DNA of 64,000 nt from assembly GCA_045659245.1 (NCBI GenBank), contig JAZOWN010000006.1:13186-77185 (forward strand). Reading direction: 5' to 3'. This DNA comes from Eubacteriales bacterium (GTDB taxonomy: Bacteria; Bacillota; Clostridia; Oscillospirales; CAG-272). The position numbers and the translations under genes were made by a program. A model generated the notes under the pieces. It worked only from the letters and a program-made list of their open reading frames with translations, did not search any database and was not told where the DNA came from. Numbering within the stretch: the first letter of the stretch is position 1; every line of letters begins with the position of its first letter. Below are positions 1-64,000 of the stretch, piece after piece.

Positions 1-774
1 GTCAACCTCTGCCGAGGGCTCGGTGAACGGGAAGTGGTGAGGACGGAAGCGAAGTCTTGTTTCGTTGCCAAAGAGCGTTTTTGCAAACGTTTCAAGCATT
101 CCCTTGAGATCACCCATGGTGATGTCCTTGTCGACCACGAGTCCCTCTACCTGATGGAAAAGGGGAGAGTGGGTTGCGTCAACTGCATCGGAGCGATAAA
201 CTCTACCGGGAGAAATAATTCTTATCGGGGGCTTCTGCTTCTCCATTGTTCTTACCTGAACGGGGGAGGTCTGGGAGCGAAGAAGAATATTTTCTGTGAT
301 GTAGAAAGTGTCCTGCGTGTCGCGTGCAGGGTGATTTTCAGGAATGTTGAGCGCCTGGAAATTGTAGTAATCGTACTCAACCTCGGGTCCCTCTGCGATA
401 GAAAATCCCATTCCTATAAATATATCCTCGTTAGTTCTCTGAACCTGCGTAAGCGGGTGAAGCTTGCCGGGAGCGGCAACGCTTGAGGGCAGGGTAACGT
501 CTATCTTTTCAGTTGCGAGCTTGCGTTCAAGCTCAGCTGCCTTCTGTGCTTCTGCCTTTATTTTGAGTGCTGTCTCGATCTCAGCGCGAACCTCGTTTGC
601 GATCTGTCCCACAACAGGGCGCTCCTCAGCTGTAAGCGCACCCATTCCGCGAAGAACGGAGGTAAGCTCACCCTTTTTTCCTAAATATTGAATTCTGATT
701 TGTTCAAGGTCAGCGTTGTCCGCGCTTATTGCAGACAGTGCTTCCTCTTTGATTTTTTGAAGCTTTTCTTTCAT
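1..774 (-). CDS. pheS: phenylalanine--tRNA ligase alpha subunit; N-terminal 258 codons in window, gene runs off the left edge
   Basis: Minus-strand translation from the ATG at 772-774 reads [88 protein letters not shown]. These are PheS class-II aaRS blocks. The frame stays open to position 1. The + strand ORFs 34-486 and 464-691 are its antisense shadows. Confidence 0.92.
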
Positions 775-799
775 TTTTAGTCCTTTCATTTATATGAAT

Positions 800-1100
800 T
801 AAGTATTTACAGTATAAAAATAACCCCGTCCTAAAAACATAGGACGGGGTAAAATACTCCGCGGTACCACCTAAATTTCAGCTTTTGCTGACACTCAGTC
901 AACGTATAACGGCGTCGCCCGTGCTCCGCTACCTTTAAATATTCACAGAGCCTGCTCCGAAGTGAAATGCCGACGTACGTTTAGCAACCGCTTTCAGCCA
1001 AGGCGGTATTCTCTGAGGCAAGTGACGTGCGCAAGCGAGCTTCATCAATGCATTTTTATATCACTCCGTATATTATATCACAAAAATTCCTTTTTTGCAA
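800..1100 (-). promoter_or_regulatory. T-box leader (candidate Phe specifier) with its promoter, upstream of pheS
   Basis: All on the minus strand. The promoter is TTGCAA (1095-1100), a 17-nt spacer, then TATAAT (1072-1077). Stem-I shows AGAGA and GGCUGAAAG elements. A UUC triplet followed by A lies at 966-964. The T-box core UAGGUGGUACCGCGGAG is the reverse complement of 857-878. The terminator is CCCCGUCCU/AGGACGGGG plus a U-run (814-850). Confidence 0.85.
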
Positions 1101-1129
1101 GGGCTTTTAATAAAAAAACATACACAATA

Positions 1130-1165
1130 TAAAAATAAAACCGTTCTCGAAAGAACGGTTTTATT
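1130..1165 (-). terminator. intrinsic terminator downstream of the OppA-like gene
   Basis: An 11-bp perfect stem AAAACCGTTCT / AGAACGGTTTT (1137-1147 / 1152-1162) closes a CGAA loop. T-runs flank it on both strands. Confidence 0.8.
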
Positions 1166-1174
1166 ATTCAATTA

Positions 1175-3004
1175 TTATTCCTCGGTGGGAACGTACTGCT
1201 GATAATCCTTAAGCTTTGCCTTGTTGAAATTGAACGTTCCGTAGTAGGTAGTTACAACCTTTGAAAGATCCTTGCTAATAAGAGTCTTCGTTTGGTTGAA
1301 TACTATCGGTATAACGGGCATGTCTTCCATGAGCATCTTTTCAGCCTCGTGGAGAATTTCTGCTCTGGCTTTAATATCCTTTTCTGCGAAAGCGCTCTCG
1401 ATGAGTGCATTGTATTCTGCCTTGTCATATCCTGAAACGTGAGTGGGAATTATGAACTCAGTGCGCTTTTCAGCGGAGGAGGCAAGACCTGTGAAGGACT
1501 TCGCGTAGGGAGCAAGTACAGAGAATGCGTCTGCCGAGTGTGCTACGTAGTCAACTGCGGCTACCTCAAATTTACCGGCACGGAAGTCCTCGGCGAAAAT
1601 GTCGTCACGAATATTCTCGTCTGTCTCTTGGGTGGACTTGTCTTGATCGTCGTTAGCAATAGCTTCTACTTTATTTACGCTTACGTTAAAGCCGAGCGCA
1701 GACCAGCTTGCCGCAACCATTTCTGCAATTGCTACGTGAACCTCGTCGTATGCGGGGACGGAAATTGAGAACTCGTAATTCGAAGCAGTAACGCCTGCCT
1801 TGGTGAGAAGCTCCTGTGCTTTTTGCTCATTCTTGGAGGTTGCTATAATATCTCCGCCAACGTCTCTGAATGCCTTTGCTTTGCTGAATAAGCCACCCTT
1901 GTTGCCTGCATTATAAACACCGTAGGGAACGAGAGCGGTAGCTGCCTTTGCGTAAACAACAGCCTCGGCGATCGCTTCGCGGTCGATAGCAGCGGAGAGC
2001 GCGTTTCTTACGTCAGCGTTTGCAAAGAGCTTCTCGGCGGGAGCCCCGTCGGTGCGCTTGATGAGAGCATTCTGGTTGAGAACGTAAGTATGAGTGCTCA
2101 AAGCGTCCTCGGGTTTAACGTCAGTACCGAATGAGCCTCTTATGGAGAGCGGAACATCACCGACGAAGAAAAGCTTGCCGTCGTTGTATGCCTGCATTAT
2201 CTGCTCGTCCGTCATGGTGTAGTCAACAATAAGTCTGTAAGGAGTTACGGACTTGTCGAGCTCATCCTCTTCAATGTCACGGTAGTAGTACATGTTTCTC
2301 TCAAGGACCATCTTTTCCTCGCCGGCCTTGTAGGATACCTCACGGAGTCTGAACGGTCCGCTCGTGCAGATCGTAGCAGGCTTCTTAGCCCAGTCGGAGT
2401 TCTTTTCTACGATCTCGCTGCGGAGAGGAACGAGCGCATAGCTCGTAAGGTTGAGAAGGAACTGATCGTAGTCGATCTTCTCCTCAAAGAATATCTGGAT
2501 CTGAGACTCGTTAATAGCGCTTATAGCAACGTCGTCTATGGATATCTCGCTGTCACCCTCTTTAGCGGCACGCGCGTTCTTTATATCGAAAAGAAGGGAA
2601 GCCGCCTCAAAGTTGTTTGCGGGACTGAGAATTCTCGTCCAAGCAAAGTAAACGTCGTTTGCCGTGATAGCAGAGCCGTCACTCCAACTGGTTTCGTTAA
2701 GAGTAATTATCATCTCATACTCGCCTTTTTTATCGTCCTCGCGAATGGTGTAGTCCTTTGCAAGGGACTTTTTCACCTTTCCGTTCTCGTCAAGAACGAA
2801 AAGATTATCAAAAAGAAGACTTACGACTCTGAGGGCAGATTCGTTGTTGTAGGCGTATGCAGGATCGAGGTCATAGACCTGATCGGAAAGGTACATGTAT
2901 ATGTATGCGCCCTTGTCGTTTTCGTCCACCTTTTGATTGCAGCTTGCCAAAACAGGAACAAGCATGAGCACGCAAAGAAGGAGAGCAATTACTTTTTTCA
3001 TCAT
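1175..3004 (-). CDS. ABC transporter substrate-binding lipoprotein, peptide/nickel family 5 (OppA-like); orphan, with no permease genes adjacent
   Basis: 609-aa ORF. The N-terminal signal peptide carries a lipobox (LVPVLASC). Length and sequence resemble family-5 solute-binding proteins. An RBS (GAGGAGG on the minus strand) precedes the start. Confidence 0.8.
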   Translation of the reverse strand: MMKKVIALLLCVLMLVPVLASCNQKVDENDKGAYIYMYLSDQVYDLDPAYAYNNESALRVVSLLFDNLFVLDENGKVKKSLAKDYTIREDDKKGEYEMIITLNETSWSDGSAITANDVYFAWTRILSPANNFEAASLLFDIKNARAAKEGDSEISIDDVAISAINESQIQIFFEEKIDYDQFLLNLTSYALVPLRSEIVEKNSDWAKKPATICTSGPFRLREVSYKAGEEKMVLERNMYYYRDIEEDELDKSVTPYRLIVDYTMTDEQIMQAYNDGKLFFVGDVPLSIRGSFGTDVKPEDALSTHTYVLNQNALIKRTDGAPAEKLFANADVRNALSAAIDREAIAEAVVYAKAATALVPYGVYNAGNKGGLFSKAKAFRDVGGDIIATSKNEQKAQELLTKAGVTASNYEFSISVPAYDEVHVAIAEMVAASWSALGFNVSVNKVEAIANDDQDKSTQETDENIRDDIFAEDFRAGKFEVAAVDYVAHSADAFSVLAPYAKSFTGLASSAEKRTEFIIPTHVSGYDKAEYNALIESAFAEKDIKARAEILHEAEKMLMEDMPVIPIVFNQTKTLISKDLSKVVTTYYGTFNFNKAKLKDYQQYVPTEE

Positions 3005-3188
3005 AGTTAGAAAACCTCCTCATGGTTACAAAACTGATAATCCACATAATGTGGCAATTTACTCATTGTATTATAACATTTTTTTAAATTAAAATCAATG
3101 CTAATAAACTCAACTTTTTAACTTTTGGTGATATGCACAACACACCCATACAAAACTTGTCTATTTTGACACAATAATAGGAGAAAAT

Positions 3189-4088
3189 ATGGATAAATAT
3201 ATCGTTTCGGATTTGATTATGGAAACCGCTGACGTGTTCAGTATGAAAAAAGCGGCAGTTGAGAGCGGCGCTGTCTATTCCGAGGAGCACTTTGGAAGCG
3301 TTACGGTATGCAGACTGAATATAAAAAACGACGCTCAAGCGAAGAAATATAAATGTAAAAGGGGCTATCACGTCACCGCTTATACACCCGAAATATTGCT
3401 TATGAGTGATGCGGAAAGAGAGCGGCTTTCGAGAATTTTAGCAAAGGAAATAAGAGAGACGGTCTATATGGTGCTAAATACGCGATCGATAGAGAATAAG
3501 CGGTTTTTGGTCGCGGGAATAGGAAACGGACGAATAACCCCTGATGCCGTTGGCTCAATGACGGTCGGCAAAATAAACGTAACGCGGCACGTGGAAAAAA
3601 TAAGCCCAAGAGATTTTGAAAAAATGGGGATCGCCTCGGTGTGCGGTGTGAGATGCGGTGTTCTTGGGGAGACGGGAATAGAGGCGCTTGAAATTTTGCG
3701 AGGCGTGACACAAGGCTGCTCCCCCGACTGCATTATTGCCGTCGATGCCCTTGCGGCAAGGGATACGCGCAGGCTTGCAAGCACCGTTCAAATATCGGAT
3801 TCGGGAATATCCCCCGGGGCGGGGATAGGAAGCGGACGAAGCGTTATTGACAAGGAAAGTCTCGGAGTCCCCGTTATTGCCGTCGGCGTGCCGACGGTGA
3901 TCTCGGCGGCTACGGTAATCTCGTCTTCTCTTACAGAAATGGGCTTTGAGACAATGAACGAAAAAGCGGAGCGAATTATCAGCGAAAAAAAGAATTTTTT
4001 CGTAACTCCGAAGGAGTGTGACCTTATATGTGATGCGGTGTCCGAGATCTTGGCAAGGGCTATCGACCTGTCGCTCGGAGTCATATAG
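3189..4088 (+). CDS. gpr: germination (spore) protease GPR
   Basis: Conserved GPR blocks are present: LVAGIGNGRITPDAVG, IIAVDALAAR, VQISDSGISPGAGIG and LGVPVIAVGVPTV. An AGGAG RBS precedes the start. It is followed by spoIIP, as in Bacillus and Clostridium. Confidence 0.88.
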   Translation: MDKYIVSDLIMETADVFSMKKAAVESGAVYSEEHFGSVTVCRLNIKNDAQAKKYKCKRGYHVTAYTPEILLMSDAERERLSRILAKEIRETVYMVLNTRSIENKRFLVAGIGNGRITPDAVGSMTVGKINVTRHVEKISPRDFEKMGIASVCGVRCGVLGETGIEALEILRGVTQGCSPDCIIAVDALAARDTRRLASTVQISDSGISPGAGIGSGRSVIDKESLGVPVIAVGVPTVISAATVISSSLTEMGFETMNEKAERIISEKKNFFVTPKECDLICDAVSEILARAIDLSLGVI

Positions 4089-4145
4089 CGCCTCTTATGC
4101 GAATATAATTCCGTAGTCATTACTTTTTACCTGCGAGGAGGAATT

Positions 4146-5375
4146 ATGAAAGAAGATCAAGGCAGATTAAAAGCAAAGGAAGCACACAGGCTTCTCGAAA
4201 AAGAGCGCGGACACGGTGCTTTACGAGAGGATCTGAAAATCAGGGTGTTGAAGATATGGCATGCGGTTTATATCGTTACGGTTCTGTTTACGGTAGGCTT
4301 GGTTGCCGTTATACTGTCCCTCGTTGTCGGCAGCGTATCTGCCTCGGGGGGAGGCAGCAGGATCGCGGACAAGATAGGCGACCTTTTTGTATCAATGGAT
4401 TTTCTCGTGTTCGACGGTGCTGCGCACGCGCCCGGCGAGGACAGCGACTTCGTGTACGTGCCTCCCGCGTCGGATAAGGAAAGCGATAGCACCGATGCTC
4501 CCGAAACGGACAGCCCACCGAGCACGGACGTCGGCGTTGTCGGGGGCGGAATTTACGACTTTGACTATTCAAAAGTTCCCGAGGGCTGTACACCGATAAT
4601 TCCAATGGATCTCTCGCTTTCCTCCTACGGCTCGGAGTACATAAATAATTCAACGGGATATTCTCCCGATATAGCAACGCTGATCGAGAAAAAATTAAAG
4701 GGCGACAGCTCCGTCGAGCTTTTGGCGGCGTCGAATGAGCCGCAGGTCTTGATAATACATACGCACGGAACGGAGGCGTACAGCAAGGACGGAGCGATAT
4801 ACTGCGAGAGCGGAGACGTTGACGTAAGAACGGCGGATACCTCGAAAAACGTGGTCGCGGTAGGGAGGACCGTCGCAGAGATACTCAACAAAAAAGGAAT
4901 AAGCACGCTGCACTGTACGGTAATGCACGACAGCCTGCAATATAAGGATTCGTATGCAAGAGCGGAGGAGACTGTAAAACGGTATATGGAGGAATTTCCG
5001 TCGATAAAGCTGGTTATCGACATACACCGCGACTCCATATTTAAATCGAGTGGCGAGATAGTACGCCCCGTTGCGGAGCTTGACGGCAAGGCGGCGGCAC
5101 AGCTTATGTGCGTTGTCGGAAGCGACTGGGCAGGAGATACGCACCCAGAATGGGAAAATAATCTTTCTCTTGCGCTGAAGCTTCGCGAAAGGCTCAACGG
5201 AGAGTGCGAGAATATCTGCCGCCCCGTGTTTTTGAAGCCTAATACCTATAATCAGGAGCTGGCTCCGTTCTCACTGCTTGTTGAGGTCGGCGCAGAAGGG
5301 AACAGCCTTGAGGAGGCAGAGAGAAGCGCCGAGCTTCTCGCAAAGGCGCTCGGTTCGCTTTTTGATGAAATTTAA
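4146..5375 (+). CDS. spoIIP: stage II sporulation protein P (SpoIIP amidase/endopeptidase)
   Basis: It has an N-terminal TM helix (VYIVTVLFTVGLVAVILSLVVG) followed by SpoIIP blocks: LIIHTHGTEAY, IDIHRD and a C-terminal LLVEVG. A GAGGAGG RBS precedes the start. Confidence 0.85.
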   Translation: MKEDQGRLKAKEAHRLLEKERGHGALREDLKIRVLKIWHAVYIVTVLFTVGLVAVILSLVVGSVSASGGGSRIADKIGDLFVSMDFLVFDGAAHAPGEDSDFVYVPPASDKESDSTDAPETDSPPSTDVGVVGGGIYDFDYSKVPEGCTPIIPMDLSLSSYGSEYINNSTGYSPDIATLIEKKLKGDSSVELLAASNEPQVLIIHTHGTEAYSKDGAIYCESGDVDVRTADTSKNVVAVGRTVAEILNKKGISTLHCTVMHDSLQYKDSYARAEETVKRYMEEFPSIKLVIDIHRDSIFKSSGEIVRPVAELDGKAAAQLMCVVGSDWAGDTHPEWENNLSLALKLRERLNGECENICRPVFLKPNTYNQELAPFSLLVEVGAEGNSLEEAERSAELLAKALGSLFDEI

Positions 5376-5407
5376 GAGCGAAAATGGAATTATTTTTCAA
5401 AAACCTC

Positions 5408-5436
5408 TTTACAAAAGCATTTTTGTGTGGTATAAT
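5408..5436 (+). promoter_or_regulatory. sigma-A type promoter of the XRE/S24 repressor gene
   Basis: TTTACA (5408-5413), a 17-nt spacer, then TGgTATAAT (TATAAT at 5431-5436). Confidence 0.6.
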
Positions 5437-5463
5437 TATTCCATAAACGGAATTGGAGGGATT

Positions 5464-6249
5464 ATGAATTACATTGACCGCATAAAAAAGATAAAGAGCG
5501 AGAAGAAAATAACTAACGACAAGCTCTCAGAAATGACGGGTATACCGCTTGGAACTCTCAGTAAGATAATGGCAGGGATAAGTGACTCTCCAAAGCTCTC
5601 AAACATAGTTGCAATTGCCGATGCTCTCGGCTGTACGCTTGATTATATCGTCAGCGGAACTCCCGAGAATAATAATAATTTTACCTTGACTGCCTCGGAA
5701 ATGGATTTTATCGAGCTTTACAGAGGGCTTGATACGCACTCGCGCGAGGTCGTTAATATGGTGGCAAAAAAGGAGTCTGAGCGTGCCGCTGTCGCTGTGC
5801 CTGCTTCGGAGAAGCAGAGAACTCCCTCAAGAAGCGCGAAGATATTGCCGACGCTTAACTCCTCCAAGGGACTCGGAAAGCGCACCGTGCTTTTGTACGA
5901 TCTTGCAGTTTCTGCCGGAACGGGAGTGTATCTTGACGATACCGATACGACGGAGATATCTATTCCCGACAATGAGAAAACGAGAATTGCCGATTTTGCT
6001 CTCCGTATAAACGGAAACAGTATGGAGCCGAAGTATCACGACGGTGACATCGTGCTCGTTGAGGATACGGATTCCGTTGAGGTTGGCGAGCTTGGTATAT
6101 TCGTGCTTGACGGCAACGGATATTTCAAGATGTTCGGCGGAGACAGGCTTATTTCTCTTAACGAGGACTACGGCGACATTCTGCTTCACGGCTATTCGGA
6201 GGTCGTTTGCTGCGGCAGAGTAGTTGGAAGACTGAAAAAGAGAGTCTGA
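5464..6249 (+). CDS. XRE-family HTH repressor fused to an S24 (LexA/CI-like) self-cleaving peptidase domain
   Basis: The start was moved to the ATG at 5464, which follows a GGAGGG RBS; the track ORF 5278 start would overlap spoIIP. The N-terminus has an HTH (ITNDKLSEMTGIPLGTLSKIMAG). The C-terminus has an S24 signature (INGNSMEP..GDIVLVE..GYFKMF). Confidence 0.8.
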   Translation: MNYIDRIKKIKSEKKITNDKLSEMTGIPLGTLSKIMAGISDSPKLSNIVAIADALGCTLDYIVSGTPENNNNFTLTASEMDFIELYRGLDTHSREVVNMVAKKESERAAVAVPASEKQRTPSRSAKILPTLNSSKGLGKRTVLLYDLAVSAGTGVYLDDTDTTEISIPDNEKTRIADFALRINGNSMEPKYHDGDIVLVEDTDSVEVGELGIFVLDGNGYFKMFGGDRLISLNEDYGDILLHGYSEVVCCGRVVGRLKKRV

Positions 6250-6304
6250 CTTTGGGCTGATTACTTTAGCGCAGAACAAAAACGCACGAATATAAACTAA
6301 TATA

Positions 6305-6348
6305 AAAGCCGCTTTTGCTATCATAACTGATGGTAAGAGCGGTTTTTT
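6305..6348 (+). terminator. intrinsic terminator after the XRE/S24 gene
   Basis: The stem CCGCTTTT (6309-6316) / AAGAGCGG (6335-6342) has one G-U pair. It is followed by TTTTTT (6343-6348). Confidence 0.6.
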
Positions 6349-6448
6349 GTATAGCGAAAGCTCCGCCGTGGTTGCGGGGTTAAAAAGGTTAACTGATGAG
6401 CAAAAGCACGAAAAACAAATTTAACGTTAAAAGCCCTTGTAACAATAA

Positions 6449-6626
6449 GCCTTCCCCAGCGGTGGGAGATGGTCGCAAGCGACCGTCGAGTTTGCTACGC
6501 AAACATCGAGGGGACCGCGTTAGCGGTGGATGTGGTGTTGTATATTCAATTCATTCTTTAACACCTCATCCGTCATTGACTCGCACCATCGGCTCGTCAA
6601 TGCCACCTTCCCCCGCTGGGGAAGGC
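6449..6626 (+). ncRNA. candidate structured RNA or inverted-repeat element of unknown family
   Basis: A perfect 14-bp closing stem GCCTTCCCCAGCGG (6449-6462) / CCGCTGGGGAAGGC (6613-6626) can be extended by GGGAG/CUUCC with one G-U pair. It encloses several hairpins. These are GAUGGUC-GCAA-GACCGUC (GNRA loop), UUUGC-UAC-GCAAA, ACCGC-GUUA-GCGGU, GGAUGUGGUGUU..AACACCUCAUCC with an AU-rich apical loop, and CAUUGAC..GUCAAUG. The GNRA loop and the G-U pairs favour the + strand. Confidence 0.35.
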
Positions 6627-6709
6627 TCACGCTGACAGAGCTTTATGCTGATTATAAATTTTAATTTCGAGATGTCGCTGATATTTTTATGCCGTTTCGG
6701 GAAAAATAA

Positions 6710-6735
6710 TGAATATTATGCATGAATAATATTCT
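6710..6735 (+). promoter_or_regulatory. tandem ARG-box-like 13-mers upstream of the glycosyltransferase gene
   Basis: TGAATATTATGCA (6710-6722) directly abuts TGAATAATATTCT (6723-6735). The first 13-mer is identical to the reverse complement of 31446-31458 in the arg operon control region. Confidence 0.3.
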
Positions 6736-6747
6736 GCTTTTCGGACG

Positions 6748-7872
6748 GTGAAAATGAAGATAATTGAAATAATAAGCGACACGAATATCGGAGGCGCGGG
6801 TGTTTTGCTCTTGAATAGACTCAAATATACAGATATTCAAAAATACGATACGCTGGTGCTTATCCCAAAGCGCAGTATGCTCGCGCCGCGACTTGAAAAT
6901 TTAGGAGTGGGATACAGAGAAATATCGGGGAACGCCAACAAGTCTATGGACGTGCGGACGGTGCGGGAATACGTATCCGTTTTTAGGGAAATAAAGCCCG
7001 ATATAATCAACGCACACGGCTGTCTTTCAGCGCGGATAGCGGCGTGGCTTTGCGGTGTGCCCGTGAAGATCTGCACGCGGCACTGCGTATTTCCCGTAGG
7101 GAAAATATCATTTGCGCAAAAAAAGATAATGGGAGCGCTCAATTCGCTGCTCTCTGATAAATTTATCGCGGTAGCGCATGCGGCAAAGCAAAATCTTATA
7201 GAGCTTGGAGTTTACGAGGAGAAGATAGAGGTCGTTATCAACGGTGCTGTCTCTTTGAGAAAGGCTTCCGACTCGGAGAGAGCGCAAACAAGAAAAAGGC
7301 TTGGTATTTCGGGAGAAAGCGCGGTGCTCGGAATGTGCGCGCGCCTTGAAAAATATAAGGGACACGAATGGTTTTTTGAGACTTTTCGTATACTGCTTGA
7401 TAACGGAAGCGATGTAAATGCCATTCTGATCGGCGACGGCACGCAAAGGGAATACCCCGAGGGGCTTTGCAAGCAGTATGGAATTGAGGAAAGAGTGCAC
7501 TTTATAGGATTTGTGTCGGACGTGTCTCCGTATATGAATATCGTCGATATTAACGTAAACTGTTCTGTGGGCACGGAGACGTCCTCGCTTGCGCTTTCCG
7601 AGGGAATGAGCCTCGGTATTCCCGCCGTTGTGAGCGACTTCGGCGGAAATCCTTATATGATAGCGCACGGAGAGAACGGGCTTGTGTGTGAGTGCTACGA
7701 CAGCCGAAAAATGGCGGATTATATCTGTGACTTAATAAATGATAGTGAGCTCTACCAACGCATGAGCCTTGCGGCGCGCGAGCGCTTTGCGGACGAGCTT
7801 AACGCACGCGCTATGACCGAAAAAACAAATAAGCTCTACGATAGGCTTTATAACGCCTATTGCAGAGCTTAA
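6748..7872 (+). CDS. glycosyltransferase, GT-B fold, family 4 (GT4/GT1-type)
   Basis: The N-terminus has the glycine-rich GT4 motif (DTNIGGAGV). The C-terminus has an E-x7-E-like block (TETSSLALSEGMSLGIPAVVSDFGGNPYMIAHGENG). The start is either GTG 6748 or ATG 6754. Confidence 0.8.
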   Translation: MKMKIIEIISDTNIGGAGVLLLNRLKYTDIQKYDTLVLIPKRSMLAPRLENLGVGYREISGNANKSMDVRTVREYVSVFREIKPDIINAHGCLSARIAAWLCGVPVKICTRHCVFPVGKISFAQKKIMGALNSLLSDKFIAVAHAAKQNLIELGVYEEKIEVVINGAVSLRKASDSERAQTRKRLGISGESAVLGMCARLEKYKGHEWFFETFRILLDNGSDVNAILIGDGTQREYPEGLCKQYGIEERVHFIGFVSDVSPYMNIVDINVNCSVGTETSSLALSEGMSLGIPAVVSDFGGNPYMIAHGENGLVCECYDSRKMADYICDLINDSELYQRMSLAARERFADELNARAMTEKTNKLYDRLYNAYCRA

Positions 7873-7875
7873 AAA

Positions 7876-9213
7876 TCAAATATTCAGAATTTTCGTTGCA
7901 ATATTGAAATAAATGATAAGCGACACCGCATCGACTATCGTGGTAATAAACGGGCTTGCCATTACCGCAGGGTCGAGCTTTACTCGCTTAGCAAGAATGG
8001 GCAGAGAAGCGCCCACGAGCTTTGCAAGCACTATGGTTGCGAGAAGTGAGAGAGAAACAGTAAGCGCAATACCCACCGAAACTCTGTCAAATATCATTAC
8101 CTTGGCAAATGCCGCAACAGCAAGCACTGTGCCGCAGAGCATGGATACGCGGAACTCCTTCCAAAGTATCTTGAAAATATTGCTCATGCGAACTTCTCCA
8201 AGGGAAAGGCTTCTTATTATCGTTACCGATGCTTGCCCGCCTGCGTTTCCGCCCGATCCCATGAGCATTGGAATAAAGGCTGTTAGCACTACCACCTTGC
8301 CGAGCGCTTCCTCGTAATAAGTGATGATAGAGCCCGTGAATGCGGCGGATATCATGAGTATCAAAAGCCACGGCACGCGCTTTAGAAAGGTTTCAAAAAC
8401 TCCTATCTTAAGATACGGCTTATCCGATGGTACGATTGCCACCATTTTTTCAATATCCTCGGTTGCTTCCTGACTTATGACGTCAAGTGCGTCGTCAACC
8501 GTTACGATGCCCACAAGTCTGTTCTCGCTGTCAACGACGGGCAGGGCAAGCAGGTCGGATTTTGAAATAAGATTTGCAACCGTTTCCTTATCGTCAGATG
8601 TCGTGGTGCTGATAACGGCGGTGTACATAATGTCCTCTATGAGGTCTGTTTTTTTTGCAAAAAGAAGGTCGCGAAGCTCTACCCAGCCAAGGAGTCGTCT
8701 TGATGCGTCCGTTACGTATATAACGTAAACGGTTTCCTTGTCAATACCCGTTTTGCGTATATGTTCTACGGCTTCTTCTACAGTAAGATTACTTTTTATT
8801 CTTACAAATTCCGAGGTCATAACGCTTCCCGCGCTTTGGTCGGAATATTTCAAAAACTTGTTTATCTCCCTGCGTTGCTCCGCCGAGGAGCTTTTTAGTA
8901 TACGGGCTACGACGTTTGCGGGAAGCTCCTCAAGCATATCGACCGTATCGTCCATAGCGAGCGTATCAATAAATGCGGAGATTTCGGTGTCCTTCATAGA
9001 ATCTATGATTTGCTCTTGCACCTCTGCGTCAAGCTCGGCAAAAACGTCCGCCGCAATATCCTTTTTTAACATTCTGAAAACCTTAGGAAGAGATTGTCCG
9101 TCAAGTGATTGCAAAAAATCCGCAACGTCAACTGCATTCATTTCGTTTACAGCGCTTATGAACTGATTGTATTTTTTCTCGTTCAAAAGCTCGTGAAGCT
9201 CGGTGTAGGTCAT
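7876..9213 (-). CDS. mgtE: magnesium transporter MgtE
   Basis: 445-aa protein with an MgtE N-domain, tandem CBS region and C-terminal TM domain. It carries the PFITTIVDA and GNAGGQ motifs. Confidence 0.9.
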   Translation of the reverse strand: MTYTELHELLNEKKYNQFISAVNEMNAVDVADFLQSLDGQSLPKVFRMLKKDIAADVFAELDAEVQEQIIDSMKDTEISAFIDTLAMDDTVDMLEELPANVVARILKSSSAEQRREINKFLKYSDQSAGSVMTSEFVRIKSNLTVEEAVEHIRKTGIDKETVYVIYVTDASRRLLGWVELRDLLFAKKTDLIEDIMYTAVISTTTSDDKETVANLISKSDLLALPVVDSENRLVGIVTVDDALDVISQEATEDIEKMVAIVPSDKPYLKIGVFETFLKRVPWLLILMISAAFTGSIITYYEEALGKVVVLTAFIPMLMGSGGNAGGQASVTIIRSLSLGEVRMSNIFKILWKEFRVSMLCGTVLAVAAFAKVMIFDRVSVGIALTVSLSLLATIVLAKLVGASLPILAKRVKLDPAVMASPFITTIVDAVSLIIYFNIATKILNI

Positions 9214-9291
9214 ATTAACACCTCCTTACATATTATTATACGGAAAAACGGAAGAATGTCAATATATTTTTACCTATATATGTTTGTTTAT

Positions 9292-9708
9292 TCAAATTTC
9301 TCGGCTTATCGCTATGATCCTTCTTGCCATTACGTCAGACTCGTGATTTACTACCCGAAGAAGATCCTCAGTCGCCTTTGCACTCTCGGTCGTCTTCAAA
9401 AACGACTCCACGTGCATTCTGTAACGGATATATCTTTCAAGCAACTTGTTTAATGAATCCTTGGCGGAAAAGTCGTTGATCTTATCCGCCTCTAAAATAA
9501 GCTCCGAGATTTTCTCGGCTGTTTGATTGGCAAGCAAAACGCATGCCGAGAGCTTGTCGGAAAAAGCATAATATTCGCTGACCGTGGTGTTTCTGTCCTT
9601 TTTTGAGTCAAGCGACCTTTGGTATTCGTCGGTGATTTTTACGGTGCGCTTACACACCTCCGAAAGCTCCTTTTCGTATTTGCGGAAAATGCCGCCGTTC
9701 TTTTTCAT
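9292..9708 (-). CDS. hypothetical helical protein (138 aa)
   Basis: The ORF has an AGGAG RBS and no family I can recognise. It occupies the slot downstream of khpA, where Bacillus has ylqD-rimM-trmD. Confidence 0.5.
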   Translation of the reverse strand: MKKNGGIFRKYEKELSEVCKRTVKITDEYQRSLDSKKDRNTTVSEYYAFSDKLSACVLLANQTAEKISELILEADKINDFSAKDSLNKLLERYIRYRMHVESFLKTTESAKATEDLLRVVNHESDVMARRIIAISREI

Positions 9709-9720
9709 ATCTACTCCTGA

Positions 9721-9770
9721 AAAATAAAACAGAGGCGAACGGAGAAGTGTCCGTCCGCGCTCTGTTTTAC
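9721..9770 (-). terminator. long imperfect hairpin (terminator or attenuator) between khpA and the hypothetical gene
   Basis: AAAACAGAG (9727-9735) pairs with CTCTGTTTT (9760-9768). An inner stem ACGGA/TCCGT is present. T-runs flank it on both strands. Confidence 0.6.
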
Positions 9771-9814
9771 GAAATAATTACAGATCTTTTGATATTATCT
9801 GCTATTATCTGATT

Positions 9815-10060
9815 TTATCTGATAACAACGCTGACTTCCTTGCCGTCTGCATTCGCAGCTGCTCTCATAACAGTGCGTATAGCCTTGGCAATTTTGCCGC
9901 CCTTTCCGATTACCATTCCCATGTCGCACTCAGCAACGTTGAGAACAAGTGTTATCTTGTTGTCTTCCTCTGTTTCGAGGACGTTGACGTCATCGGGATG
10001 ATCGACAATAGCCTTGGCGATGTTGATCAAGGTTTGCTTCAAATCGGTCATCACAGTCAC
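9815..10060 (-). CDS. khpA: KH-domain RNA-binding protein (KhpA/YlqC family)
   Basis: 81-aa protein with the KH GXXG loop (VIGKGGKIAKAIRTV). It sits immediately downstream of rpsP. Confidence 0.85.
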   Translation of the reverse strand: MTVMTDLKQTLINIAKAIVDHPDDVNVLETEEDNKITLVLNVAECDMGMVIGKGGKIAKAIRTVMRAAANADGKEVSVVIR

Positions 10061-10067
10061 CCGTAAA

Positions 10068-10307
10068 TTAGTCGATTATGTTAGACTTCTTGAGCAGGGA
10101 CTTAACGGTATCAGTGGGCTGTGCGCCGTTAGCGATCCACTTCTTTGCCTTCTCGCCGTCGATCTTAAGCTCGTTGGAGCGGGGGTCGAAGTGACCGATC
10201 TCCTCGATGAAACGACCGTCTCTCGGAGAGCGGCTATCTGCTACGATAACACGGTAGGTGGGAGCCTTCTTTGCGCCCATTCTTCTGAGTCTCATTTTAA
10301 CTGCCAT
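10068..10307 (-). CDS. rpsP: 30S ribosomal protein S16
   Basis: [42 protein letters not shown] is the canonical S16 N-terminus. Confidence 0.95.
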
Positions 10308-10368
10308 TTTTTGTTTCCTCCAAAAATATAAAATAATTTTTTATTCTAAAAATCCGCTGTTCTGTTTA

Positions 10369-11709
10369 TCAGTTAAACGGCATTTTCATTCGTTTTTTAC
10401 CAAACCTTGACAATTGCTTGGGGTTTGAGAATTGCTTCATAAGCTTTCTGGTCTGATCGAACTGCTTAAGAAGCTTGTTGACCTCCTCAACAGAGGTTCC
10501 GCTTCCCGCCGCGATACGCTTCTTTCTTGAAGCGGCGAGGATCTCGGGCTTCATGCGCTCGTAGGGAGTCATGGATTTGATTATCGCTTCCATGTGAGCG
10601 AGAGCCTTTTCATCAATCTTTGCGTCCTTGAGCGCCCCCGGCTTGACACCCGGCATCATTCCCATTATCTGTTCAAGGCTGCCCATGTTTTTGAGCTGCG
10701 CGAACTGATCGAGATAGTCGTCGAGAGTGAAGGTCGATTCGCGGATCTTTTTCTCAAGCTCCGCCGCCTTCTTCTCGTCGTACGCCTGCTCCGCCTTTTC
10801 AATAAGCGAGAGCACGTCGCCCATTCCGAGAATTCTTGACGCCATTCTGTCGGGATGGAAGGGCTCGATAGCGTCGAGCTTTTCTCCCGTACCGATAAAC
10901 TTTATGGGCTTGCCCGTTACGTGACGTACCGAAAGTGCAGCACCGCCACGGGTGTCACCGTCGAGCTTGGTGAGAATAACGCCCGTTACGTCAAGCAGGT
11001 TGTTAAACGTTTCCGCAACGTTTACCGCATCCTGACCTATCATCGCGTCGATAGTGAGCAAGATCTCGGTGGGGGATACCGCCTTTTTGATATTCTGAAG
11101 CTCCGCCATAAGCTCCTCATCGATGTGAAGACGTCCGGCGGTATCTATGAATACCATGTCGTAGCCTTTTTGAATAGCGTGCTTCAAGCCCGCCTCAGCT
11201 ATCTTGACGGGGGATTCCTTATCGCCGAGAGTGAATACGGGAATACCGAGCTTCTCTCCGACGATCTCGAGCTGCTTTATAGCCGCGGGACGGTAAACGT
11301 CACACGCGACGAGCAAGGGGGATTTTCCTTGCTTTTTATACATACCCGCAAGCTTTCCTGCGTGTGTGGTCTTACCCGCACCCTGCAGACCGACCATCAT
11401 AACGACCGTCGGAGGCTTTGAGGATATCGTAAGCTTTGACTGCGTTCCGCCCATAAGAGCGGTAAGCTCCTCGTTTACTATTTTTACTATCTGCTGGGCA
11501 GGGAGCAGGGATTCGAGAACGTCAGCGCCGACCGCACGCTCGGAAACCTTGGCTATAAAGTCCTTAACGACCTTGAAGTTAACGTCAGCCTCAAGGAGCG
11601 CCAGCTTTATCTCACGCATACCGACCTTTACGTCGGCTTCCGTAAGCTTACCCTTATTCTTGAATTTTTTGAAGGCATTTTCTAATTTTTCACTTAAGCT
11701 TTGAAACAT
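10369..11709 (-). CDS. ffh: signal recognition particle protein Ffh
   Basis: The NG domain carries GLQGAGKTT, DTAGR and TKLDGD motifs. The C-terminal M domain is Met-rich (MGMMPG). Confidence 0.95.
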   Translation of the reverse strand: MFQSLSEKLENAFKKFKNKGKLTEADVKVGMREIKLALLEADVNFKVVKDFIAKVSERAVGADVLESLLPAQQIVKIVNEELTALMGGTQSKLTISSKPPTVVMMVGLQGAGKTTHAGKLAGMYKKQGKSPLLVACDVYRPAAIKQLEIVGEKLGIPVFTLGDKESPVKIAEAGLKHAIQKGYDMVFIDTAGRLHIDEELMAELQNIKKAVSPTEILLTIDAMIGQDAVNVAETFNNLLDVTGVILTKLDGDTRGGAALSVRHVTGKPIKFIGTGEKLDAIEPFHPDRMASRILGMGDVLSLIEKAEQAYDEKKAAELEKKIRESTFTLDDYLDQFAQLKNMGSLEQIMGMMPGVKPGALKDAKIDEKALAHMEAIIKSMTPYERMKPEILAASRKKRIAAGSGTSVEEVNKLLKQFDQTRKLMKQFSNPKQLSRFGKKRMKMPFN

Positions 11710-11743
11710 ATTATCACCTTCCTTTTATTAGAGCACAACGCGC

Positions 11744-12079
11744 TTACTGCCGTATAAGAGAAGCAAGGCGAGTTATGCGCTCACGTATTTCGTCGGGAAC
11801 ATCGGTACTGTCCGCTAATTTCGAAAGCTCGGTGGCTTCCTTTTCCGCGTCCTGCATTTTTTTAGCAAGACCAAGTCTTTCCTCATAAAAGAGCAGCTCT
11901 TCCTCTGCTTTTTTTATGATGTCGCGAACACCCTGTCTTGAAATGCCGATCTCTTCTGCAACCTCGGAAAGGGAAAAATCTTCATTGTAATACATGTCCA
12001 TAACAGAGCGCTTTCTGTCCGACAGCAAAACGCCGTAGAAGTCAAGCAAAAAGCCAATATTGAGATTTTTTTCAAACAC
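11744..12079 (-). CDS. ylxM: YlxM/p13-like putative DNA-binding protein (UPF0122) preceding ffh
   Basis: FLLDFYGVLLSDRKRSVMDMYYNEDFSLSEVAEEIGISRQGVRD is a sigma-70 region-4-like HTH typical of YlxM. The start is set to the GTG at 12077-12079, which follows an AAAGGG RBS. The track ORF start at 12142 adds an unlikely Cys/Phe-rich extension. Confidence 0.8.
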   Translation of the reverse strand: MFEKNLNIGFLLDFYGVLLSDRKRSVMDMYYNEDFSLSEVAEEIGISRQGVRDIIKKAEEELLFYEERLGLAKKMQDAEKEATELSKLADSTDVPDEIRERITRLASLIRQ

Positions 12080-12195
12080 AAAAACACACCCTTTGCGAGC
12101 AAAATACAGATGTAAAGCAAAACACTTTACACAGTATACCACACAAAATTGTTTTTGTCAACACCTTTTTTAAAAAAATTGTATTAATATTTTTG

Positions 12196-12224
12196 TTGAC
12201 ATACGAACTCTGTCATGGTAAAAT
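12196..12224 (+). promoter_or_regulatory. near-consensus sigma-A promoter of the three-gene TerB/ATPase/helicase operon
   Basis: TTGACA (12196-12201), a 17-nt spacer, then TGgTAAAAT (12219-12224). Because the promoter sits inside the track ORF start, the CDS start is moved to 12269. Confidence 0.65.
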
Positions 12225-12268
12225 ATAATGATAAGAATTTTTCAAAAAACAGAAAGGGGAAAGCGTAT

Positions 12269-13882
12269 ATGTCTGAAGAAAAAAGTAAAAAGCAGCAGTT
12301 AGACGACTTTTGGGATATTTCGTCGCTTGTTCCCCAAAAGAGGAGCTTTGCTCCCTCGTCAAAATCCGTAGACACGGTTCTCATTACTGACGGCGAGAAA
12401 AAAAGAGAGAGCGGAGAGGTAAAAATCACCGAGAGCAGCACCGTTATCGAGAGATTTATTCCGCCCCACACGCCCGACGAGCTTCGTCCGCAGCTTGCGC
12501 CGTACGACGAATACGTTCCCGAAAGCCCCCTTATTCATAAGGTTTCACTGTATAGGGAGCCGTCTTCGTATAATTTCTATGAGGATTTCTGTCGCACCGC
12601 AAAGCGGCTTTGGAACGAGTCCGCGACGGAGTGCGAATACGTTGATTTCTTCTCATACTCGCCGCAGTATAACCAGCTCGCCGCCGACCAGCTCTCATAT
12701 TACCTTTGGTGGAGAGAAAACGTAAGGCGCGGTGTATACCTTAAAACCAATATCTGCTACATCAATCTTTATACGTTCGAGCTTATAAACACGCGAGAAG
12801 TAATTGAACTCATTGAAGCAAGAGAAATGATGATAAGGGTGCTTGAAGCCTACCGCTCGGTGCTTCTCGGTACGATACCGAAGTATATACGCTGGATCTC
12901 TGATTTCAGCCTTGTGCATCACCTGCCGCCACCTAAAAAGTTCGACGCGAAGCTTTTGGAGAAGGCGAGCGCCTTGAAGGAATATTTTATGTGTGTTGCG
13001 GGGAACACCGCCGAGGGCTGGGCGCATATGCTTTTGACATACTGCACCTCGTACGACTACCGCATGAGTAAATTCGCGACGGAGGAAAACATCGCGCTCT
13101 TTGAGGAGCACGTGCCGAAGGCTATTGCAAGGGTAGTTGAAAAGCTGTCAGAGAACGGGAAGATACTTTCCGCGCTGCCGTTTAACGACTGCAAAATAAG
13201 CGCAAAAGCGTTTGACGGAGCTGTCTGCTCGTCGGAAAACAGGGTTATAATTGACGTTGAATATTGCTCGTTTTCGCGCTCGCACGAATTACGCTTTCTC
13301 ATTGGAGATGCGGTAAAGCAAGCGGAAAACAAGATAAGAGCGCACATTTCGGTAAAGTCAAGGCTTACCGTGTATTCCTTGCCGCTCGAACTTTGTCAGG
13401 TGATAAACGAGTATTTCGACAGAGCGTTGCCCGTAGTCAGAAAGTCGAGAGCAAAGGCGGAAGCACCGACGGAATACGATGTGCTTTACGACGTTCCGAG
13501 AACCAAGCTCAGTATTTCCAACGCTCAAAAAATAGAATCGGAGTCTTGGGATACCACCAAGGAGCTGGTGGGAGATTTTGAAGAAAGTCCGATAGAGGAA
13601 AAACCTCGGATTATGGAAATCGAGTCGGTAATAAAAGAGAGCGGGGAAGCTGACGAGCCGTCGCTTTTGTCGGCGCTTGGCGAGTACGCAGATGCGGTCA
13701 TATCACTTGCAAAAGGGGAGAGCATAGCGCTTTTTGCTCTTTCAAAATCTCTTGGCAGACCTACGGAGGCTGTCGTTGACGTGATAAACGAGATAGCAGC
13801 CTGCGCTATCGGGGATATACTCATTGAGGAAAACGACGGTCAGTATTCGGTAATAGAAGACTATCTTGAACTTATAAATTAA
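12269..13882 (+). CDS. TerB-N/TerB-C domain protein (Shango SngA-like)
   Basis: The ATG at 12269 follows an AAAGGGGA RBS. The TerB-N signature reads YVDFFSYSPQYNQLAADQLSYYLWWRENVRRG. The acidic C-terminal TerB-C-like module reads LLSALGEYADAVISLAKG..VVDVINEIAACAIGDILIEE. Its stop overlaps the next ATG (TAATG at 13880-13884). Confidence 0.8.
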   Translation: MSEEKSKKQQLDDFWDISSLVPQKRSFAPSSKSVDTVLITDGEKKRESGEVKITESSTVIERFIPPHTPDELRPQLAPYDEYVPESPLIHKVSLYREPSSYNFYEDFCRTAKRLWNESATECEYVDFFSYSPQYNQLAADQLSYYLWWRENVRRGVYLKTNICYINLYTFELINTREVIELIEAREMMIRVLEAYRSVLLGTIPKYIRWISDFSLVHHLPPPKKFDAKLLEKASALKEYFMCVAGNTAEGWAHMLLTYCTSYDYRMSKFATEENIALFEEHVPKAIARVVEKLSENGKILSALPFNDCKISAKAFDGAVCSSENRVIIDVEYCSFSRSHELRFLIGDAVKQAENKIRAHISVKSRLTVYSLPLELCQVINEYFDRALPVVRKSRAKAEAPTEYDVLYDVPRTKLSISNAQKIESESWDTTKELVGDFEESPIEEKPRIMEIESVIKESGEADEPSLLSALGEYADAVISLAKGESIALFALSKSLGRPTEAVVDVINEIAACAIGDILIEENDGQYSVIEDYLELIN

Positions 13883-15249
13883 TGGAGAAAATTATGAACA
13901 ACACGGAAAATATACAAAAAGTACCAAAGCGCATTCTTAATACGCTTATGTCCTCGCTTGCGGCGGGAGTCGTGCCGCGCTCGGGCGCGCCGTATATCGC
14001 AATAGGACGAAAAAATGAAATCTCCGCTCTGCTTTCCGACCTCGAGGCAGTAAGCGAGGGGTGCGGAAGCATGCGCTTCGTTATTGGACGATACGGAAGC
14101 GGAAAAAGCTTTTTGATACAGCTCATAAGGGGATATGCGCTTGAGCGCGATTTTATAACCGCCGATGCGGACCTGTCTCCCGAACGCCGTCTTTACGGCA
14201 CAGGCGGAAGCGGTGTGGCAACCTACCGCGAGCTTATTAAAAATCTCGCTTCAAAATCCTCACCCGACGGAGGCGCGCTGCCTAAAATTATCGCAAGGTG
14301 GATAGATACGCTAAAAACCGAGATCGTGTCCGAGGGGATAGATCCCGAAAGCCAGGAGTTTTATGTTCGCCTCAATTCCCTTGTTGCAGAGAAGCTTCGT
14401 GAGATCGAATTTATGGTCGGCGGCTTTGATTTTGCGCGCGTTATAACCGAGTACTACCGCTCCTTCATTGAGGGCGACGACGATAAAAAGACGGCGTGTC
14501 TTTGCTGGCTTCGCGGCGAGTTTACCACAAAGACAGAGGCAAGAGCCTCGCTCGGCTTTGGCGTGGCGGTTATCATCGACGACGATAACTGGTACGATTT
14601 TTTAAAGCTTTGGGCGGTGCTCGTAAGATTTATGGGCTACAAGGGTCTTGTCGTATTTATCGACGAGTGCGTAAATCTATACAAGATAAATCATCGCGTC
14701 AGCCGCGAAAATAACTATGAAAAAATACTTGCGATGTTCAACGATACCTTGCAGGGCAGAGCACCCGGACTTGGCATTATTCTTGGCGGCACACCGCAGT
14801 TTATGGACGACACGCGTCGCGGACTTTTCAGCTACGAGGCGCTTCGCAGCCGTCTTGGCGACAGCAGATACAACTCCGAGAGATTTAATAATTTTATAGG
14901 TCCTGTAATAAGATTAAAGCGACTTACTGATGACGAGCTTTACGCGCTTATATCGAGAATAAGCAAGCTGTATTCTCAAAATTATTCCTGCACAATTCCC
15001 GTTTCGGACGAGCAAATGGTGAGCTTTCTTGAAATTTCACTCTCCCGTGCGGGCGCTGACAATATGATAACTCCGCGCGAGATGATAAGGGACTATATGA
15101 CGGTTCTTAACATTCTGCTTCAAAACCCTGACGTAAGCTTTGAGGACGTCGTGAGCGAGGTAAATCAAAGAAACGACGAGGCGGAGTCCGCCCCTCTTGC
15201 AAACGCTAAAAAAGCGGGAGATTTTACGGCGAACGATATTGAATTTTAA
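13882..15249 (+). CDS. P-loop ATPase of the DUF2791/BrxC-BrxD family (Shango SngB-like)
   Basis: Walker A is GRYGSGKSF. A Walker B-like VVFIDE is present. The N-terminal LAAGVVPRSGAPYIAIGR block is typical of the family. An alternative start is the ATG at 13894, 6 nt after GGAG. Confidence 0.8.
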   Translation: MEKIMNNTENIQKVPKRILNTLMSSLAAGVVPRSGAPYIAIGRKNEISALLSDLEAVSEGCGSMRFVIGRYGSGKSFLIQLIRGYALERDFITADADLSPERRLYGTGGSGVATYRELIKNLASKSSPDGGALPKIIARWIDTLKTEIVSEGIDPESQEFYVRLNSLVAEKLREIEFMVGGFDFARVITEYYRSFIEGDDDKKTACLCWLRGEFTTKTEARASLGFGVAVIIDDDNWYDFLKLWAVLVRFMGYKGLVVFIDECVNLYKINHRVSRENNYEKILAMFNDTLQGRAPGLGIILGGTPQFMDDTRRGLFSYEALRSRLGDSRYNSERFNNFIGPVIRLKRLTDDELYALISRISKLYSQNYSCTIPVSDEQMVSFLEISLSRAGADNMITPREMIRDYMTVLNILLQNPDVSFEDVVSEVNQRNDEAESAPLANAKKAGDFTANDIEF

Positions 15250-15269
15250 CTGAGATTAAGGAGAGAGGT

Positions 15270-17498
15270 ATGACAGTGGCTGACAGAATTTTTATGAAAT
15301 TCCCGCCGTTTATAAGAGAATATATTTACGCTCATTCGTGGGATTCTCTGCGTGAGGTTCAGCTTTTTGCCGCAGGCGTGCTGTTTGATACGAAAAACAA
15401 CCTGCTTCTTACCTCGTCAACCGCAAGCGGAAAGACCGAGGCGGCGTTCTTTCCGATAATAACGGACGTTTGGAGTGAGCCCGTCGAGGGTGTTTCGGTG
15501 CTTTATATAGCCCCACTCAAGAGCCTTATTAACGACCAATTTTTCAGAATTGAGGAGCTGCTCACAGAGAGCGGAATCCGCGTTACGCATTGGCACGGTG
15601 ACGTTGCGGCAACGCAGAAGAAAAAGCTTCTTGAGCACCCCGAGGGGATACTCCAGATAACGCCCGAGTCGTTGGAGGCTATGCTCATAAACCGCTCAAA
15701 CGATATTCCGCGTATTTTTAAGGGGCTAAAATATATAGTGATTGACGAGGTTCACACCCTTATGGGAACAGACCGCGGAAATCAGATAATATGTCAGATA
15801 TCGAGAATACAGCGTCTTATCGGGTGCGTGCCGAGGAGAGTGGGACTCTCTGCAACCATTGGAAATCCCGAGCTTGCCGCAGAGTGGCTGGGGGCGGGAA
15901 GCGGAGTTGAGACGAGCGTTTCTCCCAAGGGCAACGAGCGTGTAAAATGGCGTCTTGGCATGGAGCATTTTTATATTCAGAACCCTAATTTCAATCAAAC
16001 GTCAAATACCGATGCTACGACCGAAAAAGCCAAGCTTGATGCGGGATACGAGTATGCTTACGACTGCGTAAGCGGCGCAAAATCCCTTGTGTTCTCGAAC
16101 TCGCGCGAGGAAACGGAATACGTGTGCGCGACCTTGCGACAGATAGCCAAAAAGCGCGGAGAGCGAGATGTTTTTCTCATACATCACGGAAATCTTTCGG
16201 CGGCGCTCCGCGAGGAAGCGGAAATGAAGATGCGCGACGCGGGGCAAATGGCGGTTACGTGCGCGACCGTTACTATGGAGCTTGGAATAGATATTGGCAG
16301 ACTTGAGAGAGTGCTTCAAATGGACGCGCCAAACTCTGTTTCTGCGTTTTTGCAAAGACTCGGACGCTCTGGCAGGCGTGGACAGCCACCCGAGATGATG
16401 ATGGTGTTCAGAGAAGAAGAGCCGCTCCCGAACGCGCCCCTGCCACAGCTTATTCCGTGGGGACTTATACGCGCGATAGCCATAGTGCAGCTATATATCG
16501 AGGAGCGGTTTATCGAGCCGCCGTCAAGCAAAATGCAGCCGTTCAGCCTACTGTTCCACCAGACACTCAGCACGCTTGCGGCAAGGGGAGAAACGACTGC
16601 TAAGGAGCTTGCGGAGCTTGTTTTGTCAATGCCCGCATTCCGCCACGTTTCAAAGGAAAATTACAAGGCGCTTCTCGTGTCAATGCTCAACTGCGGACTT
16701 ATAGAAATGACCGACGAAAAGGGACTTATAGCGGGAATTGAAAGCGAAAGACTTTTGAATAGCTTTAAGTTTTACGCTGTGTTTAAGGATAGCGAGGACT
16801 TTACCGTAAGATGCGAGTCCGAGGAGATAGGAACTATAACCACGCCTCCGCCCGTTGGCGACAGATTTGCGCTTGCAGGGCGCGTTTGGGAGGTTACGGA
16901 GCTTGACAGCACAAGGCGACTTGTGTACGTAAAGGGAGTCGAGGGCAAAATGGAAATATCCTGGCCCGGCGACTTCGGAGAGATACACACGCGCATACTC
17001 GAACGTATGAGACGAGTGCTTGCAGAGGATACGGTATATCCGTATCTTAAAGAAAATGCGGCAAAAAGACTTGAGATCGCAAGGCGAGTGGCAAAGAATA
17101 CGGGACTTACGGAAAAGTATGTAGTGCATCTTGGCGGGTATACCTACTGCATGTTCCCGTGGCTCGGAACGCGCTCGTTCAGAACCCTGCGAAAGATGCT
17201 CTCGGCGATTGCTTCGCCGTTGGGCATTTCAGGCATAGATTTTGAGGGCTGCTATTACATCACGTTCCGCATGGAAAAGTCGGACGAAGATGGCTTGATC
17301 ACCGCCCTTAACGCATATTTCGGAAGCGGAGAGTACAGTCCGTTAAATCTCGTATCTCCAAAGGAGCTTCCCACTTTTGAAAAATATGACGAATATATTC
17401 CCGCGGATCTGTTGCGTTATGCATACTCCGTGGATAGGCTTAACGTAAAGGAAGCTTCGCTTCGCATAAGGAATATGCGAGAGGGATTTTTGCCGTAA
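15270..17498 (+). CDS. Lhr-like DEAD/DEAH-box SF2 helicase (Shango SngC-like)
   Basis: Motif I is SSTASGKTEAAFFP, motif II is DEVH and motif III is SAT. Motif VI is QRLGRSGRRG. A roughly 330-aa C-terminal extension follows. An AAGGAGAGAGG RBS precedes the start. Confidence 0.85.
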   Translation: MTVADRIFMKFPPFIREYIYAHSWDSLREVQLFAAGVLFDTKNNLLLTSSTASGKTEAAFFPIITDVWSEPVEGVSVLYIAPLKSLINDQFFRIEELLTESGIRVTHWHGDVAATQKKKLLEHPEGILQITPESLEAMLINRSNDIPRIFKGLKYIVIDEVHTLMGTDRGNQIICQISRIQRLIGCVPRRVGLSATIGNPELAAEWLGAGSGVETSVSPKGNERVKWRLGMEHFYIQNPNFNQTSNTDATTEKAKLDAGYEYAYDCVSGAKSLVFSNSREETEYVCATLRQIAKKRGERDVFLIHHGNLSAALREEAEMKMRDAGQMAVTCATVTMELGIDIGRLERVLQMDAPNSVSAFLQRLGRSGRRGQPPEMMMVFREEEPLPNAPLPQLIPWGLIRAIAIVQLYIEERFIEPPSSKMQPFSLLFHQTLSTLAARGETTAKELAELVLSMPAFRHVSKENYKALLVSMLNCGLIEMTDEKGLIAGIESERLLNSFKFYAVFKDSEDFTVRCESEEIGTITTPPPVGDRFALAGRVWEVTELDSTRRLVYVKGVEGKMEISWPGDFGEIHTRILERMRRVLAEDTVYPYLKENAAKRLEIARRVAKNTGLTEKYVVHLGGYTYCMFPWLGTRSFRTLRKMLSAIASPLGISGIDFEGCYYITFRMEKSDEDGLITALNAYFGSGEYSPLNLVSPKELPTFEKYDEYIPADLLRYAYSVDRLNVKEASLRIRNMREGFLP

Positions 17499-17541
17499 AA
17501 CACAAATTTTTGTAAAAATAATACTTTTTTTAAAAATTCTC

Positions 17542-17830
17542 TTGACAAGTGACAAAGCTTGGAGTATTATATTAGCAATGGCTGTGATAAGGACAGGCGA
17601 GGATTTTGAAATTACAGAGAGCCGTTGGTTGGTGTGAAACGGTGTTTCGTTCCTTTTGCTAAATCACCTTTGAGCTCGCTGCCGAAAGCCCCACGGCAAG
17701 TAGAACAGCGCGTATTCCTGCGTTAGAGGAGAGTGTATGATAAGTACACGGTGAGTGGTCGTTTGACAAAAAGAGTGGTACCGCGGAAGCTTTACGCCTT
17801 CGCCTCTTAAGATAGGGGCGAAGGCTTTTT
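17542..17830 (+). promoter_or_regulatory. promoter plus T-box leader (candidate Ile specifier AUC) controlling ilvA-ridA
   Basis: The promoter is TTGACA (17542-17547), 17 nt, then TATTAT (17565-17570). Stem-I reads AGAGAGCCGUUGGUUGGUGUGAAACGG. AUC followed by A lies at 17663-17666. The T-box core AAGAGUGGUACCGCGG is at 17771-17786. The terminator is GCCUUCGCCUCU / AGGGGCGAAGGC plus UUUUU (17796-17830). Confidence 0.85.
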
Positions 17831-17862
17831 ATATTCCTAAAAAACAGAACGGAGAAGAAAAA

Positions 17863-19059
17863 ATGTTAACACTTGATAAGGTTTACCATGCCGCATTTAC
17901 GCTTAAGGACGTGATCAGAGAAACCGCGATCATACCGTCCCCAAAGCTCAGCAAGACTAATAACGTGTTCCTTAAAACAGAGAATTTGCAGCTTACAGGC
18001 TCGTTTAAGGTAAGAGGCGCGGGATATATGATATCTCAGCTCAGCGACGAGGAAAAGGCGAGAGGCGTTATTGCCTGCTCGGCAGGAAACCACGCACAGG
18101 GTGTTGCCTTGGCTTCCGCAAAATACGGAATAAAGTCTATAATCTGCTTGCCTGACGGAGCGCCCATATCAAAGGTTGAGGCAACCAAGGGATACGGTGC
18201 TGAGGTAGTTATGGTAAAGGGCGTTTATGACGACGCTTATAAGCATGCTCTTGAGCTTCGCGACAAAATGGGATATACATTCGTACACCCCTTTGATGAT
18301 GAAGATGTTATCGCTGGACAGGGAACTATCGGACTTGAAATACTTAACGAGATAAAGGATCTTGACGCTGTTGTAGTGCCGATAGGCGGCGGCGGACTTA
18401 TATCTGGAATCGCCTACGTTATAAAGCATCTTGCGCCTCACGTAAAGGTGTACGGCGTTCAGGCTGCGGGCGCTCCCAGCATGTATAATTCCGTAAAGGA
18501 CGGCAAGATAGAAAGGCTGAATTCCGTTTCCACCATTGCCGACGGTATAGCAGTTAAGGAGCCGGGAGAGAATACCTTTAAGCTCGTTTCGGAGTACGTT
18601 GACGAGATAGTTACGGTTACGGAGGGTGAGATATCCTCTGCGATACTTGCGCTCATCGAGCAGCACAAAATGATAGCTGAGGGCGCTGGCGCTGTCTCCG
18701 TTGCGGCTGTTATGTTTGATAAGCTTCCCATAAAGAACAAAAACGTGGTTTGCGTTGTTTCGGGCGGTAATATTGACGTTACTATACTTTCGAGAGTTAT
18801 CGAAAGAGGTCTTCTTACGTCGGGAAGAACATGCAACCTTTGCATCGAGCTTATGGATAAGCCCGGACAGCTTCAGCAGGTTTCCTCAATAATCGCAAGT
18901 TTTGGCGGAAACGTAATTTCCGTACACCACGAGCGCGCAAGCGAGAAGATGGATATTAACGGATGTTACCTCAGAATCGTTCTCGAAACGAGAAACTACG
19001 AGCATATTGACAGCATAACAGATGCGCTTACGGCGGCAGGATTTAGACTCGTTCAGTAA
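17863..19059 (+). CDS. ilvA: threonine ammonia-lyase (biosynthetic threonine dehydratase, short form with a C-terminal ACT-like domain)
   Basis: The PLP-lysine motif is LQLTGSFKVRGA. Other blocks are SAGNHAQG and GGGGLISG. The C-terminal regulatory domain is about 80 aa. Confidence 0.9.
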   Translation: MLTLDKVYHAAFTLKDVIRETAIIPSPKLSKTNNVFLKTENLQLTGSFKVRGAGYMISQLSDEEKARGVIACSAGNHAQGVALASAKYGIKSIICLPDGAPISKVEATKGYGAEVVMVKGVYDDAYKHALELRDKMGYTFVHPFDDEDVIAGQGTIGLEILNEIKDLDAVVVPIGGGGLISGIAYVIKHLAPHVKVYGVQAAGAPSMYNSVKDGKIERLNSVSTIADGIAVKEPGENTFKLVSEYVDEIVTVTEGEISSAILALIEQHKMIAEGAGAVSVAAVMFDKLPIKNKNVVCVVSGGNIDVTILSRVIERGLLTSGRTCNLCIELMDKPGQLQQVSSIIASFGGNVISVHHERASEKMDINGCYLRIVLETRNYEHIDSITDALTAAGFRLVQ

Positions 19060-19088
19060 CTTACACATTCATAAAAGGAGAAAAAATC

Positions 19089-19460
19089 ATGGAAAAGGTA
19101 TATACTAAAAACGCACCCGATGCAATCGGACCCTATTCTCAGGCAGTAAAGGTCGGAGGACTTGTTTTTACGTCGGGACAGATAGCAATTAACCCCGCGA
19201 GCGGAGAGGTCGAGGCTAAGACCATCGAGGAGCAAACGGAGCAGGTCTGCAAAAATCTTTGCGCTGTTCTTGAGGCGGCAGGAACGTCCATTGACAAGGC
19301 AGTTAAGACTGTTTGCTTCCTTGCAGACATGAACGATTTTGCGGCATTTAACGGGATCTACGGAAAATATTTCGTTTCAAAGCCCGCAAGAAGCTGCGTT
19401 GCGGCAAAGCAGCTCCCCAAAAACGTGCTCGTTGAGGTCGAGGTTATTGCCGAAATATAA
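19089..19460 (+). CDS. ridA: RidA family reactive enamine/imine deaminase
   Basis: 123-aa YjgF/RidA protein with APDAIGPYSQAVKVGGLVFTSGQI and a C-terminal PARSCV..LPKNVLVEVEVIA block. Confidence 0.9.
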   Translation: MEKVYTKNAPDAIGPYSQAVKVGGLVFTSGQIAINPASGEVEAKTIEEQTEQVCKNLCAVLEAAGTSIDKAVKTVCFLADMNDFAAFNGIYGKYFVSKPARSCVAAKQLPKNVLVEVEVIAEI

Positions 19461-19552
19461 CAAATATTTTGTTATCGTGCTTTAAAGTTTTTTGTGTTCT
19501 TGATTTAAAATTGTACAAAATATATCAAAATACAAAAGATTTCGCAATTCTC

Positions 19553-19880
19553 TTGACAAAATGCGGTTTTTGTGGTAAAATATCCGCAACAAGTTTTTAT
19601 TATAATGTAGGGCTTTGAAGGGAAGCAGTAGTTTGCGATGCATTTTCAGAAAGTCGGCGGGTGATGCGAGCCGATAATGCGAGCTTATGAATCTCATCCC
19701 CGAGCTTCCGCTTGAAGGCAAGGTCTTGTTGCTGCGTAGGTGCGGACGGTGTGTTCCCGTTATCATGAACAACCTCACTAATTGGCGAGGGAAAGTGGCA
19801 TTTATTGCAATAAGAGTGGTACCGCAGAGAGTTTATTAGACCTTTGTCTCTTGAAATTTGAGAGATAAAGGTCTTTTTTG
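19553..19880 (+). promoter_or_regulatory. promoter plus T-box leader (candidate Leu specifier CUC) controlling the ilv-leu operon
   Basis: The promoter is TTGACA (19553-19558), 17 nt, then TAAAAT (19576-19581). Stem-I has AGAAAG..GGGUGAUGCGAG. CUC followed by A lies at 19693-19696, and an overlapping AUC at 19691-19693 makes the specifier ambiguous. The T-box core AAGAGUGGUACCGCAG is at 19812-19827. A 14-bp terminator AGACCUUUGUCUCU / AGAGAUAAAGGUCU plus a U-run spans 19838-19879. Confidence 0.85.
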
Positions 19881-19916
19881 ATAATTTTTTGACAACTAAA
19901 CTGAAAAGGAGTTAAG

Positions 19917-21575
19917 ATGATTTTAAACGGTTCTGAAATTCTTGTAAACGTTTTGCTTGAACAGGGCGTGGATACCGTGTTCGGTTATCCGGGCGGCTCT
20001 GTTTTGAATATTTACGACGCGCTTTATAAGAATAGCGACAAAATTTGTCACGTGCTGACTGCTCACGAGCAGGGCGCGGCACATGCGGCTGACGGATACG
20101 CAAGATCAACGGGCAAGACGGGCGTCGTTATCGCTACGAGCGGCCCCGGCGCTACCAATCTGGTAACGGGTATCGCTACGGCTTATATGGACAGTGTTCC
20201 CATGGTTGCCATAACGGGTAACGTGCCCACGCCTCTTATAGGCTGTGACAGCTTCCAGGAGGTCTACATAGCGGGAATTACGATGCCCATTACCAAGCAC
20301 AACTTCGTGGTAAGACGAGTTGAGGATCTGGCGGACACCTTGCGCGCGGCTTTCAAGATAGCGGCAAGCGGCAGACCCGGACCTGTGCTCGTGGATATTC
20401 CCAAGGACGTTACGGCTAACAAGACGACCTACACGCCTCAGGTGCCCGAGAAAATAACGGCAGACACGGCAATTGACGGAAACATAGCGGAGATCGCTGA
20501 CCTGATAAATAAGGCAGAGCGTCCGTTTATCTACTTTGGCGGCGGAGTCCGCATTTCGGGTGCATCAGACGAATTGCGCGAGCTGATAATGAAGGCAGAC
20601 ATTCCTGCGGCGTATTCGCTTATGGCGGCTGGCGTGCTCGGACACGGAGAGAAGAACAACCTCGGTCTTATAGGAATGCACGGCTTCTATTCCGCAAACT
20701 GCGCGGCTAACCGAGCTGACCTCATGATCGCGATAGGAACTCGCTTTAGTGACAGAGTTGCTCTTAACACACAGAAGTTCGGACATAACGCAAAGATAGT
20801 CCATATCGATATCGACCCCGGTGAGATAGGCAAGAACGTTCCCGTAGATTACAGCATCATAGGTGATGTAAAGGTAGTTCTTACGGAGCTTCTTAAGCAG
20901 GTCAAGACCACGACTCACCCCGAATGGTCGGAGCAGATAGGAAAATGGCGTCTTGACGATTACACCCCCGAGGATTCCGATACGGAGCTCAAGCCTCACC
21001 AGATAATAAGAGCGACATGCGAGATGGCGGGTGAGGAGGCTATCTACGTTACCGACGTAGGTCAGCACCAGATGTGGGCGGCTCAGTACACAAAGCACGT
21101 TCGCCCCATGAACTTCCTTACGAGCGGCGGACTTGGTACGATGGGCTACGGATACGGAGCGGCTATCGGAGCAAAGATGGCGCACCCCGAGCTTCCCGTT
21201 ATTCACTATACGAGTGACGGCTCTCTGCACATGAACCTTAACGAGCTTTGCACGGCAGTAAGCTATAAGCTTCCCGTGGTGACCGTTATACTTAACAACG
21301 CAGTGCTCGGAATGGTAAGACAATGGCAGGCGTCCTTCTACGACCGCAGATTTTCTCAAAGCCAGCCCGAGCGCGTAACGGATTACGTAAAGGTTGCCGA
21401 GGCGTTTGGCGCGAAGGGATACCGTTGCTTCAATATTGCCGAGTATGAAGCCGCATTGGCAGAGGCTCTTAAGGCAGACGGCCCCGTTTGGATCGAGTGC
21501 GTTATCGACCGTGAGGAAAAGGTTCTTCCTATGATCCCGAGCGGCGGAACGGTAAACGATACGATTTCAAAGTAA
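19917..21575 (+). CDS. ilvB: acetolactate synthase large (catalytic) subunit
   Basis: 552-aa ThDP enzyme with GVDTVFGYPGG, ATSGPGATN and the ThDP motif GGLGTMGYG..NN. Confidence 0.93.
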   Translation: MILNGSEILVNVLLEQGVDTVFGYPGGSVLNIYDALYKNSDKICHVLTAHEQGAAHAADGYARSTGKTGVVIATSGPGATNLVTGIATAYMDSVPMVAITGNVPTPLIGCDSFQEVYIAGITMPITKHNFVVRRVEDLADTLRAAFKIAASGRPGPVLVDIPKDVTANKTTYTPQVPEKITADTAIDGNIAEIADLINKAERPFIYFGGGVRISGASDELRELIMKADIPAAYSLMAAGVLGHGEKNNLGLIGMHGFYSANCAANRADLMIAIGTRFSDRVALNTQKFGHNAKIVHIDIDPGEIGKNVPVDYSIIGDVKVVLTELLKQVKTTTHPEWSEQIGKWRLDDYTPEDSDTELKPHQIIRATCEMAGEEAIYVTDVGQHQMWAAQYTKHVRPMNFLTSGGLGTMGYGYGAAIGAKMAHPELPVIHYTSDGSLHMNLNELCTAVSYKLPVVTVILNNAVLGMVRQWQASFYDRRFSQSQPERVTDYVKVAEAFGAKGYRCFNIAEYEAALAEALKADGPVWIECVIDREEKVLPMIPSGGTVNDTISK

Positions 21576-21587
21576 GGAGGAAAGCAG

Positions 21588-22085
21588 ATGAAAAAGCAAT
21601 GCATGGTTATCCTCGTTGAAAACAATGCGGGTGTTCTCGCAAGAGTCAGCTCGTTGTTTATGCAGAGAGGATTTAATATTGATTCTCTTACGGTTTCCTC
21701 TACCGAAAATCCTAAAATATCAAGAATTACCGTTATGACCACGGGCGACCAGAAAAACTTCAGTCAGATAATGAAGCAGACCAAGAAGCTCGTTGAAACA
21801 AAAATGATATTTGCAGTCGAGCCTTCGTTCAGCCTTATTCAGGAGCTTCTGCTCGTTAAGGTATCTACCGACGGCGCAGACATCGAGGCTCTTAAGGCGA
21901 CTGTCAAGAAGTTCGGTGCTTCCATGGTTGACATAACGTCGGGCTGCCTTATAGTCGAGCTTGCGGCATCCTCGCAGGTCATAGACGATTTCCTTGAAGC
22001 AATCAGCAGCTTCAGGATGCTCGAAATGTGCCGTTCGGGCGCAATAGCAATGGAACGCGGAGACGTTCTTTACGAATTGAATTAA
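21588..22085 (+). CDS. ilvN: acetolactate synthase small (regulatory) subunit
   Basis: 165-aa protein with an N-terminal ACT domain (ILVENNAGVLARVSSLFMQRGFNIDSLTV). It sits directly after ilvB. Confidence 0.9.
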   Translation: MKKQCMVILVENNAGVLARVSSLFMQRGFNIDSLTVSSTENPKISRITVMTTGDQKNFSQIMKQTKKLVETKMIFAVEPSFSLIQELLLVKVSTDGADIEALKATVKKFGASMVDITSGCLIVELAASSQVIDDFLEAISSFRMLEMCRSGAIAMERGDVLYELN

Positions 22086-22135
22086 CCGTTTAAGCGGCTA
22101 AAATAAAAACAAATTTTTTACATAAGGGAGATTAA

Positions 22136-23149
<1,014 letters not shown>

Positions 23150-23389
23150 TTTATAATACTTAATATTTTTAGGGAAGCTCCCACACGGGAGTTTCCCTAA
23201 AAGAGGATAGAGAAGCAAAACAATTTAGAGCTTGCACGGCTTTTTTGTTGATTTTAAGTACGTGCTGATACGGCTTGCATCTGATAGTGCAAGAAGTTAA
23301 ACCACAAAAACACTTTGACTTTGAAAATAACGGATCTACCGATATTTATATATTTAATCTTTTAAGAAAAAACGACGGAGGGTGCGTAT

Positions 23390-24019
23390 ATGAAGAATTT
23401 TGAAAAAACCAAAAGACTTGTTTTAGCGGCAGTCATTGTTGCAATCATTATATTGATGGGCTTTACACCTATCGGATACATTAAGACCCCGACAATTGAA
23501 GTTACGTTTTTGATGATTCCTGTTGTTATTGGGGCTGCTATACTGGGTAAGGAATGGGGTGCGATTTTCGGTTTGGTATTTGGTCTTACCTCGTTCTTCC
23601 AATGCTTTGGTTATAGCCCGTTCGGTACGGCACTTTTTGCTATAAATCCTGTTGCAACCTTCATTATGTGTCTTGTACCCAGAATTTTGATGGGATTTTT
23701 AGCGGGAGTCATATATGAAGCAATTTATAAAATAGACAAGACCAAGATAATTTCGTTTATTGTTACTTCTATTTCGGGTGCTGCTTTAAATACTTTGTTT
23801 TTTACACTTGGATTTATTTTGTTTTTCCGTAACGCAGATTTGACTGCAAGCTTTGGTATGAATCTTGCAGACATGCGGATTATGGATGTTATTGGACTTC
23901 TAATTACATTCAACGCTGTTTTAGAGGTGGTTATTTGCGGTGTAGTAGGTACGGCACTTTCCAAAGTGATTTCACATCTTATCATCAAAAATAGAACTAT
24001 ATTCGGTAAAAAGAATTAA
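23390..24019 (+). CDS. ECF-transporter S (substrate-capture) component embedded in the ilv-leu operon; substrate unknown (pantothenate/PanT-like is a guess)
   Basis: 209-aa protein with about 6 TM helices. Its N-terminal pattern KTKRLVLAAVIVAIIILMGFTPIGYI..FLMIPVVIGAAILG is typical of ECF S components. No EcfA or EcfT genes are adjacent. Confidence 0.65.
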   Translation: MKNFEKTKRLVLAAVIVAIIILMGFTPIGYIKTPTIEVTFLMIPVVIGAAILGKEWGAIFGLVFGLTSFFQCFGYSPFGTALFAINPVATFIMCLVPRILMGFLAGVIYEAIYKIDKTKIISFIVTSISGAALNTLFFTLGFILFFRNADLTASFGMNLADMRIMDVIGLLITFNAVLEVVICGVVGTALSKVISHLIIKNRTIFGKKN

Positions 24020-24058
24020 AAGGCAACACAATAAAGATTTATTTGTTAGGAGAATATT

Positions 24059-25729
24059 ATGTCACTTCGTTCAGATAACGTAACAAAAGGCGCGGAAAGA
24101 GCGCCAAACAGAAGCTTGTTTTACGCGATGGGCTACACAAAGGAGGAGCTTGAGCGCCCTCTTATCGGTGTCGTAAGCGCACACAGCGAGATAGTTCCCG
24201 GACACGTTCACCTCGACAAGATAGCAGATGCCGTTAAGGCAGGCGTAAGAATGGCAGGCGGTACGCCCGTGCTTATTCCGTCCATCGGTGTTTGCGACGG
24301 TATCGCTATGGGACACACGGGTATGAAATATTCTCTTGCCAGCCGCGAGCTTATTTGCGACAGCGTTGAGACCATGACTATGGCGCATCAGCTTGACGGA
24401 CTTGTGCTTATTCCTAACTGTGATAAGATAGTTCCCGGTATGGTAATGGCGGCGGTAAGAATGAACGTTCCCGCCATAGTTTGCAGCGGCGGACCTATGC
24501 TCGCAGGTAAATACGACGGCGAGGAAGTAAGTCTTTCCAAGCTCTTTGAGGCGGTTGGCGCTTATAAGGCTGGAATGATCGACGACTGTAAGCTTGAGGA
24601 ATGTGAAACGGGTGCTTGCCCCGGCTGCGGAAGCTGTGCGGGAATGTATACCGCAAACAGCATGAACTGCCTTTGCGAGGCGGTTGGAATTGCGCTCCCC
24701 GGCAACGGCACTATCCCCGCGGTAAGCAACAAGAGAACTATACTTGCAAAGCATGCGGGTATGGCTATCATGGAGCTTGTAAGAAACAACATCTGCGCTC
24801 GTGATATTATCAACGAGAAATCAATACAGAACGCGCTTGCTTGCGATATGGCGCTCGGTTGCAGCTCAAACAGCGTGCTTCACCTTTTGGCGATCGCTAA
24901 CGAGGCGGGTGTACACCTTGACCTCAATCTGTTCAACCAGATGAGCGCAAAGGTTCCGAACCTCTGCCACCTTGCTCCCGCAGGTTCAACTCACATGCAG
25001 GACCTTGACGCCGCAGGCGGAATTCCCGCAGTTCAGGCGGAGCTTGTAAAGAAGGGCTTGCTTGATACCTCGGCTCTTACCGTTACGGGCAAGACCTTGG
25101 GTGAGAACATAGAGGGCGCCTACATAAAGGATCACAACGCTATTCGCTCTATTGATAATCCGTATAGCGAAACGGGCGGAATACAGATACTCTGGGGTAA
25201 TATCGCTCAAAAGGGCTGTGTAGTTAAGAGAAGCGCGGTCGCTCCCGAAATGCTCAAGCATAGCGGCAGAGCGCGCGTATTCAACTCCGAGGACGAGGCA
25301 ATTGCCGCAATTTATTCAGGCAAGATAGTTGACGGTGACGTTGTCGTTATAAGATACGAAGGCCCTAAGGGCGGCCCCGGAATGAGAGAAATGCTCAATC
25401 CTACGAGCGCGCTCGCAGGAATGAAGCTCGATAAGACGGTTGCGCTTATTACCGACGGACGCTTCTCCGGCGCAAGCCGCGGCGCATCTATCGGCCACGT
25501 TTCTCCCGAGGCGGCTGACGGCGGAAATATCGCGTTGATCGAGGAGGGCGATATTATCGAGATAGACATTCCCAACGCATCGGTAAACGTTCTTGTAAGC
25601 GACGAGGAGCTTGACGCGAGACGCGAGAAGTACGTCTCTCCCGAGCCTAACGTAAAAACGGGCTGGCTCGCAAGATACGCAAAGCTCGTTAGCAGTGCTG
25701 ACGTTGGCGCAATAATGAAGAATTTTTAA
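24059..25729 (+). CDS. ilvD: dihydroxy-acid dehydratase
   Basis: Blocks present are [32 protein letters not shown] and the C-terminal [12 protein letters not shown]. Confidence 0.95.
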
Positions 25730-25746
25730 GTAAAGGTTATTACAGT

Positions 25747-27411
25747 ATGAAAAATTGCAATAAGTATACAAGACAGTATTTTCCCGCTCCCGCGTCAAGC
25801 GGTAAGTGGGCAGAGAAGAACTACATAACCGAGCCGCCCGTATGGTGCTCAGTTGACCTGCGTGACGGAAATCAGGCGCTCATCATTCCCATGAGCCTTG
25901 AGGAAAAGCTCGAGTTCTTCAAGCTTCTCGTAAAGATCGGCTTTAAGGAGATCGAGGTAGGCTTCCCGGCGGCGTCCGAAACGGAATATAAGTTCCTCCG
26001 TACTCTTATTGAGGAGGACCTCATTCCCGACGACGTTACCGTTCAGGTGCTTACTCAGTCGAGAGAGCATATCATAAAGAAGACGTTTGAGAGCCTTAAG
26101 GGCGCAAAGAATGCGATAGTTCACCTTTATAATTCCACCTCCGTGGCACAACGCGAGCAGGTTTTCAAAAAGTCCAAAGAGGAAATTATTGATATTGCAG
26201 TAAGCGGAGCAAAGCTCTTTAAGAAATACAGCGAGGAAATGGGAGTTAATTACAGATACGAGTATTCTCCCGAGTCCTTTACGGGAACGGAGCCCGAATT
26301 TGCACTTGAGATCTGTAACGCGGTGCTTGACGTTTGGCAGCCTACTCCCGATAAAAAGGTTATAATCAACCTGCCCGTTACCGTTCAGGTTTCCATGCCT
26401 CACGTTTACGCAAATCAGGTTGAGTACATGAACGATAACCTTAAATACCGTGAGAACGTAATCATATCCTTGCATCCTCATAACGACAGAGGCTGTGCTG
26501 TTGCAGACGCTGAAATGGGACTTCTTGCGGGTGGTGATAGAATTGAGGGTACTCTTTTCGGAAACGGAGAGAGAACGGGTAACGCGGACATCGTTACTAT
26601 CGCTCTTAATATGTTCGCGCAGGGTGTTGACCCGGGGCTTGATTTCTCGGATATGCCTACTGTTACCGAGCTTTACGAGAGAGTTACGAGAATGTCCGTT
26701 TACGACAGAACTCCTTATGCGGGTAAGCTTGTGTTTGCCGCATTCTCGGGCTCACACCAGGACGCTATCGCAAAGGGTATGAAGTGGCGCGAGGAGCGCG
26801 ACTGCGACCATTGGACAGTTCCTTATCTTCCTATCGATCCCACGGACGTTGGAAGACAGTACGAAAGCGACGTAATAAGAATAAATTCTCAGTCTGGCAA
26901 GGGCGGCATAGGCTATCTGCTTGAGCACAACTTCGGATACGTTCTTCCCGCGAAGATGCGCGAGGACGTCGGATACACCGTCAAGGGATATTCCGACAGA
27001 TCACACAAGGAGCTTTCTCCCACAGAGGTGCTTGATATATTCCAGAAGGAATACGTTGGTATCAATGCGCCCGTAGAGCTTGTTGACTATCACTTCGTGC
27101 GCCGCGGAGAAACGATCAAGGCTATTTTGACGATAAATCAGAACGGCGAGACCTTTGATATATCCGCTGAGGGTAACGGACGTCTTGACGCGGTAAGTAA
27201 CGCAATCAAGAAGCACCTTTGCATTGATTACACCAACCTTACCTATACCGAGCATGCGCTTACCTCGGCTTCTACCTCTAAGGCAGTTACCTACGTAAGT
27301 ATTACCTTTGGTGACGGAAAGACCGTTTGGGGTGCGGGCGTACACGACGATATTATTGCTTCGTCCATTTGCGCTTTGATGTGCGCTATAAACAGAAAAA
27401 TCGGAAAATAA
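25747..27411 (+). CDS. leuA: 2-isopropylmalate synthase (long form)
   Basis: 554-aa protein with VDLRDGNQ, the HPHNDRGCAVA metal site and a C-terminal LeuA regulatory domain. Confidence 0.92.
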   Translation: MKNCNKYTRQYFPAPASSGKWAEKNYITEPPVWCSVDLRDGNQALIIPMSLEEKLEFFKLLVKIGFKEIEVGFPAASETEYKFLRTLIEEDLIPDDVTVQVLTQSREHIIKKTFESLKGAKNAIVHLYNSTSVAQREQVFKKSKEEIIDIAVSGAKLFKKYSEEMGVNYRYEYSPESFTGTEPEFALEICNAVLDVWQPTPDKKVIINLPVTVQVSMPHVYANQVEYMNDNLKYRENVIISLHPHNDRGCAVADAEMGLLAGGDRIEGTLFGNGERTGNADIVTIALNMFAQGVDPGLDFSDMPTVTELYERVTRMSVYDRTPYAGKLVFAAFSGSHQDAIAKGMKWREERDCDHWTVPYLPIDPTDVGRQYESDVIRINSQSGKGGIGYLLEHNFGYVLPAKMREDVGYTVKGYSDRSHKELSPTEVLDIFQKEYVGINAPVELVDYHFVRRGETIKAILTINQNGETFDISAEGNGRLDAVSNAIKKHLCIDYTNLTYTEHALTSASTSKAVTYVSITFGDGKTVWGAGVHDDIIASSICALMCAINRKIGK

Positions 27412-27435
27412 TTTATAAAAGCGGAGGCTTATAAT

Positions 27436-28698
27436 ATGGGAATGACAATGACCCAGAAGATATTGGCGGCTCACGCGGGACTTGAGTCCGTAAGAGCGGG
27501 GCAGCTCATTATGGCAAAGCTTGATTTGGTGCTCGGAAACGACATCACCTCTCCCGTTGCTATCAACGAATTTAAGAAAAACGGCTTTGAGAGCGTGTTC
27601 GACAAGGACAAGATCGCTCTTGTAATGGACCACTTTGTACCTAACAAGGACATAAAGGCGGCTCAGCAGTGTAAGCAGTGTCGCACGTTCGCAAAGTGCT
27701 TTGATATCTCCAACTACTACGACGTTGGAGATATGGGAATTGAGCACGCGCTTCTTCCCGAAAAGGGATTGGTAGGCCCCGGAGAGCTTGTTATAGGTGC
27801 GGACTCTCATACGTGCACCTACGGCGCTCTCGGCGCTTTCTCGACGGGTGTCGGAAGCACCGATATGGCTGCGGGAATGGCAACCGGCGAGGCTTGGTTC
27901 AAGGTTCCGTCTGCTATAAAGTTCGAGCTTACGGGCAAGCTTCGTCCGTTCGTTTCGGGTAAGGACGTTATCCTTTACATAATAGGAAAGATCGGCGTTG
28001 ACGGTGCGCTTTACCGCTCTATGGAGTTTACGGGCGAGGGACTTGCGTCTCTTTCTATCGACGACAGACTTTGCATGGCGAATATGGCAATTGAGGCTGG
28101 CGCTAAAAACGGCATATTTGACGTTGACGAGGTAACGCTTGAGTACGTAAAGGACAGGGTAAACAGAGAGTTTACCGTATATAAGGCTGACGAGGACGCA
28201 GAGTACGACGAAACGTACGTAATTGACCTCGGTGCAATTGAGCCTACGGTTGCATGTCCTCACCTTCCCGAAAACACCAAGGACGCTCGCGCTCTTGCCG
28301 ATATCGTTCCCGATCAGGTCGTTATCGGCTCTTGCACCAACGGAAGAATTTCCGATATGCAGGCGGCGGCTGAAATATTTGAGGGTAAGCACGTTGCAAA
28401 GGGAGTAAGATGTATCATTATCCCCGCAACACAGTCTATTTACAAGGAATGCATCAAGCGCGGATATATCGATACGTTTATTGATGCGGGCTGTGTTGTT
28501 TCTACTCCTACCTGCGGTCCTTGCCTTGGCGGTTACATGGGAATCCTTGCCGAGGACGAGGTTGCGGTTGCTACTACGAACAGAAACTTTGTAGGAAGAA
28601 TGGGACACATCACGTCCAAGATATACCTTGCAAGCCCTGCGGTTGCCGCAGCGAGCGCAGTTGCAGGAAAAATATGCGATCCGAGAGATCTTAAGTAA
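27436..28698 (+). CDS. leuC: 3-isopropylmalate dehydratase large subunit
   Basis: It belongs to the aconitase family, with GADSHT and the Fe-S cysteines GSCTNGR and PTCGPCLG. Confidence 0.93.
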
Positions 28699-28712
28699 GG
28701 AGGTAAGCACTG

Positions 28713-29198
28713 ATGAATGCAAGAGGAAGCGTACATAAGTACGGCAATAACATTGATACCGACGTTATAATCCCCGCTCGTTATCTCAACACCTCCGACC
28801 ATAAGGAGCTCGCATCGCACTGCATGGAGGATATCGACAAGGACTTTACCAAAAAGGTAAAGGACGGCGATATAATGGTAGGCGGCGCTAACTTCGGTTG
28901 CGGCTCGTCCAGAGAGCATGCGCCTATCGCTATAAAGAAATCGGGAATTTCCTGCGTTATAGCAAAGACATTTGCGCGAATTTTCTTCAGAAACGCAATA
29001 AATATCGGTCTTGCGATCCTTGAATGCCCCGAGGCAAGCGAAAAGATACAGAGCGGTGATGACGTTGAGATCGATTTCGACACGGGCGTTATCACCAACC
29101 ATACAAGAAATGAACAATACAAGGCAGAGCCGTTTCCCGATTTCGTAAAGGAAATCATCAAGGCAGACGGTCTTATGAACTCTATCGGAAAGAAGTGA
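28713..29198 (+). CDS. leuD: 3-isopropylmalate dehydratase small subunit
   Basis: 161-aa protein with the swivel-domain block [14 protein letters not shown]. Confidence 0.92.
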
Positions 29199-29203
29199 TT
29201 TAA

Positions 29204-30274
29204 ATGGAAAAGAATATTACAGTTCTTAAGGGTGACGGAATAGGCCCCGAGATCGTCGATCAGGCGATAAAGGTTCTTGACGCGGTGTGCGAGAAGTATT
29301 CGCACAAATTTAACTACACCGAGGTAGACATCGGCGGCTGCAGTATAGATAAGTACGGCGTGCCGATAACCGAGGAGGGAATGGCAAAATGTAAGGCATC
29401 TGACAGCGTGCTTCTCGGCGCTGTGGGTGGACCTAAATGGGATAACGTTGATCCCTCCGTGCGCCCCGAAAAGGCTTTGCTTGCTGTAAGAAGCGAGCTT
29501 GGACTTTTTGCAAATCTCCGTCCTACAAAGCTTTTTCCACAGCTTGCGGATGCTTCTCCCCTCAAGCCCTCTATCGTTGGCAACGGAATTGATCTCATGA
29601 TAGTCCGTGAGCTTACGGGCGGTATCTACTTTGGAAAGAGAAGAACCGAGGTCGTTGACGGTGAGAAGGTCGCTACCGACGAGATGACGTACAGCGAGCA
29701 CGAGATCGAGCGTATCGGTCGCGTTGCGTTCGAGAGCGCAAGAAAGAGAAGCGGTCGCGTCGCTTCCGTTGATAAGGCGAACGTGCTTGACTCCTCAAGA
29801 CTCTGGAGAGCGGTAATGCACAAGCTCGCAGAGGAATATACGGACGTTGAGTATTCCGATATTCTCGTTGATAATACGGCTATGCAGCTCGTTAAGAATC
29901 CTGCACAGTTTGACGTTGTTGTAACCGAAAACATGTTCGGAGATATTCTCTCCGACGAGGCGAGCATGCTCACGGGCTCTATCGGTATGATGCCCTCCGC
30001 AAGCCTTTCCTCGGGAACGCTTGGTATGTACGAGCCTATTCACGGCTCTGCTCCCGATATCGCGGGAATGGATATCGCGAATCCGATAGGTACTATTATG
30101 TCCGCGGCTATGATGCTCCGCTACTCCTTTGATATGGCAGAGGAGGCTGATGCTATCGAGAACGCAGTAAACAAGGCACTTGACGACGGATACAGAACGT
30201 CCGATATATATAAGGACGGATTTACAAAGGTAGGTTGCTCCGAAATGGGAACAATTATTGCCTCCAATATATGA
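29204..30274 (+). CDS. leuB: 3-isopropylmalate dehydrogenase
   Basis: Blocks present are [21 protein letters not shown] and [20 protein letters not shown]. Confidence 0.95.
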
Positions 30275-30304
30275 TTTTTACGTATTTTGAAAGGGGTAAC
30301 TCAA

Positions 30305-31375
30305 ATGCTTAACATTAAGTATGAGCTTGTTGAAAACAGAAAATCAAAACCCGATTGGAACAATCTCGGCTTTGGAAAATACTTTACCGACCATATGTTT
30401 ATTATGGACTACGATAAGGGAATGGGCTGGCACGACGCGAGAATAATTCCTTATCAGAATCTCTCTCTTGACCCTGCCTGCATGGTGTTCCACTACGCGC
30501 AGGAGATGTTTGAGGGACTTAAAGCATACAGAACTCCCGACGGAGAAATTCAGCTTTTCCGTCCTGACAAGAACATTGAGAGAATGAACAATACAAACAG
30601 AAGACTTTGTATTCCTCAGCTCGATAACTCTGACGTTCTTGACGCAATAAAGGCGATAGTATCCGTAGAGAAGGATTGGGTTCCTACGGCTGACGGCACG
30701 TCTCTTTATATCCGTCCGTTTATTATTGCTACCGACGTGCATATAGGTGTGCACCCCTCGCACAGCTACAAATTTATAATCATTCTCAGCCCCGTAGGCT
30801 CTTACTATCCCGAGGGAATAAAGCCCGTAAAGATATTCGTTGAAAGAGAATACGTAAGAGCAGTTAAGGGCGGAACGGGATATGCCAAGGTCGGCGGTAA
30901 CTACGCATGCTCTCTTATCGGTCAGGAAAAGGCAGAGCAGCTCGGATATTCGCAGGTTTTGTGGCTTGACGGTATCGAGCATAAGTACATTGACGAGGTT
31001 GGCGCTATGAACGTCTTCTTCGTTATCGACGGAACGGTCGTTACTCCTACACTTGAGGGTGGAAACATTCTTCCCGGTGTTACCCGCGCTTCCTGCATTC
31101 AGCTCTTGGAGAAGCTCGGCTACAAGGTTGAGGAGAGAAAGCTCTCTCTTGACGAGGTAATAGAGGCATATGACAACGGCAAGCTCGACGAGGCATTCGG
31201 AACGGGTACTGCTGCCGTAATTTCTCCTATCGGACTTCTCGATACGGGGGATAAGAAAATGACCGTAAATAACGGTGAGATCGGCGCTGTTGCACAGAAG
31301 CTTTACGATACTCTTACGGGTATTCAGTGGGGCAAGCTTACCGATAGCTTCGGTTGGACTGTAAAAGTTGATTAA
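30305..31375 (+). CDS. ilvE: branched-chain amino acid aminotransferase
   Basis: It belongs to fold-type IV PLP enzymes (YAQEMFEGLKAY..GGTGYAKVGGNY..ILPGVTR). The start is set to the ATG at 30305, 8 nt after the GAAAGGGG RBS; the track uses TTG 30287. Confidence 0.9.
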   Translation: MLNIKYELVENRKSKPDWNNLGFGKYFTDHMFIMDYDKGMGWHDARIIPYQNLSLDPACMVFHYAQEMFEGLKAYRTPDGEIQLFRPDKNIERMNNTNRRLCIPQLDNSDVLDAIKAIVSVEKDWVPTADGTSLYIRPFIIATDVHIGVHPSHSYKFIIILSPVGSYYPEGIKPVKIFVEREYVRAVKGGTGYAKVGGNYACSLIGQEKAEQLGYSQVLWLDGIEHKYIDEVGAMNVFFVIDGTVVTPTLEGGNILPGVTRASCIQLLEKLGYKVEERKLSLDEVIEAYDNGKLDEAFGTGTAAVISPIGLLDTGDKKMTVNNGEIGAVAQKLYDTLTGIQWGKLTDSFGWTVKVD

Positions 31376-31384
31376 GCTAAAAAA

Positions 31385-31416
31385 TACCGCAGGTGTAATT
31401 CATTACACCTGCGGTA
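31385..31416 (+). terminator. perfect 13-15 bp hairpin after ilvE (likely operon terminator, but lacking a + strand U-tract)
   Basis: TACCGCAGGTGTAAT (31385-31399) pairs with ATTACACCTGCGGTA (31402-31416). An A-run lies upstream. Downstream there is only AAAGTT. Confidence 0.5.
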
Positions 31417-31443
31417 AAGTTGGTTATAGACCTGTGAATTTTT

Positions 31444-31700
31444 AATGCATAATATTCATGCGCGTTTATGCATAATTCGCATAATACAATAAAAACGCCG
31501 TAAAATCAATGCATAAAGCATGAATAATATGCATAGTTGTGCATAATGACAATTTGAGAGCAAAAAAGTTGTGAAAATATCGTTGTTCGGTAGTATTGAC
31601 ATATTCTTCCGAATGGTGTATAATATACAACAGCATATAAAGTATTCATATTATTACTTTATAAATATATTTTGATTGTATTAAATTATGCTTTATGCAT
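31444..31700 (+). promoter_or_regulatory. arg operon control region: consensus promoter flanked by an array of ARG-box-like (ArgR/AhrC-type) repeats
   Basis: The promoter is TTGACA (31596-31601), 17 nt, then TGtATAAT (31619-31624). Repeats are TGCATAATATTCA (31446-31458), TGCATAATTCGCA (31469-31481), ATGCATAAAGCAT (31509-31521), TGAATAATATGCA (31521-31533) and TGCATAATG (31541-31549). An inverted copy of ATGCATAAAGCAT lies at 31688-31700, overlapping the argG RBS region. Confidence 0.6.
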
Positions 31701-31711
31701 GGAGGTACGTT

Positions 31712-32941
31712 ATGGAAAAGAAGGATATCAAAAAGGTCGTTTTGGCGTATTCCGGTGGACTCGATACGTCTATCATTATTCCGTGGCTTAAGGAGAACTA
31801 CAATAACTGTGAGGTTATCGCCGTAAGCGGAAACGTAGGTCAGAGCGACGAGCTCGACGGACTTGAGGAAAAGGCTATCAAGACCGGCGCATCGAAAATA
31901 TACATTGAGGATCTTACTAACGAATTCGTTGACGAATACGTTATTCCTACCGTTATGGCAGGAGCTAAGTATGAGGAATATATGCTCGGTACGTCATTCG
32001 CACGTCCCGTTATCGCAAAGCGTATAGTTGAGATCGCTAAGGCAGAGGGCGCTGACGCTATTTGCCACGGTTGTACAGGTAAGGGAAACGACCAGGTTCG
32101 TTTCGAGCTTACCATTAAGGCTTTTGCTCCCGATATGCCTATCATCGCTCCTTGGCGTGAGTGGGATATCAAATCCCGTGAGGAAGAAATCGAGTACGCA
32201 GAGGCACACAACGTACCGCTTAAGATAAACCGTGAGACCAACTATTCCAAGGATAAGAACCTCTGGCATCTCAGCCACGAGGGACTTGATCTTGAGGACG
32301 CAGGCAACGAGCCTCTTTACGAGAAAGAGGGCTTCCTTGAAATGGGTGTTTCTCCCATTCCCGCTCCCGACGCTCCTACCTATATCACTCTTGATTTCGA
32401 GCAGGGCCGTCCCGTTGCATTCAACGGTGAGAAGATGAGCGCAAAGGATATTATCCTCAACCTCAACAAGGTTGGCGGCGAGAACGGTATCGGACTTCTT
32501 GACATCGTTGAGAACCGTCTTGTCGGCATGAAGTGCCGCGGTGTTTACGAGACTCCCGGCGGAGCTATTCTCTATGCCGCACACGACTATCTTGAAACTC
32601 TTTGCCTTGACAAGTACACCGCTCACAAGAAGCAGGAGCTTGCTGTAACCTTTGCAGATCTCGTATATAACGGCCAGTGGTTCACACCTCTTCGTGAGGC
32701 TCTTTCCGCATTCGTTGATAAGACTCAGGAGAAGGTTACCGGTAAGGTAAAGCTCAAGCTCTACAAGGGTAATATTATCAAGGCGGGCGCATGGAGTGAC
32801 TATTCTCTCTACTCCGAGGAGATCGCAACCTTTGGTGAGGATCACGTTTACGACCAGACCGACGCTACCGGATTTATCAACCTCTTTGGACTTCCGATAA
32901 AGGTTCAGGCTCAGGTAAACGAAAAGAACAATAATAAGTAA
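31712..32941 (+). CDS. argG: argininosuccinate synthase
   Basis: The start is the ATG at 31712, after a GGAGG RBS. The N-terminus reads [18 protein letters not shown] and TPGG motifs are present. Confidence 0.95.
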
Positions 32942-33001
32942 TCAAGGAGCATTTTGCCTGGCGTCAATTTTTGGCGGCGGGCAAAACGTGTATAAAAAGA
33001 C

Positions 33002-34378
33002 ATGGAAAAAATGTGGGCAGGAAGGTTTTCAAAGGCGCTTGACAGCAAGGCTGACGATTTCAATTCCTCGATAAGATTTGACTGCAAAATGTATAAGCAG
33101 GACATAACGGGCTCTCTGGCGCATGCAAAAATGCTTGCAAAGCAGGGGATAATTTCCGCGGACGACTGCGAGAAAATAACCGACGGACTTTTGTCTATAC
33201 TTGAGGACCTCGAGAGCGGTGCACTTGAGTTCGACATGGCGTGTGAGGACATTCACATGTTCGTTGAGGCGGAGCTGACGAAGCGTATAGGCGACGCGGG
33301 AAAAAGACTTCATACCGCGAGAAGCCGCAACGATCAGGTAGCGCTTGATATTCGTATGTATCTGCGTGAGGAGTCGGAAAAGGTGATAAGCCTGCTTTCC
33401 GAGCTTGTCGAGGTCATAACCGATAAGGCGGAGGAGAATAAGGCGGTTATCGTTCCGGGATATACGCATCTGCAAAGAGCGCAGCCGATCACATTCGGTC
33501 ATCACCTTATGGCGTACTCGATGATGTTCCTGCGGGATATTTCAAGAGTTCGCGATGCGATCGCGAGAATGAATTATTCGCCTATCGGAAGCTGTGCGCT
33601 TGCAGGTACGACCTACAACACGGACAGACGCTTCGAGGCAGAGGCACTCGGATTTGACGGAATAACGATGAATAGCATAGACGGTGTGTCCGACAGAGAT
33701 TTTTGCGTAGAGCTTATGAGCGCGTACTCGCTTATCATGATGCACCTTTCAAGATTTTCCGAGGAAATTATACTTTGGTCGAGCTGGGAATTCAGATACG
33801 TTGAGCTTGACGACTCCTATACCACGGGCTCGTCTATAATGCCCCAAAAGAAAAATTCTGACATGGCAGAGCTTGTAAGAGGAAAAACGGGCAGAGTTTA
33901 CGGAAATCTTCTGGCTCTGTTGACGACTCTTAAAGGACTTCCGCTCGCTTATAACAAGGACATGCAGGAGGACAAGGAAGCGATTTTCGATTCCCTTGAA
34001 ACCGTGCAGATGTGCCTTGAAATATTCGCACCTATGGTAAAGACCATGAGAGTTAAGGCTGACAATATGTACCGTGCTGCCGAGGAAGGCTTTATAAATG
34101 CGACTGACCTTGCGGATTATCTGACGAAGAAGGGAATGCCTTTTAGATCTGCATACAAGATTGTCGGTCAGATAGTCGCTGAATGCATTGATAAGAAATG
34201 CGTTCTCGATGATCTTTCCTTGGAAGCATACCGTGCTCACAGCGATATGTTCGAGGCAGATCTCTACGGGGAAATTTCACTTGAAGCTTGCGTAAGTAAG
34301 AGAATTTCAGAGGGCGGAACGTCCGTTTCGTCAGTGGAGACGCAGATAGCATACGCAAGAGAGGAACTGAAAAAATGA
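33002..34378 (+). CDS. argH: argininosuccinate lyase
   Basis: The N-terminus is MWAGRFS. Other blocks are PGYTHLQRAQP and the fumarase/lyase signature GSSIMPQKKN. Confidence 0.95.
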   Translation: MEKMWAGRFSKALDSKADDFNSSIRFDCKMYKQDITGSLAHAKMLAKQGIISADDCEKITDGLLSILEDLESGALEFDMACEDIHMFVEAELTKRIGDAGKRLHTARSRNDQVALDIRMYLREESEKVISLLSELVEVITDKAEENKAVIVPGYTHLQRAQPITFGHHLMAYSMMFLRDISRVRDAIARMNYSPIGSCALAGTTYNTDRRFEAEALGFDGITMNSIDGVSDRDFCVELMSAYSLIMMHLSRFSEEIILWSSWEFRYVELDDSYTTGSSIMPQKKNSDMAELVRGKTGRVYGNLLALLTTLKGLPLAYNKDMQEDKEAIFDSLETVQMCLEIFAPMVKTMRVKADNMYRAAEEGFINATDLADYLTKKGMPFRSAYKIVGQIVAECIDKKCVLDDLSLEAYRAHSDMFEADLYGEISLEACVSKRISEGGTSVSSVETQIAYAREELKK

Positions 34379-35307
34379 AAAAGGTTTTTATTGACGGCAA
34401 GGCGGGAACTACGGGACTTCGTATCTATGAAAGACTTGCCGACCGAGACGACGTTTGCTTGATCTTGCTCTCCGACGAGGAAAGAAAGAACGCCGATGCG
34501 AGAAAAAAAGCACTTAACGAGTGCGATATAGCGTTTCTTTGTTTGCCCGACGATGCGGCACGCGAGGCTGTTTCGATGGTTGAAAACCCCGACGTCGTTA
34601 TTATCGACGCATCGACTGCACACAGAACGGCTGACGGTTGGAGCTACGGTTTCCCCGAGCTTTCGGCAGAGGCGAGAGAGAATATAAAAAATTCAAAGCG
34701 TATTGCAAACCCCGGTTGTCACGCAAGCGGATTTGTCGCTCTTGTTTATCCCCTCGTAGAGGCGAGTATCCTTAAGCCCGACGTTCTCTTGTCCTGCCAC
34801 TCGATCACGGGTTACAGCGGCGGCGGAAAAAAGATGATTGCCGACTACGACTCCGAGGAGCGCGACGTGCTTCTCGACTATCCGAGACAGTACGGTATCT
34901 CTCAAAAGCATAAGCACCTGCCCGAGATGAAGCACGTTACGGGGATTGTGAACGAACCGGTATTTTCACCTATCGTATCCGACTTTTACAGCGGAATGGA
35001 GGTTACCGTGCCGCTCTTTAAAAAGCAGCTCGCAGACGGATTTACCGTCGAGGACATCAAGCGAGTTTATAGAGAGAAGTATAATACCTCTATCGTAAAA
35101 TACGTTGAGAGCGCTGACAGAGAAGGCTTTTTGTCAGCAGGTGAGCTTGCGGGCAAGGACACTATGAGCGTATCCGTTTACGGAAACGACGACAGAATTA
35201 TTTTGGTTGCGCTTTACGACAATCTCGGCAAGGGTGCGTCGGGTGCGGCAGTTGAATGTATGAATATAGTCCTTGGAGAAGCTCCGGAAAAAGGACTTGT
35301 AATTTGA
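34375..35307 (+). CDS. argC: N-acetyl-gamma-glutamyl-phosphate reductase (short, type-2 form)
   Basis: 310-aa protein with the catalytic-Cys block IANPGCHASG. Its start overlaps the argH stop (ATGA). Confidence 0.88.
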   Translation: MKKVFIDGKAGTTGLRIYERLADRDDVCLILLSDEERKNADARKKALNECDIAFLCLPDDAAREAVSMVENPDVVIIDASTAHRTADGWSYGFPELSAEARENIKNSKRIANPGCHASGFVALVYPLVEASILKPDVLLSCHSITGYSGGGKKMIADYDSEERDVLLDYPRQYGISQKHKHLPEMKHVTGIVNEPVFSPIVSDFYSGMEVTVPLFKKQLADGFTVEDIKRVYREKYNTSIVKYVESADREGFLSAGELAGKDTMSVSVYGNDDRIILVALYDNLGKGASGAAVECMNIVLGEAPEKGLVI

Positions 35308-35317
35308 GGAAACAGAA

Positions 35318-36529
35318 ATGAAGCAGATTAACGGCGGCGTTTGTGCCGCAAAGGGATTTACCGCAAACGGCATAAGATGCGGTATAAGAAAGAACAGAAC
35401 TAAGAGAGATATTGCGCTTATTTCCAGTGAGGTGCCCGGTGCTGCTGCGGCAGTTTACACCAAGAACCTCGTAAAGGGCGCACCTCTTACCGTAACCAAG
35501 GAAAATATTTCCGACGGAATAGCGCAAGCAATGATTTGTAACAGCGGAAACGCTAACACCTGCAACGCAAACGGAATTGAGATCGCTACAAAGACTTGTG
35601 AGCTTCTCGCAAAGGAAATGAATATCCGCGCAAACGACGTAATAGTTGCATCTACGGGTGTTATCGGACAGCCTCTTGATATTGCTCCCATCGCGGGCGG
35701 TATGAAGGAGCTTGTAGCAGGACTTGGCGACCATTGCGATTTGGCTTGCGAGGGCATTATGACGACGGACGTAAAGAAGAAGGAGATCGCGATGTCCTTC
35801 GAGATCGGCGGAGTTGAGTGCAGAATGGGCGGTATTGCAAAGGGAAGCGGAATGATCCACCCCAACATGGCTACCATGCTCGTGTTCGTTACTACGGACT
35901 GCGCTATCAGCGCGGACATGCTCAAGCTTGCGCTCTCCCGCGACGTAGTTGATTCCTTTAACATGATAAGCGTTGACGGAGATACCTCCACTAACGATAT
36001 GGTTTCGGTTATCGCAAACGGAATGGCGGGAAATACCCTCATTTCCGAGGAAAACGCTGATTTTGAGAAATTCTGCGAGGCACTCCACGCAGTTACCTCA
36101 CATCTTTGCCGTGCTATCGCGGCTGACGGAGAGGGGGCTACCAAGCTTCTTGAATGTGTTGTCGAGGGCGCTAAGGACAAGGACAACGCGAGAGTTGTTG
36201 CGAAATCCGTTATATGCTCATCGCTCTTTAAGGCGGCTATGTTCGGTGCTGATGCTAACTGGGGACGCGTGCTTTGCGCTATCGGATACAGCGGAGCTGA
36301 CGTTGACGTAAACAAGGTGAGCGTGACGTTCAAGTCCGTAGGCGGTGAGATCACCGTGTGCCAAAACGGCGCAGGTGTTGAATTCTCCGAGGAGCTTGCT
36401 AAAAAGATACTCGTTGAGAGTGAGATACAGATACTTATAGGTCTTGGCGACGGTGACGGACAGGCAGTAGCCTGGGGCTGTGACCTCACCTACGACTACG
36501 TAAAGATCAACGGAGATTACAGAACTTAA
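35318..36529 (+). CDS. argJ: bifunctional ornithine acetyltransferase / N-acetylglutamate synthase
   Basis: It carries the autoprocessing-site block GMIHPNMATMLVFVTTD and the C-terminal DLTYDYVKINGDYRT. Confidence 0.93.
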   Translation: MKQINGGVCAAKGFTANGIRCGIRKNRTKRDIALISSEVPGAAAAVYTKNLVKGAPLTVTKENISDGIAQAMICNSGNANTCNANGIEIATKTCELLAKEMNIRANDVIVASTGVIGQPLDIAPIAGGMKELVAGLGDHCDLACEGIMTTDVKKKEIAMSFEIGGVECRMGGIAKGSGMIHPNMATMLVFVTTDCAISADMLKLALSRDVVDSFNMISVDGDTSTNDMVSVIANGMAGNTLISEENADFEKFCEALHAVTSHLCRAIAADGEGATKLLECVVEGAKDKDNARVVAKSVICSSLFKAAMFGADANWGRVLCAIGYSGADVDVNKVSVTFKSVGGEITVCQNGAGVEFSEELAKKILVESEIQILIGLGDGDGQAVAWGCDLTYDYVKINGDYRT

Positions 36530-36543
36530 TTTGGAGATTGAAA

Positions 36544-37416
36544 ATGGAAATTAACAACATGCAAAGAGTGGAGGTCATTACCGAGGCGCTCCCGTACATA
36601 AAAAAATATTACAACAAAATAATTGTGGTAAAGTACGGCGGAAACGCTATGATAAACGAGGAGCTTAAAGAGGCAGTTATGGGAGATCTCGTACTGCTCG
36701 CGCTTATCGGTATCAAGGTCGTGCTCGTTCACGGCGGAGGACCTGAAATTACCGAAATGCTTGCAAAGGTAGGTAAAAAGACGGAGTTTCTCAATGGCTT
36801 GCGCGTTACCGATAAGGAAACGGTTGAGATCGTTCAGATGGTGCTTGCGGGCAAGATCAATAAGAATCTTGTAAATACTATCCAGAACAAGGGCGGCAAG
36901 GCGATAGGTCTTTGCGGTGTTGACGGACACATGATAAAGGCTACCCGAATCAACGAACAGCTTGGCTACGTCGGAGAGGTTACCGACGTCAACGTTGAGC
37001 CTATACTTGACGTTCTCGATAAGGGCTATATTCCCGTAATATCCACCATAGGGTGTGATAACGAGGGGAATACCTACAACATAAATGCCGATACTGCGGC
37101 GGCGCGCATTGCGGGCGAGCTTAAAGCGGAGTGCCTTATATCCATGACGGATATCGAGGGTATTCTCAGAGATAAGAACGATCCCTCAACGCTTATTTCG
37201 AAGATATGCGTGAGTGATGCGCCTCAGCTTATGAAGGAGGGCATTATCAGCGGTGGTATGATACCTAAGGTCAACTGCTGCATCGAGTCAATAAGACGAG
37301 GAGTTAATAAGGTATTTATAATCGACGGACGTGTTCCGCACTCCATTCTTATTGAAACACTTACTGACAAAGGTATGGGAACGATGTTCGTTTCCGGTAA
37401 AAAATATCCTAAATAA
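36544..37416 (+). CDS. argB: acetylglutamate kinase
   Basis: Blocks present are VVKYGGNAM, VLVHGGGP and YNINADTAA. The ATG at 36544 lies 7 nt after GGAG; the track uses TTG 36538. Confidence 0.92.
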   Translation: MEINNMQRVEVITEALPYIKKYYNKIIVVKYGGNAMINEELKEAVMGDLVLLALIGIKVVLVHGGGPEITEMLAKVGKKTEFLNGLRVTDKETVEIVQMVLAGKINKNLVNTIQNKGGKAIGLCGVDGHMIKATRINEQLGYVGEVTDVNVEPILDVLDKGYIPVISTIGCDNEGNTYNINADTAAARIAGELKAECLISMTDIEGILRDKNDPSTLISKICVSDAPQLMKEGIISGGMIPKVNCCIESIRRGVNKVFIIDGRVPHSILIETLTDKGMGTMFVSGKKYPK

Positions 37417-37432
37417 TTTTGCGGTGTAATTT

Positions 37433-38596
37433 ATGAATATAAAAGAACTTGACAACAATTACGTTGCGTCAACGTATGCGAGGTTTCCCATTTGTATAAC
37501 GAGCGGCAAGGGCTCGATCGTGTACGACGATGAGGGAAAGGAATATATCGACCTCGGTACGGGAATTGCCGTAAATACATTCGGAGTTGCTGACGACGAG
37601 TGGGTATCGGCAGTTACGGCGCAGCTTTCTGCCGTACAGCATACCTCTAATCTCTATTACAGCGAGCCCTGTGCGCGCCTTGCGGCAGAGCTTTGCGAAA
37701 GAACGGGAATGAAAAGAGTGTTCTTTTCAAACTCGGGCGCTGAAGCAAACGAGTGCGCCATAAAGGCGGCAAGAAAATACGGAGAGCTAAACAAGGGCGA
37801 GGGATATACTACCATCGTAACCCTAAAGGACAGTTTCCACGGACGTACACTAACTACGCTTGCGGCAACGGGACAGGACGTCTTTCATAAGGACTTTTTG
37901 CCTCTTACCGAGGGCTTTGTGCACGCGGCGGCAAACTCCAAGGAGGACGTTGTCAGACTGACGAGCGAAAACAAGTGCTGTGCGGTCATGTTTGAGGTCG
38001 TTCAGGGAGAGGGCGGAGTGCTCCCCCTTAAAGCAGAATTTCTAACGTGGCTTGAGGGCTTTGCAAAGGAAAACGGACTGCTTCTTATTGCCGACGAGGT
38101 TCAGACGGGTAACGGACGAACGGGTGAGCTTTACGGATATATGAATTTCGGTATCAAGCCCGACATCGTTTCTACCGCGAAGGGACTTGGCGGAGGCTTG
38201 CCGATAGGTGCTACAATGCTCGGAGAGAAGGTAGAGGGCGTTCTCGGTGCGGGAATGCACGGATCTACGTTCGGCGGAAACCCCGTATGCTCGGCAGGCG
38301 CTTTGAATATACTTTCAAGACTTGACGGAGAGCTTCTCCAAGGAGTAAAGCGCAAGAGCGAGTACATTTTCAGAGAGCTTGAGGGCGCAAAGGGAGTAAA
38401 GAGCGTTACGGGACTCGGTCTTATGATCGGTATTGAATGTGAACGCCCTGCTTCGGAAATAATAGAAGAATGTAGGGAAAAGGGAGTTCTTGTTATCAAG
38501 GCAAAGCATAAGATACGACTTTTGCCCGCACTTAATATAGACGATGAAATTTTAACAAAAGCAATAAATATTTTGAAGGAGGCGTGTGCTAAATGA
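37433..38596 (+). CDS. argD: acetylornithine aminotransferase
   Basis: It is a class-III aminotransferase with SGAEANE, DEVQTGNGRTG and the PLP-Lys region STAKGLGGG. Confidence 0.9.
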   Translation: MNIKELDNNYVASTYARFPICITSGKGSIVYDDEGKEYIDLGTGIAVNTFGVADDEWVSAVTAQLSAVQHTSNLYYSEPCARLAAELCERTGMKRVFFSNSGAEANECAIKAARKYGELNKGEGYTTIVTLKDSFHGRTLTTLAATGQDVFHKDFLPLTEGFVHAAANSKEDVVRLTSENKCCAVMFEVVQGEGGVLPLKAEFLTWLEGFAKENGLLLIADEVQTGNGRTGELYGYMNFGIKPDIVSTAKGLGGGLPIGATMLGEKVEGVLGAGMHGSTFGGNPVCSAGALNILSRLDGELLQGVKRKSEYIFRELEGAKGVKSVTGLGLMIGIECERPASEIIEECREKGVLVIKAKHKIRLLPALNIDDEILTKAINILKEACAK

Positions 38597-39495
38597 AACA
38601 CCTGTTAAAGCTTATGGATCTTACCGAGAGGGAGATAATAGAAATTCTCAATACGGCAGATCAGCTCAAATACGAAAAGAAAAACGGAATCAAGCATCAT
38701 ATCCTTGCGGGAAAGACGCTCGGAATGATCTTTGAGAAATCCTCTACGAGAACGAGAGTATCGTTCGAGGTCGGAATGTACGACCTTGGAGGTACGGCAC
38801 TCTTCTTGAGCTCACGCGACCTTCAGATCGGACGCGGCGAGCCCGTTCAGGATACCGCGCGCGTTCTTTCGAGATACCTCGACGGAATTATGATCCGTAC
38901 CTTCGATCAGGAGGAGGTCGAGTCTCTTGCTCGCTGCGGTACTATTCCGATAATCAACGGTCTTACGGACTATTGCCACCCCTGCCAGGTGCTTGCCGAT
39001 CTTATGACGATCAGAGAGCATAAGGGCTGTATAAAGGGTAATAAGCTCTGCTATATCGGTGACGGAAATAACATGACAAACTCCCTCATAGTCGGCGGAA
39101 TCAAGATGGGAATGAGCGTATCGGTCGCTTGCCCCAAGGGATACGAGCCTGATGCGGAGATCATGAGATGGGCGTCCGTTAACGGAGAATTCACCTGCAC
39201 AGACAACGTTTTTGAGGCGGCTAAGGATGCCGACGTGCTCTACACCGACGTTTGGGCTTCCATGGGCCAGGAGGGTGAGGCGGCAGAAAGAAAGAAGATC
39301 TTTGCCGGCTACCAGATAAACAGCGACGTTATGGCTGTGGCTCATAGCGATGCAATGGTCCTTCACTGCCTGCCTGCTCACCGCGGCGAGGAGATCACGG
39401 ATGAAATTATTGAGGCACATGCCGCTGAAATATTTGACGAAGCAGAGAACCGCCTGCACGCGCAGAAGGCAGTTCTTGTAAAATGTCTTGCGTAA
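38593..39495 (+). CDS. argF: ornithine carbamoyltransferase
   Basis: Blocks present are SSTRTRVSFE, HPCQ, DVWASMG and HCLPAHRGEE. Its start overlaps the argD stop. Confidence 0.92.
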   Translation: MKHLLKLMDLTEREIIEILNTADQLKYEKKNGIKHHILAGKTLGMIFEKSSTRTRVSFEVGMYDLGGTALFLSSRDLQIGRGEPVQDTARVLSRYLDGIMIRTFDQEEVESLARCGTIPIINGLTDYCHPCQVLADLMTIREHKGCIKGNKLCYIGDGNNMTNSLIVGGIKMGMSVSVACPKGYEPDAEIMRWASVNGEFTCTDNVFEAAKDADVLYTDVWASMGQEGEAAERKKIFAGYQINSDVMAVAHSDAMVLHCLPAHRGEEITDEIIEAHAAEIFDEAENRLHAQKAVLVKCLA

Positions 39496-39504
39496 GAGGT
39501 GCAT

Positions 39505-40560
39505 ATGAAGAAAGTATATTTGGTTACAGAGGACGGACACAGCTTTGAGGGCTATGCCTTCGGAGCGCAAGCAGAGGTTACGGGCGAGCTTGTGTTCAAC
39601 ACGGGAATGGTTGGTTATATCGAGACTCTCACCGATGCGGCTTATTACGGACAGATAGTAGTCGAGACGTTTCCTCTTGTAGGAAACTACGGCATTATCC
39701 CCTCGGACTTTGAGGGCAAGTGCGCCGTAAAGGGACTTATCGTTCGCGAGTGGTGCGATGCTCCCTCGAACTTCAGATGCGAATACGACCTTGACAAATA
39801 CCTCAAGGACAACGGTATCCCCGGAATTTACGGAATTGATACCAGAGCTATCACCAAGCACATCAGAGAAAACGGCGTAATGAACGCGAAGATCTGCTAT
39901 GAGCTTCCTTACGATCTTGACGAGATCAAGGCTTATAAGATAACAGACGCAGTAGCGGCTGTAAGCACAGAGGAGAAGAAGTCCTTTGACGCTGAGAACG
40001 CAAAATATAACGTGACCGTCGTTGATTACGGCATCAACAAGAGCTTTGTTGACGAGCTTATTAAGCGCGGCTGTAACGTAACCGTAGTTCCTGCTAATAC
40101 ATCTGCCGAGGAGATCCTTGCAGGCAAGCCCGACGGAATTCTTCTTTCGGGCGGACCCGGAAACCCCGCAGATTGTGAGTCGTATGTTGCTGAGGTTAAA
40201 AAGCTTATGGGTAAAGCTCCCATGTTCGGTATCGGACTTGGTCACCAGCTCATGGCTCTTGCAATGGGCGCTACCACCTACAAGCTCAAATACGGTCACC
40301 GCGGAGGCAATCAGCCCTCGCACAAGGTGAACAGCAACCGTACTTATATAACCTCGCAGAACTGCGGTTATGCGGTTGATTCTGACAGCGTAAAGGTTGG
40401 ATGCGTATCGTTTGTAAACGCAAACGATAACACCTGCGAAGGAATTGAATATGCAGACATGAAGGCGTTCTCGGTACAGTTTTATCCCGAGTCTATCGCA
40501 GGACTTCATAGCACCTCATTTCTTTATGACAACTTTATCGATATGATGGGAGGTAATTGA
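39505..40560 (+). CDS. carA: carbamoyl-phosphate synthase small (glutaminase) subunit
   Basis: The triad region is GIGLGHQL (in canonical CarA the Cys nucleophile is GICLGHQ; here Gly-Leu occupies that position and this was not checked further). The GATase fold is present. The ATG at 39505 lies 5 nt after the AAGAGG RBS; the track uses GTG 39499. Confidence 0.85.
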   Translation: MKKVYLVTEDGHSFEGYAFGAQAEVTGELVFNTGMVGYIETLTDAAYYGQIVVETFPLVGNYGIIPSDFEGKCAVKGLIVREWCDAPSNFRCEYDLDKYLKDNGIPGIYGIDTRAITKHIRENGVMNAKICYELPYDLDEIKAYKITDAVAAVSTEEKKSFDAENAKYNVTVVDYGINKSFVDELIKRGCNVTVVPANTSAEEILAGKPDGILLSGGPGNPADCESYVAEVKKLMGKAPMFGIGLGHQLMALAMGATTYKLKYGHRGGNQPSHKVNSNRTYITSQNCGYAVDSDSVKVGCVSFVNANDNTCEGIEYADMKAFSVQFYPESIAGLHSTSFLYDNFIDMMGGN

Positions 40561-40561
40561 T

Positions 40562-43500
40562 ATGCCGCTTAATAAGGACATAAAAAAGGTTTTGGTTATT
40601 GGTTCCGGTCCTATCGTTATCGGACAGGCAGCGGAGTTCGACTATGCGGGCGCGCAGGCATGCCGCGTTCTTAAGGACGCAGGCGTAAACGTCGTTCTCG
40701 TAAACTCCAACCCCGCAACTATAATGACGGACAACGCGCTTGCGGACGAGATCTATCTTGAGCCTCTTACTGCGGAGACTGTAAAGAGAATTATCGAAAA
40801 GGAAAAGCCCGACAGCCTTCTTGCAGGACTTGGCGGACAGACCGGACTTACTATTGCGATGCAGCTGTCGCACGACGGATTTTTACAGTCGCACGGCGTA
40901 AGACTTCTCGGAACTGACGCAAAGGCAATTGATAAGGCAGAGGACAGACAGCTCTTCAAGGAGACCATGGAGTCTATCGGCGAGCCTTGTATCCCCTCTG
41001 ATATTGCTAACGACGTAGAGACTGCGGTTGCAATTGCCGACATAATAGGATATCCCATCATTATCCGTCCCGCGTTTACGCTCGGCGGTGCGGGTGGCGG
41101 TGTTGCAAACAACCGCGAGGAGCTCCTCGTCGTTGCACAGACAGGACTTGACGCATCTCCCATTAATCAGGTGCTTGTTGAAAGATATATTTTCGGCTGG
41201 AAGGAGATCGAGTTTGAAACCATGCGTGACGCGGCAGGTAACGCGATCGCCGTTTGTAGCATGGAAAACTTTGACCCCGTTGGAATCCATACGGGTGACT
41301 CCATAGTTGTGGCGCCCGCACTGACTCTTTCCAATAAAGAGTATCAGATGCTCCGTACCGCGTCGCTCAATATCGTAAACGCGCTCGGCATCGTCGGCGG
41401 CTGTAACTGTCAGTTTGCTCTCAATCCCAATAGCTTTGAGTATGCGGTAATCGAGGTAAACCCCAGAGTTTCCCGTTCCTCCGCACTTGCAAGTAAGGCG
41501 AGCGGATATCCTATCGCAAAGATAACCACAAAGGTTGCTCTCGGATATACGCTTGACGAGATTCAGAACGATATTACGGGAAAGACCTGCGCATGCTTCG
41601 AGCCTACGCTCGACTACGTGGTAGTAAAATTCCCCAAGTGGCCATTCGATAAATTCAACGGCTCGAGCAGAAAGCTCGGAACGCAGATGAAGGCAACGGG
41701 CGAGGTAATGTCTATCGGTCCTTCGTTTGAAATGGCTATCATGAAGGCAGTCCGCGGAGCGGAGATCTCTCTTGACACGCTCAACGCGCGTCCTCTTAAC
41801 GATGCGCCCATAGAGGAGCGTCTTGCCGCTATGGACGACCGCAGAATATTTACCGTATTTGAGGCGCTTAAGGAAGGCGTTACTATTGAGAAGATCAATG
41901 AGATAACGAGAATCGACCCGTGGTTCCTCTCAAAGCTCAAAAAGCTTGTTGAATTTGAAAAGGCAATCGAGAACGGCTTGACGGCTGATACCTACAAGCT
42001 CGGTAAGATGCTCGGCTATACGGACAAGTCCTTGGCAAAGCTCAGCGGAGAGGCAAACGTGCCCTCAATGGACGCATCTTATAAGATGGTTGATACCTGT
42101 GCGGCAGAATTTGACGCTCGTACACCCTATTTCTATTCCACCTACGGCGGAGAGTGCGAGGCTCGCGGCTTTAAGAAGAGCGGAAAGCCCACCATTCTCG
42201 TTCTCGGCTCAGGTCCTATAAGAATAGGACAGGGAATTGAGTTCGACTATTCCTCCGTTCACTGCGTATGGGCGCTCAAGGAGCTTGGATATGACGTTGT
42301 TATCGTAAACAACAACCCCGAAACCGTTTCTACGGACTACGATACCGCTGACAGACTGTACTTTGAGCCTCTTACTCCCGAGGACGTTATGAACATTATC
42401 AAGGTTGAAAAGCCTATCGGTGTCGTTGTTGCATTCGGCGGACAGACGGCGATCAAGCTCACTCAGTTCCTGGACGATAACGGAATCGAGATACTCGGAA
42501 CGTCTGCCGAGGGAATCGATATGGCAGAGGACAGAGAAAAGTTCGATGCGCTCCTTGAAAGATTTAATATCCGCAGACCTGTCGGAACGAGCATTATGAC
42601 TACCGAGGAGGCGCTTAAGGCAGCAGAGCAGATAGGATACCCCGTTCTGCTTCGTCCCTCTTACGTTATCGGCGGACAGAATATGTCTATCGTTTATAAC
42701 GCAAGAGAGGTTGAGACCTATATGACCCGTATTCTTTCTACGGGCATTGAGAACCCCGTTCTGGTCGATAAATATATGATGGGAACAGAGCTTGAGGTCG
42801 ACGTAATTTCCGACGGTAAGGACGTTCTTATCCCCGGTATTATGCAGCACGTTGAGCGTGCGGGAGTTCACAGCGGTGACTCTATCGCGGTTTACCCGCC
42901 TTTCAGCGTAAACGATAAGCTTCTTAATACTCTCGTTGAATCTTCCGAAAAGCTCGCGCTTTCTCTTGGAACTAAGGGACTTGTAAATATTCAGTACCTC
43001 ATCTACCGTAACGAGCTTTACGTTATCGAGGTTAACCCCCGCGCTTCGAGAACCATACCTTATATAAGTAAGGTAACGGGCGTGCCTATGGTTGACCTTG
43101 CTACCAAGGTAATGCTCGGCGCACCTCTTGCTTCTCTCGGCTACGGCACGGGACTTTACAAGACACCTCCTTACTATGCAGTAAAGGTGCCCGTATTCTC
43201 CTTCCAAAAGCTGACGGACGCTAACTCCTACCTCGGACCGGAAATGAAGTCTACGGGTGAGGTTCTCGGACTTGGAAAGAACCTTAACGAGGCTATATTC
43301 AAGGGACTTACCTCGGCAGGATTTTCGCTTAAGGCGCCCAGTGCAGGCTCTGACGTCGGCGTGTTTATAAGCGTTGGCGAGCATGACCTTCGCGAGATCG
43401 TAACGCTCGCAAAGAAGCTTAGCGACCTTGGAATGAAGATATATGCAACCAAGCAGACCGCAGAGGCTATCGAGGGACTCGGAATTTCCGTTGTTTCCAT

Positions 43501-44593
43501 CGGTGCCGTTGGCGAGACCAACGATGCATACGAGCTGATCGAGAGCGGAAAGATAAGCTATATCGTTTATACGGGAACTCTCTTTGACACCTCGCTTAAC
43601 GAGTTTATAGCGCTTCACAGAAAGGCGCTTCAGCACTCCGTTGCGTGCCTTACCTCGCTTGATACCGCGAATGCTCTTGCAGATATTATCGCAAGCCGCT
43701 ATAATCAGCAGAACACCGAGCTTGTTGACATCAACAATATGCGTACACAGCCTATGCTTATTAAGTTCTCCAAGATGCAGGGAACGGGCGACGACTATAT
43801 CTTCATAAACAATATGGACGAAAGCATAACCTGTCCCGAATCCTTGAGCCTTACCATGTGTGATAGACACTACGGAGTAGGCGCTGACGGACTTGTTCTT
43901 ATAGAGAAATCCGACGTTGCCGATGCGCGCATGAGGATCTTCAACCGCGACGGTAGTGAGGGTGTAATGGCGGGTAACTCCATTCGTTGCGTAGGAAAGT
44001 ATCTGTACGATAACAAGATCGTCAACAAGGATAGAATAAACATCGAAACGAGAAGCGGTATAAGAGATCTTCGCCTTTACACAAGAAACGGCAAGGTTAC
44101 TACCGTAAGCGTTGGAATGGGCAAGGCAAGCGTTCTTCTTAAGGACATTCCCACCACCATTGACGCAGAGCGCGCTGTAAATTATCCCTTGACGGTTGGT
44201 GGCAAGGAATATAACGTAACGCTCGTGTCCATGGGTAACCCCCACTGCGTAGTATTTACCGACTACGTTGTCGGTGTTGACGTTAAGGGCATAGGACGGC
44301 TCTTCGAGAATGCTCCCGAATTCCCCGAAAGAATTAATACCGAATTTATTCGCGTAGTAAACCCGAACACCATAAAGATGCGAGTTTACGAGCGCGGAAA
44401 CGGAGAAACTCCTGCCTGCGGAACAGGTGCGTGCGCGGCTGTTGTTGCGGCTGTCGAAAACGGCTTCTGCAAGAAGGGCGAGGACGTTACCGTTAAGCTT
44501 CGCGGCGGTGACCTTATCGTAAATTACACTGACGAAAAGGTAATTCTTATCGGAAACGCAGAACTTGTATATCAGGGATATATGGAAGACTGA
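40562..44593 (+). CDS. carB: carbamoyl-phosphate synthase large subunit fused in frame to diaminopimelate epimerase (CarB::DapF, 1343 aa)
   Basis: Residues 1-1064 are a full CarB with two ATP-grasp halves and an MGS-like tail. Residues 1065-1343 (nt 43754-44590) are a full DapF. The DapF part has FSKMQGTGDDYIF, the first catalytic Cys in AGNSIRCVGKY and the second in ETPACGTGACA. No stop codon and no Shine-Dalgarno sequence lie at the junction (..aacaatatgcgtacacagcctATGctt..). Confidence 0.85.
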   Translation: MPLNKDIKKVLVIGSGPIVIGQAAEFDYAGAQACRVLKDAGVNVVLVNSNPATIMTDNALADEIYLEPLTAETVKRIIEKEKPDSLLAGLGGQTGLTIAMQLSHDGFLQSHGVRLLGTDAKAIDKAEDRQLFKETMESIGEPCIPSDIANDVETAVAIADIIGYPIIIRPAFTLGGAGGGVANNREELLVVAQTGLDASPINQVLVERYIFGWKEIEFETMRDAAGNAIAVCSMENFDPVGIHTGDSIVVAPALTLSNKEYQMLRTASLNIVNALGIVGGCNCQFALNPNSFEYAVIEVNPRVSRSSALASKASGYPIAKITTKVALGYTLDEIQNDITGKTCACFEPTLDYVVVKFPKWPFDKFNGSSRKLGTQMKATGEVMSIGPSFEMAIMKAVRGAEISLDTLNARPLNDAPIEERLAAMDDRRIFTVFEALKEGVTIEKINEITRIDPWFLSKLKKLVEFEKAIENGLTADTYKLGKMLGYTDKSLAKLSGEANVPSMDASYKMVDTCAAEFDARTPYFYSTYGGECEARGFKKSGKPTILVLGSGPIRIGQGIEFDYSSVHCVWALKELGYDVVIVNNNPETVSTDYDTADRLYFEPLTPEDVMNIIKVEKPIGVVVAFGGQTAIKLTQFLDDNGIEILGTSAEGIDMAEDREKFDALLERFNIRRPVGTSIMTTEEALKAAEQIGYPVLLRPSYVIGGQNMSIVYNAREVETYMTRILSTGIENPVLVDKYMMGTELEVDVISDGKDVLIPGIMQHVERAGVHSGDSIAVYPPFSVNDKLLNTLVESSEKLALSLGTKGLVNIQYLIYRNELYVIEVNPRASRTIPYISKVTGVPMVDLATKVMLGAPLASLGYGTGLYKTPPYYAVKVPVFSFQKLTDANSYLGPEMKSTGEVLGLGKNLNEAIFKGLTSAGFSLKAPSAGSDVGVFISVGEHDLREIVTLAKKLSDLGMKIYATKQTAEAIEGLGISVVSIGAVGETNDAYELIESGKISYIVYTGTLFDTSLNEFIALHRKALQHSVACLTSLDTANALADIIASRYNQQNTELVDINNMRTQPMLIKFSKMQGTGDDYIFINNMDESITCPESLSLTMCDRHYGVGADGLVLIEKSDVADARMRIFNRDGSEGVMAGNSIRCVGKYLYDNKIVNKDRINIETRSGIRDLRLYTRNGKVTTVSVGMGKASVLLKDIPTTIDAERAVNYPLTVGGKEYNVTLVSMGNPHCVVFTDYVVGVDVKGIGRLFENAPEFPERINTEFIRVVNPNTIKMRVYERGNGETPACGTGACAAVVAAVENGFCKKGEDVTVKLRGGDLIVNYTDEKVILIGNAELVYQGYMED

Positions 44594-44656
44594 TTTTTCA
44601 TAATATTGTTGACTACGAATAAATAAACTTACTATACAAGTGAATAAATTTATGCA

Positions 44657-44689
44657 AAATGCCGTATTTCTTGGAATACGGCATTTTTG
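44657..44689 (+). terminator. intrinsic terminator of the arg-car operon
   Basis: An 11-bp stem AATGCCGTATT (44658-44668) / AATACGGCATT (44675-44685) is followed by a T-run. Confidence 0.8.
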
Positions 44690-44691
44690 TA

Positions 44692-44982
44692 TTGACAAAA
44701 AAATCGTTTTGGAGTATAATTTTCTCGTAAACCTATGATTAAGAATAGTAGTTAAAGTTATTGATTTTCAGAGAGCCAACGGTGGTGTGAGTTTTGGTAT
44801 TCAATCTTTAGTGAATGGACTTATGAGGGCGGCCGAAAGAGATTTTTTGAGTAGTAACCGACGGAACCGGATCCGTTACAGTTCGGAGTTGCTGAGTGGC
44901 AACGCACAGAGTGGGCGCACGTCGCCAATCACGGGTGGTACCGCAGGTTTTCCTGTCCCTGAACGTAGGGGCAGATTTTTTG
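44692..44982 (+). promoter_or_regulatory. promoter plus T-box leader with Trp specifier (UGG) controlling trpB
   Basis: The promoter is TTGACA (44692-44697), 17 nt, then TATAAT (44715-44720). Stem-I reads AGAGAGCCAACGGUGGUGUGAG. GAA-UGG-A places UGG at 44816-44818. The T-box core GGGUGGUACCGCAG is at 44933-44946. The terminator is CUGUCCCU/AGGGGCAG plus a U-run (44953-44981). Confidence 0.88.
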
Positions 44983-45088
44983 TTTTTCGGAGGTAATTAT
45001 GTTTCTTTTGACAAAACGATGGCAAGCGCTGCATACCTTTTTGAGAAAATAATTTGCTTTAATATATAAAAAATTAGGAGAAAAAACG

Positions 45089-46321
45089 ATGAATAAATAC
45101 AGAGATTTTGATAACTATTTTAAGGAATTTCCGAATGAAAAGGGTTATTTTGGCGAGTACGGAGGTTCGTTTTTGCCGCCTGAGCTTATCCCCGCATTCG
45201 AGGAAGCAAAGAACTCATACGAGGCAATTTGTCAGTCCGCACAGTTTATAAACGAGCTTAGACGCATTCGTAAGGATTTTCAGGGCAGACCTACCCCTGT
45301 ATATCACTGCGAAAGACTGTCAAAGCTTTTCGGAAATTGCCAGATATATTTGAAGCGCGAGGACCTCAACCACACGGGTGCACACAAGCTTAACCACTGC
45401 ATGGGTGAGGGCTTGCTTGCAAAGTACATGGGCAAGAAGAAGCTCATTGCCGAAACGGGCGCAGGACAGCACGGAGTTGCTCTTGCGACGGCTGCCGCAT
45501 ACTTTGGTATGGAATGTGATATTTACATGGGTGAGGTTGATATTGAAAAGCAGAAGCCCAACGTAATTCGTATGAAGATGCTTGGTGCTAACGTAATTCC
45601 CGTTACCCACGGACTCAAGACGCTTAAAGAAGCGGTTGACGCGGCATTTGAGGCATATATGAATGAGTACGACGATGCTATCTACTGTATCGGTTCAGCG
45701 CTTGGACCACATCCGTTCCCCATGATGGTAAGAGATTTTCAGGCGGTTATCGGACACGAGGCAAGAGATCAGTTCCTTGAAATGACGGGACATTTTCCCG
45801 ATGCTATCACGGCGTGCGTCGGCGGTGGCTCTAACTCGCTCGGTATGTTCACACCTTTCCTTGCAGATCCCGTTGAGATCTACGGTATAGAGCCTCTCGG
45901 AAGAGGATCTAACGTAGGTGACCACGCGGCTACCATGCAGTTTGGTACAAAGGGAAGACTCCACGGCTTTGAGAGCTATCTGCTTCAGGACGAAAACGGC
46001 GAGCCGTTGCCCGTTTACTCTATCGCGAGCGGACTTGACTATCCCGGTGTAGGACCTGAGCACGCGCATCTGCGTGACCTCGGCAGAGTACACTATGAAA
46101 CCGCAAGCGACGAGGAAGCGATGGAAGCATTCTTCCTGCTTTGCCGCTACGAGGGAATTATCCCCGCTATTGAAAGCTCGCATGCGCTCGCATACGCTAT
46201 AAGATACGCTAAGGAGCATAAATCCGGCTCTATCCTTTGCTGTCTGTCCGGCAGAGGCGATAAGGATATCGACTACGTATACGAAAACTACGGCTGCGGC
46301 GAGAAGTTTTTCAATAAGTAA
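45089..46321 (+). CDS. trpB: tryptophan synthase beta chain (TrpB1-like), stand-alone with no trpA or other trp genes adjacent
   Basis: Blocks present are [14 protein letters not shown], the PLP-Lys motif [23 protein letters not shown] and GGGSNS. Confidence 0.9.
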
Positions 46322-46329
46322 TTTGTAGA

Positions 46330-46366
46330 AGAAAGTCGGCCCTTGGGTTGACTTTCTTTTGCTTTT
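46330..46366 (+). terminator. terminator after trpB (its 3' arm overlaps the -35 of the next promoter)
   Basis: The stem AGAAAGTC (46330-46337) / GACTTTCT (46350-46357) is followed by TTTTGCTTTT. Confidence 0.6.
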
Positions 46367-46580
46367 ATGCTATAATGTGAGCGTATGTCAGGGGTGTACG
46401 CAGTACTTAATAAGGAATTCGGTGAAAATCCGAAACGAGCGTGTCGCCGTATGCAAAAACAGGTGCGAAAGCAAGCTCGCCGCAGAGCTTGTTATCCATT
46501 GGACTTTTGTCTGAGAAGGTTTTTTGCGACCTTGCGCGAAAGCGCATTTTGCTAAGTCGGAAGACTTGCCCCGTAAGCTT
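46348..46580 (+). promoter_or_regulatory. promoter plus cobalamin (B12) riboswitch
   Basis: The promoter is TTGACT (46348-46353), 17 nt, then TGcTATAAT (46371-46376). The aptamer core reads AAUAAGGAAUUCGGUGAAAAUCCGAAACGAGCG..CGCC, followed by CCAUUGG..CUGAGAAGG. The B12-box-like AAGUCGGAAGACUUGCC lies at 46554-46570. Confidence 0.8.
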
Positions 46581-46656
46581 TTTACCGCACGGACCGGATC
46601 GATAAAAACGATGAAAGCTTGGTATGCGAGAAAAATAAAATTTTAGGAGAATTAAA

Positions 46657-47106
46657 ATGAACAGAATTTTCAAAAAGCATTCAATTCTGTCACTTGTTCT
46701 CGTGATCGTGCTTATTGCGGCTATGGCACTGTCCGTTGTATCTTGTGACAAAAAAGACGTGGAGGGTGATGATACAGCCCCCACTACGCAGGCGGAGTCA
46801 GCTACCTCAATAGGAGAAGGGGAGAGGTCTTTTCCCTTTACAGTTGTCTTTGCCGATGGTTCGAGCAAGGCTTATACTGTGTACACCAATGAAACAATCG
46901 TGGGTAACGCACTTGTCGGAGCAGGTCTTATTTCGGGAGAGGAAGGACAGTTTGGCCTTTACGTAAAGACGGTTGACGGCGTTACGCTTGATTACGACAC
47001 GGACGGCAAATATTGGGCGTTTTACGTAGACGGCTCTTATGCTATGGCAGGAGTGGATTCTACCGAAATAGAGGCAGGCAAGGTTTACACCTTTAAGGCA
47101 GAGTAA
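46657..47106 (+). CDS. DUF4430-type (transcobalamin-like) lipoprotein, putative surface cobalamin-binding protein
   Basis: The signal peptide carries a lipobox (ALSVVSC). The mature domain has the pattern FPFTVVFADGS..GLISGEEGQFGLYVKTVDGV..YWAFYVDG typical of DUF4430. It sits directly behind a B12 riboswitch. Confidence 0.7.
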   Translation: MNRIFKKHSILSLVLVIVLIAAMALSVVSCDKKDVEGDDTAPTTQAESATSIGEGERSFPFTVVFADGSSKAYTVYTNETIVGNALVGAGLISGEEGQFGLYVKTVDGVTLDYDTDGKYWAFYVDGSYAMAGVDSTEIEAGKVYTFKAE

Positions 47107-47108
47107 AA

Positions 47109-47648
47109 TTGGAAAAGAGAAGACGCCCTAAATGGGCAGAAATAATAAGAAAACTCGTGCTTTTTTCCATGCTTGGCGCGCTGATGTTTACGTCAAAGGT
47201 GGTTATGGAGGCTTTGCCAAACGTACATCTTGTGGGCGCTTTGGTTATGATATATACCATCGTTTATCGCTTTGAAGCACTTGCGCCTATAGCTATGTTC
47301 ATTTTGTTAAGTGGAGTATACATGGGATTTAGCCCTTGGTGGGTACCTTACTGCTACGTTTGGACGGTGCTTTGGGGAGTGACTATGCTTTTGCCGAGAA
47401 GAATGCCGAAATGGCTCAAAGCTCCCGTATATATAACGGTCTGCGCCTTGCACGGGCTTGCATTCGGAACGCTGTATGCACCCTTTCAAGCGCTTGTCTT
47501 TGGCTTGGACTGGAGGGGAATGCTCGCGTGGATCGCAAGCGGATTTCCGTTCGACGTTGTTCATGCAATAGGCAATTTAGTAGCGGGAACGCTTATCGTG
47601 CCGATATCTACCGTTTTACTAAAGCTGGAGAGCAAATTTTCACGGTAA
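47109..47648 (+). CDS. ECF-transporter S component, cobalamin-specific CbrT-like (putative)
   Basis: 179-aa protein with about 5-6 TM helices. It is coupled to the DUF4430 gene by a 2-nt gap and belongs to the riboswitch-controlled unit. The start codon is uncertain: TTG 47109, with no in-frame ATG nearby. Confidence 0.6.
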
Positions 47649-47721
47649 AGGTATGTTGAATAATTACAAACAAAAGCCGTGTTTTGCCCCAAAAATTTAT
47701 TGTCGAATAAAGATAATTTTA

Positions 47722-47896
47722 TTGACTTTACGGTTACTATGTGGTATAATATATTCGTTAAGGGCTGTGTGCCTTTTTATGGCTTTTTGTGACCGACGGA
47801 TAAGTAGAAAAAACTACATGGGAGCAGGAAGTAATATAGCCGACCGTCTGGGCAGTCCTTTACCTTTGGGTAGGACTGCCCATATTTATTTTTTTG
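47722..47896 (+). promoter_or_regulatory. promoter plus ZTP (pfl-motif) riboswitch with terminator expression platform, upstream of the pur operon
   Basis: The promoter is TTGACT (47722-47727), 17 nt, then TGgTATAAT (47745-47750). The 5' subdomain is UGUGACCGACGGAUAAGUAG..CUACAUGGGAGC. After a linker, the 3' subdomain is CCGACCGUCUGGGCAG. The terminator GGGCAGUCCU (47850-47859) / AGGACUGCCC (47872-47881) plus a U-run overlaps the pseudoknot strand. Confidence 0.8.
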
Positions 47897-47907
47897 GAGG
47901 AAATCAA

Positions 47908-48402
47908 ATGAAAAAAGTTGGAATTATCATGGGAAGTGACAGTGATCTTCCCGTAGTAGAGAAGGCGATCAATACGCTTAAGGAATACGGCGTGCCTTTT
48001 GAGGTGCACGTTTATTCTGCACACAGAACGCCTGTGGAAGCAAAGGAGTTTTCCGCAAGTGCAAGAGAGAAGGGCTTTGGCGCTTTGATCGCGGCAGCAG
48101 GAATGGCGGCTCACCTTGCGGGAGCAGTTGCGGCAAACACCACGCTGCCTGTGATCGGTATACCCGTAAAATCCAAGAACTTTGACGGTATGGACGCGCT
48201 TTTGTCCACCGTTCAGATGCCCACGGGAATTCCCGTGGCGACGGTTGCGGTAGACGGCGCGGCAAATGCGGCTCTGCTCGCAATCCAGATACTTGCAGTA
48301 AGTGACGAAGCGCTTGCAGAGAAGCTTGACGCGGCAAGAGCTGCGGGAGCTAAAAAGGTTCTTGCAAAGAACGCAGAGATAGAAGCAAAATTCAACGTAT
48401 AA
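47908..48402 (+). CDS. purE: 5-(carboxyamino)imidazole ribonucleotide mutase / AIR carboxylase catalytic subunit PurE
   Basis: The ATG at 47908 follows a GGAGG RBS. Blocks present are [18 protein letters not shown] and GMAAHLAG. The 85-codon N-terminal extension in the track ORF covers the riboswitch and is rejected. No purK is adjacent. Confidence 0.92.
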
Positions 48403-48433
48403 ATTAACAAAGTAAACATTCAGAGGAGGGCCT

Positions 48434-49858
48434 ATGGGAGGTTTTTTTGGAGTCGTAAGTAAGCGCGATGCTATATCTGATGTTTTCTTTGGCACGGATT
48501 ATCATTCGCACCTCGGCACTAAACGAGGCGGAATGGCAGCGTATGACGAGGAGATCGGGCTTCAGCGTGATATTCATAATATTGAAAATTCACCTTTTAG
48601 AACAAAATTCGCAAATGTTTTCAACGAAATGAAAGGAAAGGCGGCAATCGGCTGTATAAGTGATACGCATCCGCAACCGCTGCTTATCCGCTCACGTATA
48701 GGAACTTACGCTATCTGCATTATCGGTCATATAAATAACTCGGAACAGCTTATCGAGGAATACGAATTGACGAGCGGCGGACACTTCGGTGTTATGACGG
48801 GTGGAAACGTAAACTCTGTTGAGCTTGTGGCGTCCTTGATAAACAAAAAGGACAGCTTCTGCGAGGGAATAAAATTCGCGCAGGACGTTATCGACGGAAC
48901 GGCGGGAATAATGCTCCTCGTTAACGACGGAAGCATCATAGGTGCAAGAGATAAGCTTGGCAGACTCCCCGTGATTATCGGCAAGAACGATGACGGACAC
49001 AGTATCTCGTTTGAGTCATTCGCGTTTGAGAAGCTTGATTACGAAAAGACTATGGAGCTTGGCCCCGGTGAGGTCGTTAGGGTCACGGCAGAGAACGTAG
49101 AGCAGCTTGCAAAGCCACGCGATAAAATGAAGGTTTGCGCGTTTCTGTGGACGTATTACGGTTATTCGACCTCGGATTATGAGGGAGTAAACGTCGAGCT
49201 GATGCGCTACAAGAACGGAAAAATTCTCGCGCAGAACGACAAAGCAAACGGTGTTGCGCAGGATATAGATTACGTTTGCGGAATGCCCGACTCGGGAACT
49301 CCTCATGCGATCGGATATGCAAATGAAAGCAATGCTGATTTTGCCAGAGCATTTATAAAATACACACCTACGTGGATGCGTAGCTTTACACCTACTATTC
49401 AGACGGAGCGTAACCGAATCGCGAAGATGAAGCAGATACCTGTCAAGGAGCTTATCAAGGACAAAAAGCTTCTTATAGTTGATGACTCGATAGTAAGAGG
49501 AACTCAGCTCAAGGGAACTGTTGACTTTTTGCTTGAAAACGGAGCTAAAGAGGTTCACATGCGCTCGGCGTGTCCGCCCATAATGTATAGCTGCAAATAT
49601 CTTAACTTCTCTCGCGCGACAAGTCCCTTGGAGCTTATCGCAAGACGTACGATACTTGAGCTTGAGGGCGAGGAGGGATTTGAGTATATCGAAGAATACA
49701 GCTCTCCCGAAACCAAGAGAGGCAAGAAGCTTCGCAAAGCAATTGCAGATAAATTCCACTTTGATTCGCTCGAATTCCAATCTCTTGATGGAATAATTGA
49801 GGCGATCGGTATTGAACCGTGCAAGCTCTGCACGTATTGCTGGACAGGTAAAGAATAA
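48434..49858 (+). CDS. purF: amidophosphoribosyltransferase homologue (PurF-like) lacking the N-terminal Cys nucleophile
   Basis: The Ntn-type GATase-like N-domain begins MGGFFGVVS, directly after a strong GAGGAGGG RBS. The PRTase motif is LLIVDDSIVRGTQL. C-terminal cysteines are CPPIMYSC and CKLCTYC. It occupies the purF position in the operon. Confidence 0.8.
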   Translation: MGGFFGVVSKRDAISDVFFGTDYHSHLGTKRGGMAAYDEEIGLQRDIHNIENSPFRTKFANVFNEMKGKAAIGCISDTHPQPLLIRSRIGTYAICIIGHINNSEQLIEEYELTSGGHFGVMTGGNVNSVELVASLINKKDSFCEGIKFAQDVIDGTAGIMLLVNDGSIIGARDKLGRLPVIIGKNDDGHSISFESFAFEKLDYEKTMELGPGEVVRVTAENVEQLAKPRDKMKVCAFLWTYYGYSTSDYEGVNVELMRYKNGKILAQNDKANGVAQDIDYVCGMPDSGTPHAIGYANESNADFARAFIKYTPTWMRSFTPTIQTERNRIAKMKQIPVKELIKDKKLLIVDDSIVRGTQLKGTVDFLLENGAKEVHMRSACPPIMYSCKYLNFSRATSPLELIARRTILELEGEEGFEYIEEYSSPETKRGKKLRKAIADKFHFDSLEFQSLDGIIEAIGIEPCKLCTYCWTGKE

Positions 49859-49897
49859 TTTGAATATAAATATTTGTTGACGAAAGGAATTTTAAAA

Positions 49898-50941
49898 ATG
49901 GAAAAGAGTTACAGCGAAAGCTACAAGGCGGCAGGCGTAGATATAACCGCAGGTTATAAGGCGGTTGAGCTTATGAAGTCCCACATTGCAAGAACAAAGA
50001 ACGAGGGTTGTCTTGATGACGTTGGAGGATTTGGCGGTTGCTTTGGACTTCCTATGGGTATTGAAAATCCTGTTCTCGTATCCGGAACAGACGGTTGCGG
50101 AACAAAGGTAAAGCTTGCAATCCTCATGGATAAGCACGACACGATAGGCGTAGATGCAGTCGCAATGTGTGTTAACGACATTATCTGTTGCGGTGCAAAG
50201 CCTCTCTTCTTCCTTGACTATATCGCTTGCGGAAAGAACGTTCCCGAGAAGATCGCGGCTATCGTTAGCGGTGTTGCCGAGGGCTGTGTTCAGTCGGGGG
50301 CTGCGCTGATAGGCGGCGAGACTGCCGAGCAACCCGGTATGATGCCTGAGGAGGAATATGACCTTGCGGGATTTGCAGTAGGTATCGTTGATAAGAAAAA
50401 GATACTTGATAACACAAAGACCGAGGAGGGAGACGTTGTTATAGCTCTTGCATCCAGCGGTATCCACTCCAACGGATTTTCGCTTTGCAGAAAGGTCTTT
50501 GATATAGACAATAATCCCGACGATCTTTACGTTCCTTGCGAGGAGCTGGGCGGAAAGACCGTTGCCGAAACGCTTCTTACTCCCACGAGAATTTACGTAA
50601 AGAGCGTTCTCGCTCTTCTCGAAAAAGTAAACGTTAAGGGAATAAGCCACATCACGGGCGGGGGATTTTACGAGAACATTCCGAGAGCGCTTCCCAAGGG
50701 CTATACGGCAAAGATCACAAGAAGCGCAGTTAAGGTGCTTCCCATATTCGATCTTATCGCAAAGCGTGGAAATATTCCCGAAAGAGATATGTTCAACACG
50801 TACAATATGGGTGTTGGTATGAGCATAACCGTTCCCGCGGACGAGGTTGCTACGGCTCTTGAGATACTCAGAGCAAACGGCGAGGACGCATACGTTATCG
50901 GAGAGATCGTCAAGGGTGACGAGGGCGTTATTTTCTGCTGA
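49898..50941 (+). CDS. purM: phosphoribosylformylglycinamidine cyclo-ligase (AIR synthetase)
   Basis: The ATG at 49898 follows an AAAGGA RBS. Blocks present are YKAAGVDI, DGCGTK, DAVAMCVND and GGETAE. Confidence 0.93.
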   Translation: MEKSYSESYKAAGVDITAGYKAVELMKSHIARTKNEGCLDDVGGFGGCFGLPMGIENPVLVSGTDGCGTKVKLAILMDKHDTIGVDAVAMCVNDIICCGAKPLFFLDYIACGKNVPEKIAAIVSGVAEGCVQSGAALIGGETAEQPGMMPEEEYDLAGFAVGIVDKKKILDNTKTEEGDVVIALASSGIHSNGFSLCRKVFDIDNNPDDLYVPCEELGGKTVAETLLTPTRIYVKSVLALLEKVNVKGISHITGGGFYENIPRALPKGYTAKITRSAVKVLPIFDLIAKRGNIPERDMFNTYNMGVGMSITVPADEVATALEILRANGEDAYVIGEIVKGDEGVIFC

Positions 50942-50980
50942 TAGCTCAGCACACTAAAATCTAAAAATAAAGGAGCGCTT

Positions 50981-51613
50981 ATGGGATCCGTTCAAAAGGC
51001 AAAAATTGCCGTGCTTGTTTCCGGTGGCGGAACTAATCTTCAGGCATTGATCGACGCGCAGAAAAGCAATATTATAAAAAGCGGAGAAATCGTTTTGGTC
51101 GTATCCAATAATCCGAACGCCTACGCGATCACCCGTGCAGAGTTTGCAGGAATTCCTTCGGTCATAGTTTCAAAAAAGGAACTTGGCTCGCAGGAAGCCT
51201 TTGAGGAAAAGCTAATCGGTGTTTTGGAAGAAAACGGCATCGAGCTTATTATCCTTGCAGGATTTATGAGTATACTCAGCGAAAGCTTTACGTCGAGATA
51301 CCCCAAGCGCATAATCAACGTGCACCCCTCGCTCATTCCGTCGTTTTGCGGAAAGGGCTTTTACGGCTTGCGCGTTCACGAGGAGGCACTCAAAAAGGGC
51401 GTAAAGGTTACGGGAGCTACCGTTCATTACGTTAATGAAATTCCAGACGGCGGGGAAATCATTTTACAAAGAAGTGTGTCCGTAAAGAGAAACGAAACGC
51501 CCGAGAGCCTTCAGCAAAAGGTTATGCGACAGGCAGAATGGAAGATACTCCCCAAGGCGGCGGAGCTGGTTTCAAATGAAATTATTAAAGCAAGAAAGGT
51601 AACGAAAAAATGA
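50981..51613 (+). CDS. purN: phosphoribosylglycinamide formyltransferase
   Basis: Blocks present are IAVLVSGGGTNLQALID, INVHPSLIP and ATVHYVNE..DGG. Confidence 0.92.
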   Translation: MGSVQKAKIAVLVSGGGTNLQALIDAQKSNIIKSGEIVLVVSNNPNAYAITRAEFAGIPSVIVSKKELGSQEAFEEKLIGVLEENGIELIILAGFMSILSESFTSRYPKRIINVHPSLIPSFCGKGFYGLRVHEEALKKGVKVTGATVHYVNEIPDGGEIILQRSVSVKRNETPESLQQKVMRQAEWKILPKAAELVSNEIIKARKVTKK

Positions 51614-52341
51614 GTGTAAGCGGAATAAATAAAATTGCGGATTTGCTCAGCGCAAATTCCTATCCCGGCAGAGGAATTATGGTCGGTCAGTCGGCTGACG
51701 GAAAGAACGCCATGATCGCGTACTTTATAATGGGACGCAGCGAGAACAGCCGTAACCGTATATTTGAGAGATACGAGGGCGGAATGCGTACTAAAGCTTT
51801 TGACGAGTCAAAGCTCGTTGACCCCAGCCTCATTATCTATAACCCCTATCTTCAGACTAAGGGCGGAAATATTGATATAGTTACCAACGGTGACCAGACA
51901 GATACCGTTTATAATGCAATTAATGACGGTAAGACATTTGAGGATGGACTCAGAACTCGTGAGTTTGAGCCCGATTGCCCCAACTATACCCCCAGAATTT
52001 CCGCTATCAACTATTACTGCTTCCCGAGAAACACTTTTACTTACAAGATGTCTATTCTTAAGAGCAGTAACGGCAATCCCGAGGTTTGCAACAGATATTT
52101 CTACGAGTATGCGCCTATGAGAGGACTTGGACACTTCATTCACACCTATGAGTGCGACGGAAATCCCATTCCCTCGTTCTACGGTGAGCCCGAGATGGTA
52201 GAGCTTCCCAATACGGCAAAGGAGCTTGCCGACGTTGTTTGGAATAATCTTAACGCTGACAACAAGGTTTCCTTGTTCGTTCGCGTAGTTCCGCTTGACG
52301 GCAGCGCACCCGAAGAAATCATAATCAATAAAAACGTATAA
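51610..52341 (+). CDS. purO: IMP cyclohydrolase, archaeal PurO-like type
   Basis: 243-aa protein. YPGRGIMVGQSADGKNAMIAYFIMGRSENSRNR, VTNGDQTD and NYTPRISA parallel the PurO blocks YLGR..VG, VSNGSHTD and NTPRIAA. Its start overlaps the purN stop. Confidence 0.7.
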   Translation: MSVSGINKIADLLSANSYPGRGIMVGQSADGKNAMIAYFIMGRSENSRNRIFERYEGGMRTKAFDESKLVDPSLIIYNPYLQTKGGNIDIVTNGDQTDTVYNAINDGKTFEDGLRTREFEPDCPNYTPRISAINYYCFPRNTFTYKMSILKSSNGNPEVCNRYFYEYAPMRGLGHFIHTYECDGNPIPSFYGEPEMVELPNTAKELADVVWNNLNADNKVSLFVRVVPLDGSAPEEIIINKNV

Positions 52342-52352
52342 GGAGTATAGGC

Positions 52353-53537
52353 ATGAAAGAATTTGAACTTAAATACGGCTGTAACCCCAACCAAAAGCCC
52401 TCGAAGATCTATATGGAGAACGGCAAGGAGCTGCCCATAGAAATTCTTTGCGGCAGACCCGGATATATAAATTTCCTCGACGCATTCAACAGCTGGCAGC
52501 TCGTAAAGGAGCTTAAGGAAGCAACCGGAATGCCCTGTGCCACCTCCTTTAAGCACGTAAGCCCCACCTCTGCGGCAGTTGGACTTCCTCTTAGCGATGC
52601 GCTCAAGAAGGCTTGCTTCGTTGACGACATCGAGGGACTTGACGACTCTCCCTTGGCTTGCGCTTACGCAAGAGCAAGAGGAACTGACAGAATGTCGTCG
52701 TTCGGTGACTGGATCGCTCTCAGCGATGTTTGCGACGTTACTACCGCGAACATCATCAAGAGAGAGGTTTCCGACGGAATAATCGCTCCCGGATATACCG
52801 ATGAGGCGCTTGAAATCCTCAAAACAAAGAAAAAGGGCAACTACAACATAGTTAAGATCGATCCCGACTTCGTTCCCGATGAGATCGAGAAGAAGCAGGT
52901 TTACGGTATTACGTTCCAGCAGGGAAGAAACAACTTCAAGATAAACAAGGAGCTTCTTTCTAACGTAGTTACCGCTAATAAGGATATGCCAGAAAGCGCA
53001 GTAAGAGATCTTATAATTTCTCTTATCACTCTTAAATATACGCAGTCCAACTCCGTATGCTTTGCGTACGACGGACAGGCTATCGGCGTTGGAGCAGGTC
53101 AGCAGTCGAGAATTCACTGCACAAAACTTGCAGGTAACAAGGCAGACATTTGGCATCTCCGTCAGCATCCGGAGGTACTGAATCTTCCTTTCCTTGATAC
53201 CCTCGGCAGACCCGACAGAGATAACACCATTGACGTATACATCTCCGAGCAGAGCGAGGACGTTCTTGCGGACGGCAATTGGCAGAACTACTTTACCGAG
53301 CAGCCCGCACCTCTTACGGCAGAGGAAAAGAAAGCGTACCTTGATACCATTACCGGTGTTTCGGTTGGTAGTGACGCATTCTTCCCGTTCGGTGACAATA
53401 TCGAAAGAGCACGCAGAAGCGGTGTTTCCTACGTTGCAGAGCCCGGCGGATCTATCAGAGACGAGAACGTAATAGAAACCTGCAATAAGTATGGAATGGT
53501 CATGGCGTTTACAGGCATGCGTCTGTTCCACCACTAA
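52353..53537 (+). CDS. purH: AICAR formyltransferase (PurH C-terminal AICARFT domain only; no MGS-like IMPCH domain)
   Basis: 394-aa protein with ELKYGCNPNQ, SFKHVSP.., GVGAGQQSRIHC and a C-terminal FTGMRLFHH. Confidence 0.88.
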   Translation: MKEFELKYGCNPNQKPSKIYMENGKELPIEILCGRPGYINFLDAFNSWQLVKELKEATGMPCATSFKHVSPTSAAVGLPLSDALKKACFVDDIEGLDDSPLACAYARARGTDRMSSFGDWIALSDVCDVTTANIIKREVSDGIIAPGYTDEALEILKTKKKGNYNIVKIDPDFVPDEIEKKQVYGITFQQGRNNFKINKELLSNVVTANKDMPESAVRDLIISLITLKYTQSNSVCFAYDGQAIGVGAGQQSRIHCTKLAGNKADIWHLRQHPEVLNLPFLDTLGRPDRDNTIDVYISEQSEDVLADGNWQNYFTEQPAPLTAEEKKAYLDTITGVSVGSDAFFPFGDNIERARRSGVSYVAEPGGSIRDENVIETCNKYGMVMAFTGMRLFHH

Positions 53538-53560
53538 TATCCGTAAGGAGATATTAAAGA

Positions 53561-54826
53561 ATGAAAATAATGGTTGTAGGTGGCGGCGGCAGAGAGCACG
53601 CCATCATAAAGAAAATAAAAGAAAGTCCTCTTGCAGAGGTAATATATGCGCTTCCCGGTAACGGCGGTATCGCAAAGGACGCAGTTTGCGTTGATATCGC
53701 TGCTAAGGACATTGACGGTATAGTTAAGTTCGCGACGGAGAATAAGATCGACTATGCGATCGTAGCTCCTGACGATCCGTTGGTTCTCGGTTGCGTTGAT
53801 GCACTGGGCGAAGCAGGAATTCCATGCTTCGGACCTAAGGCAAATGCCGCAATAATCGAGGGAAGTAAGATATTCTCTAAAAACTTGATGAAGAAATACG
53901 GTATTCCGACTGCGGCTTACGAGGTGTTTACGGAGCTTGACGCGGCTCTCGAATATCTTAAAGACGCTCCTATTCCTACCGTTATCAAGGCTGACGGACT
54001 TGCGCTCGGTAAGGGAGTTGTAATCGCTATGACTCGCGACGAGGCAGTTGACGCGGTTCGTTCTATGATGGAGGACAAAGTCTTCGGAGCAAGCGGAAGC
54101 AAGATAGTTATCGAGGAATTTTTGACGGGCCCCGAGGTCTCCGTTCTTTCCTTTACGGACGGAAACGTCGTAGTTCCCATGGTTTCCTCGATGGACCACA
54201 AGCGTGCGCTTGATAACGATTGCGGTCTTAATACTGGCGGAATGGGAACGATTGCTCCTAATCCCTACTATACTGACGATATTGCAAGCGTTTGCATGGA
54301 AAAGATATTCCTGCCGACAGTTAACGCAATGAACGCCGAGGGAAGAACCTTTAAGGGCTGCCTTTATTTCGGACTTATGATCACTCCCGACGGACCTAAG
54401 GTTATAGAATATAACTGCCGCTTCGGTGACCCCGAAACGCAGGTCGTTCTGCCGCTTCTCGACGGAGATCTTCTCACGATAATGATGGCTTGTACAAATG
54501 GAACGTTGGCGGATACTCCCGTTAAGTTCTTAGATAAGTCTGCTTGCTGCGTTATTATGGCGTCGGAGGGCTATCCTACGAAGTATGAAAAGGGCTTCCC
54601 GATAACCGTTGACGCGGATATTGAAGCCGAGGTTTACGTAGCAGGTGCGAAGAAGGTTGGCGACGATATGCTAAGTGACGGCGGAAGAGTTCTCGGAGTT
54701 ACCGCGATAGGCGATACTCTTGCTGATGCTATCGACAAGGCATACGAAAACGTACCGAAGGTCAAGTTTGACAATGCTTTCTACCGCCACGACATCGGTG
54801 CGAGAGCGCTTAAAGCTATAAAATAA
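53561..54826 (+). CDS. purD: phosphoribosylamine--glycine ligase
   Basis: The N-terminus is MKIMVVGGGGREHA, followed by an ATP-grasp core (VIKADGLALGKGV). EYNCRFGDPE is also present. Confidence 0.95.
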   Translation: MKIMVVGGGGREHAIIKKIKESPLAEVIYALPGNGGIAKDAVCVDIAAKDIDGIVKFATENKIDYAIVAPDDPLVLGCVDALGEAGIPCFGPKANAAIIEGSKIFSKNLMKKYGIPTAAYEVFTELDAALEYLKDAPIPTVIKADGLALGKGVVIAMTRDEAVDAVRSMMEDKVFGASGSKIVIEEFLTGPEVSVLSFTDGNVVVPMVSSMDHKRALDNDCGLNTGGMGTIAPNPYYTDDIASVCMEKIFLPTVNAMNAEGRTFKGCLYFGLMITPDGPKVIEYNCRFGDPETQVVLPLLDGDLLTIMMACTNGTLADTPVKFLDKSACCVIMASEGYPTKYEKGFPITVDADIEAEVYVAGAKKVGDDMLSDGGRVLGVTAIGDTLADAIDKAYENVPKVKFDNAFYRHDIGARALKAIK

Positions 54827-54835
54827 GGAGAAAAC

Positions 54836-57800
54836 ATGGTTTACAGAGTATATGTAGAAAAGAAAAAGGAGCTTGCTAACGAGGCGAAAGCACTTTTGAG
54901 TGAGCTTCGCAACCTCGTTGGTATCAAGGAGCTTACCGACGTTCGTCTTTATAACCGCTATGACGTTGAAAAGATCGAAAAATCTCTCTTCGATTACGCG
55001 GTAACGACCGTCTTTTCCGAGCCTCAGCTTGACTTGGTAACGTATGAGCAGCCTACCGAATATGATACGGTTTTTGCCGTTGAGTATCTTCCCGGACAGT
55101 TCGATCAGAGAGCTGACTCCGCGGCACAGTGTATTCAGATAATTTCCCGCGGTGAGCGCCCCGTCGTTCGCACGGCACGAGTATACTGCCTCTTTGGTAA
55201 CCTTTCCGAGGAGCAGATCGCTACCATAAAGAAATACGTTATCAACCCCGTCGAGAGCCGTGAGGCTTCTCTTGATACGTACGATACGCTTGACGTAACG
55301 TACGATATTCCCACTGAGGTAAAGGTTATTGACGGCTTTATCGACTACGAGGAGGCAGAGCTTGCAAAATTCGTCCTGGACTACGGTCTTGCAATGGATA
55401 TTGACGATATAAGATTTTGCCGTGACTATTTCCGTACCGAGAACAGAAACCCCACAATTACGGAAATAAAGATGATCGATACTTATTGGTCCGATCACTG
55501 CCGTCACACCACGTTCTTGACGACTATTGACAGCGTTCGCTTTGACGATGCGCTTCTCCAGAACGCATATAACGAGTACATCGCAGTAAGACGCGAGCTT
55601 GGCAGAACCAAGCCCGTAAACCTTATGGATATTGCGACTATCGCAACGAGATACCTTAAGGCAAACGGAAAGCTTCCGAAGCTTGACGAATCCGAGGAGA
55701 TCAACGCTTGTACCGTAAAGATCAAGGTAAACGTTGAGGGCGAGGAGCAGGATTGGCTGTTGCTCTTTAAGAACGAAACGCACAACCACCCCACGGAAAT
55801 CGAGCCCTTTGGTGGCGCTGCAACCTGTATCGGCGGTGCTATCCGTGACCCGCTTTCGGGTAGATCCTACGTTTACGCGGCAATGCGCGTAACGGGTGCG
55901 GCTGACCCCAGAAAATCTGTTTCCGAAACACTTGCAGGAAAGCTTCCTCAAAGAAAGATAGTTACGACTGCCGCTGCTGGATATTCCTCGTACGGTAACC
56001 AGATAGGACTTGCAACCGGACAGGTTGACGAGCTTTATCACGACGGCTACGTTGCAAAGAGAATGGAGATCGGCGCGGTTATCGCGGCAGCTCCTGCTGA
56101 AAACGTTCGCAGAGAGGTTCCTACCGACGGTGATATTATCATTCTTTTGGGTGGTAGAACGGGTAGAGACGGCTGCGGCGGTGCGACAGGATCGTCTAAA
56201 TCTCATACGCTTGAATCCCTTGAATCCTGCGGTGCAGGGGTTCAGAAGGGTAACGCACCCGAGGAAACAAAGCTTCAGCGTCTTTTCCGCAACCCCGAGG
56301 CGTCTAAGCTCATAAAGAGATGTAATGCCTTCGGCGCGGGCGGTGTTTCCGTTGCTATCGGCGAGCTTGCTGACGGCGTTAACATCAACCTCAACGCAGT
56401 TCCCAAGAAATACGAGGGACTTGACGGTACGGAGCTTGCAATAAGCGAATCGCAGGAAAGAATGGCTGTTGTTGTTGACAAGAACGACGAGGCGAAGTTT
56501 ATTGAGCTTGCAGGCAAGGAAAACCTTGAGGCAACTGTTGTTGCAACCGTTACCGAGCTCCCAAGACTCGTAATGCATTGGAACGGAAAGGTTATCGTTG
56601 ACCTTTCACGTGAGTTCCTTAACTCTAACGGTGCAGAGAAGCACATAGATGTCGTTGCTAAAGCTCCCGAAAGCTTTGATAAGGTAACGAGCGGAAGCTT
56701 TGGCGAGCGCATGAGCGCCCTTGCAACCGATCTTAACGTATGCTCCAAGAGAGGTCTTTCCGAAAGATTTGACTCCACTATCGGCGCGGGCACGGTTATG
56801 ATGCCTTTCGGCGGTAAAAATCAGAGTACTCCCTCGCAGGTAATGGTAAATAAGATCTCCGTTGAGTCTAAGGACACCGACACCTGCTCTTATATGGCTT
56901 GGGGCTATAACCCCTTCATATCCGAAAAGAGCCCCTACCACGGAGCATATCTCGCGGTAGTCGAGTCTGTTTCCAAGATGATTGCAGGCGGCGCTTCGTT
57001 TGAGGACGTATACCTGACCTTCCAGGAATATTTTGAAAAGCCCAAGAAGGACAGCGCAAGATGGGGCAAGCCCATGGCAGCTCTTCTCGGCGCATTTATG
57101 GCTCAGAAGGACCTTGGAATCGCATCTATTGGCGGTAAGGACTCCATGAGCGGAAGCTTTGAGAATATCGACGTTCCTCCCACCCTCGTTTCCTTTGCGG
57201 TAACAACCGGAAAGACGGGTGAGGTAGTAACCCCCGAATTCAAGAAAGCAGATAGCAAGGTTTACTGGTTGCGTCCCGATTATGATGAAAACGGACTTCC
57301 TGTTGCAGAGTCTCTCATGGCTCTTTACAATAAAGTAAGAGCACTTGTTGAGGACGGTAAGGTCCTTGCGGCTTACACACCCACCTACGGCGGTGTTGCA
57401 GAGGCAATAATGAAGATGTCGTTCGGTAACGACGTTGGATTTAAGTATGCTGACGGTACTGATATGGACGAGATCTTTAAGTACAGCTACGGCTCGTTTA
57501 TACTTGAGGTCGCTGACGGATCATGTGCTTGCGGACAGCTTCTCGGTGCTACTACCGAGGATAACGCTATCACGTTTGGTGCGGAAACGGTTGACATGAC
57601 GGCTCTTTACGCAGACTACGAGAACGTGCTTGAAAAGGTATTTCCCGTAAATGCGACCGAGGCAGAGGGAGAGATCCCCACGTTCAGCTACGAATGCGAG
57701 AATCGCGCTCCCGCGCTTATCAAGTGCGACCGTCCCAAGGTGCTTATCCCCGTATTCCCCGGAACTAACTGTGAGTACGATTCCGCAAAGGCATTCTTGC

Positions 57801-58528
57801 GTGCGGGAGCACAGCCTGAGATATTCGTAATAAATAACCTTTCCTCAAAGGGAATTTCCGACTCCGTTGAGGAGTTCGCAAGACTTGCAGCTCAGTCGCA
57901 GATCATCTTCGTTCCCGGTGGATTCTCCGGTGGTGACGAGCCCGATGGATCGGGTAAGTTCATTACTGCGTTCTTCCGTAACGGCGTTATCAAGGAAGAG
58001 GTTAATAAGCTTCTTAAGGTAAGAGGCGGACTTATGTGCGGTATCTGTAACGGATTCCAGGCTATAATCAAGCTCGGTCTTGTACCTTACGGAGAGATAA
58101 TAGATACCGATGCTTCTTGCCCCACCTTGACGTTTAACTCTATTGGACGTCACCAGTCGAGAATAGTTCGCACGAGAATTGCGTCCAACAAATCTCCTTG
58201 GCTTGCAAAGGCAAAGGTTGGCGACGTTTACAACGTGCCGATCTCTCACGGTGAGGGAAGATTCCTCGCTTCCGACGAGCTTATCGCGCGTCTTGCGGAG
58301 AACGGACAGATCGCAACTCAGTATGTTGACCTTAGCGGTAAGCCCACCTCCAACATTCTCTTTAACCCCAACAACTCCTGCGCGGCAATCGAGGGAATAA
58401 CCTCTCCCGACGGTCACGTATTCGGAAAGATGGGACACTCCGAGAGATTTTCGGACGGACTTTACAAGAACGTCGAGGGTAACTACGACATGATGATGTT
58501 CGAGTCCGCAGTTGAATACTTCAAATAA
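54836..58528 (+). CDS. purL: phosphoribosylformylglycinamidine synthase, single-chain large form (PurS-PurL-PurQ fused)
   Basis: 1230-aa protein. The FGAM synthetase core has ETHNHPTEIEPFGGAATCIGG. The C-terminal GATase has GICNGFQ and a HGEGRF triad region. Confidence 0.93.
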   Translation: MVYRVYVEKKKELANEAKALLSELRNLVGIKELTDVRLYNRYDVEKIEKSLFDYAVTTVFSEPQLDLVTYEQPTEYDTVFAVEYLPGQFDQRADSAAQCIQIISRGERPVVRTARVYCLFGNLSEEQIATIKKYVINPVESREASLDTYDTLDVTYDIPTEVKVIDGFIDYEEAELAKFVLDYGLAMDIDDIRFCRDYFRTENRNPTITEIKMIDTYWSDHCRHTTFLTTIDSVRFDDALLQNAYNEYIAVRRELGRTKPVNLMDIATIATRYLKANGKLPKLDESEEINACTVKIKVNVEGEEQDWLLLFKNETHNHPTEIEPFGGAATCIGGAIRDPLSGRSYVYAAMRVTGAADPRKSVSETLAGKLPQRKIVTTAAAGYSSYGNQIGLATGQVDELYHDGYVAKRMEIGAVIAAAPAENVRREVPTDGDIIILLGGRTGRDGCGGATGSSKSHTLESLESCGAGVQKGNAPEETKLQRLFRNPEASKLIKRCNAFGAGGVSVAIGELADGVNINLNAVPKKYEGLDGTELAISESQERMAVVVDKNDEAKFIELAGKENLEATVVATVTELPRLVMHWNGKVIVDLSREFLNSNGAEKHIDVVAKAPESFDKVTSGSFGERMSALATDLNVCSKRGLSERFDSTIGAGTVMMPFGGKNQSTPSQVMVNKISVESKDTDTCSYMAWGYNPFISEKSPYHGAYLAVVESVSKMIAGGASFEDVYLTFQEYFEKPKKDSARWGKPMAALLGAFMAQKDLGIASIGGKDSMSGSFENIDVPPTLVSFAVTTGKTGEVVTPEFKKADSKVYWLRPDYDENGLPVAESLMALYNKVRALVEDGKVLAAYTPTYGGVAEAIMKMSFGNDVGFKYADGTDMDEIFKYSYGSFILEVADGSCACGQLLGATTEDNAITFGAETVDMTALYADYENVLEKVFPVNATEAEGEIPTFSYECENRAPALIKCDRPKVLIPVFPGTNCEYDSAKAFLRAGAQPEIFVINNLSSKGISDSVEEFARLAAQSQIIFVPGGFSGGDEPDGSGKFITAFFRNGVIKEEVNKLLKVRGGLMCGICNGFQAIIKLGLVPYGEIIDTDASCPTLTFNSIGRHQSRIVRTRIASNKSPWLAKAKVGDVYNVPISHGEGRFLASDELIARLAENGQIATQYVDLSGKPTSNILFNPNNSCAAIEGITSPDGHVFGKMGHSERFSDGLYKNVEGNYDMMMFESAVEYFK

Positions 58529-58547
58529 GATCTATTGATCTAAAAAA

Positions 58548-58584
58548 AGACGGTGAATTTTAATTCACCTTCTTTTGTTTTTTT
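58548..58584. terminator. bidirectional terminator between purL (+) and the four-helix-bundle gene (-)
   Basis: The stem AGACGGTGAAT / ATTCACCTTCT has one mismatch. An A-run lies upstream (58542-58548) and a T-run downstream (58573-58584). Confidence 0.8.
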
Positions 58585-58647
58585 ATATTAGTAAAGATAG
58601 GAAATCTACAGATTTTCATATTTATTTATCATGATAAAATATTATCG

Positions 58648-58998
58648 TTATTTCATTCTGCTTTCCATAGTGATGCAAGATGCGGTTAACATTCTTTTTA
58701 TTCTTCCGCAAAGATTACGATGTGTCTTAAATGTTTGCTCATCTATTGCCCCCGATGCAAAAATCAGCTTAAGCCAACTCTCGGTTTCTGCGCACTCCTT
58801 GCGGGCGATTTCAAACTTAGAGTGCATGTCGGCAAGGCTTTGTGGGTATTGTGCCTCCGTTATGTTGGCAAAGACACTTGAAGAGGATTTTTTTATTTGA
58901 AAAGTGATGTTTGAATCAATTTTGTGCTCAGCGCAGAGTTTAATGATTGTCACAGCCAATTCTTCGCTGTACTCTAAAAGTAAATTTTTCTTTGCCAT
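58648..58998 (-). CDS. four-helix-bundle protein (23S rRNA-intervening-sequence / Avd family)
   Basis: 116-aa all-helical protein. Its pattern LLEYSEELAVTIIKLC..SSSSVFANITEA..KFEIARKECAETESWLKL resembles the TIGR02436-type four-helix-bundle family. Confidence 0.7.
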   Translation of the reverse strand: MAKKNLLLEYSEELAVTIIKLCAEHKIDSNITFQIKKSSSSVFANITEAQYPQSLADMHSKFEIARKECAETESWLKLIFASGAIDEQTFKTHRNLCGRIKRMLTASCITMESRMK

Positions 58999-59021
58999 AT
59001 CAATTATACCTTTGCCTGTAA

Positions 59022-59186
59022 TTAATCACGCGTCAGCGTGTATGTAATCCGCAACTTGTTGCGGTATGGACTCGACACAAAGTGTCGTATGGAATCAAGA
59101 CCGAAGAAAAAATATTCGCGGATGAGCCGCAATTCCATGCAATTCGCAGAGCGAATTGATTCCATACTCAAGCCCTGCGGTCTTGA
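59022..59186. other. hairpin-dense structured intergenic element of unknown class
   Basis: There are four perfect short hairpins and one weaker 4-bp pairing. The four are CACGC-GTCA-GCGTG (59027-59040), CCGCAA-CTTG-TTGCGG (59049-59064), CGACAC-AAA-GTGTCG (59073-59087) and CAATTCGC-AGA-GCGAATTG (59140-59158). The weaker one is GCGG..CCGC (59118-59130). Long-range complements are also present: GTATGGAATC (59087-59096) / GATTCCATAC (59158-59167), and CAAGACCG (59096-59103) / CGGTCTTG (59178-59185). Confidence 0.4.
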
Positions 59187-59188
59187 AT

Positions 59189-59227
59189 AAAAACAACCTA
59201 AATCGCTCTGCGATTTAGGTTGTTTTT
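59189..59227 (-). terminator. 17-bp perfect hairpin terminator immediately 3' of tRNA-Lys (symmetric, bidirectional)
   Basis: AAAACAACCTAAATCGC (59190-59206), a TCT loop, then GCGATTTAGGTTGTTTT (59210-59226). Confidence 0.85.
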
Positions 59228-59302
59228 GGTGACCCACCGGAGACTCGAACTCCGGACCCCTTGATTAAAAGTCAAGTGCTCTACCGTCTGAGCTAGTGGG
59301 TC
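59227..59302 (-). tRNA. tRNA-Lys (anticodon UUU), CCA-encoded
   Basis: The minus strand reads GACCCACTAGCTCAGACGGTAGAGCACTTGACTTTTAATCAAGGGGTCCGGAGTTCGAGTCTCCGGTGGGTCACCA. The cloverleaf is complete: a 7-bp acceptor stem, GCTC/GAGC D stem, CTTGA/TCAAG anticodon stem with loop CTTTTAA, and CGGAG/CTCCG T stem with TTCGAGT. Confidence 0.95.
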
Positions 59303-59325
59303 AAGCGTATTTGCGCTACCTATAT

Positions 59326-59354
59326 ATGATACCATATTTTGAGTTGTTTGTCAA
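59326..59354 (-). promoter_or_regulatory. promoter of tRNA-Lys
   Basis: On the minus strand: TTGACA (59349-59354), a 17-nt spacer, then TATCAT (59326-59331). This lies about 24 nt upstream of the tRNA 5' end. Confidence 0.6.
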
Positions 59355-59416
59355 GTTTTTTTAATTTGGCGAGTTGAACAAAAACGGACTCGTATAGTAG
59401 CGCAAATATGTACTTT

Positions 59417-59932
59417 TTAGAGAAGCTCGCGTATTCTATCTGCCAATCTGTAAATGTTTTCGGGTATGATCTCGGGCAGGGGAGATTTGTCGGGATCGGG
59501 GGCTTCGAAGTCGTCATTTAACATGTCGGCGCGAAGTGTTTTTACTATCCACTTGTCGATCCCTTTAAGCTTTTGAGGCTTTAACTCACCTCCGAAAAAA
59601 TGAGTGCCGAGGGAGGGAATAAGCTGCTTAGGAATCTGCATTGAAGCATAGTCCTCAAAGCTATCGGTAAATCCACAGCAAATAAATAGCGCCGTATTCA
59701 TGTCGGAAAGCTTTTGAGCATGCGTCTTCATGTAAGCTTTAAGCTTTTTGTTTAGCTTTCCAAAACGTATTGAACCGCCTATTACCGCAACGTCAAAGCC
59801 ATCGGGGGATGGCGGTGCGTCGTTTATATCGTATACAGATACCTCAAAGCTGCCGGCTAATTTACCGTAAAGCATATTGACGCACTCCTTACTTACTCCG
59901 CCTTTGGTCGAATAAATTATAAGAATTTTCAT
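59417..59932 (-). CDS. flavodoxin-domain protein (short-chain, HemG/Flavodoxin_5-like)
   Basis: 171-aa protein with the N-terminus MKILIIYSTKGGVSKE (FMN phosphate-binding loop) and a downstream IGGSIRFGK block. A GAGGAAA RBS precedes the start. Confidence 0.75.
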   Translation of the reverse strand: MKILIIYSTKGGVSKECVNMLYGKLAGSFEVSVYDINDAPPSPDGFDVAVIGGSIRFGKLNKKLKAYMKTHAQKLSDMNTALFICCGFTDSFEDYASMQIPKQLIPSLGTHFFGGELKPQKLKGIDKWIVKTLRADMLNDDFEAPDPDKSPLPEIIPENIYRLADRIRELL

Positions 59933-59953
59933 GTTGTTTCCTCTATACGGAAG

Positions 59954-60052
59954 TTAAAACAAAAATATTAATACGGATGCGATTCCGCCCACAAGCATAA
60001 GTCCTGCAAGCGCCCAGCACATGATTCTTACAAATAAAGTAGTTTTATTCAT
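59954..60052 (-). CDS. candidate small hydrophobic protein (32 aa), not in the ORF track
   Basis: The minus strand reads ATG AAT AAA ACT .. TAA, giving MNKTTLFVRIMCWALAGLMLVGGIASVLIFLF. It has one predicted TM helix. An AAAGGA RBS lies 8 nt upstream. It sits between the parC-like gene and the flavodoxin gene on the same strand. Confidence 0.4.
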   Translation of the reverse strand: MNKTTLFVRIMCWALAGLMLVGGIASVLIFLF

Positions 60053-60071
60053 TGTATTTTTCCTTTCCGGA

Positions 60072-62315
60072 TCAGCCGTCTATTTTGAGCTGTTCGATCT
60101 TTGCCTCACCCGTGCCAAGCTGTTGACCGGAAGCGGGGATCTTCAGCTTGCGGCAGCCCTTTGTATCGGGATATCTTGCCTCAATGTTGCTTGTGCAGTC
60201 AACGATCTTCTGTCCCTTTTTCAAGGTCATAAGCGTAACACCGCCCGAGGTACGGGTAGTCTTCTGAGGAACGAGAGCGGTTTTGATAATTATTGCCTTG
60301 TCCGCGTTGTTGACCATAATAAAGTCGAACGGATCTTTTTCTTTCTCATAGAAAACACCTACCAAGGGAGAAGCGCCGGAACAGATATTAACCAGCTTAC
60401 GTCTTGGAGCTTTGGTTTCGTAAACAGTTGCGGGAATGCGAACACCCTTACCGTTTTCAAAGATGAATACGAAGTTTTCACCCTCTGACCAGCCCATGTG
60501 TATCTTCATAAATATCGGCTTTTCACCGTCATCCATGCCAAGCTTTGCAGGGAGATATTCACCCATGGCAGATGCCTTACAGCATTCAAAGTCGGCGGTC
60601 TTTACGCGATACAGCTGACACTTGTCGGTAACGAAAACAAGCTCGGAGAGGTTGTCCGTATCAAAGGACGAGAGTATCTCGTCGTTCTCTTTGAGCTTGT
60701 GCTCGTCGTTTCCACGCAAGGACTGCAAGGTTATCTTCTTGAAATATCCCTCGCGAGTCAGATAAACGCGGGCGTTGAAGTTCTCAATTTCCTCGGTTTC
60801 GTTATACGTTTCGATGTCATCGGTGTGAATGAGCTGTGAGCGGCGGGGCTGACCGTACTTTTTCTTGATCTCGGTAAGCTGTGAGGAAATAAGCGCCTTG
60901 AGCTTGAGCTCGTCCTTCAAGATGTCCTCAATATGCGCGATCTCATTCTGCAAGCCCTCGATCTCGTTGATCCTGTTAATGATGTACTGCTTGTTGAGGT
61001 TGCGCAGCTTGATCTCAGCGATATACTCTGCCTGAATTTCATCAATGTTAAAGCCCGACATAAGGTTGGGGATAACGTCCTCCTCCTTTTCCGTGTGACG
61101 GATGATCTTTATAGCCTTGTTGATGTCAAGCAGTATTTTTCCAAGTCCAAGTAAGAGATGAAGCTTGTCCTTCTTCTTTTTAAGGTCAAACTGAAGCTCG
61201 CGGGAGAGGCAGGATATTCTGAATTTTATCCATTCGGAGAGTATTTCCACAATACCCATTTGCTTTGGAGTTGAATTTATCAGAATATTGAAATTGCACT
61301 TGAAGCTGTCCTCAAGAGGAGTAAGCTTAAAGAGCTTTGTCATAAGCTTGTCGGGGTCCACTCCGCGGCGCAAGTCAAGCGTGAGCTTAAAGCCCGAAAG
61401 GTCGATCTCGTCGCGGAAATCGACTATCTCCTTAAGCTTTCCTTCCTTTACAAGGTCGGAAATTCTGTTAAGAATAAGCTCGATCGAGGTGGAGTAGGGA
61501 ATCTGTATAATATCAATACAGTTCTGCACCTTGTCGTAGTTATAGCGCGAACGGATCTTGACAGAGCCCGAGCCCGTTTCAAAAATCTGTCGCATGTCCT
61601 CGCGATTGTATATTATAGCGCCGCCACCGGGGAAGTCGGGAGCCTTGATTATATCGAGCATTTTCTCCGTAGTCAAGCGGGGATTTTTCAAGAGCGTGAT
61701 AGTTCCGTCGCAGACCTCCGAGAGGTTAAACGAGCAGATAGACGAAGCCATACCGACCGCAATACCCGTGTTGGGTGTTACAAGCACGTTAGGAAAGGTG
61801 GTAGGAAGCAGGACGGGCTCCTTCATGGTGCCGTCGTAGTTGTCCACCATGTCAACCGCATCCTTGTCTATGCCGCGGAACAGCTCACCACAGAATGAGT
61901 CGAGCTTTGCCTCGGTGTAACGCGACGCAGCAAACTTCATATTTGCAGAGTATTGCTTACCAAAGCTTCCCTTGGAGTCGATAAAGGGGTGGAGCAGCGA
62001 TTCGTTACCCTTTGTAAGGCGCACCATTGTTTCGTATATAGCCATATCACCGTGAGGGTTGAGCTTCATTGTCTGACCTACGATATTAGCACTCTTGGTG
62101 CGAGGACCTGTAAGAAGTCCCATTTTATACATGGTGTAAAGAAGCTTTCTGTGAGAAGGCTTGAGTCCGTCTATTTCGGGGATCGCACGAGAAACTATAA
62201 CGCTCATAACGTAAGGCATATAGTTTTTCTCAATAGTCTCGGTTATTATCTGATTTTGAACGGGGGCATATACTATTTCTTCAACAGTTTTTGTGTTCTT
62301 TGCTTTTTTAGCCAT
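60072..62315 (-). CDS. parC: type IIA topoisomerase subunit A, ParC-like (no GyrA box)
   Basis: 747-aa protein with DGLKPSHRKLLY and the catalytic-Tyr block AASRYTEAKL. The C-terminal beta-pinwheel lacks a QRRGGKG GyrA-box. No B subunit gene is adjacent. Confidence 0.75.
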   Translation of the reverse strand: MAKKAKNTKTVEEIVYAPVQNQIITETIEKNYMPYVMSVIVSRAIPEIDGLKPSHRKLLYTMYKMGLLTGPRTKSANIVGQTMKLNPHGDMAIYETMVRLTKGNESLLHPFIDSKGSFGKQYSANMKFAASRYTEAKLDSFCGELFRGIDKDAVDMVDNYDGTMKEPVLLPTTFPNVLVTPNTGIAVGMASSICSFNLSEVCDGTITLLKNPRLTTEKMLDIIKAPDFPGGGAIIYNREDMRQIFETGSGSVKIRSRYNYDKVQNCIDIIQIPYSTSIELILNRISDLVKEGKLKEIVDFRDEIDLSGFKLTLDLRRGVDPDKLMTKLFKLTPLEDSFKCNFNILINSTPKQMGIVEILSEWIKFRISCLSRELQFDLKKKKDKLHLLLGLGKILLDINKAIKIIRHTEKEEDVIPNLMSGFNIDEIQAEYIAEIKLRNLNKQYIINRINEIEGLQNEIAHIEDILKDELKLKALISSQLTEIKKKYGQPRRSQLIHTDDIETYNETEEIENFNARVYLTREGYFKKITLQSLRGNDEHKLKENDEILSSFDTDNLSELVFVTDKCQLYRVKTADFECCKASAMGEYLPAKLGMDDGEKPIFMKIHMGWSEGENFVFIFENGKGVRIPATVYETKAPRRKLVNICSGASPLVGVFYEKEKDPFDFIMVNNADKAIIIKTALVPQKTTRTSGGVTLMTLKKGQKIVDCTSNIEARYPDTKGCRKLKIPASGQQLGTGEAKIEQLKIDG

Positions 62316-62340
62316 TTACTTACCGTCCTTGATATATGTA

Positions 62341-63399
62341 TTAGTGGTGTTTTATGTTGTTTGGTGTTACGTGAAGCACGGTGTGTGCTGCCGCGCGAAT
62401 AAGGCGATTGTAGAGTGCAAGACCTATTCCGTCCTTGGTGGGAAGGTGAGCGTATACAACGTCGCAGTCAAGCTCGTCCACCTTGCGGAGCGCCGCAAAA
62501 AGTCTTTGTGCCTGCGCTTGAAGGTCATTCTCACTGCCTATGTCTATTATCCGCTCCGATCTTAATTTGTAAAGCTCCTCATGGTAGCAGAGTATAGCGC
62601 ACTTTTCTGCATTCTGCGCATTGTGCAAAAACTTCATAACGGTTTCGTTCTCACCCTCAAGCAGAACGAGCGGAACTGTGGGTGCATAATGCCTGTATTT
62701 CATTCCCGGGGAGAGCGGCTTTTCGTTTTCCGCAAGCGCCTCTGTAACCGCAGAGGATATCTCAACGTTCTCGCAAACGCACCTGAGCGCGTCCGCCGTA
62801 ATTGCGCCGGGACGAAGAAGAATAAGCTTGTTATCCTCAATTTTGACTATCGTGGATTCAAGTCCTATTTCACATTCTCCGCCGTCCATAATAGCGTCGA
62901 TCACGCCGTCAAGGTCGGAGATCACATGCGAGCCACAGGTCGGGGAGGGGCTTCCCGTGAGATTTGCGGACGGAGCGGCAATAGCAACTCCCGCAGCCCC
63001 TATCAGAGAAAGCGCGATAGGGTGAGACGGACAGCGTACAGCGACCGTATCAAGCCCACCGGTGACTCCAAAGGGAACAACGTCCTTCTTTTTTAAAATC
63101 ACCGTCAAAGGCCCCGGCATAAACGCTCTTGCAAGCTTTTCGTAAAGCTCGTTCGTATAGGCGTAGATTGAGGCATCGTCGGGCGAGGAAACGTGAATTA
63201 TCAAAGGGTTGTCCGACGGTCTGCCTTTAGCGGCATATATCTTTTTTGCGGCATTCTCATCGGTCGCCGATGCGCCAAGACCGTAGACGGTTTCCGTCGG
63301 AAAAGCGACAAGTCCTCCGTCCTTTATGATAGACGCACATTCCTTTATCGCCGAAAGGTCAGGGGTATCCATGGTGAATTTGAAAATTTTTGTCTGCAT
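62341..63399 (-). CDS. tsaC: L-threonylcarbamoyladenylate synthase, long Sua5/YwlC type (TsaC2)
   Basis: The YrdC domain carries GLVAFPTETVYGLGA, RPSDNPLIIHV and APSANLTGSPSPT. A C-terminal Sua5 domain follows. Confidence 0.88.
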   Translation of the reverse strand: MQTKIFKFTMDTPDLSAIKECASIIKDGGLVAFPTETVYGLGASATDENAAKKIYAAKGRPSDNPLIIHVSSPDDASIYAYTNELYEKLARAFMPGPLTVILKKKDVVPFGVTGGLDTVAVRCPSHPIALSLIGAAGVAIAAPSANLTGSPSPTCGSHVISDLDGVIDAIMDGGECEIGLESTIVKIEDNKLILLRPGAITADALRCVCENVEISSAVTEALAENEKPLSPGMKYRHYAPTVPLVLLEGENETVMKFLHNAQNAEKCAILCYHEELYKLRSERIIDIGSENDLQAQAQRLFAALRKVDELDCDVVYAHLPTKDGIGLALYNRLIRAAAHTVLHVTPNNIKHH

Positions 63400-63418
63400 G
63401 ACGTACTTCCTATGCGTT

Positions 63419-64000
63419 TTATTCCGATGCTTTGAGCTTTTCTGCGGTATCAGCGGTGATGAGAGCGTCTATCATATCGCCTATATTTCCGTTCAAAAAG
63501 CTTTCAAGCGAAAAGAGAGTAAGACCGATTCTGTGGTCGGTTATGCGGCCCTGCGGATAGTTATACGTGCGTATACGCTCGCTTCGGTCGCCTGTGCCAA
63601 CCTGACTTTTTCTGTCAGAGGCGATCTTATCGTTCTGCTCCTGCATCTTCATGTCGTAAAGCTTGGTTTTGAGCATCTTCAATGCCTTGTCCTTGTTTTT
63701 GAACTGACTGCGCTCCTCCTGACATTCGATAACAATACCCGTGGGCTTGTGAGTAAGTCTTACTGCGGATTCAGTCTTGTTGATGTGCTGACCTCCCGCG
63801 CCACTTGACTTGCAGGATTCAATGGTGATGTCAGCAGGATTTATCTCAATAGCCACGTCCTCTGCCTCGGGAAGCACCGCAACCGTTGCCGTAGAGGTCT
63901 GAATACGTCCTTGTGATTCGGTTTCGGGAACACGCTGAACGCGGTGAACACCGCTTTCAAACTTGAAGCGGGAGTATGCGCCGTCACCCTCGATCATAAA
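63419..64000 (-). CDS. prfA: peptide chain release factor 1, C-terminal portion (gene continues past the right edge)
   Basis: [19 protein letters not shown] is an RF1-type block. The GGQ motif is [38 protein letters not shown]. The frame stays open to 64000. Confidence 0.88.

Follow-up and report, generated by a model that had tools for sequence, protein, structure and literature searches.

Genomic context of the element

The 178-nt element described here (positions 6449-6626) lies in a 64-kb stretch of DNA, the whole of which we refer to as the window, between a repressor gene with HTH_3/Peptidase_S24 domains and a GT4 glycosyltransferase gene, which follows 128 nt downstream of the element on the same strand. 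The original prediction had described the repressor gene as an orphan; the gene is not without a terminator, as its own terminator-like hairpin with a T-run (AAAAGCCGCTTTTGC...GAGCGGTTTTTT) lies 3' of it and 5' of the element at 6304-6348 (+), the hairpin being visible in the cmscan alignments. On the other side, a conserved region upstream of the glycosyltransferase gene (6680-6753, +), containing the palindrome GAATATTATGCATGAATAATATTC (6711-6734, +), stands outside the element and marks the right boundary: it is kept in L001, L002, L006, L009, L010, L011 and L012, while the sequence to its left is not.

Comparison of this intergenic region with those of three relatives (L006, L007 and L008), which have ~100 nt between the same two genes, delimits a lineage-specific block of ~430 nt (6250-6679) that holds the element; the counterpart of this block in the relatives is ~45 nt with a terminator (ATATCCCTCGCAnATTGCGAGGGATATTTTT). 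L006 belongs to the same species and lacks the whole ~430-nt block, its flanks being 97.0% (lexA-like gene) and 96.1% (mgtE) identical, as compared to only 87% for the glycosyltransferase region. We infer from these alignments that the element is a recent insertion at the locus and is not conserved there. A nearby direct repeat (6250-6263/6641-6654, 12/14 matching) was considered as a target duplication and rejected, being at about chance level by our own estimate and absent from the empty site of L006. No exact-protein records were found for the glycosyltransferase (with two choices of start), the repressor, P0001 or the 79-aa ORF that overlaps the element; this ORF also had no Pfam match, consistent with the earlier view that it is not protein-like.

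Folding of the element

The outer arms of the element, GCCTTCCCCAGCGG (6449-6462) and CCGCTGGGGAAGGC (6613-6626), are perfect complements over 14 bp as originally predicted, and the predicted continuation of the closing helix by GGGAG/CTTCC with one G-U pair is also present, once a 1-nt bulge is passed; across 6448-6472 / 6603-6627 the complementarity of the arms is 88%. The MFE of the + strand is -95.4 kcal/mol, against -56.5 +/- 4.2 for shuffled sequences (z = -9.35; 0/200 shuffles as good), and the element is the strongest GC-corrected outlier (-5.8 sd) among all 180-nt segments of the 64 kb. The expectation of at least five local hairpins agrees with the five that we located by coordinates (6468-6487, 6490-6504, 6514-6527, 6573-6604 and 6606-6625). 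The apical stem (6528-6539/6560-6571) does have the 20-nt AT-rich loop described for it, but 11 of its supposed 12 bp are paired (92%).

Other details of the prediction require revision. The proposed GCAA (GNRA) tetraloop is out of register, as the palindrome GGTCGC-AA-GCGACC is perfect and can close only as GGTCG-CAAG-CGACC. The G-U pairs had been thought to fit only the + strand, but a comparable fold is obtained for the - strand (-93.7 kcal/mol, z = -10.0), and in the MFE structure of either strand there is one G-U among 63-64 pairs; since both strands fold equally, with one G-U each, no strand is assignable from the pairing. The element is flanked by ...ACAATAA|GCC on the left and GGC|TCACGCT on the right, and the sequence downstream of it reads TCACGCTGACAG, with no T-run after the last stem. 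Our scans found no terminator-like site at the end of the element and no promoter-like site upstream of it on the + strand. An intrinsic terminator is ruled out, as had been argued before, by the lack of a T-run directly 3' of the hairpin.

Comparison with known RNA families

At the gathering threshold, the Rfam 15 models matched only four T-boxes, a tRNA, a cobalamin and a ZTP motif in the whole window, all of them elsewhere; in the element region, searches at E <= 10 returned noise only, and five contigs totalling 55 kb, with 30 matches to the repeat model R1 introduced below, gave nothing at E <= 0.1. These covariance-model searches bear out the claim that the element matches no known RNA family, there being no Rfam 15 match to raiA, 6S, SRP, RNase P, tmRNA, riboswitches, hammerhead or other ribozymes. 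A Hammerhead_II-like match upstream of the element (6352-6409; 14.5 bits, E 4.4) is at noise level. We also considered a hammerhead for the CUGAUGAGG tails of some members together with 6352-6409, and rejected it on the order of the core elements and an unfit A15.1-U16.1 pair; no model scores it.

Gut-1 (RF01706), a motif whose function is not known (Weinberg et al. 2010, PMC2864571), shares habitat and lineage with the repeat family described here, and in both small, variable, covarying hairpins are set on a conserved purine-rich linker. The two differ in that linker, which is GUGAAAU in Gut-1, where it joins three hairpins, and GGAUGAGGU in our family, and also in hairpin number. Taking an Rfam covariance-model score of at least 50 bits as the threshold, we found no Gut-1 match in 6230-6760 at E <= 10 and none in the window at the gathering threshold, while the positive control (L001, 60-144(-)) scored 55.5 bits against the gathering score of 50. 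A Gut-1 copy fills the orthologous intergenic spot in L001, on the strand opposite the glycosyltransferase gene.

Two convergent repeat units

The original prediction of a single novel ~178-nt structured RNA is unsupported as stated, as the element splits into two inverted copies of a ~60-nt repeat. By folding of both strands and complementarity of the arms, the whole composite (6449-6626) consists of two convergent inverted units and a spacer. We use two models for these units, R1 being the A-type covariance model and R2 the B-type. The left unit (6449-6539, +) is B-type, with an R2 match at 6492-6542(+) (39.8 bits, E 6e-11). The B-type layout is P1 (CCTTCCCC/GGGGAAGG), GGG, P2 (ACCGC/GCGGT) and the tail GGATGAGGTGT, canonical B units reading ...GGGGAAGGGGGACCGCGTTAGCGGTGGATGAGGTGT. 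The left unit has, all on the + strand, the 5' arm of P1 and its loop (GCCTTCCCC-AGCG, 6449-6462), a degenerate P1 3' arm GTGGGAG (6462-6468), GGG-ACCGC-GTTA-GCGGT (6511-6527) and the Shine-Dalgarno (SD)-like tail GGATGTGGTGTT (6528-6539). Within it lies a 42-nt insertion (6469-6510, +) that adds two perfect hairpins, GATGGTCGC/GCGACCGTC and GTTTGC-TAC-GCAAAC, with a (G/C)(G/A)TCGAG linker after each; the insertion is absent in 17/17 canonical B-type units (alignment A4) and is skipped by the R2 alignment.

An AT-rich 20-nt spacer (6540-6559), which forms the loop of the apical stem, separates the two units. The right unit (6556-6633, -) is A-type and matches R1 over the full length of the model (49.7 bits, E 1.8e-12); it was the only R1 match below E 0.05 in a search of the 64 kb run with filters off. 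A-type units have P1, TGGCA, a variable P2 and then TGACGGATGAGGT, and the right unit reads, on the - strand, GCCTTCCCC-AGCG-GGGGAAGG-TGGCA-(enlarged P2 hairpin TTGAC..GTCAA)-TGACGGATGAGGTGTT. Its tail on the + strand is AACACCTCATCC, which resembles an anti-Shine-Dalgarno sequence. The window holds one copy of the composite.

This anatomy accounts for the fold. The 14-bp closing stem exists because the units share their ends, P1 and loop pairing with P1 and loop, and the apical stem exists because the shared tails of the two units pair; the rest of the fold is supplied by the units' own hairpins. In other composites of the family the end hairpins differ (CTCC/GGAG versus CCCC/GGGG) and their loops are not complementary, and since the end hairpins vary within these composites they are best seen as local hairpins and not as a conserved long-range helix. 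The element is strongly folding and real, yet it is not a unitary RNA, and we consider it probable that it is made up of copies of a dispersed and modular intergenic repeat that forms hairpins, and that it is not a dedicated RNA gene.

A dispersed repeat family

The repeat unit is ~60 nt long and forms two hairpins. The pattern GAAGGTGGCAN{5,35}GACGGATGAGG has matches in 88 viral stretches, and R1, searched against 0.82 Mb of viral contigs, gave 200 matches at E <= 1e-3. Among the matches listed, up to 13 fall on L045, a contig of 14 kb, where some units follow one another head to tail every ~65 nt. One exact 25-mer of the family occurs in 28 metagenome contigs with unrelated flanks, and Selenomonas ruminantium pSRC1 carries one unannotated unit between iorB and a phenylacetate-CoA ligase gene. 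In rumen and gut Bacillota and in the phages of these bacteria, the family turns up in many contexts unrelated to one another. Blastn of the window element against phage and plasmid records found no match, and the viral sequences had 0 matches to its 5' arm with GTGGGAG, the decayed arm. A canonical composite had no blastn match in phages and one partial match among plasmids. A second hairpin-packed element lies in the window at 59027-59185; blastn-short found no similarity among this element, the one described here and an L001 element.

Units occur alone, in adjacent same-strand runs, in divergent pairs and in convergent pairs. A pattern search found a convergent partner tail within 140 nt in 14 of 26 distinct metagenome B-unit contexts, and at 28 metagenome loci the models confirmed 12 such pairs, whose spacers measure 8-55 nt, demonstrating that the convergent B-A arrangement recurs in the family; the spacers of other composites (~8 to 55 nt) often have a hairpin of their own. 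A different module, GTAGGGGCG...CGCCC, co-occurs with the units and carries GTAG.

In an alignment of ~120 units, 98% of cells are paired and the P2 pairs have 31-63 double changes, a level of P2 covariation reached by 0/500 shuffles. The covariation is Watson-Crick, and the variable P2 stem has almost no G-U pairs. Linkers of 10-12 nt are conserved across hosts in which the G+C of the unit region runs from ~45% to 70%. Species-specific selfish repeats usually lack such cross-host conservation of linkers, which points to functional constraint, something that a reading of the composite as mostly inert at this locus may underrate.

When 3,624 ORFs from the 88 unit-bearing viral loci were clustered, the top clusters were TerL, portal protein, prohead protease and lysin, and no transposase (RAYT/Y1 included) or other mobilising gene was recurrent among them. 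Searches of the literature for REP/REPIN in Clostridia, for the unit strings and for MITEs or interspersed repeats of Clostridiales and Ruminococcaceae did not find the family. With no Rfam 15 match and no literature description found, the family is apparently undescribed.

The Shine-Dalgarno-like tail

The unit tail includes GAGGUG, to which the anti-Shine-Dalgarno CACCUC of 16S rRNA is exactly complementary. At four loci elsewhere (L157, L147, L150 and L146) a start codon stands 2-5 nt after the tail, and the ORFs that follow these tails encode a TP_methylase, a methyltransferase, a DUF559 protein and a GT2 glycosyltransferase. To judge from this spacing, solitary B units would supply the ribosome-binding site of real genes elsewhere. 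A ribosome-binding site with a start codon lies within 60 nt downstream of A units on the antisense side in 42/138 cases and on the sense side in 14/138, an excess that fits the + strand of B-A composites as the mRNA strand. The gene downstream of B units is on the same strand in 20 cases and on the opposite strand in 11, a weak bias in an ORF-only count that is too noisy to be relied upon and miscalled the left neighbour in the window. In L141 and L155, a run of T6-T8 follows the last hairpin.

An analogy may be drawn with the SD-like 5' mRNA stabilisers of Firmicutes such as the STAB-SD of cry3A, which are single-locus sequences. STAB-SD and solitary B units both place a strong SD-like sequence beside stable hairpins in a 5' UTR. 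Unlike STAB-SD, the window composite belongs to a dispersed repeat; its SD-like tail pairs with an anti-SD-like partner, and no start codon follows.

Discussion

We regard the element as a composite of the REPIN/BIME/BOX kind, built from a repeat family that is apparently undescribed. The REP, REPIN and BIME sequences of Proteobacteria are short extragenic palindromes in many copies, which stand alone, form clusters or make up inverted pairs with one long hairpin (PMC3116915, PMC3337134). Our family is like them in its intercistronic or 3' placement and its strain-variable presence, and the window has such an inverted doublet, with B(+) followed by A(-) across the 20-nt spacer into a long hairpin. 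As for copy number, many units per contig are seen in viral and metagenome loci, compared with the one composite in the 64-kb window. The differences are considerable: the units begin (A)AGCCTTCCCC, that is with (A)AGCC, and lack the tetranucleotide GT(A/G)G, which in REP palindromes is conserved at the 5' foot; they have two hairpins joined by invariant SD-like linkers; these linkers recur in different classes of Bacillota and in their phages, in contrast to the species-specific REP families; and, unlike REP, the units are abundant in phage genomes.

Pneumococcal BOX elements (boxA-boxB(n)-boxC; PMC3049150), and likewise RUP, ERIC and Correia-type small repeats, are modular hairpin-forming interspersed sequences with a variable number of modules; of these, BOX and RUP are repeats of a Firmicute. 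Such elements are transcribed together with the genes beside them, whose expression they can alter, and we know of no dedicated transposase for BOX. They are presumably unrelated to our family in sequence and have a different module set, and our family differs from them in a hypervariable stem with strict Watson-Crick covariation and in a tail that is used as a ribosome-binding site.

Several other explanations of the element deserve consideration. For instance, the B-spacer-A composite (130-190 nt) might be a genuine structured ncRNA family, serving as a trans-acting sRNA or as a decoy for ribosomes or proteins, with the window copy as a functional gene expressed from its + strand. The convergent architecture in about half of the B-unit contexts, the narrow size range (129-180 nt between the ends of model matches), single-stranded linkers that are invariant across very different hosts, the strong stem covariation and the strand-biased placement all speak for such a family, as do the L155 and L141 composites, which end like an sRNA terminator in a hairpin and then T6-T8. 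We nevertheless think it quite unlikely. The composite is not the sole form, as units are also solitary, in same-strand runs and in divergent pairs; its end hairpins vary independently; the variable stem is almost free of G-U pairs and both strands fold equally. The window copy, for its part, is neither preceded by a promoter-like site on the + strand nor followed by a T-run, and it is absent in a same-species relative, so that a promoter of its own, a defined 3' end and conservation at the locus are all wanting. Alternatively, the element could be a cis-regulatory leader (riboswitch or attenuator) of the GT4 glycosyltransferase gene, which lies close by on the same strand (128 nt), with alternative pairings available, such as the local hairpin 6606-6625 against the long stem. 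This is hardly credible and is, as far as the sequences of relatives can tell, largely refuted by their comparison: orthologous glycosyltransferase genes (78-86% identity) keep their upstream region and its palindrome without the element, which sits outside and upstream of that region. No riboswitch or leader family matches it, and other members of the family precede unrelated genes.

The fallback of the original prediction, a MITE-like inverted-repeat element, came closer to the truth. It had been said that many dispersed copies with target-site duplications would make the element a MITE; the family does have many dispersed copies, and target-site duplication is absent here. A classical MITE, that is a non-autonomous element that is bounded by 14-bp terminal inverted repeats, depends for its movement on the transposase of an IS located elsewhere and has incidental internal hairpins, would explain the perfect 14-15-bp terminal repeats, the length of 178 bp, the presence/absence polymorphism at the locus and the dispersal of the family. 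On the other hand, the flanks (AATAA and TCACG) have no duplication, the polymorphic block is ~430 nt and not the 178-nt element, and the terminal repeats are the unit P1 hairpin, which is also found in solitary and tandem units with no inverted partner. No IS with matching ends was seen, and transposases are absent among the recurrent neighbours of the viral loci. Because there is no duplication, one composite in the window and no transposase found, the label of classical MITE is not established, and we judge it very unlikely to be correct.

Returning to the composite repeat, the units may spread as DNA, either by transposition of the REPIN/BOX type or by recombination; the latter is plausible here because an imported, more divergent glycosyltransferase allele lies next door. 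Once in place, units would be tolerated, and sometimes used, in intergenic RNA. An inverted partner may supply an anti-SD-like ACACCUCAUCC that masks the SD-like tail, and in the window composite the tail is predicted to be masked. With the tail masked, no T-run after and no promoter before, the local effect is therefore most likely small. At most, as a stable RNA/DNA structure between a terminator and the next promoter, the composite might act as a barrier to read-through or to exonucleases, and its function at this locus is probably minor.

A bolder idea, which we offer tentatively and consider rather unlikely, is that the family represents an undescribed class of portable RNA modules that set translation initiation and mRNA stability for phages and their hosts. 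Each unit would then carry an SD mimic (GAGGUG, GGAAGG) beside stable hairpins, and in an inverted copy ACACCUCAUCC or ACACCUCUUUC, resembling the 3' end of 16S rRNA, would mimic the anti-SD. Solitary, tandem or paired units would be used between genes, the paired form being the masked state, and the Watson-Crick-only hypervariable stem would reflect copying by fold-back or template-switch synthesis. The unit order GGAAGG...GCGGU-GGAU may also resemble helix 45 of Firmicute 16S rRNA and the 3' tail of that molecule.

At the level of the window our result is deflationary: the strongest fold in 64 kb belongs to a composite repeat that was acquired recently, not to a new RNA gene or a regulator of the glycosyltransferase. 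In Clostridial genomes and MAGs, such composites will yield false calls of novel structured RNAs, along with spurious ORFs rich in Pro/Ser/Gly/Arg, and the unit models R1 and R2 allow the composites to be masked. Phages and bacteria of the rumen and gut carry the family in abundance, and the family has an unusual mix of features, namely SD-like linkers kept across bacterial classes, a hypervariable Watson-Crick stem, tandem and inverted arrays, and use as a ribosome-binding site. To our knowledge no REP/RAYT-like system is established in Firmicutes, and the family represents a tractable system for studying how repeats spread in Firmicutes and are co-opted in gene expression.

Anatomy of the element

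The element at 6449-6626 lies between a repressor gene with HTH_3 and Peptidase_S24 domains (5461-6249), whose own hairpin and T-run occupy 6304-6348, and a GT4 glycosyltransferase gene that starts at 6754; its + strand is co-directional with both neighbours, and no promoter-like site was found upstream of it on that strand. Folded as RNA the + strand reaches -95.4 kcal/mol as compared to -56.5 +/- 4.2 for dinucleotide shuffles (z = -9.35), and when the whole window is scanned in sliding 180-nt segments the element is the top G+C-corrected outlier (-5.8 sd). The original prediction had assigned the structure to the + strand, but the - strand also folds, at -93.7 kcal/mol (z = -10.0), and each strand's minimum free energy structure holds a single G-U pair among its 63-64 pairs. 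The perfect 14-nt complementarity it described between the ends is real, extending to 25-nt arms that are 88% complementary, and a T-run is indeed absent 3' of the element. Its "GCAA tetraloop" was read out of register, the hairpin being the perfect palindrome GGTCGC-AA-GCGACC, and its apical stem is present but carries one mismatch and so is not fully paired. As had been supposed, the element has no match in Rfam 15 (window at the gathering threshold, 6230-6760 at E <= 10), and the 79-aa ORF spanning it has no match in Pfam. We also note a weak Hammerhead_II-like match (CGAAAGC ... CUGAUGAGC; 14.5 bits, E 4.4) in the spacer between terminator and element (6352-6409, + strand); it falls short of significance and all but lacks stem II.

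When viral contigs were scanned with the element's 3' end hairpin, a phage-like contig with a tail-protein domain (L014) was matched twice, and two unit types were recognised from its sequence. The A-type reads GCCTTCCCC-AGCG-GGGGAAGG-TGGCA-[hairpin]-TGACGGATGAGGTGT and the B-type ...GGGGAAGG-GGG-ACCGC-GCCA-GCGGT-GGATGAGGTGT, with a first hairpin (P1), a second hairpin (P2) and a tail that resembles a Shine-Dalgarno (SD) sequence. The element is one A-type and one B-type unit in convergent, inverted arrangement. The A-type covariance model, R1, matches 6556-6633 on the - strand over its full length (49.7 bits, E 1.8e-12), its only solid match in the 64 kb, and the B-type model, R2, matches 6492-6542 on the + strand (39.8 bits, E 6e-11). 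Set against the canonical B unit, the left half shows decay in the 3' arm of P1 (GTGGGAG), carries 42 inserted nt that add two small hairpins (6469-6510) and has one A of its tail replaced by T. The "14-bp closing stem" is therefore the P1 and loop of one unit paired with those of its inverted partner, and the "apical stem" is the tail of one unit paired with the tail of the other.

A dispersed family of covarying hairpins

The units belong to a dispersed repeat family. The pattern GAAGGTGGCAN{5,35}GACGGATGAGG matched 88 viral stretches, where we estimate that chance would give less than one, and R1 gave 200 matches at E <= 1e-3 in 0.82 Mb of fetched loci, with at least 13, among the matches listed, in one 14-kb contig. 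They occur in adjacent same-strand runs with a period of about 65 nt and in many convergent and divergent pairs. Their recurrent neighbours are common phage genes for morphogenesis and lysis (TerL, portal, prohead protease, GH25 lysin), with no transposases among them. A single unannotated B-type unit in sense orientation was also found on the plasmid pSRC1 of Selenomonas ruminantium, a cultured Negativicute (NC_017078.1, 19998-20056), where it lies within the 100 nt separating iorB from a gene for phenylacetate-CoA ligase; the family is thus not confined to Clostridia.

One contig, L045, has three adjacent units at 10370-10561 and a second run at 12737-12980, the latter upstream of a portal gene on the opposite strand. 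In these same-strand runs P1 and the linkers are near-identical and P2 varies from copy to copy, always perfectly paired; the layout is like that of repeat-spacer arrays, but the "spacers" are palindromic. With 126 distinct units aligned, 98% of cells are paired, and P2 carries double-sided changes in 49-63 sequences at three inner pairs and in 31 at the next, counts that overstate independent events since units were not merged by lineage. None of 500 shuffles reached the observed covariation, and slid registers fell to about 50% pairing. The variable stem has hardly any G-U pairs (7 cells, at one pair position only), which fits constraint on both strands or on DNA and does not help in choosing a strand. 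Little or no variation is seen in P1 or in the linkers GGTGGCA and TGACGGATGAGGT; the alignment was chosen by a pattern that holds most of these bases, but model matches obtained independently of the pattern retain them too.

Canonical copies had no match in Rfam, and no description of the family was found in the literature searched. Further hairpin modules, in repeated blocks of about 113 nt, stand beside units in L029 (e.g., 8100-8500), L034, L099 and L014 (13250-13340); one, GTAGGGGCGATTCACGAATCGCCC, has GTAG followed by a palindrome, i.e., the REP signature. Some family members elsewhere carry CUGAUGAGG tails.

Convergent pairs also recur. A metagenome scan with the B-unit 25-mer ACCGCGTTAGCGGTGGATGWGGTGT found 28 contigs with unrelated flanks in rumen and human-gut assemblies; 14 of 26 distinct contexts have the reverse-complement tail CACCTC(A/T)T.. 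within 140 nt after the B unit. R1 confirmed 12 convergent pairs (spacers 8-55 nt, total lengths 129-180 nt), so that the window's arrangement is one of the family's standard forms. A single composite may have unlike end hairpins (CCTTCTCC/GGAGAAGG on one side and CCTTCCCC/GGGGAAGG on the other), and in the metagenome composites the loops of the two as a rule lack complementarity. What is conserved is therefore the local hairpins; the window's perfect 14-bp end-to-end stem is a special case in which both P1 and loop copies are identical. Two composites have T6-T8 after the last hairpin, a feature not seen in the window copy.

Recent insertion at a variable locus

Relatives were collected via the glycosyltransferase. 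The same-species relative L006 is 97.0% identical in nucleotide sequence over the repressor gene and 96.1% over mgtE, and L007 and L008 are more distant (81-91%) with gene order unchanged. In all three the gap between repressor and glycosyltransferase genes is about 100-110 nt and consists of a terminator, ATATCCCTCGCAnATTGCGAGGGATATTTTT, directly abutting the conserved glycosyltransferase upstream region with its palindrome GAATATTATGCATGAATAATATTC. The window retains this upstream region from 6680, but where the relatives have their terminator it has some 430 nt of unrelated sequence (6250-6679), including the element and a new terminator. As this block is not in L006, L007 or L008, the element is a recent insertion here and, by this comparison, evidently a strain-level acquisition; a conserved leader or conserved gene was rejected, the three relatives lacking it at the same locus. 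The glycosyltransferase gene and its upstream region (6680-7872) are only 87.4% identical to L006 between flanks at 96-97%, which suggests that recombination has replaced the allele of this surface-polysaccharide gene, and the block may have arrived together with the imported allele.

The intergenic spot is a hot spot; L002 and L009 have an additional gene there. The palindrome (6711-6734) is kept in most relatives examined (L001, L002, L006, L009-L012), and related motifs, ATGCATAAT/ATGAATAATAT, recur in another intergenic region (31515-31530, in AT-rich 31440-31550); together these are probably the operator of one regulator. At the orthologous spot in L001, an Oscillospiraceae MAG, lies a Gut-1 RNA (RF01706; 60-144, - strand; 55.5 bits against a gathering score of 50), hairpin-packed and different from the element. 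Gut-1 is a motif without assigned function recorded only from human-gut metagenomes (PMC2864571), and this match ties it to a named lineage. It apparently lies in the ancestral terminator's loop; the 3' half of that terminator, ATTGCGAGGGATATTTTT, is intact, suggesting that Gut-1, too, behaves as an insertion.

Another intergenic element packed with hairpins, at 59027-59185 beside a tRNA gene (59230-59302, - strand), has a Gut-1-like architecture: five or six small perfect hairpins, joined by the linker (G)TATGGAAT and its complement, which recur as direct and inverted copies (z of the fold -3.7 for the + strand, -3.4 for the - strand). Rfam gave no match for it at E <= 10, and in sequence it does not resemble the main element. 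Elsewhere in the window, four T-box leaders, a cobalamin riboswitch and a ZTP riboswitch reach Rfam gathering scores (837-1057 on the - strand, 17575-17810, 19606-19854, 44726-44963, 46375-46587 and 47779-47860); these are ordinary and confirm a Firmicute chromosome context.

Possible function and relation to known systems

Solitary B units in 5' regions offer a hint of function. In four independent contexts a start codon follows ...GAGGTGT by 2-5 nt and opens a real gene, coding in turn for a TP_methylase of RsmI type, a SAM methyltransferase, a DUF559 protein and a glycosyltransferase of family GT2. The sequence GAGGUG is perfectly complementary to CACCUC at the 16S 3' end. Spacing and complementarity together identify the tail as a Shine-Dalgarno sequence in these four contexts, and show it there as the predicted ribosome-binding site. 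For A units, a ribosome-binding site and start codon (ORF of at least 60 aa) lie within 60 nt downstream on the antisense side in 42 of 138 cases versus 14 of 138 on the sense side, a count obtained with simple ORF and ribosome-binding-site rules on G+C-rich contigs; this excess matches what would be expected if the + strand of B-A composites were the coding-sense strand.

The systems that the element works most like are REP/REPIN/BIME and the pneumococcal BOX elements. Its units, however, do not have the GT(A/G)G tetranucleotide of the REP definition, and the RAYT partner of REP/REPIN was not found among the recurrent neighbours of unit-bearing viral loci. The MITE-like label was apt as regards the terminal repeats, but target duplication is absent, and the window holds one copy. 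Gut-1 shares habitat, lineage, architecture and even insertion site with the element, which nevertheless does not match the Gut-1 model. We consider the overall reading likely, in which the element is a composite of a dispersed hairpin repeat, spread as DNA and with a minor local role; its composite make-up is nearly certain, its route of spread uncertain. Units might propagate as DNA by a REPIN/BOX-type mechanism or by recombination, and would persist because they do no harm or are of use in intergenic RNA; when two are paired, the SD-like tail would be masked by its partner's anti-SD-like tail. Lying between a terminator and the conserved upstream region of the next gene, the element at 6449-6626 would probably have little effect beyond its very stable structure, its local function being uncertain. 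Given these likenesses and differences, the element is best placed in a new family among the interspersed hairpin repeats of bacteria.

Follow-up and report, generated by a model that had tools for sequence, protein, structure and literature searches.

Textbooks present carbamoyl-phosphate synthase (CPS) as an example of an allosteric enzyme and diaminopimelate (DAP) epimerase, DapF, which is also an antibiotic target, as an example of a two-cysteine epimerase. Among the single-base enzymes of the DapF/proline-racemase superfamily, i.e. trans-3-hydroxy-L-proline dehydratase, PhzF and methylitaconate isomerase, loss or replacement of one of the paired catalytic residues accompanies a changed reaction. 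DapF itself works by two-cysteine acid/base chemistry, with the thiols on opposite faces (PMC5885031), and no activity was detectable in an Escherichia coli DapF C73A/C217A double mutant (PMC6061791). E. coli DapF is also a non-catalytic protein partner and activator of RppH (PMC6061791, PMC4227774, PMC6061855), which provides a precedent for the DapF fold working by protein-protein contact. No report of a CarB::DapF fusion, or of a DapF without its catalytic cysteine, was found in the searchable literature. In public databases the fusion described here is annotated as 'carbamoyl-phosphate synthase large subunit' only.

The stretch of DNA analysed here (64,000 nucleotides, hereafter the window) carries carB::dapF*, a single ORF of 1343 aa at 40562..44593 on the plus strand, with full-length homologues of 1333-1346 aa. 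As an earlier note on this DNA had described, the frame is open across NNMRTQP-MLIKFSKMQG, with no stop codon at the junction and an ATG at 43754. The CarB moiety (aa 1 to ~1060; 40562..43741, plus strand) is complete, as the same note held: it matches the NF003671 equivalog over aa 1-1047 with 1440 bits (cut-off 599) and TIGR01369 with 1403 bits (cut-off 1027), and its Pfam content (PF25596 twice, PF02786 twice, PF02787 and PF02142) corresponds to two ATP-grasp halves, an oligomerisation domain and a C-terminal MGS-like allosteric domain (aa 945-1031; 43394-43654, plus strand). It shares with the arginine-operon CarB of the Bacillus subtilis carAB type its full length, all of its domains and a carA gene directly upstream. 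Ordinary CarBs, including the nearest unfused ones (P0242-P0249), end after the allosteric domain, whereas the window protein adds a DapF-fold module of 279 residues (aa 1065-1343; 43754..44590, plus strand). This module matches TIGR00652 over aa 1067-1341 (about 278-283 bits, cut-off 115), aligns from residue 1 of the stand-alone DapF 9mro, has the canonical DapF fold when compared with 9mro_A (TM 0.93, rmsd 1.5 A) and is 34-42% identical to DapFs (TIGR00652; PDB 2otn, 9mro, 1bwz, 4ijz). A model of the allosteric domain together with the module has a mean pLDDT of 90.6 and a pTM of 0.78, the latter of which suggests that the module is packed on the allosteric domain in a fixed manner.

The fusion is the last gene of an arginine operon and follows argG, argH, argC, argJ, argB, argD, argF and carA (31688..40560, plus strand), each of which was called from an NCBIfam equivalog or subfamily match above cut-off. 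carA (39499-40560) lies directly 5' of the fusion, and this adjacency is kept across loci. The operon is preceded by a sigma-70-type consensus promoter (TTGACA-17-TATAAT; 31596..31624, plus strand; 12/12 hexamer matches), and the unit is bounded by the consensus promoter (44692-44720, plus strand) of the next gene, trpB (45089-46321), which has a T-box leader beyond the fusion (44726-44963, plus strand). No second dapF or carB was found within the 64-kb window. The ArgR-type regulation that had been proposed for the operon was not confirmed: the canonical 18-bp ARG box (TNTGAATWWWWATTCANW) is not enriched (24 matches at three or fewer mismatches against 14.7 expected), there is no convincing ARG box at the arg promoter, where the core TGMAT-N4-ATKCA is missing, and an AhrC query sequence gave no match to an argR/ahrC homologue in the window. 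A palindrome of 13 bp, TGMAT-AAT-ATKCA, in which the spacer is 3 nt, was found three times; the arg promoter has it, but so does the region 5' of a GT4 glycosyltransferase gene, and it is therefore not evidently arginine-specific.

The module departs from DapF at the first catalytic cysteine. In solved DapFs this residue, Cys73, lies in the motif S/M-C-G-N-G-x-R-C (KSCGNGLRC in 2otn, EMCGNGIRC in 9mro), while the window reads VM-A-GNSIRC, so that alignment to the solved structures places Ala1137 (GCG; 43970..43972, plus strand) at the Cys73 position. The earlier note had credited the module with both catalytic cysteines and had called it a complete DapF. The second cysteine stands (Cys1286, TGC, the equivalent of Cys217 in the motif ACGTG; 44417..44419, plus strand), but the cysteine cited as the first, in AGNSIRC, is aa 1143, which is downstream and non-catalytic; likewise, the module is complete in the sense of a full-length TIGR00652 fold match, but with Ala in place of Cys73 it is not catalytically complete. 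N64, G74, N75, N157, H159, N190, E208 and R209 are all present, as is the dimer-interface aromatic residue Tyr268. Besides the change of the general base Cys73 to Ala, G76 is replaced by Ser and the ligand-binding N11 by Asp (Asp1077; 43790..43792, plus strand), in a column that holds Asn in 63 and Asp in 17 of 81 sequences. Unlike DapF, the module is also not free-standing and has no linked DAP-pathway gene.

Among 81 fusions, the Cys73 column holds Ala in 47, Gly in 20 and Cys in 14, and Cys is found there in none of the 240 closest proteins. The Cys-less clade is monophyletic, with Ala and Gly exchanging without any return to Cys. The fusion family comprises two classes, which are split by the residue at this position and by gene context. 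Class I (Ruminococcus-type) retains Cys73 and is found in carA-carB::dapF-dapL clusters, whereas class II, which includes the window, Oscillibacter, Dysosmobacter and Acutalibacteraceae, has Ala or Gly at position 73 and is found in arg operons. dapL lies downstream in 14/15 class I loci and in 0/54 class II loci (it is absent from the window altogether) and argF lies upstream in 0/14 and 38/54, respectively, a correlation that rests on few independent events as the two classes are two clades. Additional class I loci reached via DapL carry Cys73 in every case, and a homologue search via DapL aimed at class II genomes returned further class I clusters only. Class I fusions (Ruminococcus-type, Clostridium sp. 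CAG:964 and L088-L093) have the same architecture and junction register as the window fusion, are ~1345 aa long and cluster with it at 50% identity, but they differ in that Cys73 is kept, as MCGNG or MCGNA, that dapL is next, directly or after pyrG, that they lie outside arg operons, and that an ANTAR regulator is often upstream. With both catalytic cysteines and a dapL neighbour, class I has the appearance of a genuinely bifunctional CPS/DAP epimerase. The puzzle of a DAP epimerase placed under arginine control, raised by the earlier note, is largely resolved, since arg operons contain only the Cys-less class, and fusions that retain the cysteine adjoin dapL.

To epimerise DAP, an enzyme requires thiols on both faces of the alpha-carbon. 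The class II module has therefore most likely ceased to be the DAP epimerase of the cell; judged by its alignment, the epimerase part has lost one catalytic cysteine and can probably not be counted as an ordinary epimerase any more. A retained function is indicated by a near-invariant class II pocket (N64, G74, N75, H159, N190, E208, R209 and C217), by a relative rate of evolution equal to that of class I (DapF/CarB divergence ratio 1.46-1.86 in class II, 1.35-1.86 in class I) and by a junction that is rigid and of fixed length. Across 67 species, 75 of the 279 positions of the class II module are at least 95% invariant, all other pocket residues included, and the Cys217 equivalent is present in 79/79 sequences that reach the column. 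This pattern of conservation indicates that the class II active-site residues other than Cys73, including Cys217, are under strong purifying selection.

The reading we prefer, with a probability of about 50%, is that the class II module has been repurposed as a putative ligand-binding or structural domain on CPS and is not a housekeeping epimerase. Attached to the CPS allosteric domain, the module would take DAP or an isosteric compound as its ligand and would serve CPS as a regulatory and/or dimerising element, while the meso-DAP of the cell wall would come from a second DapF or from Ddh, encoded at another site in the genome. The RppH partnership of E. coli DapF differs in that the E. coli protein is free, fully active and moonlighting, whereas the window module is covalently fused and lacks one catalytic residue. 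Related loci amounting to 1.38 Mb yielded no second dapF and no ddh, which at ~21 kb per genome is a weak test. The presence of meso-DAP in the wall of Dysosmobacter, a class II genus (PMC13599835), counts against the repurposed-module reading. So does the strict conservation of Cys217, His159 and Glu208, which is more typical of chemistry than of pure binding. A more specific version is offered only tentatively: the CPS of class II Oscillospirales may have gained a putative effector-sensing domain from what was once a DAP epimerase. This domain would bind DAP or the near-isosteric arginine/citrulline beside the allosteric domain and tune or dimerise the arginine-operon CPS; it would be an enzyme that lost its catalysis and was recruited for regulation, with the still bifunctional ancestor (class I) persisting in a sister clade.

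Alternatively, class II could still be a true bifunctional enzyme whose module remains the cell's DAP epimerase, with a cavity water or another residue replacing Cys73; this is possible but doubtful. It would account for the meso-DAP in the Dysosmobacter wall and for the lack of a second dapF in the 1.38 Mb of related loci, and it is consistent with a TIGR00652 score far over cut-off, with the invariance of the remaining residues for catalysis and binding, among them Cys217, His159 and Glu208, and with the restriction of position 73 to the very small residues Ala and Gly, beside which a water could fit. However, in the canonical mechanism a pair of thiols acts from opposite faces (PMC5885031), and mutation of the active-site Cys abolishes activity (PMC6061791). 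The class II module shows no conserved residue that would compensate for the loss: position 76 varies between Ala, Ser and Cys, and two newly gained cysteines, Cys27 and Cys36, lie on a peripheral helix (model H192-199) outside the pocket. Furthermore, the linkage to dapL has been lost in 54/54 informative class II loci.

It is unlikely, in our estimation, that the module is instead a neo-functionalised one-base enzyme, in which Cys217 alone would carry out another reaction, such as elimination, dehydration or isomerisation, on a DAP-like or arginine-pathway substrate. The strict retention of Cys217, His159 and Glu208 under purifying selection could be read in this way, as could a pocket in which changes are limited to positions 73 and 76, plus N11D in a subclade, and the relocation of the gene into arg operons. 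The single-base enzymes trans-3-hydroxy-L-proline dehydratase, PhzF and methylitaconate isomerase have their fold in common with the window module, but at only ~14-16% identity, and by sequence the module is clearly a DapF. Moreover, the sequence points to no nameable substrate or reaction, the pocket is otherwise the same as the DAP-binding pocket, and the arg operons here already carry a complete pathway.

The product of carB::dapF* is one polypeptide, in which a complete CarB is joined, almost linker-free, to a full-length DapF-fold module. Alignment to stand-alone CarB and DapF, an approach that the earlier note had put forward, gives a linker of ~0-4 residues at a junction of fixed length (NNMRTQP-MLIK; 43733..43765, plus strand), and the junction alignment is gapless across 81 sequences. 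In the AF2 model the junction has a pLDDT of 76-80 and a disordered segment is absent; unfused CarBs terminate 3-6 residues past the VDI(N/T)K motif. It is very improbable that two separate proteins are made, with DapF either initiated at ATG 43754 (by translational coupling or an internal start) or freed by proteolysis. In the window the first residue of DapF does coincide with an in-frame ATG, and a database gene call of 279 aa, P0024, begins at that ATG, but P0024 lies on a 1054-bp contig and is therefore a truncated call. The junction Met (43754-43756) is not conserved, being Met in only 10/81 sequences, and ATG, GTG and TTG are all absent from the 8-codon junction in 67/81; a stop codon is found in 0/81. 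As the earlier note had observed, there is no Shine-Dalgarno-like sequence ahead of ATG 43754, compared with GGGAGG at the carB start. A start codon with a Shine-Dalgarno-like signal occurs at the junction in 1-2/81 sequences, the same frequency as at random internal positions (negative control), compared with 66/70 true carB starts. As the junction Met is not conserved and has no Shine-Dalgarno signal, DapF is not translated separately, and an internal start at 43754 was rejected; this evidence bears on initiation rather than on proteolytic release.

The frame is open through the junction in 80/80 reference-genome loci and in 120/120 full-length database matches, which upholds the original view of a real fusion over two coupled genes. 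A search of related genomes, also foreseen in the earlier note, showed that at least 80 GTDB species have the fusion with its gapless junction, as do database proteins numbering in the hundreds. The nearest unfused CarB, P0242, was checked for a separate carB-dapF pair and is a lone carB with dapF absent nearby. The CarB::DapF fusion is genuine, ancient and conserved across many gut Clostridia. The negligible chance of an assembly or sequencing artefact, in which a stop was lost or a frameshift arose between neighbouring carB and dapF genes, could draw only on lesions within carB on related contigs (an in-frame TAG in L001, frameshifts in L002 and L004), but those of L001 and L002 lie elsewhere in carB, away from the junction, and the artefact is refuted by 19 independent 1343-aa proteins that are 97-100% identical to the window fusion, from ENA, JGI and NCBI assemblies, and by the same gapless junction in 80 species. 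A shorter 'MGS+DapF' protein, as implied by database matches of 449, 501 and 636 aa, was also discarded, these being contig-end fragments or carB copies with nonsense or frameshift lesions. The search that returned them missed the existing full-length proteins altogether.

The data establish a conserved covalent CPS-DapF fusion in Clostridia that form a major group in gut and rumen. Its two classes are a natural before/after pair, in which the path that leads from an enzyme to a pseudo-enzyme or regulator can be tested directly. Metabolic reconstructions may be wrong where they assign DapF activity to class II organisms on the basis of the fusion gene, and the predictions affected are those of auxotrophy and of the synthesis of lysine and meso-DAP in Oscillibacter, Dysosmobacter and their relatives.

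The carB::dapF ORF (40562-44593, + strand) encodes 1343 aa with a stop-free junction (..DINNMRTQP/MLIKFSKMQG..); the CarB equivalog model NF003671 (cut-off 599 bits) scores 1440 bits over residues 1-1047, and the DapF model TIGR00652 (cut-off 115 bits) scores 278 bits over residues 1067-1341. Directly upstream, tightly packed on the same strand, are argG, argH, argC, argJ, argB, argD, argF and carA, with a consensus promoter (TTGACA-17-TATAAT, 31596-31624) on their 5' side, confirming the arg operon placement proposed in the earlier note. On the 3' side, a T-box leader (44726-44963) and a second consensus promoter begin a separate trpB unit. No second carB or dapF was found in the 64-kb window. 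Two antisense ORFs, of 829 aa (42209-44698, - strand) and 565 aa (38812-40509, - strand), overlap carB::dapF and argF/carA; they are very long, but in all likelihood only shadow the sense genes.

RNA-based regulation is abundant in the window, which holds four T-box leaders and one cobalamin riboswitch (44726-44963 (+), 46375-46587 (+), 837-1057 (-), 17575-17810 (+) and 19606-19854 (+)); one T-box leader is directly 5' of trpB (45089-46321) and the cobalamin riboswitch precedes a DUF4430 gene. A ZTP riboswitch (47779-47860, + strand) lies inside the mechanically listed purE ORF (47653-48402), whose AIRC domain starts at aa 88, and purE itself probably begins 3' of this riboswitch; the pur operon (purE, purF, purM, purN and IMP cyclohydrolase) comes next.

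All 120 matches to a full-length query, drawn from NCBI, ENA, JGI and Logan assemblies, were 1333-1346 aa long with 74-100% identity, 99-100% coverage and a PF01678 domain, and 19 of them were 97-100% identical to the window protein. A junction-spanning query against GTDB species representatives gave at least 579 confirmed stretches, and a single stop-free frame crosses the junction in each of the best 80 (80/80), which take in cultured Oscillibacter valericigenes An860, O. ruminantium GH1 and Oscillospiraceae CM74B_53B. The fusion is therefore real, as first claimed, and is present in at least 80 GTDB species representatives. When 50%-identity representatives were searched exhaustively, the family came out as one cluster, P0241 (1349 aa), plus one fragment, and the next-ranked match was ordinary CarB of 1066 aa. 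Public annotation calls full-length fusions 'carbamoyl-phosphate synthase large subunit' and labels fragments 'diaminopimelate epimerase, partial'; the proteins are already in databases, while no description of the CarB::DapF architecture or of a Cys-less DapF was found in the literature searched.

A C-terminal 443-aa query retrieved nothing but fragments, none longer than 775 aa, and missed the 97-100%-identical full-length 1343-aa proteins; such C-terminal domain queries seem to under-report fusions, the word index missing matches far into long proteins. The fragments are not shorter fusion proteins but contig-end pieces, or fusion copies whose carB part has an in-frame TAG or frameshift. 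Among related loci, L001 has an in-frame TAG (7941-7943) at a conserved Lys codon of carB (YYAV*VPVF), and carB is frameshifted in L002 (~7900-8004) and L004 (~6650-6748), giving a 639-aa product that is identical on 17 contigs; these lesions are either real population pseudogenisation or a recurrent assembly error. The database protein P0056 (722 aa, 10 cluster members, 11-kb contig) carries CarA domains (PF00988, PF00117), MGS and DAP_epimerase without the CarB ATP-grasp core; it is a deletion variant or else an assembly chimera.

CarB::DapF is a single polypeptide rather than a pair of proteins. Across 81 sequences the junction aligns without a gap; unfused CarB relatives end 3-6 residues past 'VDI(N/T)K' and the module alignment begins at residue 1 of the solved stand-alone DapF 9mro, so the linker is only ~0-4 residues. 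At the column of the window's Met at 43754, only 10/81 sequences have Met and most have Q, R, E, S or T, and ATG, GTG or TTG occurs anywhere in the 8-codon junction in only 14/81. By a weak criterion 2/81 junctions have a start codon with a Shine-Dalgarno-like signal, and by a strong one 1/81, against 24/405 and 10/405 for random internal carB positions and 66/70 and 46/70 for true carB starts. In the window, no such signal precedes 43754, as the earlier note had observed, and the carB start is preceded by GGGAGG. An AlphaFold2 model of aa 901-1343 (mean pLDDT 90.6, pTM 0.78) contains no disordered linker.

DAP epimerase uses one thiolate to take the alpha-proton and another thiol to re-protonate the opposite face (PMC5885031), and activity of the E. 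coli DapF C73A/C217A double mutant was not detectable (PMC6061791). Where solved DapFs read K-S-C-G-N-G-L-R-C (2otn) and E-M-C-G-N-G-I-R-C (9mro), the window has V-M-A-G-N-S-I-R-C, and therefore the first catalytic position is Ala1137 (GCG, 43970-43972). Only the second of the two catalytic cysteines initially reported is present (Cys1286); the residue taken for the first is a later, non-catalytic cysteine. Position 73 is Ala in 47, Gly in 20 and Cys in 14 of 81 fusions, and Ala in 202, Gly in 11, Ser in 1, Arg in 1 and Cys in none of the 240 closest database proteins, 25 of which did not match the search pattern. The second Cys (A-C-G-T-G) is kept in 79/79 sequences; N64, G74, N75, the GNPH histidine, N190 and E208-R209 have been kept too.

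In a neighbour-joining tree of the CarB moiety, the Cys-less fusions (class II: the window, Oscillibacter, Dysosmobacter, Acutalibacteraceae and Feifaniaceae) are monophyletic, with several Ala (GCN) to Gly (GGY) swaps in either direction and never a return to Cys (TGC), and the Cys-retaining fusions (class I: Ruminococcus sp. MAGs and Clostridium sp. CAG:964) form a separate clade. The gene next to class I fusions, directly 3' or behind pyrG, is LL-diaminopimelate aminotransferase dapL (TIGR03542, 513 bits, cut-off 365). Downstream dapL occurs at 14/15 informative class I and 0/54 class II loci, and upstream argF at 0/14 and 38/54, a clean pattern from few independent events because the classes are clades. 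A DapL homologue search found further abundant carA-carB::dapF-dapL clusters, all with MCGNAIRC. The fused module lies under an arg promoter only where the catalytic Cys is lost, which largely removes the supposed paradox of a DAP epimerase under arginine control. An unfused, solitary 1066-aa CarB (P0242; L085-L087), with neither carA nor dapF nearby, groups with the class I clade, which suggests secondary module loss or two independent fusions. Four class I loci (L090-L093) have an ANTAR-domain response regulator directly upstream of carA-carB::dapF-dapL, with glutamine synthetase and glutamate synthase beyond it in L090 and L091, hinting at nitrogen-responsive antitermination control.

The arg operon is plausibly responsive to arginine. 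The ArgR-type regulation previously proposed could not be confirmed: canonical ARG boxes are not enriched in the window and are absent at the arg promoter. An AhrC query gave no argR match in the 64 kb. The 13-bp palindrome TGMAT-AAT-ATKCA, its spacer 3 nt long against 4 nt in the ARG box, lies upstream of the promoter (31446-31458, 31521-31533), over its -10 element in a weaker copy (31617-31629) and in tandem ahead of a GT4 glycosyltransferase gene (6710-6722, 6723-6735). With up to one mismatch there are 5 matches against 1.15 expected, and it may be a regulator's operator.

The Cys-less module is not decaying: across 67 class II species, 75 of its 279 positions, every other pocket residue among them, reach at least 95% invariance, and at matched CarB identity the DapF-module/CarB divergence ratio spans 1.46-1.86 for class II and 1.35-1.86 for class I. 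The dimer-interface aromatic (E. coli Tyr268) is Tyr or Phe without exception, and the model superposes on ligand-bound 9mro at TM 0.93 and 1.5 A. Class-specific pocket changes affect only positions 73 and 76 and, in the subclade to which the window belongs, N11, which is Asp there. Two newly conserved cysteines, at module positions 27 and 36, would sit on a peripheral helix off the pocket, judging from the known fold, and could not replace Cys73.

Thus a single CarB::DapF-fold polypeptide has lost one catalytic thiol and its dapL linkage and has kept its pocket under selection, from which we infer that the class II module is most likely not the housekeeping epimerase. The favoured reading, about as likely as not, makes it instead a ligand-binding regulatory or dimerising appendage on the CPS allosteric domain, for which the non-catalytic activation of RppH by E. 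coli DapF is a precedent (PMC6061791, PMC4227774). It is rather unlikely that the module is still an epimerase, water-assisted or otherwise rescued despite the missing thiol, even though the Dysosmobacter wall has meso-DAP (PMC13599835) and no other dapF or ddh was found in 1.38 Mb of related loci (~21 kb per genome). A new one-base reaction is also rather unlikely, though it is suggested by the strictly conserved Cys217, His159 and Glu208 and by single-base relatives in the fold superfamily. Speculatively, a near-isosteric likeness of arginine and citrulline to DAP could link the CPS and DAP pathways.

Follow-up and report, generated by a model that had tools for sequence, protein, structure and literature searches.

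A hairpin array between a tRNA-Lys gene and a PF05635 gene in rumen and gut Clostridia as a probable diverged relative of the Gut-1 RNA motif

What is the dense cluster of hairpins that separates a tRNA-Lys gene from a small four-helix-bundle (4HB) gene in the 64,000-nt stretch of DNA analysed here (the window)? An earlier note on this DNA treated it as an RNA-like, pseudoknot-compatible element of unexplained function. That it is a genuine structured non-coding element is borne out, as the hairpins and the long-range complement CAAGACCG/CGGTCTTG are kept in relatives with compensatory changes. It also has a known counterpart: in sequence it is a diverged relative of Gut-1, a motif filed in Rfam, even though the Rfam model misses the window copy. 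Taking identity and anatomy together, positions 59226..58999 on the minus strand, which is the sense strand, are very probably a copy, with slight decay, of a non-coding module under strong conservation. The module starts right behind the last base of tRNA-Lys and runs, in minus-strand order, through a bidirectional terminator, a base hairpin (P0), two left units, a centre strand and three right units to the PF05635 gene:

59326..59354, minus: TG-extended promoter-like site for the tRNA gene (TTGACA-17-TATCAT), 24 nt before the gene and in agreement with the consensus at 11/12 positions
59227..59302, minus: tRNA-Lys(UUU), CCA end encoded (ARAGORN; Rfam tRNA, 70 bits)
59189..59227, both strands: bidirectional intrinsic terminator (A-run, 18-bp perfect stem, 3-nt loop, T-run), an inverted repeat that forms the left end of the module
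59169..59185, minus: base hairpin P0, CAAGACC-GCA-GGGCUUG, one A.G mismatch (sequence; pairing statistics of 39 loci)
59159..59166, minus: left linker L1, UAUGGAAU, a conserved family 8-mer at the same position
59140..59158, minus: left hairpin 1, 8 bp, 3-nt loop (inverted repeat and family comparison)
59132..59139, minus: left linker L2, CAUGGAAU (family comparison)
59117..59131, minus: left hairpin 2, U.G closing pair and GCGG/CCGC (4 bp + U.G), 5-nt loop; same hairpin type in L008, L015, L017 and L032
59107..59116, minus: junction, AAUAUUUUUU (comparison with L008 and L017; array typed LLRRR)
59096..59106, minus: centre, the 3' strand of long-range helix P1, CUUCGGUCUUG, pairing with 59178-59185 (covariation across loci)
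59088..59095, minus: right linker R1, AUUCCAUA, the reverse complement of the left linker (family comparison)
59073..59087, minus: right hairpin 1, CGACAC-UUU-GUGUCG, 6 bp, 3-nt loop (inverted repeat)
59065..59072, minus: right linker R2, AGUCCAUA, a degenerate copy (family comparison)
59049..59064, minus: right hairpin 2, CCGCAAC-AA-GUUGCGG, 6-7 bp (inverted repeat; among the commonest family hairpin types, the arm CCGCAA occurring 15 times)
59041..59048, minus: right linker R3, AUUACAUA (family comparison)
59027..59040, minus: right hairpin 3, CACGC-UGAC-GCGUG, 5 bp, 4-nt loop (sequence and family comparison)
58999..59026, minus: tail from the array to the start codon, AUUAAUUACAGGCAAAGGUAUAAUUGAU, with SD-like AAAGG and TATAAT 4 nt before the ATG (sequence)
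58648..58998, minus: 4HB gene, 116 aa, PF05635 / 23S_rRNA_IVP (Pfam E=9.4e-20)

The terminator is perfect, bidirectional and flush with the tRNA 3' end, as originally described, except that its fully complementary (100%) arms (59189-59206 and 59210-59227) are 18 nt each rather than 17. Every one of the four perfect 5-8-bp hairpins reported earlier exists, and the total comes to five. The window module has two left and three right units, compared with three left and three or four right units in intact family members. The third left unit of relatives (AUGGCAU plus a hairpin) is absent at the window junction, a deletion of ~22 nt relative to L008 and L017. The 3' end also departs from the family, with the last six codons of the 4HB gene altered and the family terminator and 45-nt tail (clade A) missing. 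These missing units and the altered 3' end identify the window module as a decayed copy. A canonical array folds far better than shuffled sequences (z-scores of -6.6 as RNA and -7.4 as DNA). Folding of the window copy also exceeds chance, with a z-score of -6.9 on the plus strand with the terminator (0/200 shuffles as good) and of -2.7 on the sense strand without it (2/200).

This architecture recurs in more than 120 loci of rumen and gut Clostridia. An intact module comprises the bidirectional terminator, P0, three left units (each a RUGNAAU-type linker plus a GC-rich hairpin), the centre strand and three or four right units with the reverse-complement linker, followed by the start of a small gene. 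This gene most often encodes a PF05635 4HB protein, and other clades place a promoter before its start. Between linkers, 218 of 280 pieces form perfect hairpins of at least 4 bp, compared with about two (2.1) in shuffled sequences. The stems are diverse, with 85 distinct 5' arms among the 280 units, and they contain 1535 Watson-Crick pairs versus 78 non-Watson-Crick ones. We examined whether the hairpins might be neither conserved nor covarying in relatives and found that they are both. The linkers stay conserved despite saturation of synonymous sites in the adjacent gene (dS>1). A covariance model (model R1) built from 39 other loci, with the window left out, matches 59191..59088 on the minus strand with 71.9 bits (E=1.3e-13), its sole strong match in the 64 kb, and the right half of the window array scores 25.7 bits with the same model on the opposite strand. 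Together with a layout in which the terminator sits on the tRNA CCA end at the left and a small gene starts at the right, this match places the window, by sequence, in the extended hairpin-array family.

Two further helices show compensatory change. In the long-range helix P1, 95.3% of cells are paired, 57 cells have changed on both sides, 7 of 11 pairs show compensatory change, and none of 500 shuffles scores as high. P0 is 95.6% paired across the 39 loci, with compensatory change in 4 of 7 pairs. The 5' arm of P0 (59178-59185) doubles as the 5' strand of P1, and the two helices compete: they are mutually exclusive, and both are conserved to an equal degree.

How does the array relate to known RNAs? 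Gut-1 (RF01706) was classed as a likely non-coding RNA from covariation (Weinberg et al. 2010, PMC2864571) and has been an orphan motif since 2010, reported from the human gut only, with no organism and no context (PMC2864571). The Rfam check proposed in the earlier note, run here at E<=10, returned only the tRNA and chance-level matches in the window region. The Gut-1 model does not match positions 58400-59500 even at this threshold, finds nothing at the gathering score in the whole window, and matches no TATGKAAT-type array even at E<=10. The relationship emerged instead through relatives. On human-gut contigs, the layout recurs beside 4HB genes at 42% identity, although its linkers there are of other alleles (GTGATATT/AATATCAC; RTGAAATA/ATTTCATA), and the left halves of these distant arrays are Gut-1 (59.1 bits for L349 and 65 bits for L350; gathering threshold 50). 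The right half, the terminator and the end of a tRNA can likewise be recognised in the sequence that flanks the Gut-1 seed alignment. Like Gut-1, the window array is a run of GC hairpins with conserved 7-8-nt purine-UG-N-AAU linkers, UAUGGAAU and CAUGGAAU lying between P0, hairpin 1 and hairpin 2, and both come from metagenomes of gut Firmicutes type. The two differ in linker sequence (GUGAAAU in Gut-1 versus UAUGGAAU/UAUGUAAU in the window type) and in hosts, which for the window type are rumen Clostridia. A relationship of the window array to Gut-1, with divergence in sequence, is well supported. A 4HB gene of Treponema is preceded by ~35 GTGAAAG-type heptads and then by their inverted complement.

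The neighbouring gene proved to be the four-helix-bundle gene it had been taken for, its product scoring 71.3 bits against PF05635 (cut-off 33.8 bits; E=9.4e-20). The protein is also homologous to PDB 2RLD (E=9.4e-11), which has five chains. Relative to its homologs, dN/dS is 0.02-0.05 (about 0.035) at dS>1, and the ORF is under strong purifying selection. Avd, a pentameric barrel, binds RNA and DNA and works with structured RNA. Its membership of the same Pfam family has been described (PMC10053308), and the 23S_rRNA_IVP protein family is described as functionally uncharacterised (PMC11270868). Small genes other than 4HB follow 41 of the 53 arrays with room for a gene, a count scored by tblastn with the window protein as query, so that divergent 4HB genes may be missed. 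At these arrays, which are many, a 4HB protein would have to act in trans. Co-variation of linker alleles with 4HB clade could be plain co-divergence.

The links of this element to a tRNA 3' flank and to an IVP/Avd-family gene, suspected from the window, are real and general across relatives. A same-strand tRNA lies within 520 nt upstream of the module in 64 of 70 protein-found loci with room, the module abuts the tRNA CCA end in 54 of the 70, and tRNA-linked loci include 17 anticodon types. The same terminator family occurs behind tRNA-Glu, -Met, -Ala and -Lys in other loci, which indicates that the terminator travels with the array. It is thus well supported, on comparative grounds, that the terminator and the array act as a single cassette together with the 4HB gene, placed directly on the CCA ends of tRNAs of many isotypes in rumen and gut Clostridia. 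Relatives of this genome found through the protein database keep tRNA-Lys without the module; a scan of metagenome contigs with the flavodoxin neighbour for such empty sites yielded no relatives. The earlier note had suggested looking in related genomes for an insertion boundary or an att-like repeat at the tRNA-Lys 3' flank. Gene order shared with relatives is lost precisely where tRNA-Lys ends, and the window type shows no such repeat. Downstream synteny is not kept in the empty-site relatives, so these sites do not place the right boundary. One relative has an integrase-like gene at the tRNA-Lys 3' end, as read from its sequence rather than from a Pfam scan.

Traces of mobility are unevenly distributed. 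Duplicated 16-27-nt tRNA 3' fragments flank inserts and arrays in eight relatives (L018, L021, L024, L031, L035, L047, L050 and L085), and a far-junction direct repeat of the tRNA 3' end occurs in some relatives only (L027, L035, L050 and L066). L035 shows tandem accretion. No downstream direct repeat of the tRNA-Lys 3' end was found for the window type, nor such a repeat in the array-based set. The earlier statement that the window holds no reverse transcriptase (RT), integrase or flanking repeat pair agrees with our ORF list and repeat searches; the ORFs at 56000-64000 include purL, a flavodoxin-like gene, a DNA_topoisoIV-family topoisomerase subunit, Sua5 and a release factor. The element in the window contains no integrase gene, and none was associated with the 82 loci compared or with arrays in long metagenome contigs. 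Clustering of neighbouring ORFs within 3 kb of the 82 loci revealed no enriched gene family, recombinase, RT and transposase genes included, and the neighbourhoods of arrays in long metagenome contigs likewise showed no enrichment of these enzymes. In viral contigs, two scans for a three-linker pattern returned 178 loci, all of them unrelated tandem repeats.

Transcription signals divide the family. In clades A and B, which include the window, there is no promoter-like site between terminator and ATG; a scan of the window tail (58999..59026), where other clades have a conserved promoter, found none. Because this ORF is under purifying selection and has no detectable promoter of its own, the array must lie on its transcript in these clades. 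In contrast, clade C, most arrays of the array-based search and L349 have a near-consensus promoter, TTGATT-17-TGnTATAAT, between array and gene, which puts the array outside that gene's mRNA. The last unit of the array supplies, with its end, the -35 box of this promoter. In the array-based search, the same block of terminator, array and promoter (TTGATT-17-TGCTATAAT) precedes unrelated genes encoding DUF975, RDD, YcxB-like, LprI-like lipoprotein, Cys-rich domain and unknown proteins.

What might the array do? In the reading that we tentatively favour, while holding it short of probable, the array would act as a folded single strand and, in the clade of the window copy, as an RNA leader of the 4HB message. 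This leader would be transcribed by read-through from the tRNA promoter, as no other promoter is detectable. Hairpins would display five to seven copies of the linker motif, with P0 and P1 representing two exclusive conformations, and the resulting platform would be the cis-acting partner of a pentameric, nucleic-acid-binding 4HB protein whose binding sets cassette expression by autoregulation. Anatomy, conservation, covariation, the ties to 4HB and tRNA genes and purifying selection are established here; binding by 4HB, RNA as the active form and the regulatory outcome are our inferences. Several observations weigh against an RNA leader. First, a strong terminator precedes the array. Second, a one-strand RNA does not predict the strand-symmetric design or the flipped loop polarity. 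Third, the promoter of clade C, of most arrays in the array-based search and of L349 sits between array and gene. Finally, many arrays precede small genes other than 4HB, and linker-linker pairing within a clade barely exceeds that of the cross-array control.

A broader proposal is possible but doubtful: array and PF05635 4HB protein may form a two-component, self-contained cassette that colonises tRNA 3' ends, as a tRNA counterpart of IVP-bearing rRNA intervening sequences. Within this proposal, and with the same doubt, arrays without a 4HB gene might be non-autonomous satellites served in trans. If the proposal is true, the Gut-1 'RNA' would be the cis partner of an IVP/Avd-like family and, with it, part of a new selfish or regulatory element of stable-RNA loci.

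DNA-level roles are serious rivals to the RNA-leader reading. For example, the array could be a cis site that propagates a small integrative cassette targeting tRNA 3' ends, either as an attachment-site arm or as single-stranded DNA hairpins for a recombinase, transposase or primase encoded elsewhere. Such a site, on balance unlikely, would suit the strand-symmetric design, in which the right half matches the family and Gut-1 models on the antisense strand and is thus the left type on the other strand. Loop polarity flips between the halves (GNA versus TNC), and the two strands alternate in their enrichment for C-GNA-G triloops, a loop of exceptional stability in DNA. Wobble pairs do not decide between the strands, with seven internal G.U versus four A.C in a hand count of the mismatch list; closing-pair polarity belongs to the inverted linker motif. 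Also in favour of a DNA site, the array usually occupies a poorly transcribed spacer between terminator and promoter, its left junction always falls at the tRNA CCA and its terminator travels across isotypes, eight relatives have duplicated tRNA 3' fragments, synteny breaks at the tRNA-Lys 3' end (in one case with the integrase-like gene), and assemblies often break at the array. However, no recombinase, RT or transposase is enriched nearby, most copies, the window included, have no flanking tRNA-fragment direct repeat, dS>1 between copies argues against recent spread, a single integrase is not expected to serve 17 anticodon classes, and genuine arrays were not found in viral contigs.

By contrast with a cis role, Rfam files Gut-1 as an independent RNA, and the array could accordingly be a trans-acting small RNA with the tRNA and 4HB genes as mere preferred neighbours. 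The published classification of Gut-1 as a likely non-coding RNA (PMC2864571) and the very strong covariation of the hairpins suit this idea, and the bidirectional terminator could end an antisense transcript. What makes it improbable is that the sense-strand order is wrong for a separate gene, with the terminator upstream and the promoter downstream of the array, that scans found no conserved antisense promoter from which a small RNA ending at the terminator could start, and that a fixed position and orientation relative to the next gene's start codon argue for a cis role.

The recurrence of one terminator-array-promoter block before unrelated genes, and the -35 box formed by the end of the last unit, would also fit a portable insulated-promoter module, or 'mobile promoter', whose hairpins serve as a mere buffer that, for example, blocks read-through or absorbs supercoiling. 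We assign this explanation a low probability. It leaves the conserved 8-mer linkers, the covariation of P0 and P1 and the link to 4HB across 42% identity unexplained, no promoter occurs in clades A and B, to which the window copy belongs, and hairpins that lack U-tracts are not terminators.

The earlier note proposed an H-type pseudoknot or two interlocked helices; a fold of this kind could act as a leader that controls the 4HB gene in the manner of a riboswitch or attenuator. Both long-range complements exist: GTATGGAATC(AA)/(TT)GATTCCATAC forms 12 perfect bp (59087-59098 with 59156-59167), and CAAGACCG/CGGTCTTG joins 59096-59103 to 59178-59185. The two are not equivalent: the second, which is P1, is a covarying helix, whereas GTATGGAATC/GATTCCATAC is the repeated linker in its two orientations. 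In 24 of 39 sequences one position of the linker helix is unpaired, and its compensatory changes amount to a single switch at clade level. Linker-linker pairing within a clade (85.1%) is only marginally above the 82.6% of a cross-array control. A linker-to-linker 'ladder' fold, although favoured thermodynamically, was rejected on the same narrow excess over the control and the same lone switch. The mutual exclusion of P0 and P1 is as expected of a switch, and a hairpin followed by a U-run occurs at 59132..59106 on the sense strand. Nevertheless, a pseudoknot leader is quite improbable. The GUAUGGAAUC/GAUUCCAUAC helix has little independent covariation, and simultaneous formation of both helices is unlikely because, judged by geometry, their contiguous 3' strands leave a 0-nt loop. 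Further, Rfam riboswitch and cis-regulatory families match at chance level only, and relatives have no such U-run, which arose in the window copy through the loss of its third unit.

Functionless repetitive DNA, whether a foldback repeat of MITE/BIME type in decay or palindromes clustered by chance, is very improbable: the window copy is partly decayed and truncated arrays exist (L018, L035, L041 and L331), but linkers and the capacity to form hairpins have outlasted the saturation of synonymous sites, the covariance model matches at E=1e-13, and 218 perfect hairpins stand against ~2 in shuffled sequences. Partial sequence resemblance also led us to consider type III toxin-antitoxin RNA repeats, CsrA/RsmZ-like GGA sponges, MazF UACAU decoys, and Xer/dif-like sites and integron attC; all were dropped, either because the architecture does not fit or because the linkers vary from clade to clade.

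Comparison with known systems brings out what is distinctive in the folded array and its 4HB gene. Mobile promoters, put forward by Nijveen, Matus-Garcia and van Passel in 2012, are reportedly identical promoter regions upstream of unrelated genes. The arrays likewise place one array-plus-promoter block before unrelated small genes; unlike mobile promoters, they come with a terminator and, upstream, a large array that is structured and covaries, and the window clade has no promoter. REP/BIME and BOX repeats resemble the arrays in that both consist of short palindromic units with a conserved flank, occur in either orientation and in multiple copies, vary modularly in number and lie in intergenic DNA behind genes. 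In the arrays, however, the linker is conserved and the palindromes vary, the reverse of REP, and, unlike REP/BIME, order and polarity are fixed relative to the tRNA and the downstream gene. No RAYT-like gene was seen at the loci examined. With tRNA-targeting integrative elements and CIME-like accretion, the arrays share the tRNA 3'-end junction and, in several relatives, duplicated tRNA 3' fragments, but they have no integrase, mostly no flanking direct repeat, and at least 17 target anticodon classes.

Two systems share the protein family. Avd of diversity-generating retroelements belongs to the family of the 4HB protein (PMC10053308), but neither an RT gene nor a template/variable repeat pair was seen in the window or enriched at the 82 loci. 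rRNA intervening sequences (IVS) are likewise small insertions attached to a stable-RNA gene, with a single ORF of the PF05635 family, and they also have structured flanks. An IVS sits inside a 16S or 23S rRNA helix, whereas the window element follows a tRNA and its terminator, and the 64-kb window contains no rRNA into which an IVS would be inserted. To our knowledge, no IVS has been described with an array of hairpins and repeated linkers.

The closest comparison is with Gut-1 itself. The published motif spans only P0 and two hairpins, and its description does not include P1, the inverted right half or the neighbouring tRNA and 4HB genes; the complete element is roughly double what is annotated, has two-fold symmetry and extends to rumen Clostridia that the Rfam model misses. 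Arrays of this kind are also a recurrent cause of assembly breaks beside tRNA genes in gut metagenomes. More generally, this locus ties two orphans, Gut-1 and the 23S_rRNA_IVP 4HB family, to each other and to tRNA 3' ends, and it yields testable hypotheses for both, namely that a 4HB pentamer binds the linker motif and that RNA or single-stranded DNA is the active form.

It seems secure that the hairpin-rich element between the tRNA-Lys and four-helix-bundle (4HB) genes belongs, as a decayed copy, to a family of conserved two-domain hairpin arrays related to Gut-1, that these arrays form part of a cassette (terminator, array, optional promoter, small gene) docking on tRNA 3' ends, and that this cassette is preferentially coupled to 4HB genes. 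The minus strand is the informative one and the sense strand for both flanking genes:

59354..59326, minus strand: promoter-like site, TTGACA-17-TATCAT
59302..59227, minus strand: tRNA-Lys(UUU)
59189-59206 / 59210-59227: terminator arms, an 18-bp perfect hairpin between an A-run and a T-run
about 190 nt ending at 58999, minus strand: hairpin-rich stretch
58998..58648, minus strand: 4HB open reading frame (ORF), 116 aa, PF05635 / 23S_rRNA_IVP, E=9.4e-20

The earlier note's description of the hairpin-rich sequence is confirmed, as is its perfect terminator at the tRNA 3' end, although the stem has 18 bp rather than the claimed 17. The 4HB ORF is homologous to PDB 2RLD, a five-chain entry (E=9.4e-11), and its family includes Avd (PMC10053308). 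Relative to shuffles, the fold has z=-6.9 on the plus strand with the terminator included and z=-2.7 on the sense strand without it. The Rfam scan suggested in the earlier note gives no match on the element, E<=10 included. Elsewhere in the window, four T-box leaders, one cobalamin riboswitch and one ZMP/ZTP riboswitch match at gathering score (837-1057(-), 17575-17810(+), 19606-19854(+), 44726-44963(+), 46375-46587(+) and 47779-47860(+)), a set consistent with a Clostridia chromosome.

Databases contain 1615 relatives of the window 4HB protein, mostly on very short contigs, and those 68-90% identical to it lie in unrelated gene neighbourhoods. The 4HB ATG nearly always lies 210-280 nt beyond the end of a tRNA gene on the same strand. 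Among 70 distinct loci with sufficient sequence upstream, the tRNA is directly adjacent in 54 and lies 330-520 nt off, with an insert between, in 10; no tRNA is called in six. These tRNAs represent 17 anticodon types. Side-by-side comparison of the intergenic sequences reveals, from the 5' end, tRNA-CCA and a terminator (A-run, stem-loop, T-run); a local base hairpin, P0 (CCAAKCC-GAA-GGMTTGG); three left units, in each of which an 8-nt linker (UAUGGAAU, UAUGGCAU or UAUGUAAU) is joined to a GC hairpin of 4-8 bp; a centre strand (..CCUUCGGMUUG); three or four right units, built on a linker (AUUCCAUA or AUUACAUA) that is reverse-complementary to the left one; and a Shine-Dalgarno sequence followed by ATG. 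The window copy has two left units, with ~22 nt spanning the third deleted, and three right units; it lacks the family's own terminator and conserved 45-nt tail, and the last six codons of its 4HB gene diverge from the family. By these differences it is a somewhat decayed copy, with its ORF intact. In one relative (L050, ~2800-2990), a right unit (ATTACATaccgcctttggcgg) is tandemly expanded to five copies, four of them consecutive, which shows slippage or unequal exchange at the unit level. In another (L065, 1-754), the array-bearing tRNA-Asn ends an rRNA operon (23S 3' end, tRNAs, 5S, tRNA), so some modules, at least, trail rRNA-tRNA operons.

Several observations indicate selection on structure. 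A covariance model (R1) built from 39 other loci, with the window excluded, matches at 59191..59088(-) with 71.9 bits (E=1.3e-13) and has no other comparable match in the 64-kb window. Among 280 inter-linker pieces from 55 distinct arrays, 218 form perfect hairpins with stems of 4 bp or more, compared with 2.1 in shuffles, and these pieces contain 85 different hairpin 5' arms. Purifying selection on the adjoining 4HB ORF is strong (median dN/dS 0.035) and its synonymous sites are saturated (dS>1), so the array's 8-mers and hairpins are constrained, not just young; dS>1 between copies likewise argues against recent spread. RNAalifold on 39 left domains recovers one long-range helix of the earlier note, CAAGACCG/CGGTCTTG (P1), in which the P0 5' arm pairs with the centre strand (95.3% paired; both-side changes in 7/11 pairs; 0/500 shuffles as high). 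P0 has equal support (95.6% paired, 4/7 pairs compensatory), and the two are therefore alternatives, as they have a strand in common. The other proposed helix, GUAUGGAAUC/GAUUCCAUAC, is left linker L1 against right linker R1; it is 87.5% paired, has switched between U-A and G-C only once, at clade level, and leaves one position unpaired in 24/39 sequences; nested linker-linker pairing is 85.1% within arrays versus 82.6% in cross-array controls. Energy minimization of a canonical array yields P0 plus a linker-linker 'ladder' (z -6.6 as RNA, -7.4 as DNA). Because P1 and L1:R1 have 3' strands that adjoin directly, pseudoknot geometry makes a true H-type pseudoknot unlikely.

The human-gut contigs L349 and L350, both unannotated and catalogued as phage, encode 4HB proteins 42% identical to the window's, with the window layout upstream and, in each, its own P0 and complementary centre. 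The linkers are GTGATATT x3 then AATATCAC x3 in L349, and RTGAAATA x3 then ATTTCATA x3-4 in L350; the L349 array adjoins the CCA end of a tRNA (Arg-ACG) and a terminator. Both left halves are Gut-1 RNA (Rfam RF01706; 59.1 and 65 bits, gathering score 50), and the L350 right half matches Gut-1 on the opposite strand with 30.8 bits (matches at L349 989-1059 and L350 999-1071 and 1115-1179). The RF01706 model spans only P0 and two hairpins of a ~180-nt two-domain element. This partial coverage and the antisense score of the right domain indicate that the extent and strand assignment of the Gut-1 family probably need revision. The flanks of the Gut-1 seed alignment already include the tRNA end, terminator and right half. 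The Gut-1 model does not match window-type arrays, nor R1 Gut-1-type arrays; the two types are sister clades linked through their architecture and context and through a homologous protein, and the left linker form R-T-G-N-A-W-T is kept across clades.

In both types, the right half is the left type read on the opposite strand, and the R1 and Gut-1 models each match right halves in antisense. In the window clades, sense-strand loops are GNA/GNNA in 21 and TNC/TNNC in 2 of 65 distinct left units, and GNA/GNNA in ~1 and TNC/TNNC in 36 of 92 distinct right units. This polarity is reversed in Gut-1-type loci, so the opposition of the halves is invariant and the polarity itself is not fixed.

The association of array and 4HB gene is clade-limited rather than PF05635-wide. 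A Treponema plasmid 4HB gene has ~35 tandem GTGAAAG-type heptads upstream, then their inverted complement, with no hairpins, and a Monoglobus pectinilyticus homologue (NZ_OY725736.1, 80879-81199), located between hsdS and hsdR of a type I restriction-modification operon, has no array. The Treponema block covers ~250 nt (L352, 360-660) directly upstream of the gene, and its heptad is similar to the Gut-1 linker GUGAAAU; the Monoglobus ORF is unannotated, 4HB-like and 31% identical. Foldback arrays of heptads, (CTCTTCA)n...(GTGAAGA)n, also occur between tRNA terminator and array (L044, ~2590-2750; L078, ~2523-2760; in L284, after the array).

One and the same terminator can follow tRNAs of different isotypes (it is identical behind Asn and Glu, for instance, and behind Cys and Val), which places the terminator within the module and its left junction at the CCA end of the tRNA. 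In relatives of this genome, whose flavodoxin is 87-91% identical, the promoter and tRNA-Lys are retained, and the CCA end is followed by another terminator and other genes; array, 4HB gene and R1 match are all absent there. The flank 3' of this tRNA-Lys is a hypervariable hotspot. In one such relative (L094, 1306-2000; flavodoxin 87% identical), a different insert behind the same tRNA-Lys carries, on its minus strand, what looks by sequence alone like a candidate tyrosine-recombinase/integrase-like gene. Several family loci (L018, L021, L024, L031, L047, L050 and L085) have a complete tRNA, terminator, 100-200-nt insert and duplicated 16-27-nt tRNA 3' fragment before the module. At their start is the tRNA T-arm or 3' end in inverted copy, and at their end the direct 16-27-nt copy; some share a GGGGAGCGGTAGTGAA-like internal motif, and those of L021, L024, L047 and L085 have no Rfam match. 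The inserts may represent a second type of mini-insertion at tRNA 3' ends, or att remnants. In L035 (3395-3560), the intact module is followed by two tRNA-Glu 3' fragments and by a second array, heavily deleted and geneless, which is a tandem accretion; L027 and L050 have tRNA fragments behind the 4HB gene. Such a pattern is the mark of accretion at tRNA 3' ends. Neither recombinase, reverse transcriptase nor transposase genes accompany the module in 82 family loci or in long metagenome contigs, and most copies, including the window's, have no flanking repeat. In clade A (L008, L009, L013, L014, L016, L017, L019, L028, L029, L031-L033, L040, L042 and L044), the ~45-nt tail missing from the window copy, GAGCCGACTTGT-loop-ACAAGCACACGCCACGGTGCCA(A), follows the 4HB terminator and ends in a tRNA-3'-like GCCA, beyond which flanks diverge. 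In clade B (L052, L055, L063, L069-L073 and L079-L083), a conserved block ~10-300 nt past the 4HB stop combines a promoter-like site (TGGACT-16-TATAAT) and a hairpin with a small ORF (MEYELKHYY..., ~90 aa), and may be a second cassette gene; the block also lies behind tRNA-Val in L071.

As an ascertainment check, a metagenome collection was searched with the array itself (P0+L1, 25 nt), giving 68 loci, many with no 4HB gene behind the array; tblastn with the window protein found no match in 41 of 53 loci with room, a count that divergent 4HB genes may escape. A tRNA T-loop lies upstream in 21 of 51 loci with room, 18 of which also have a CCA end and A-run. 4HB-less arrays are followed by a promoter close to consensus (TTGATT-17-TGCTATAAT), then by a strong Shine-Dalgarno sequence and an unrelated small gene (DUF975, RDD, YcxB-like, LprI-like lipoprotein, Cys-rich domain and unknowns among them). 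One contig (L306) has both 4HB-linked and 4HB-less arrays. Clade-C 4HB loci and L349 have a similar promoter between array and gene; in clades A and B, the window among them, that position has no promoter.

We favor a model in which the array would act as a folded single strand and cis partner of the 4HB protein. The linkage of protein and array persists to 42% protein identity despite a changed linker allele, the 4HB family includes Avd, a pentamer with nucleic-acid binding, and in the window clade the 4HB transcript has to include the array. Four points count against such a cis partnership: the promoter downstream of the array in other clades, the terminator upstream of it, the existence of 4HB-less arrays and the strand-symmetric design. 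The same four points keep a DNA-level role, as a recombination or priming site or as single-stranded DNA hairpins, a strong rival. Other rivals are weaker: an independent sRNA, an insulated mobile-promoter module and the earlier note's pseudoknot switch, whose P1 helix is recovered but whose H-type geometry is unlikely.

The 2010 description of Gut-1, based on 43 human-gut metagenome sequences, treated it as a probable non-coding RNA and named no organism, function or context (PMC2864571). The present element is real and not ordinary, yet it has a precedent of the Gut-1 kind; the full anatomy, strand symmetry, tRNA 3' docking and 4HB partnership are new here, and make two orphan families testable jointly.
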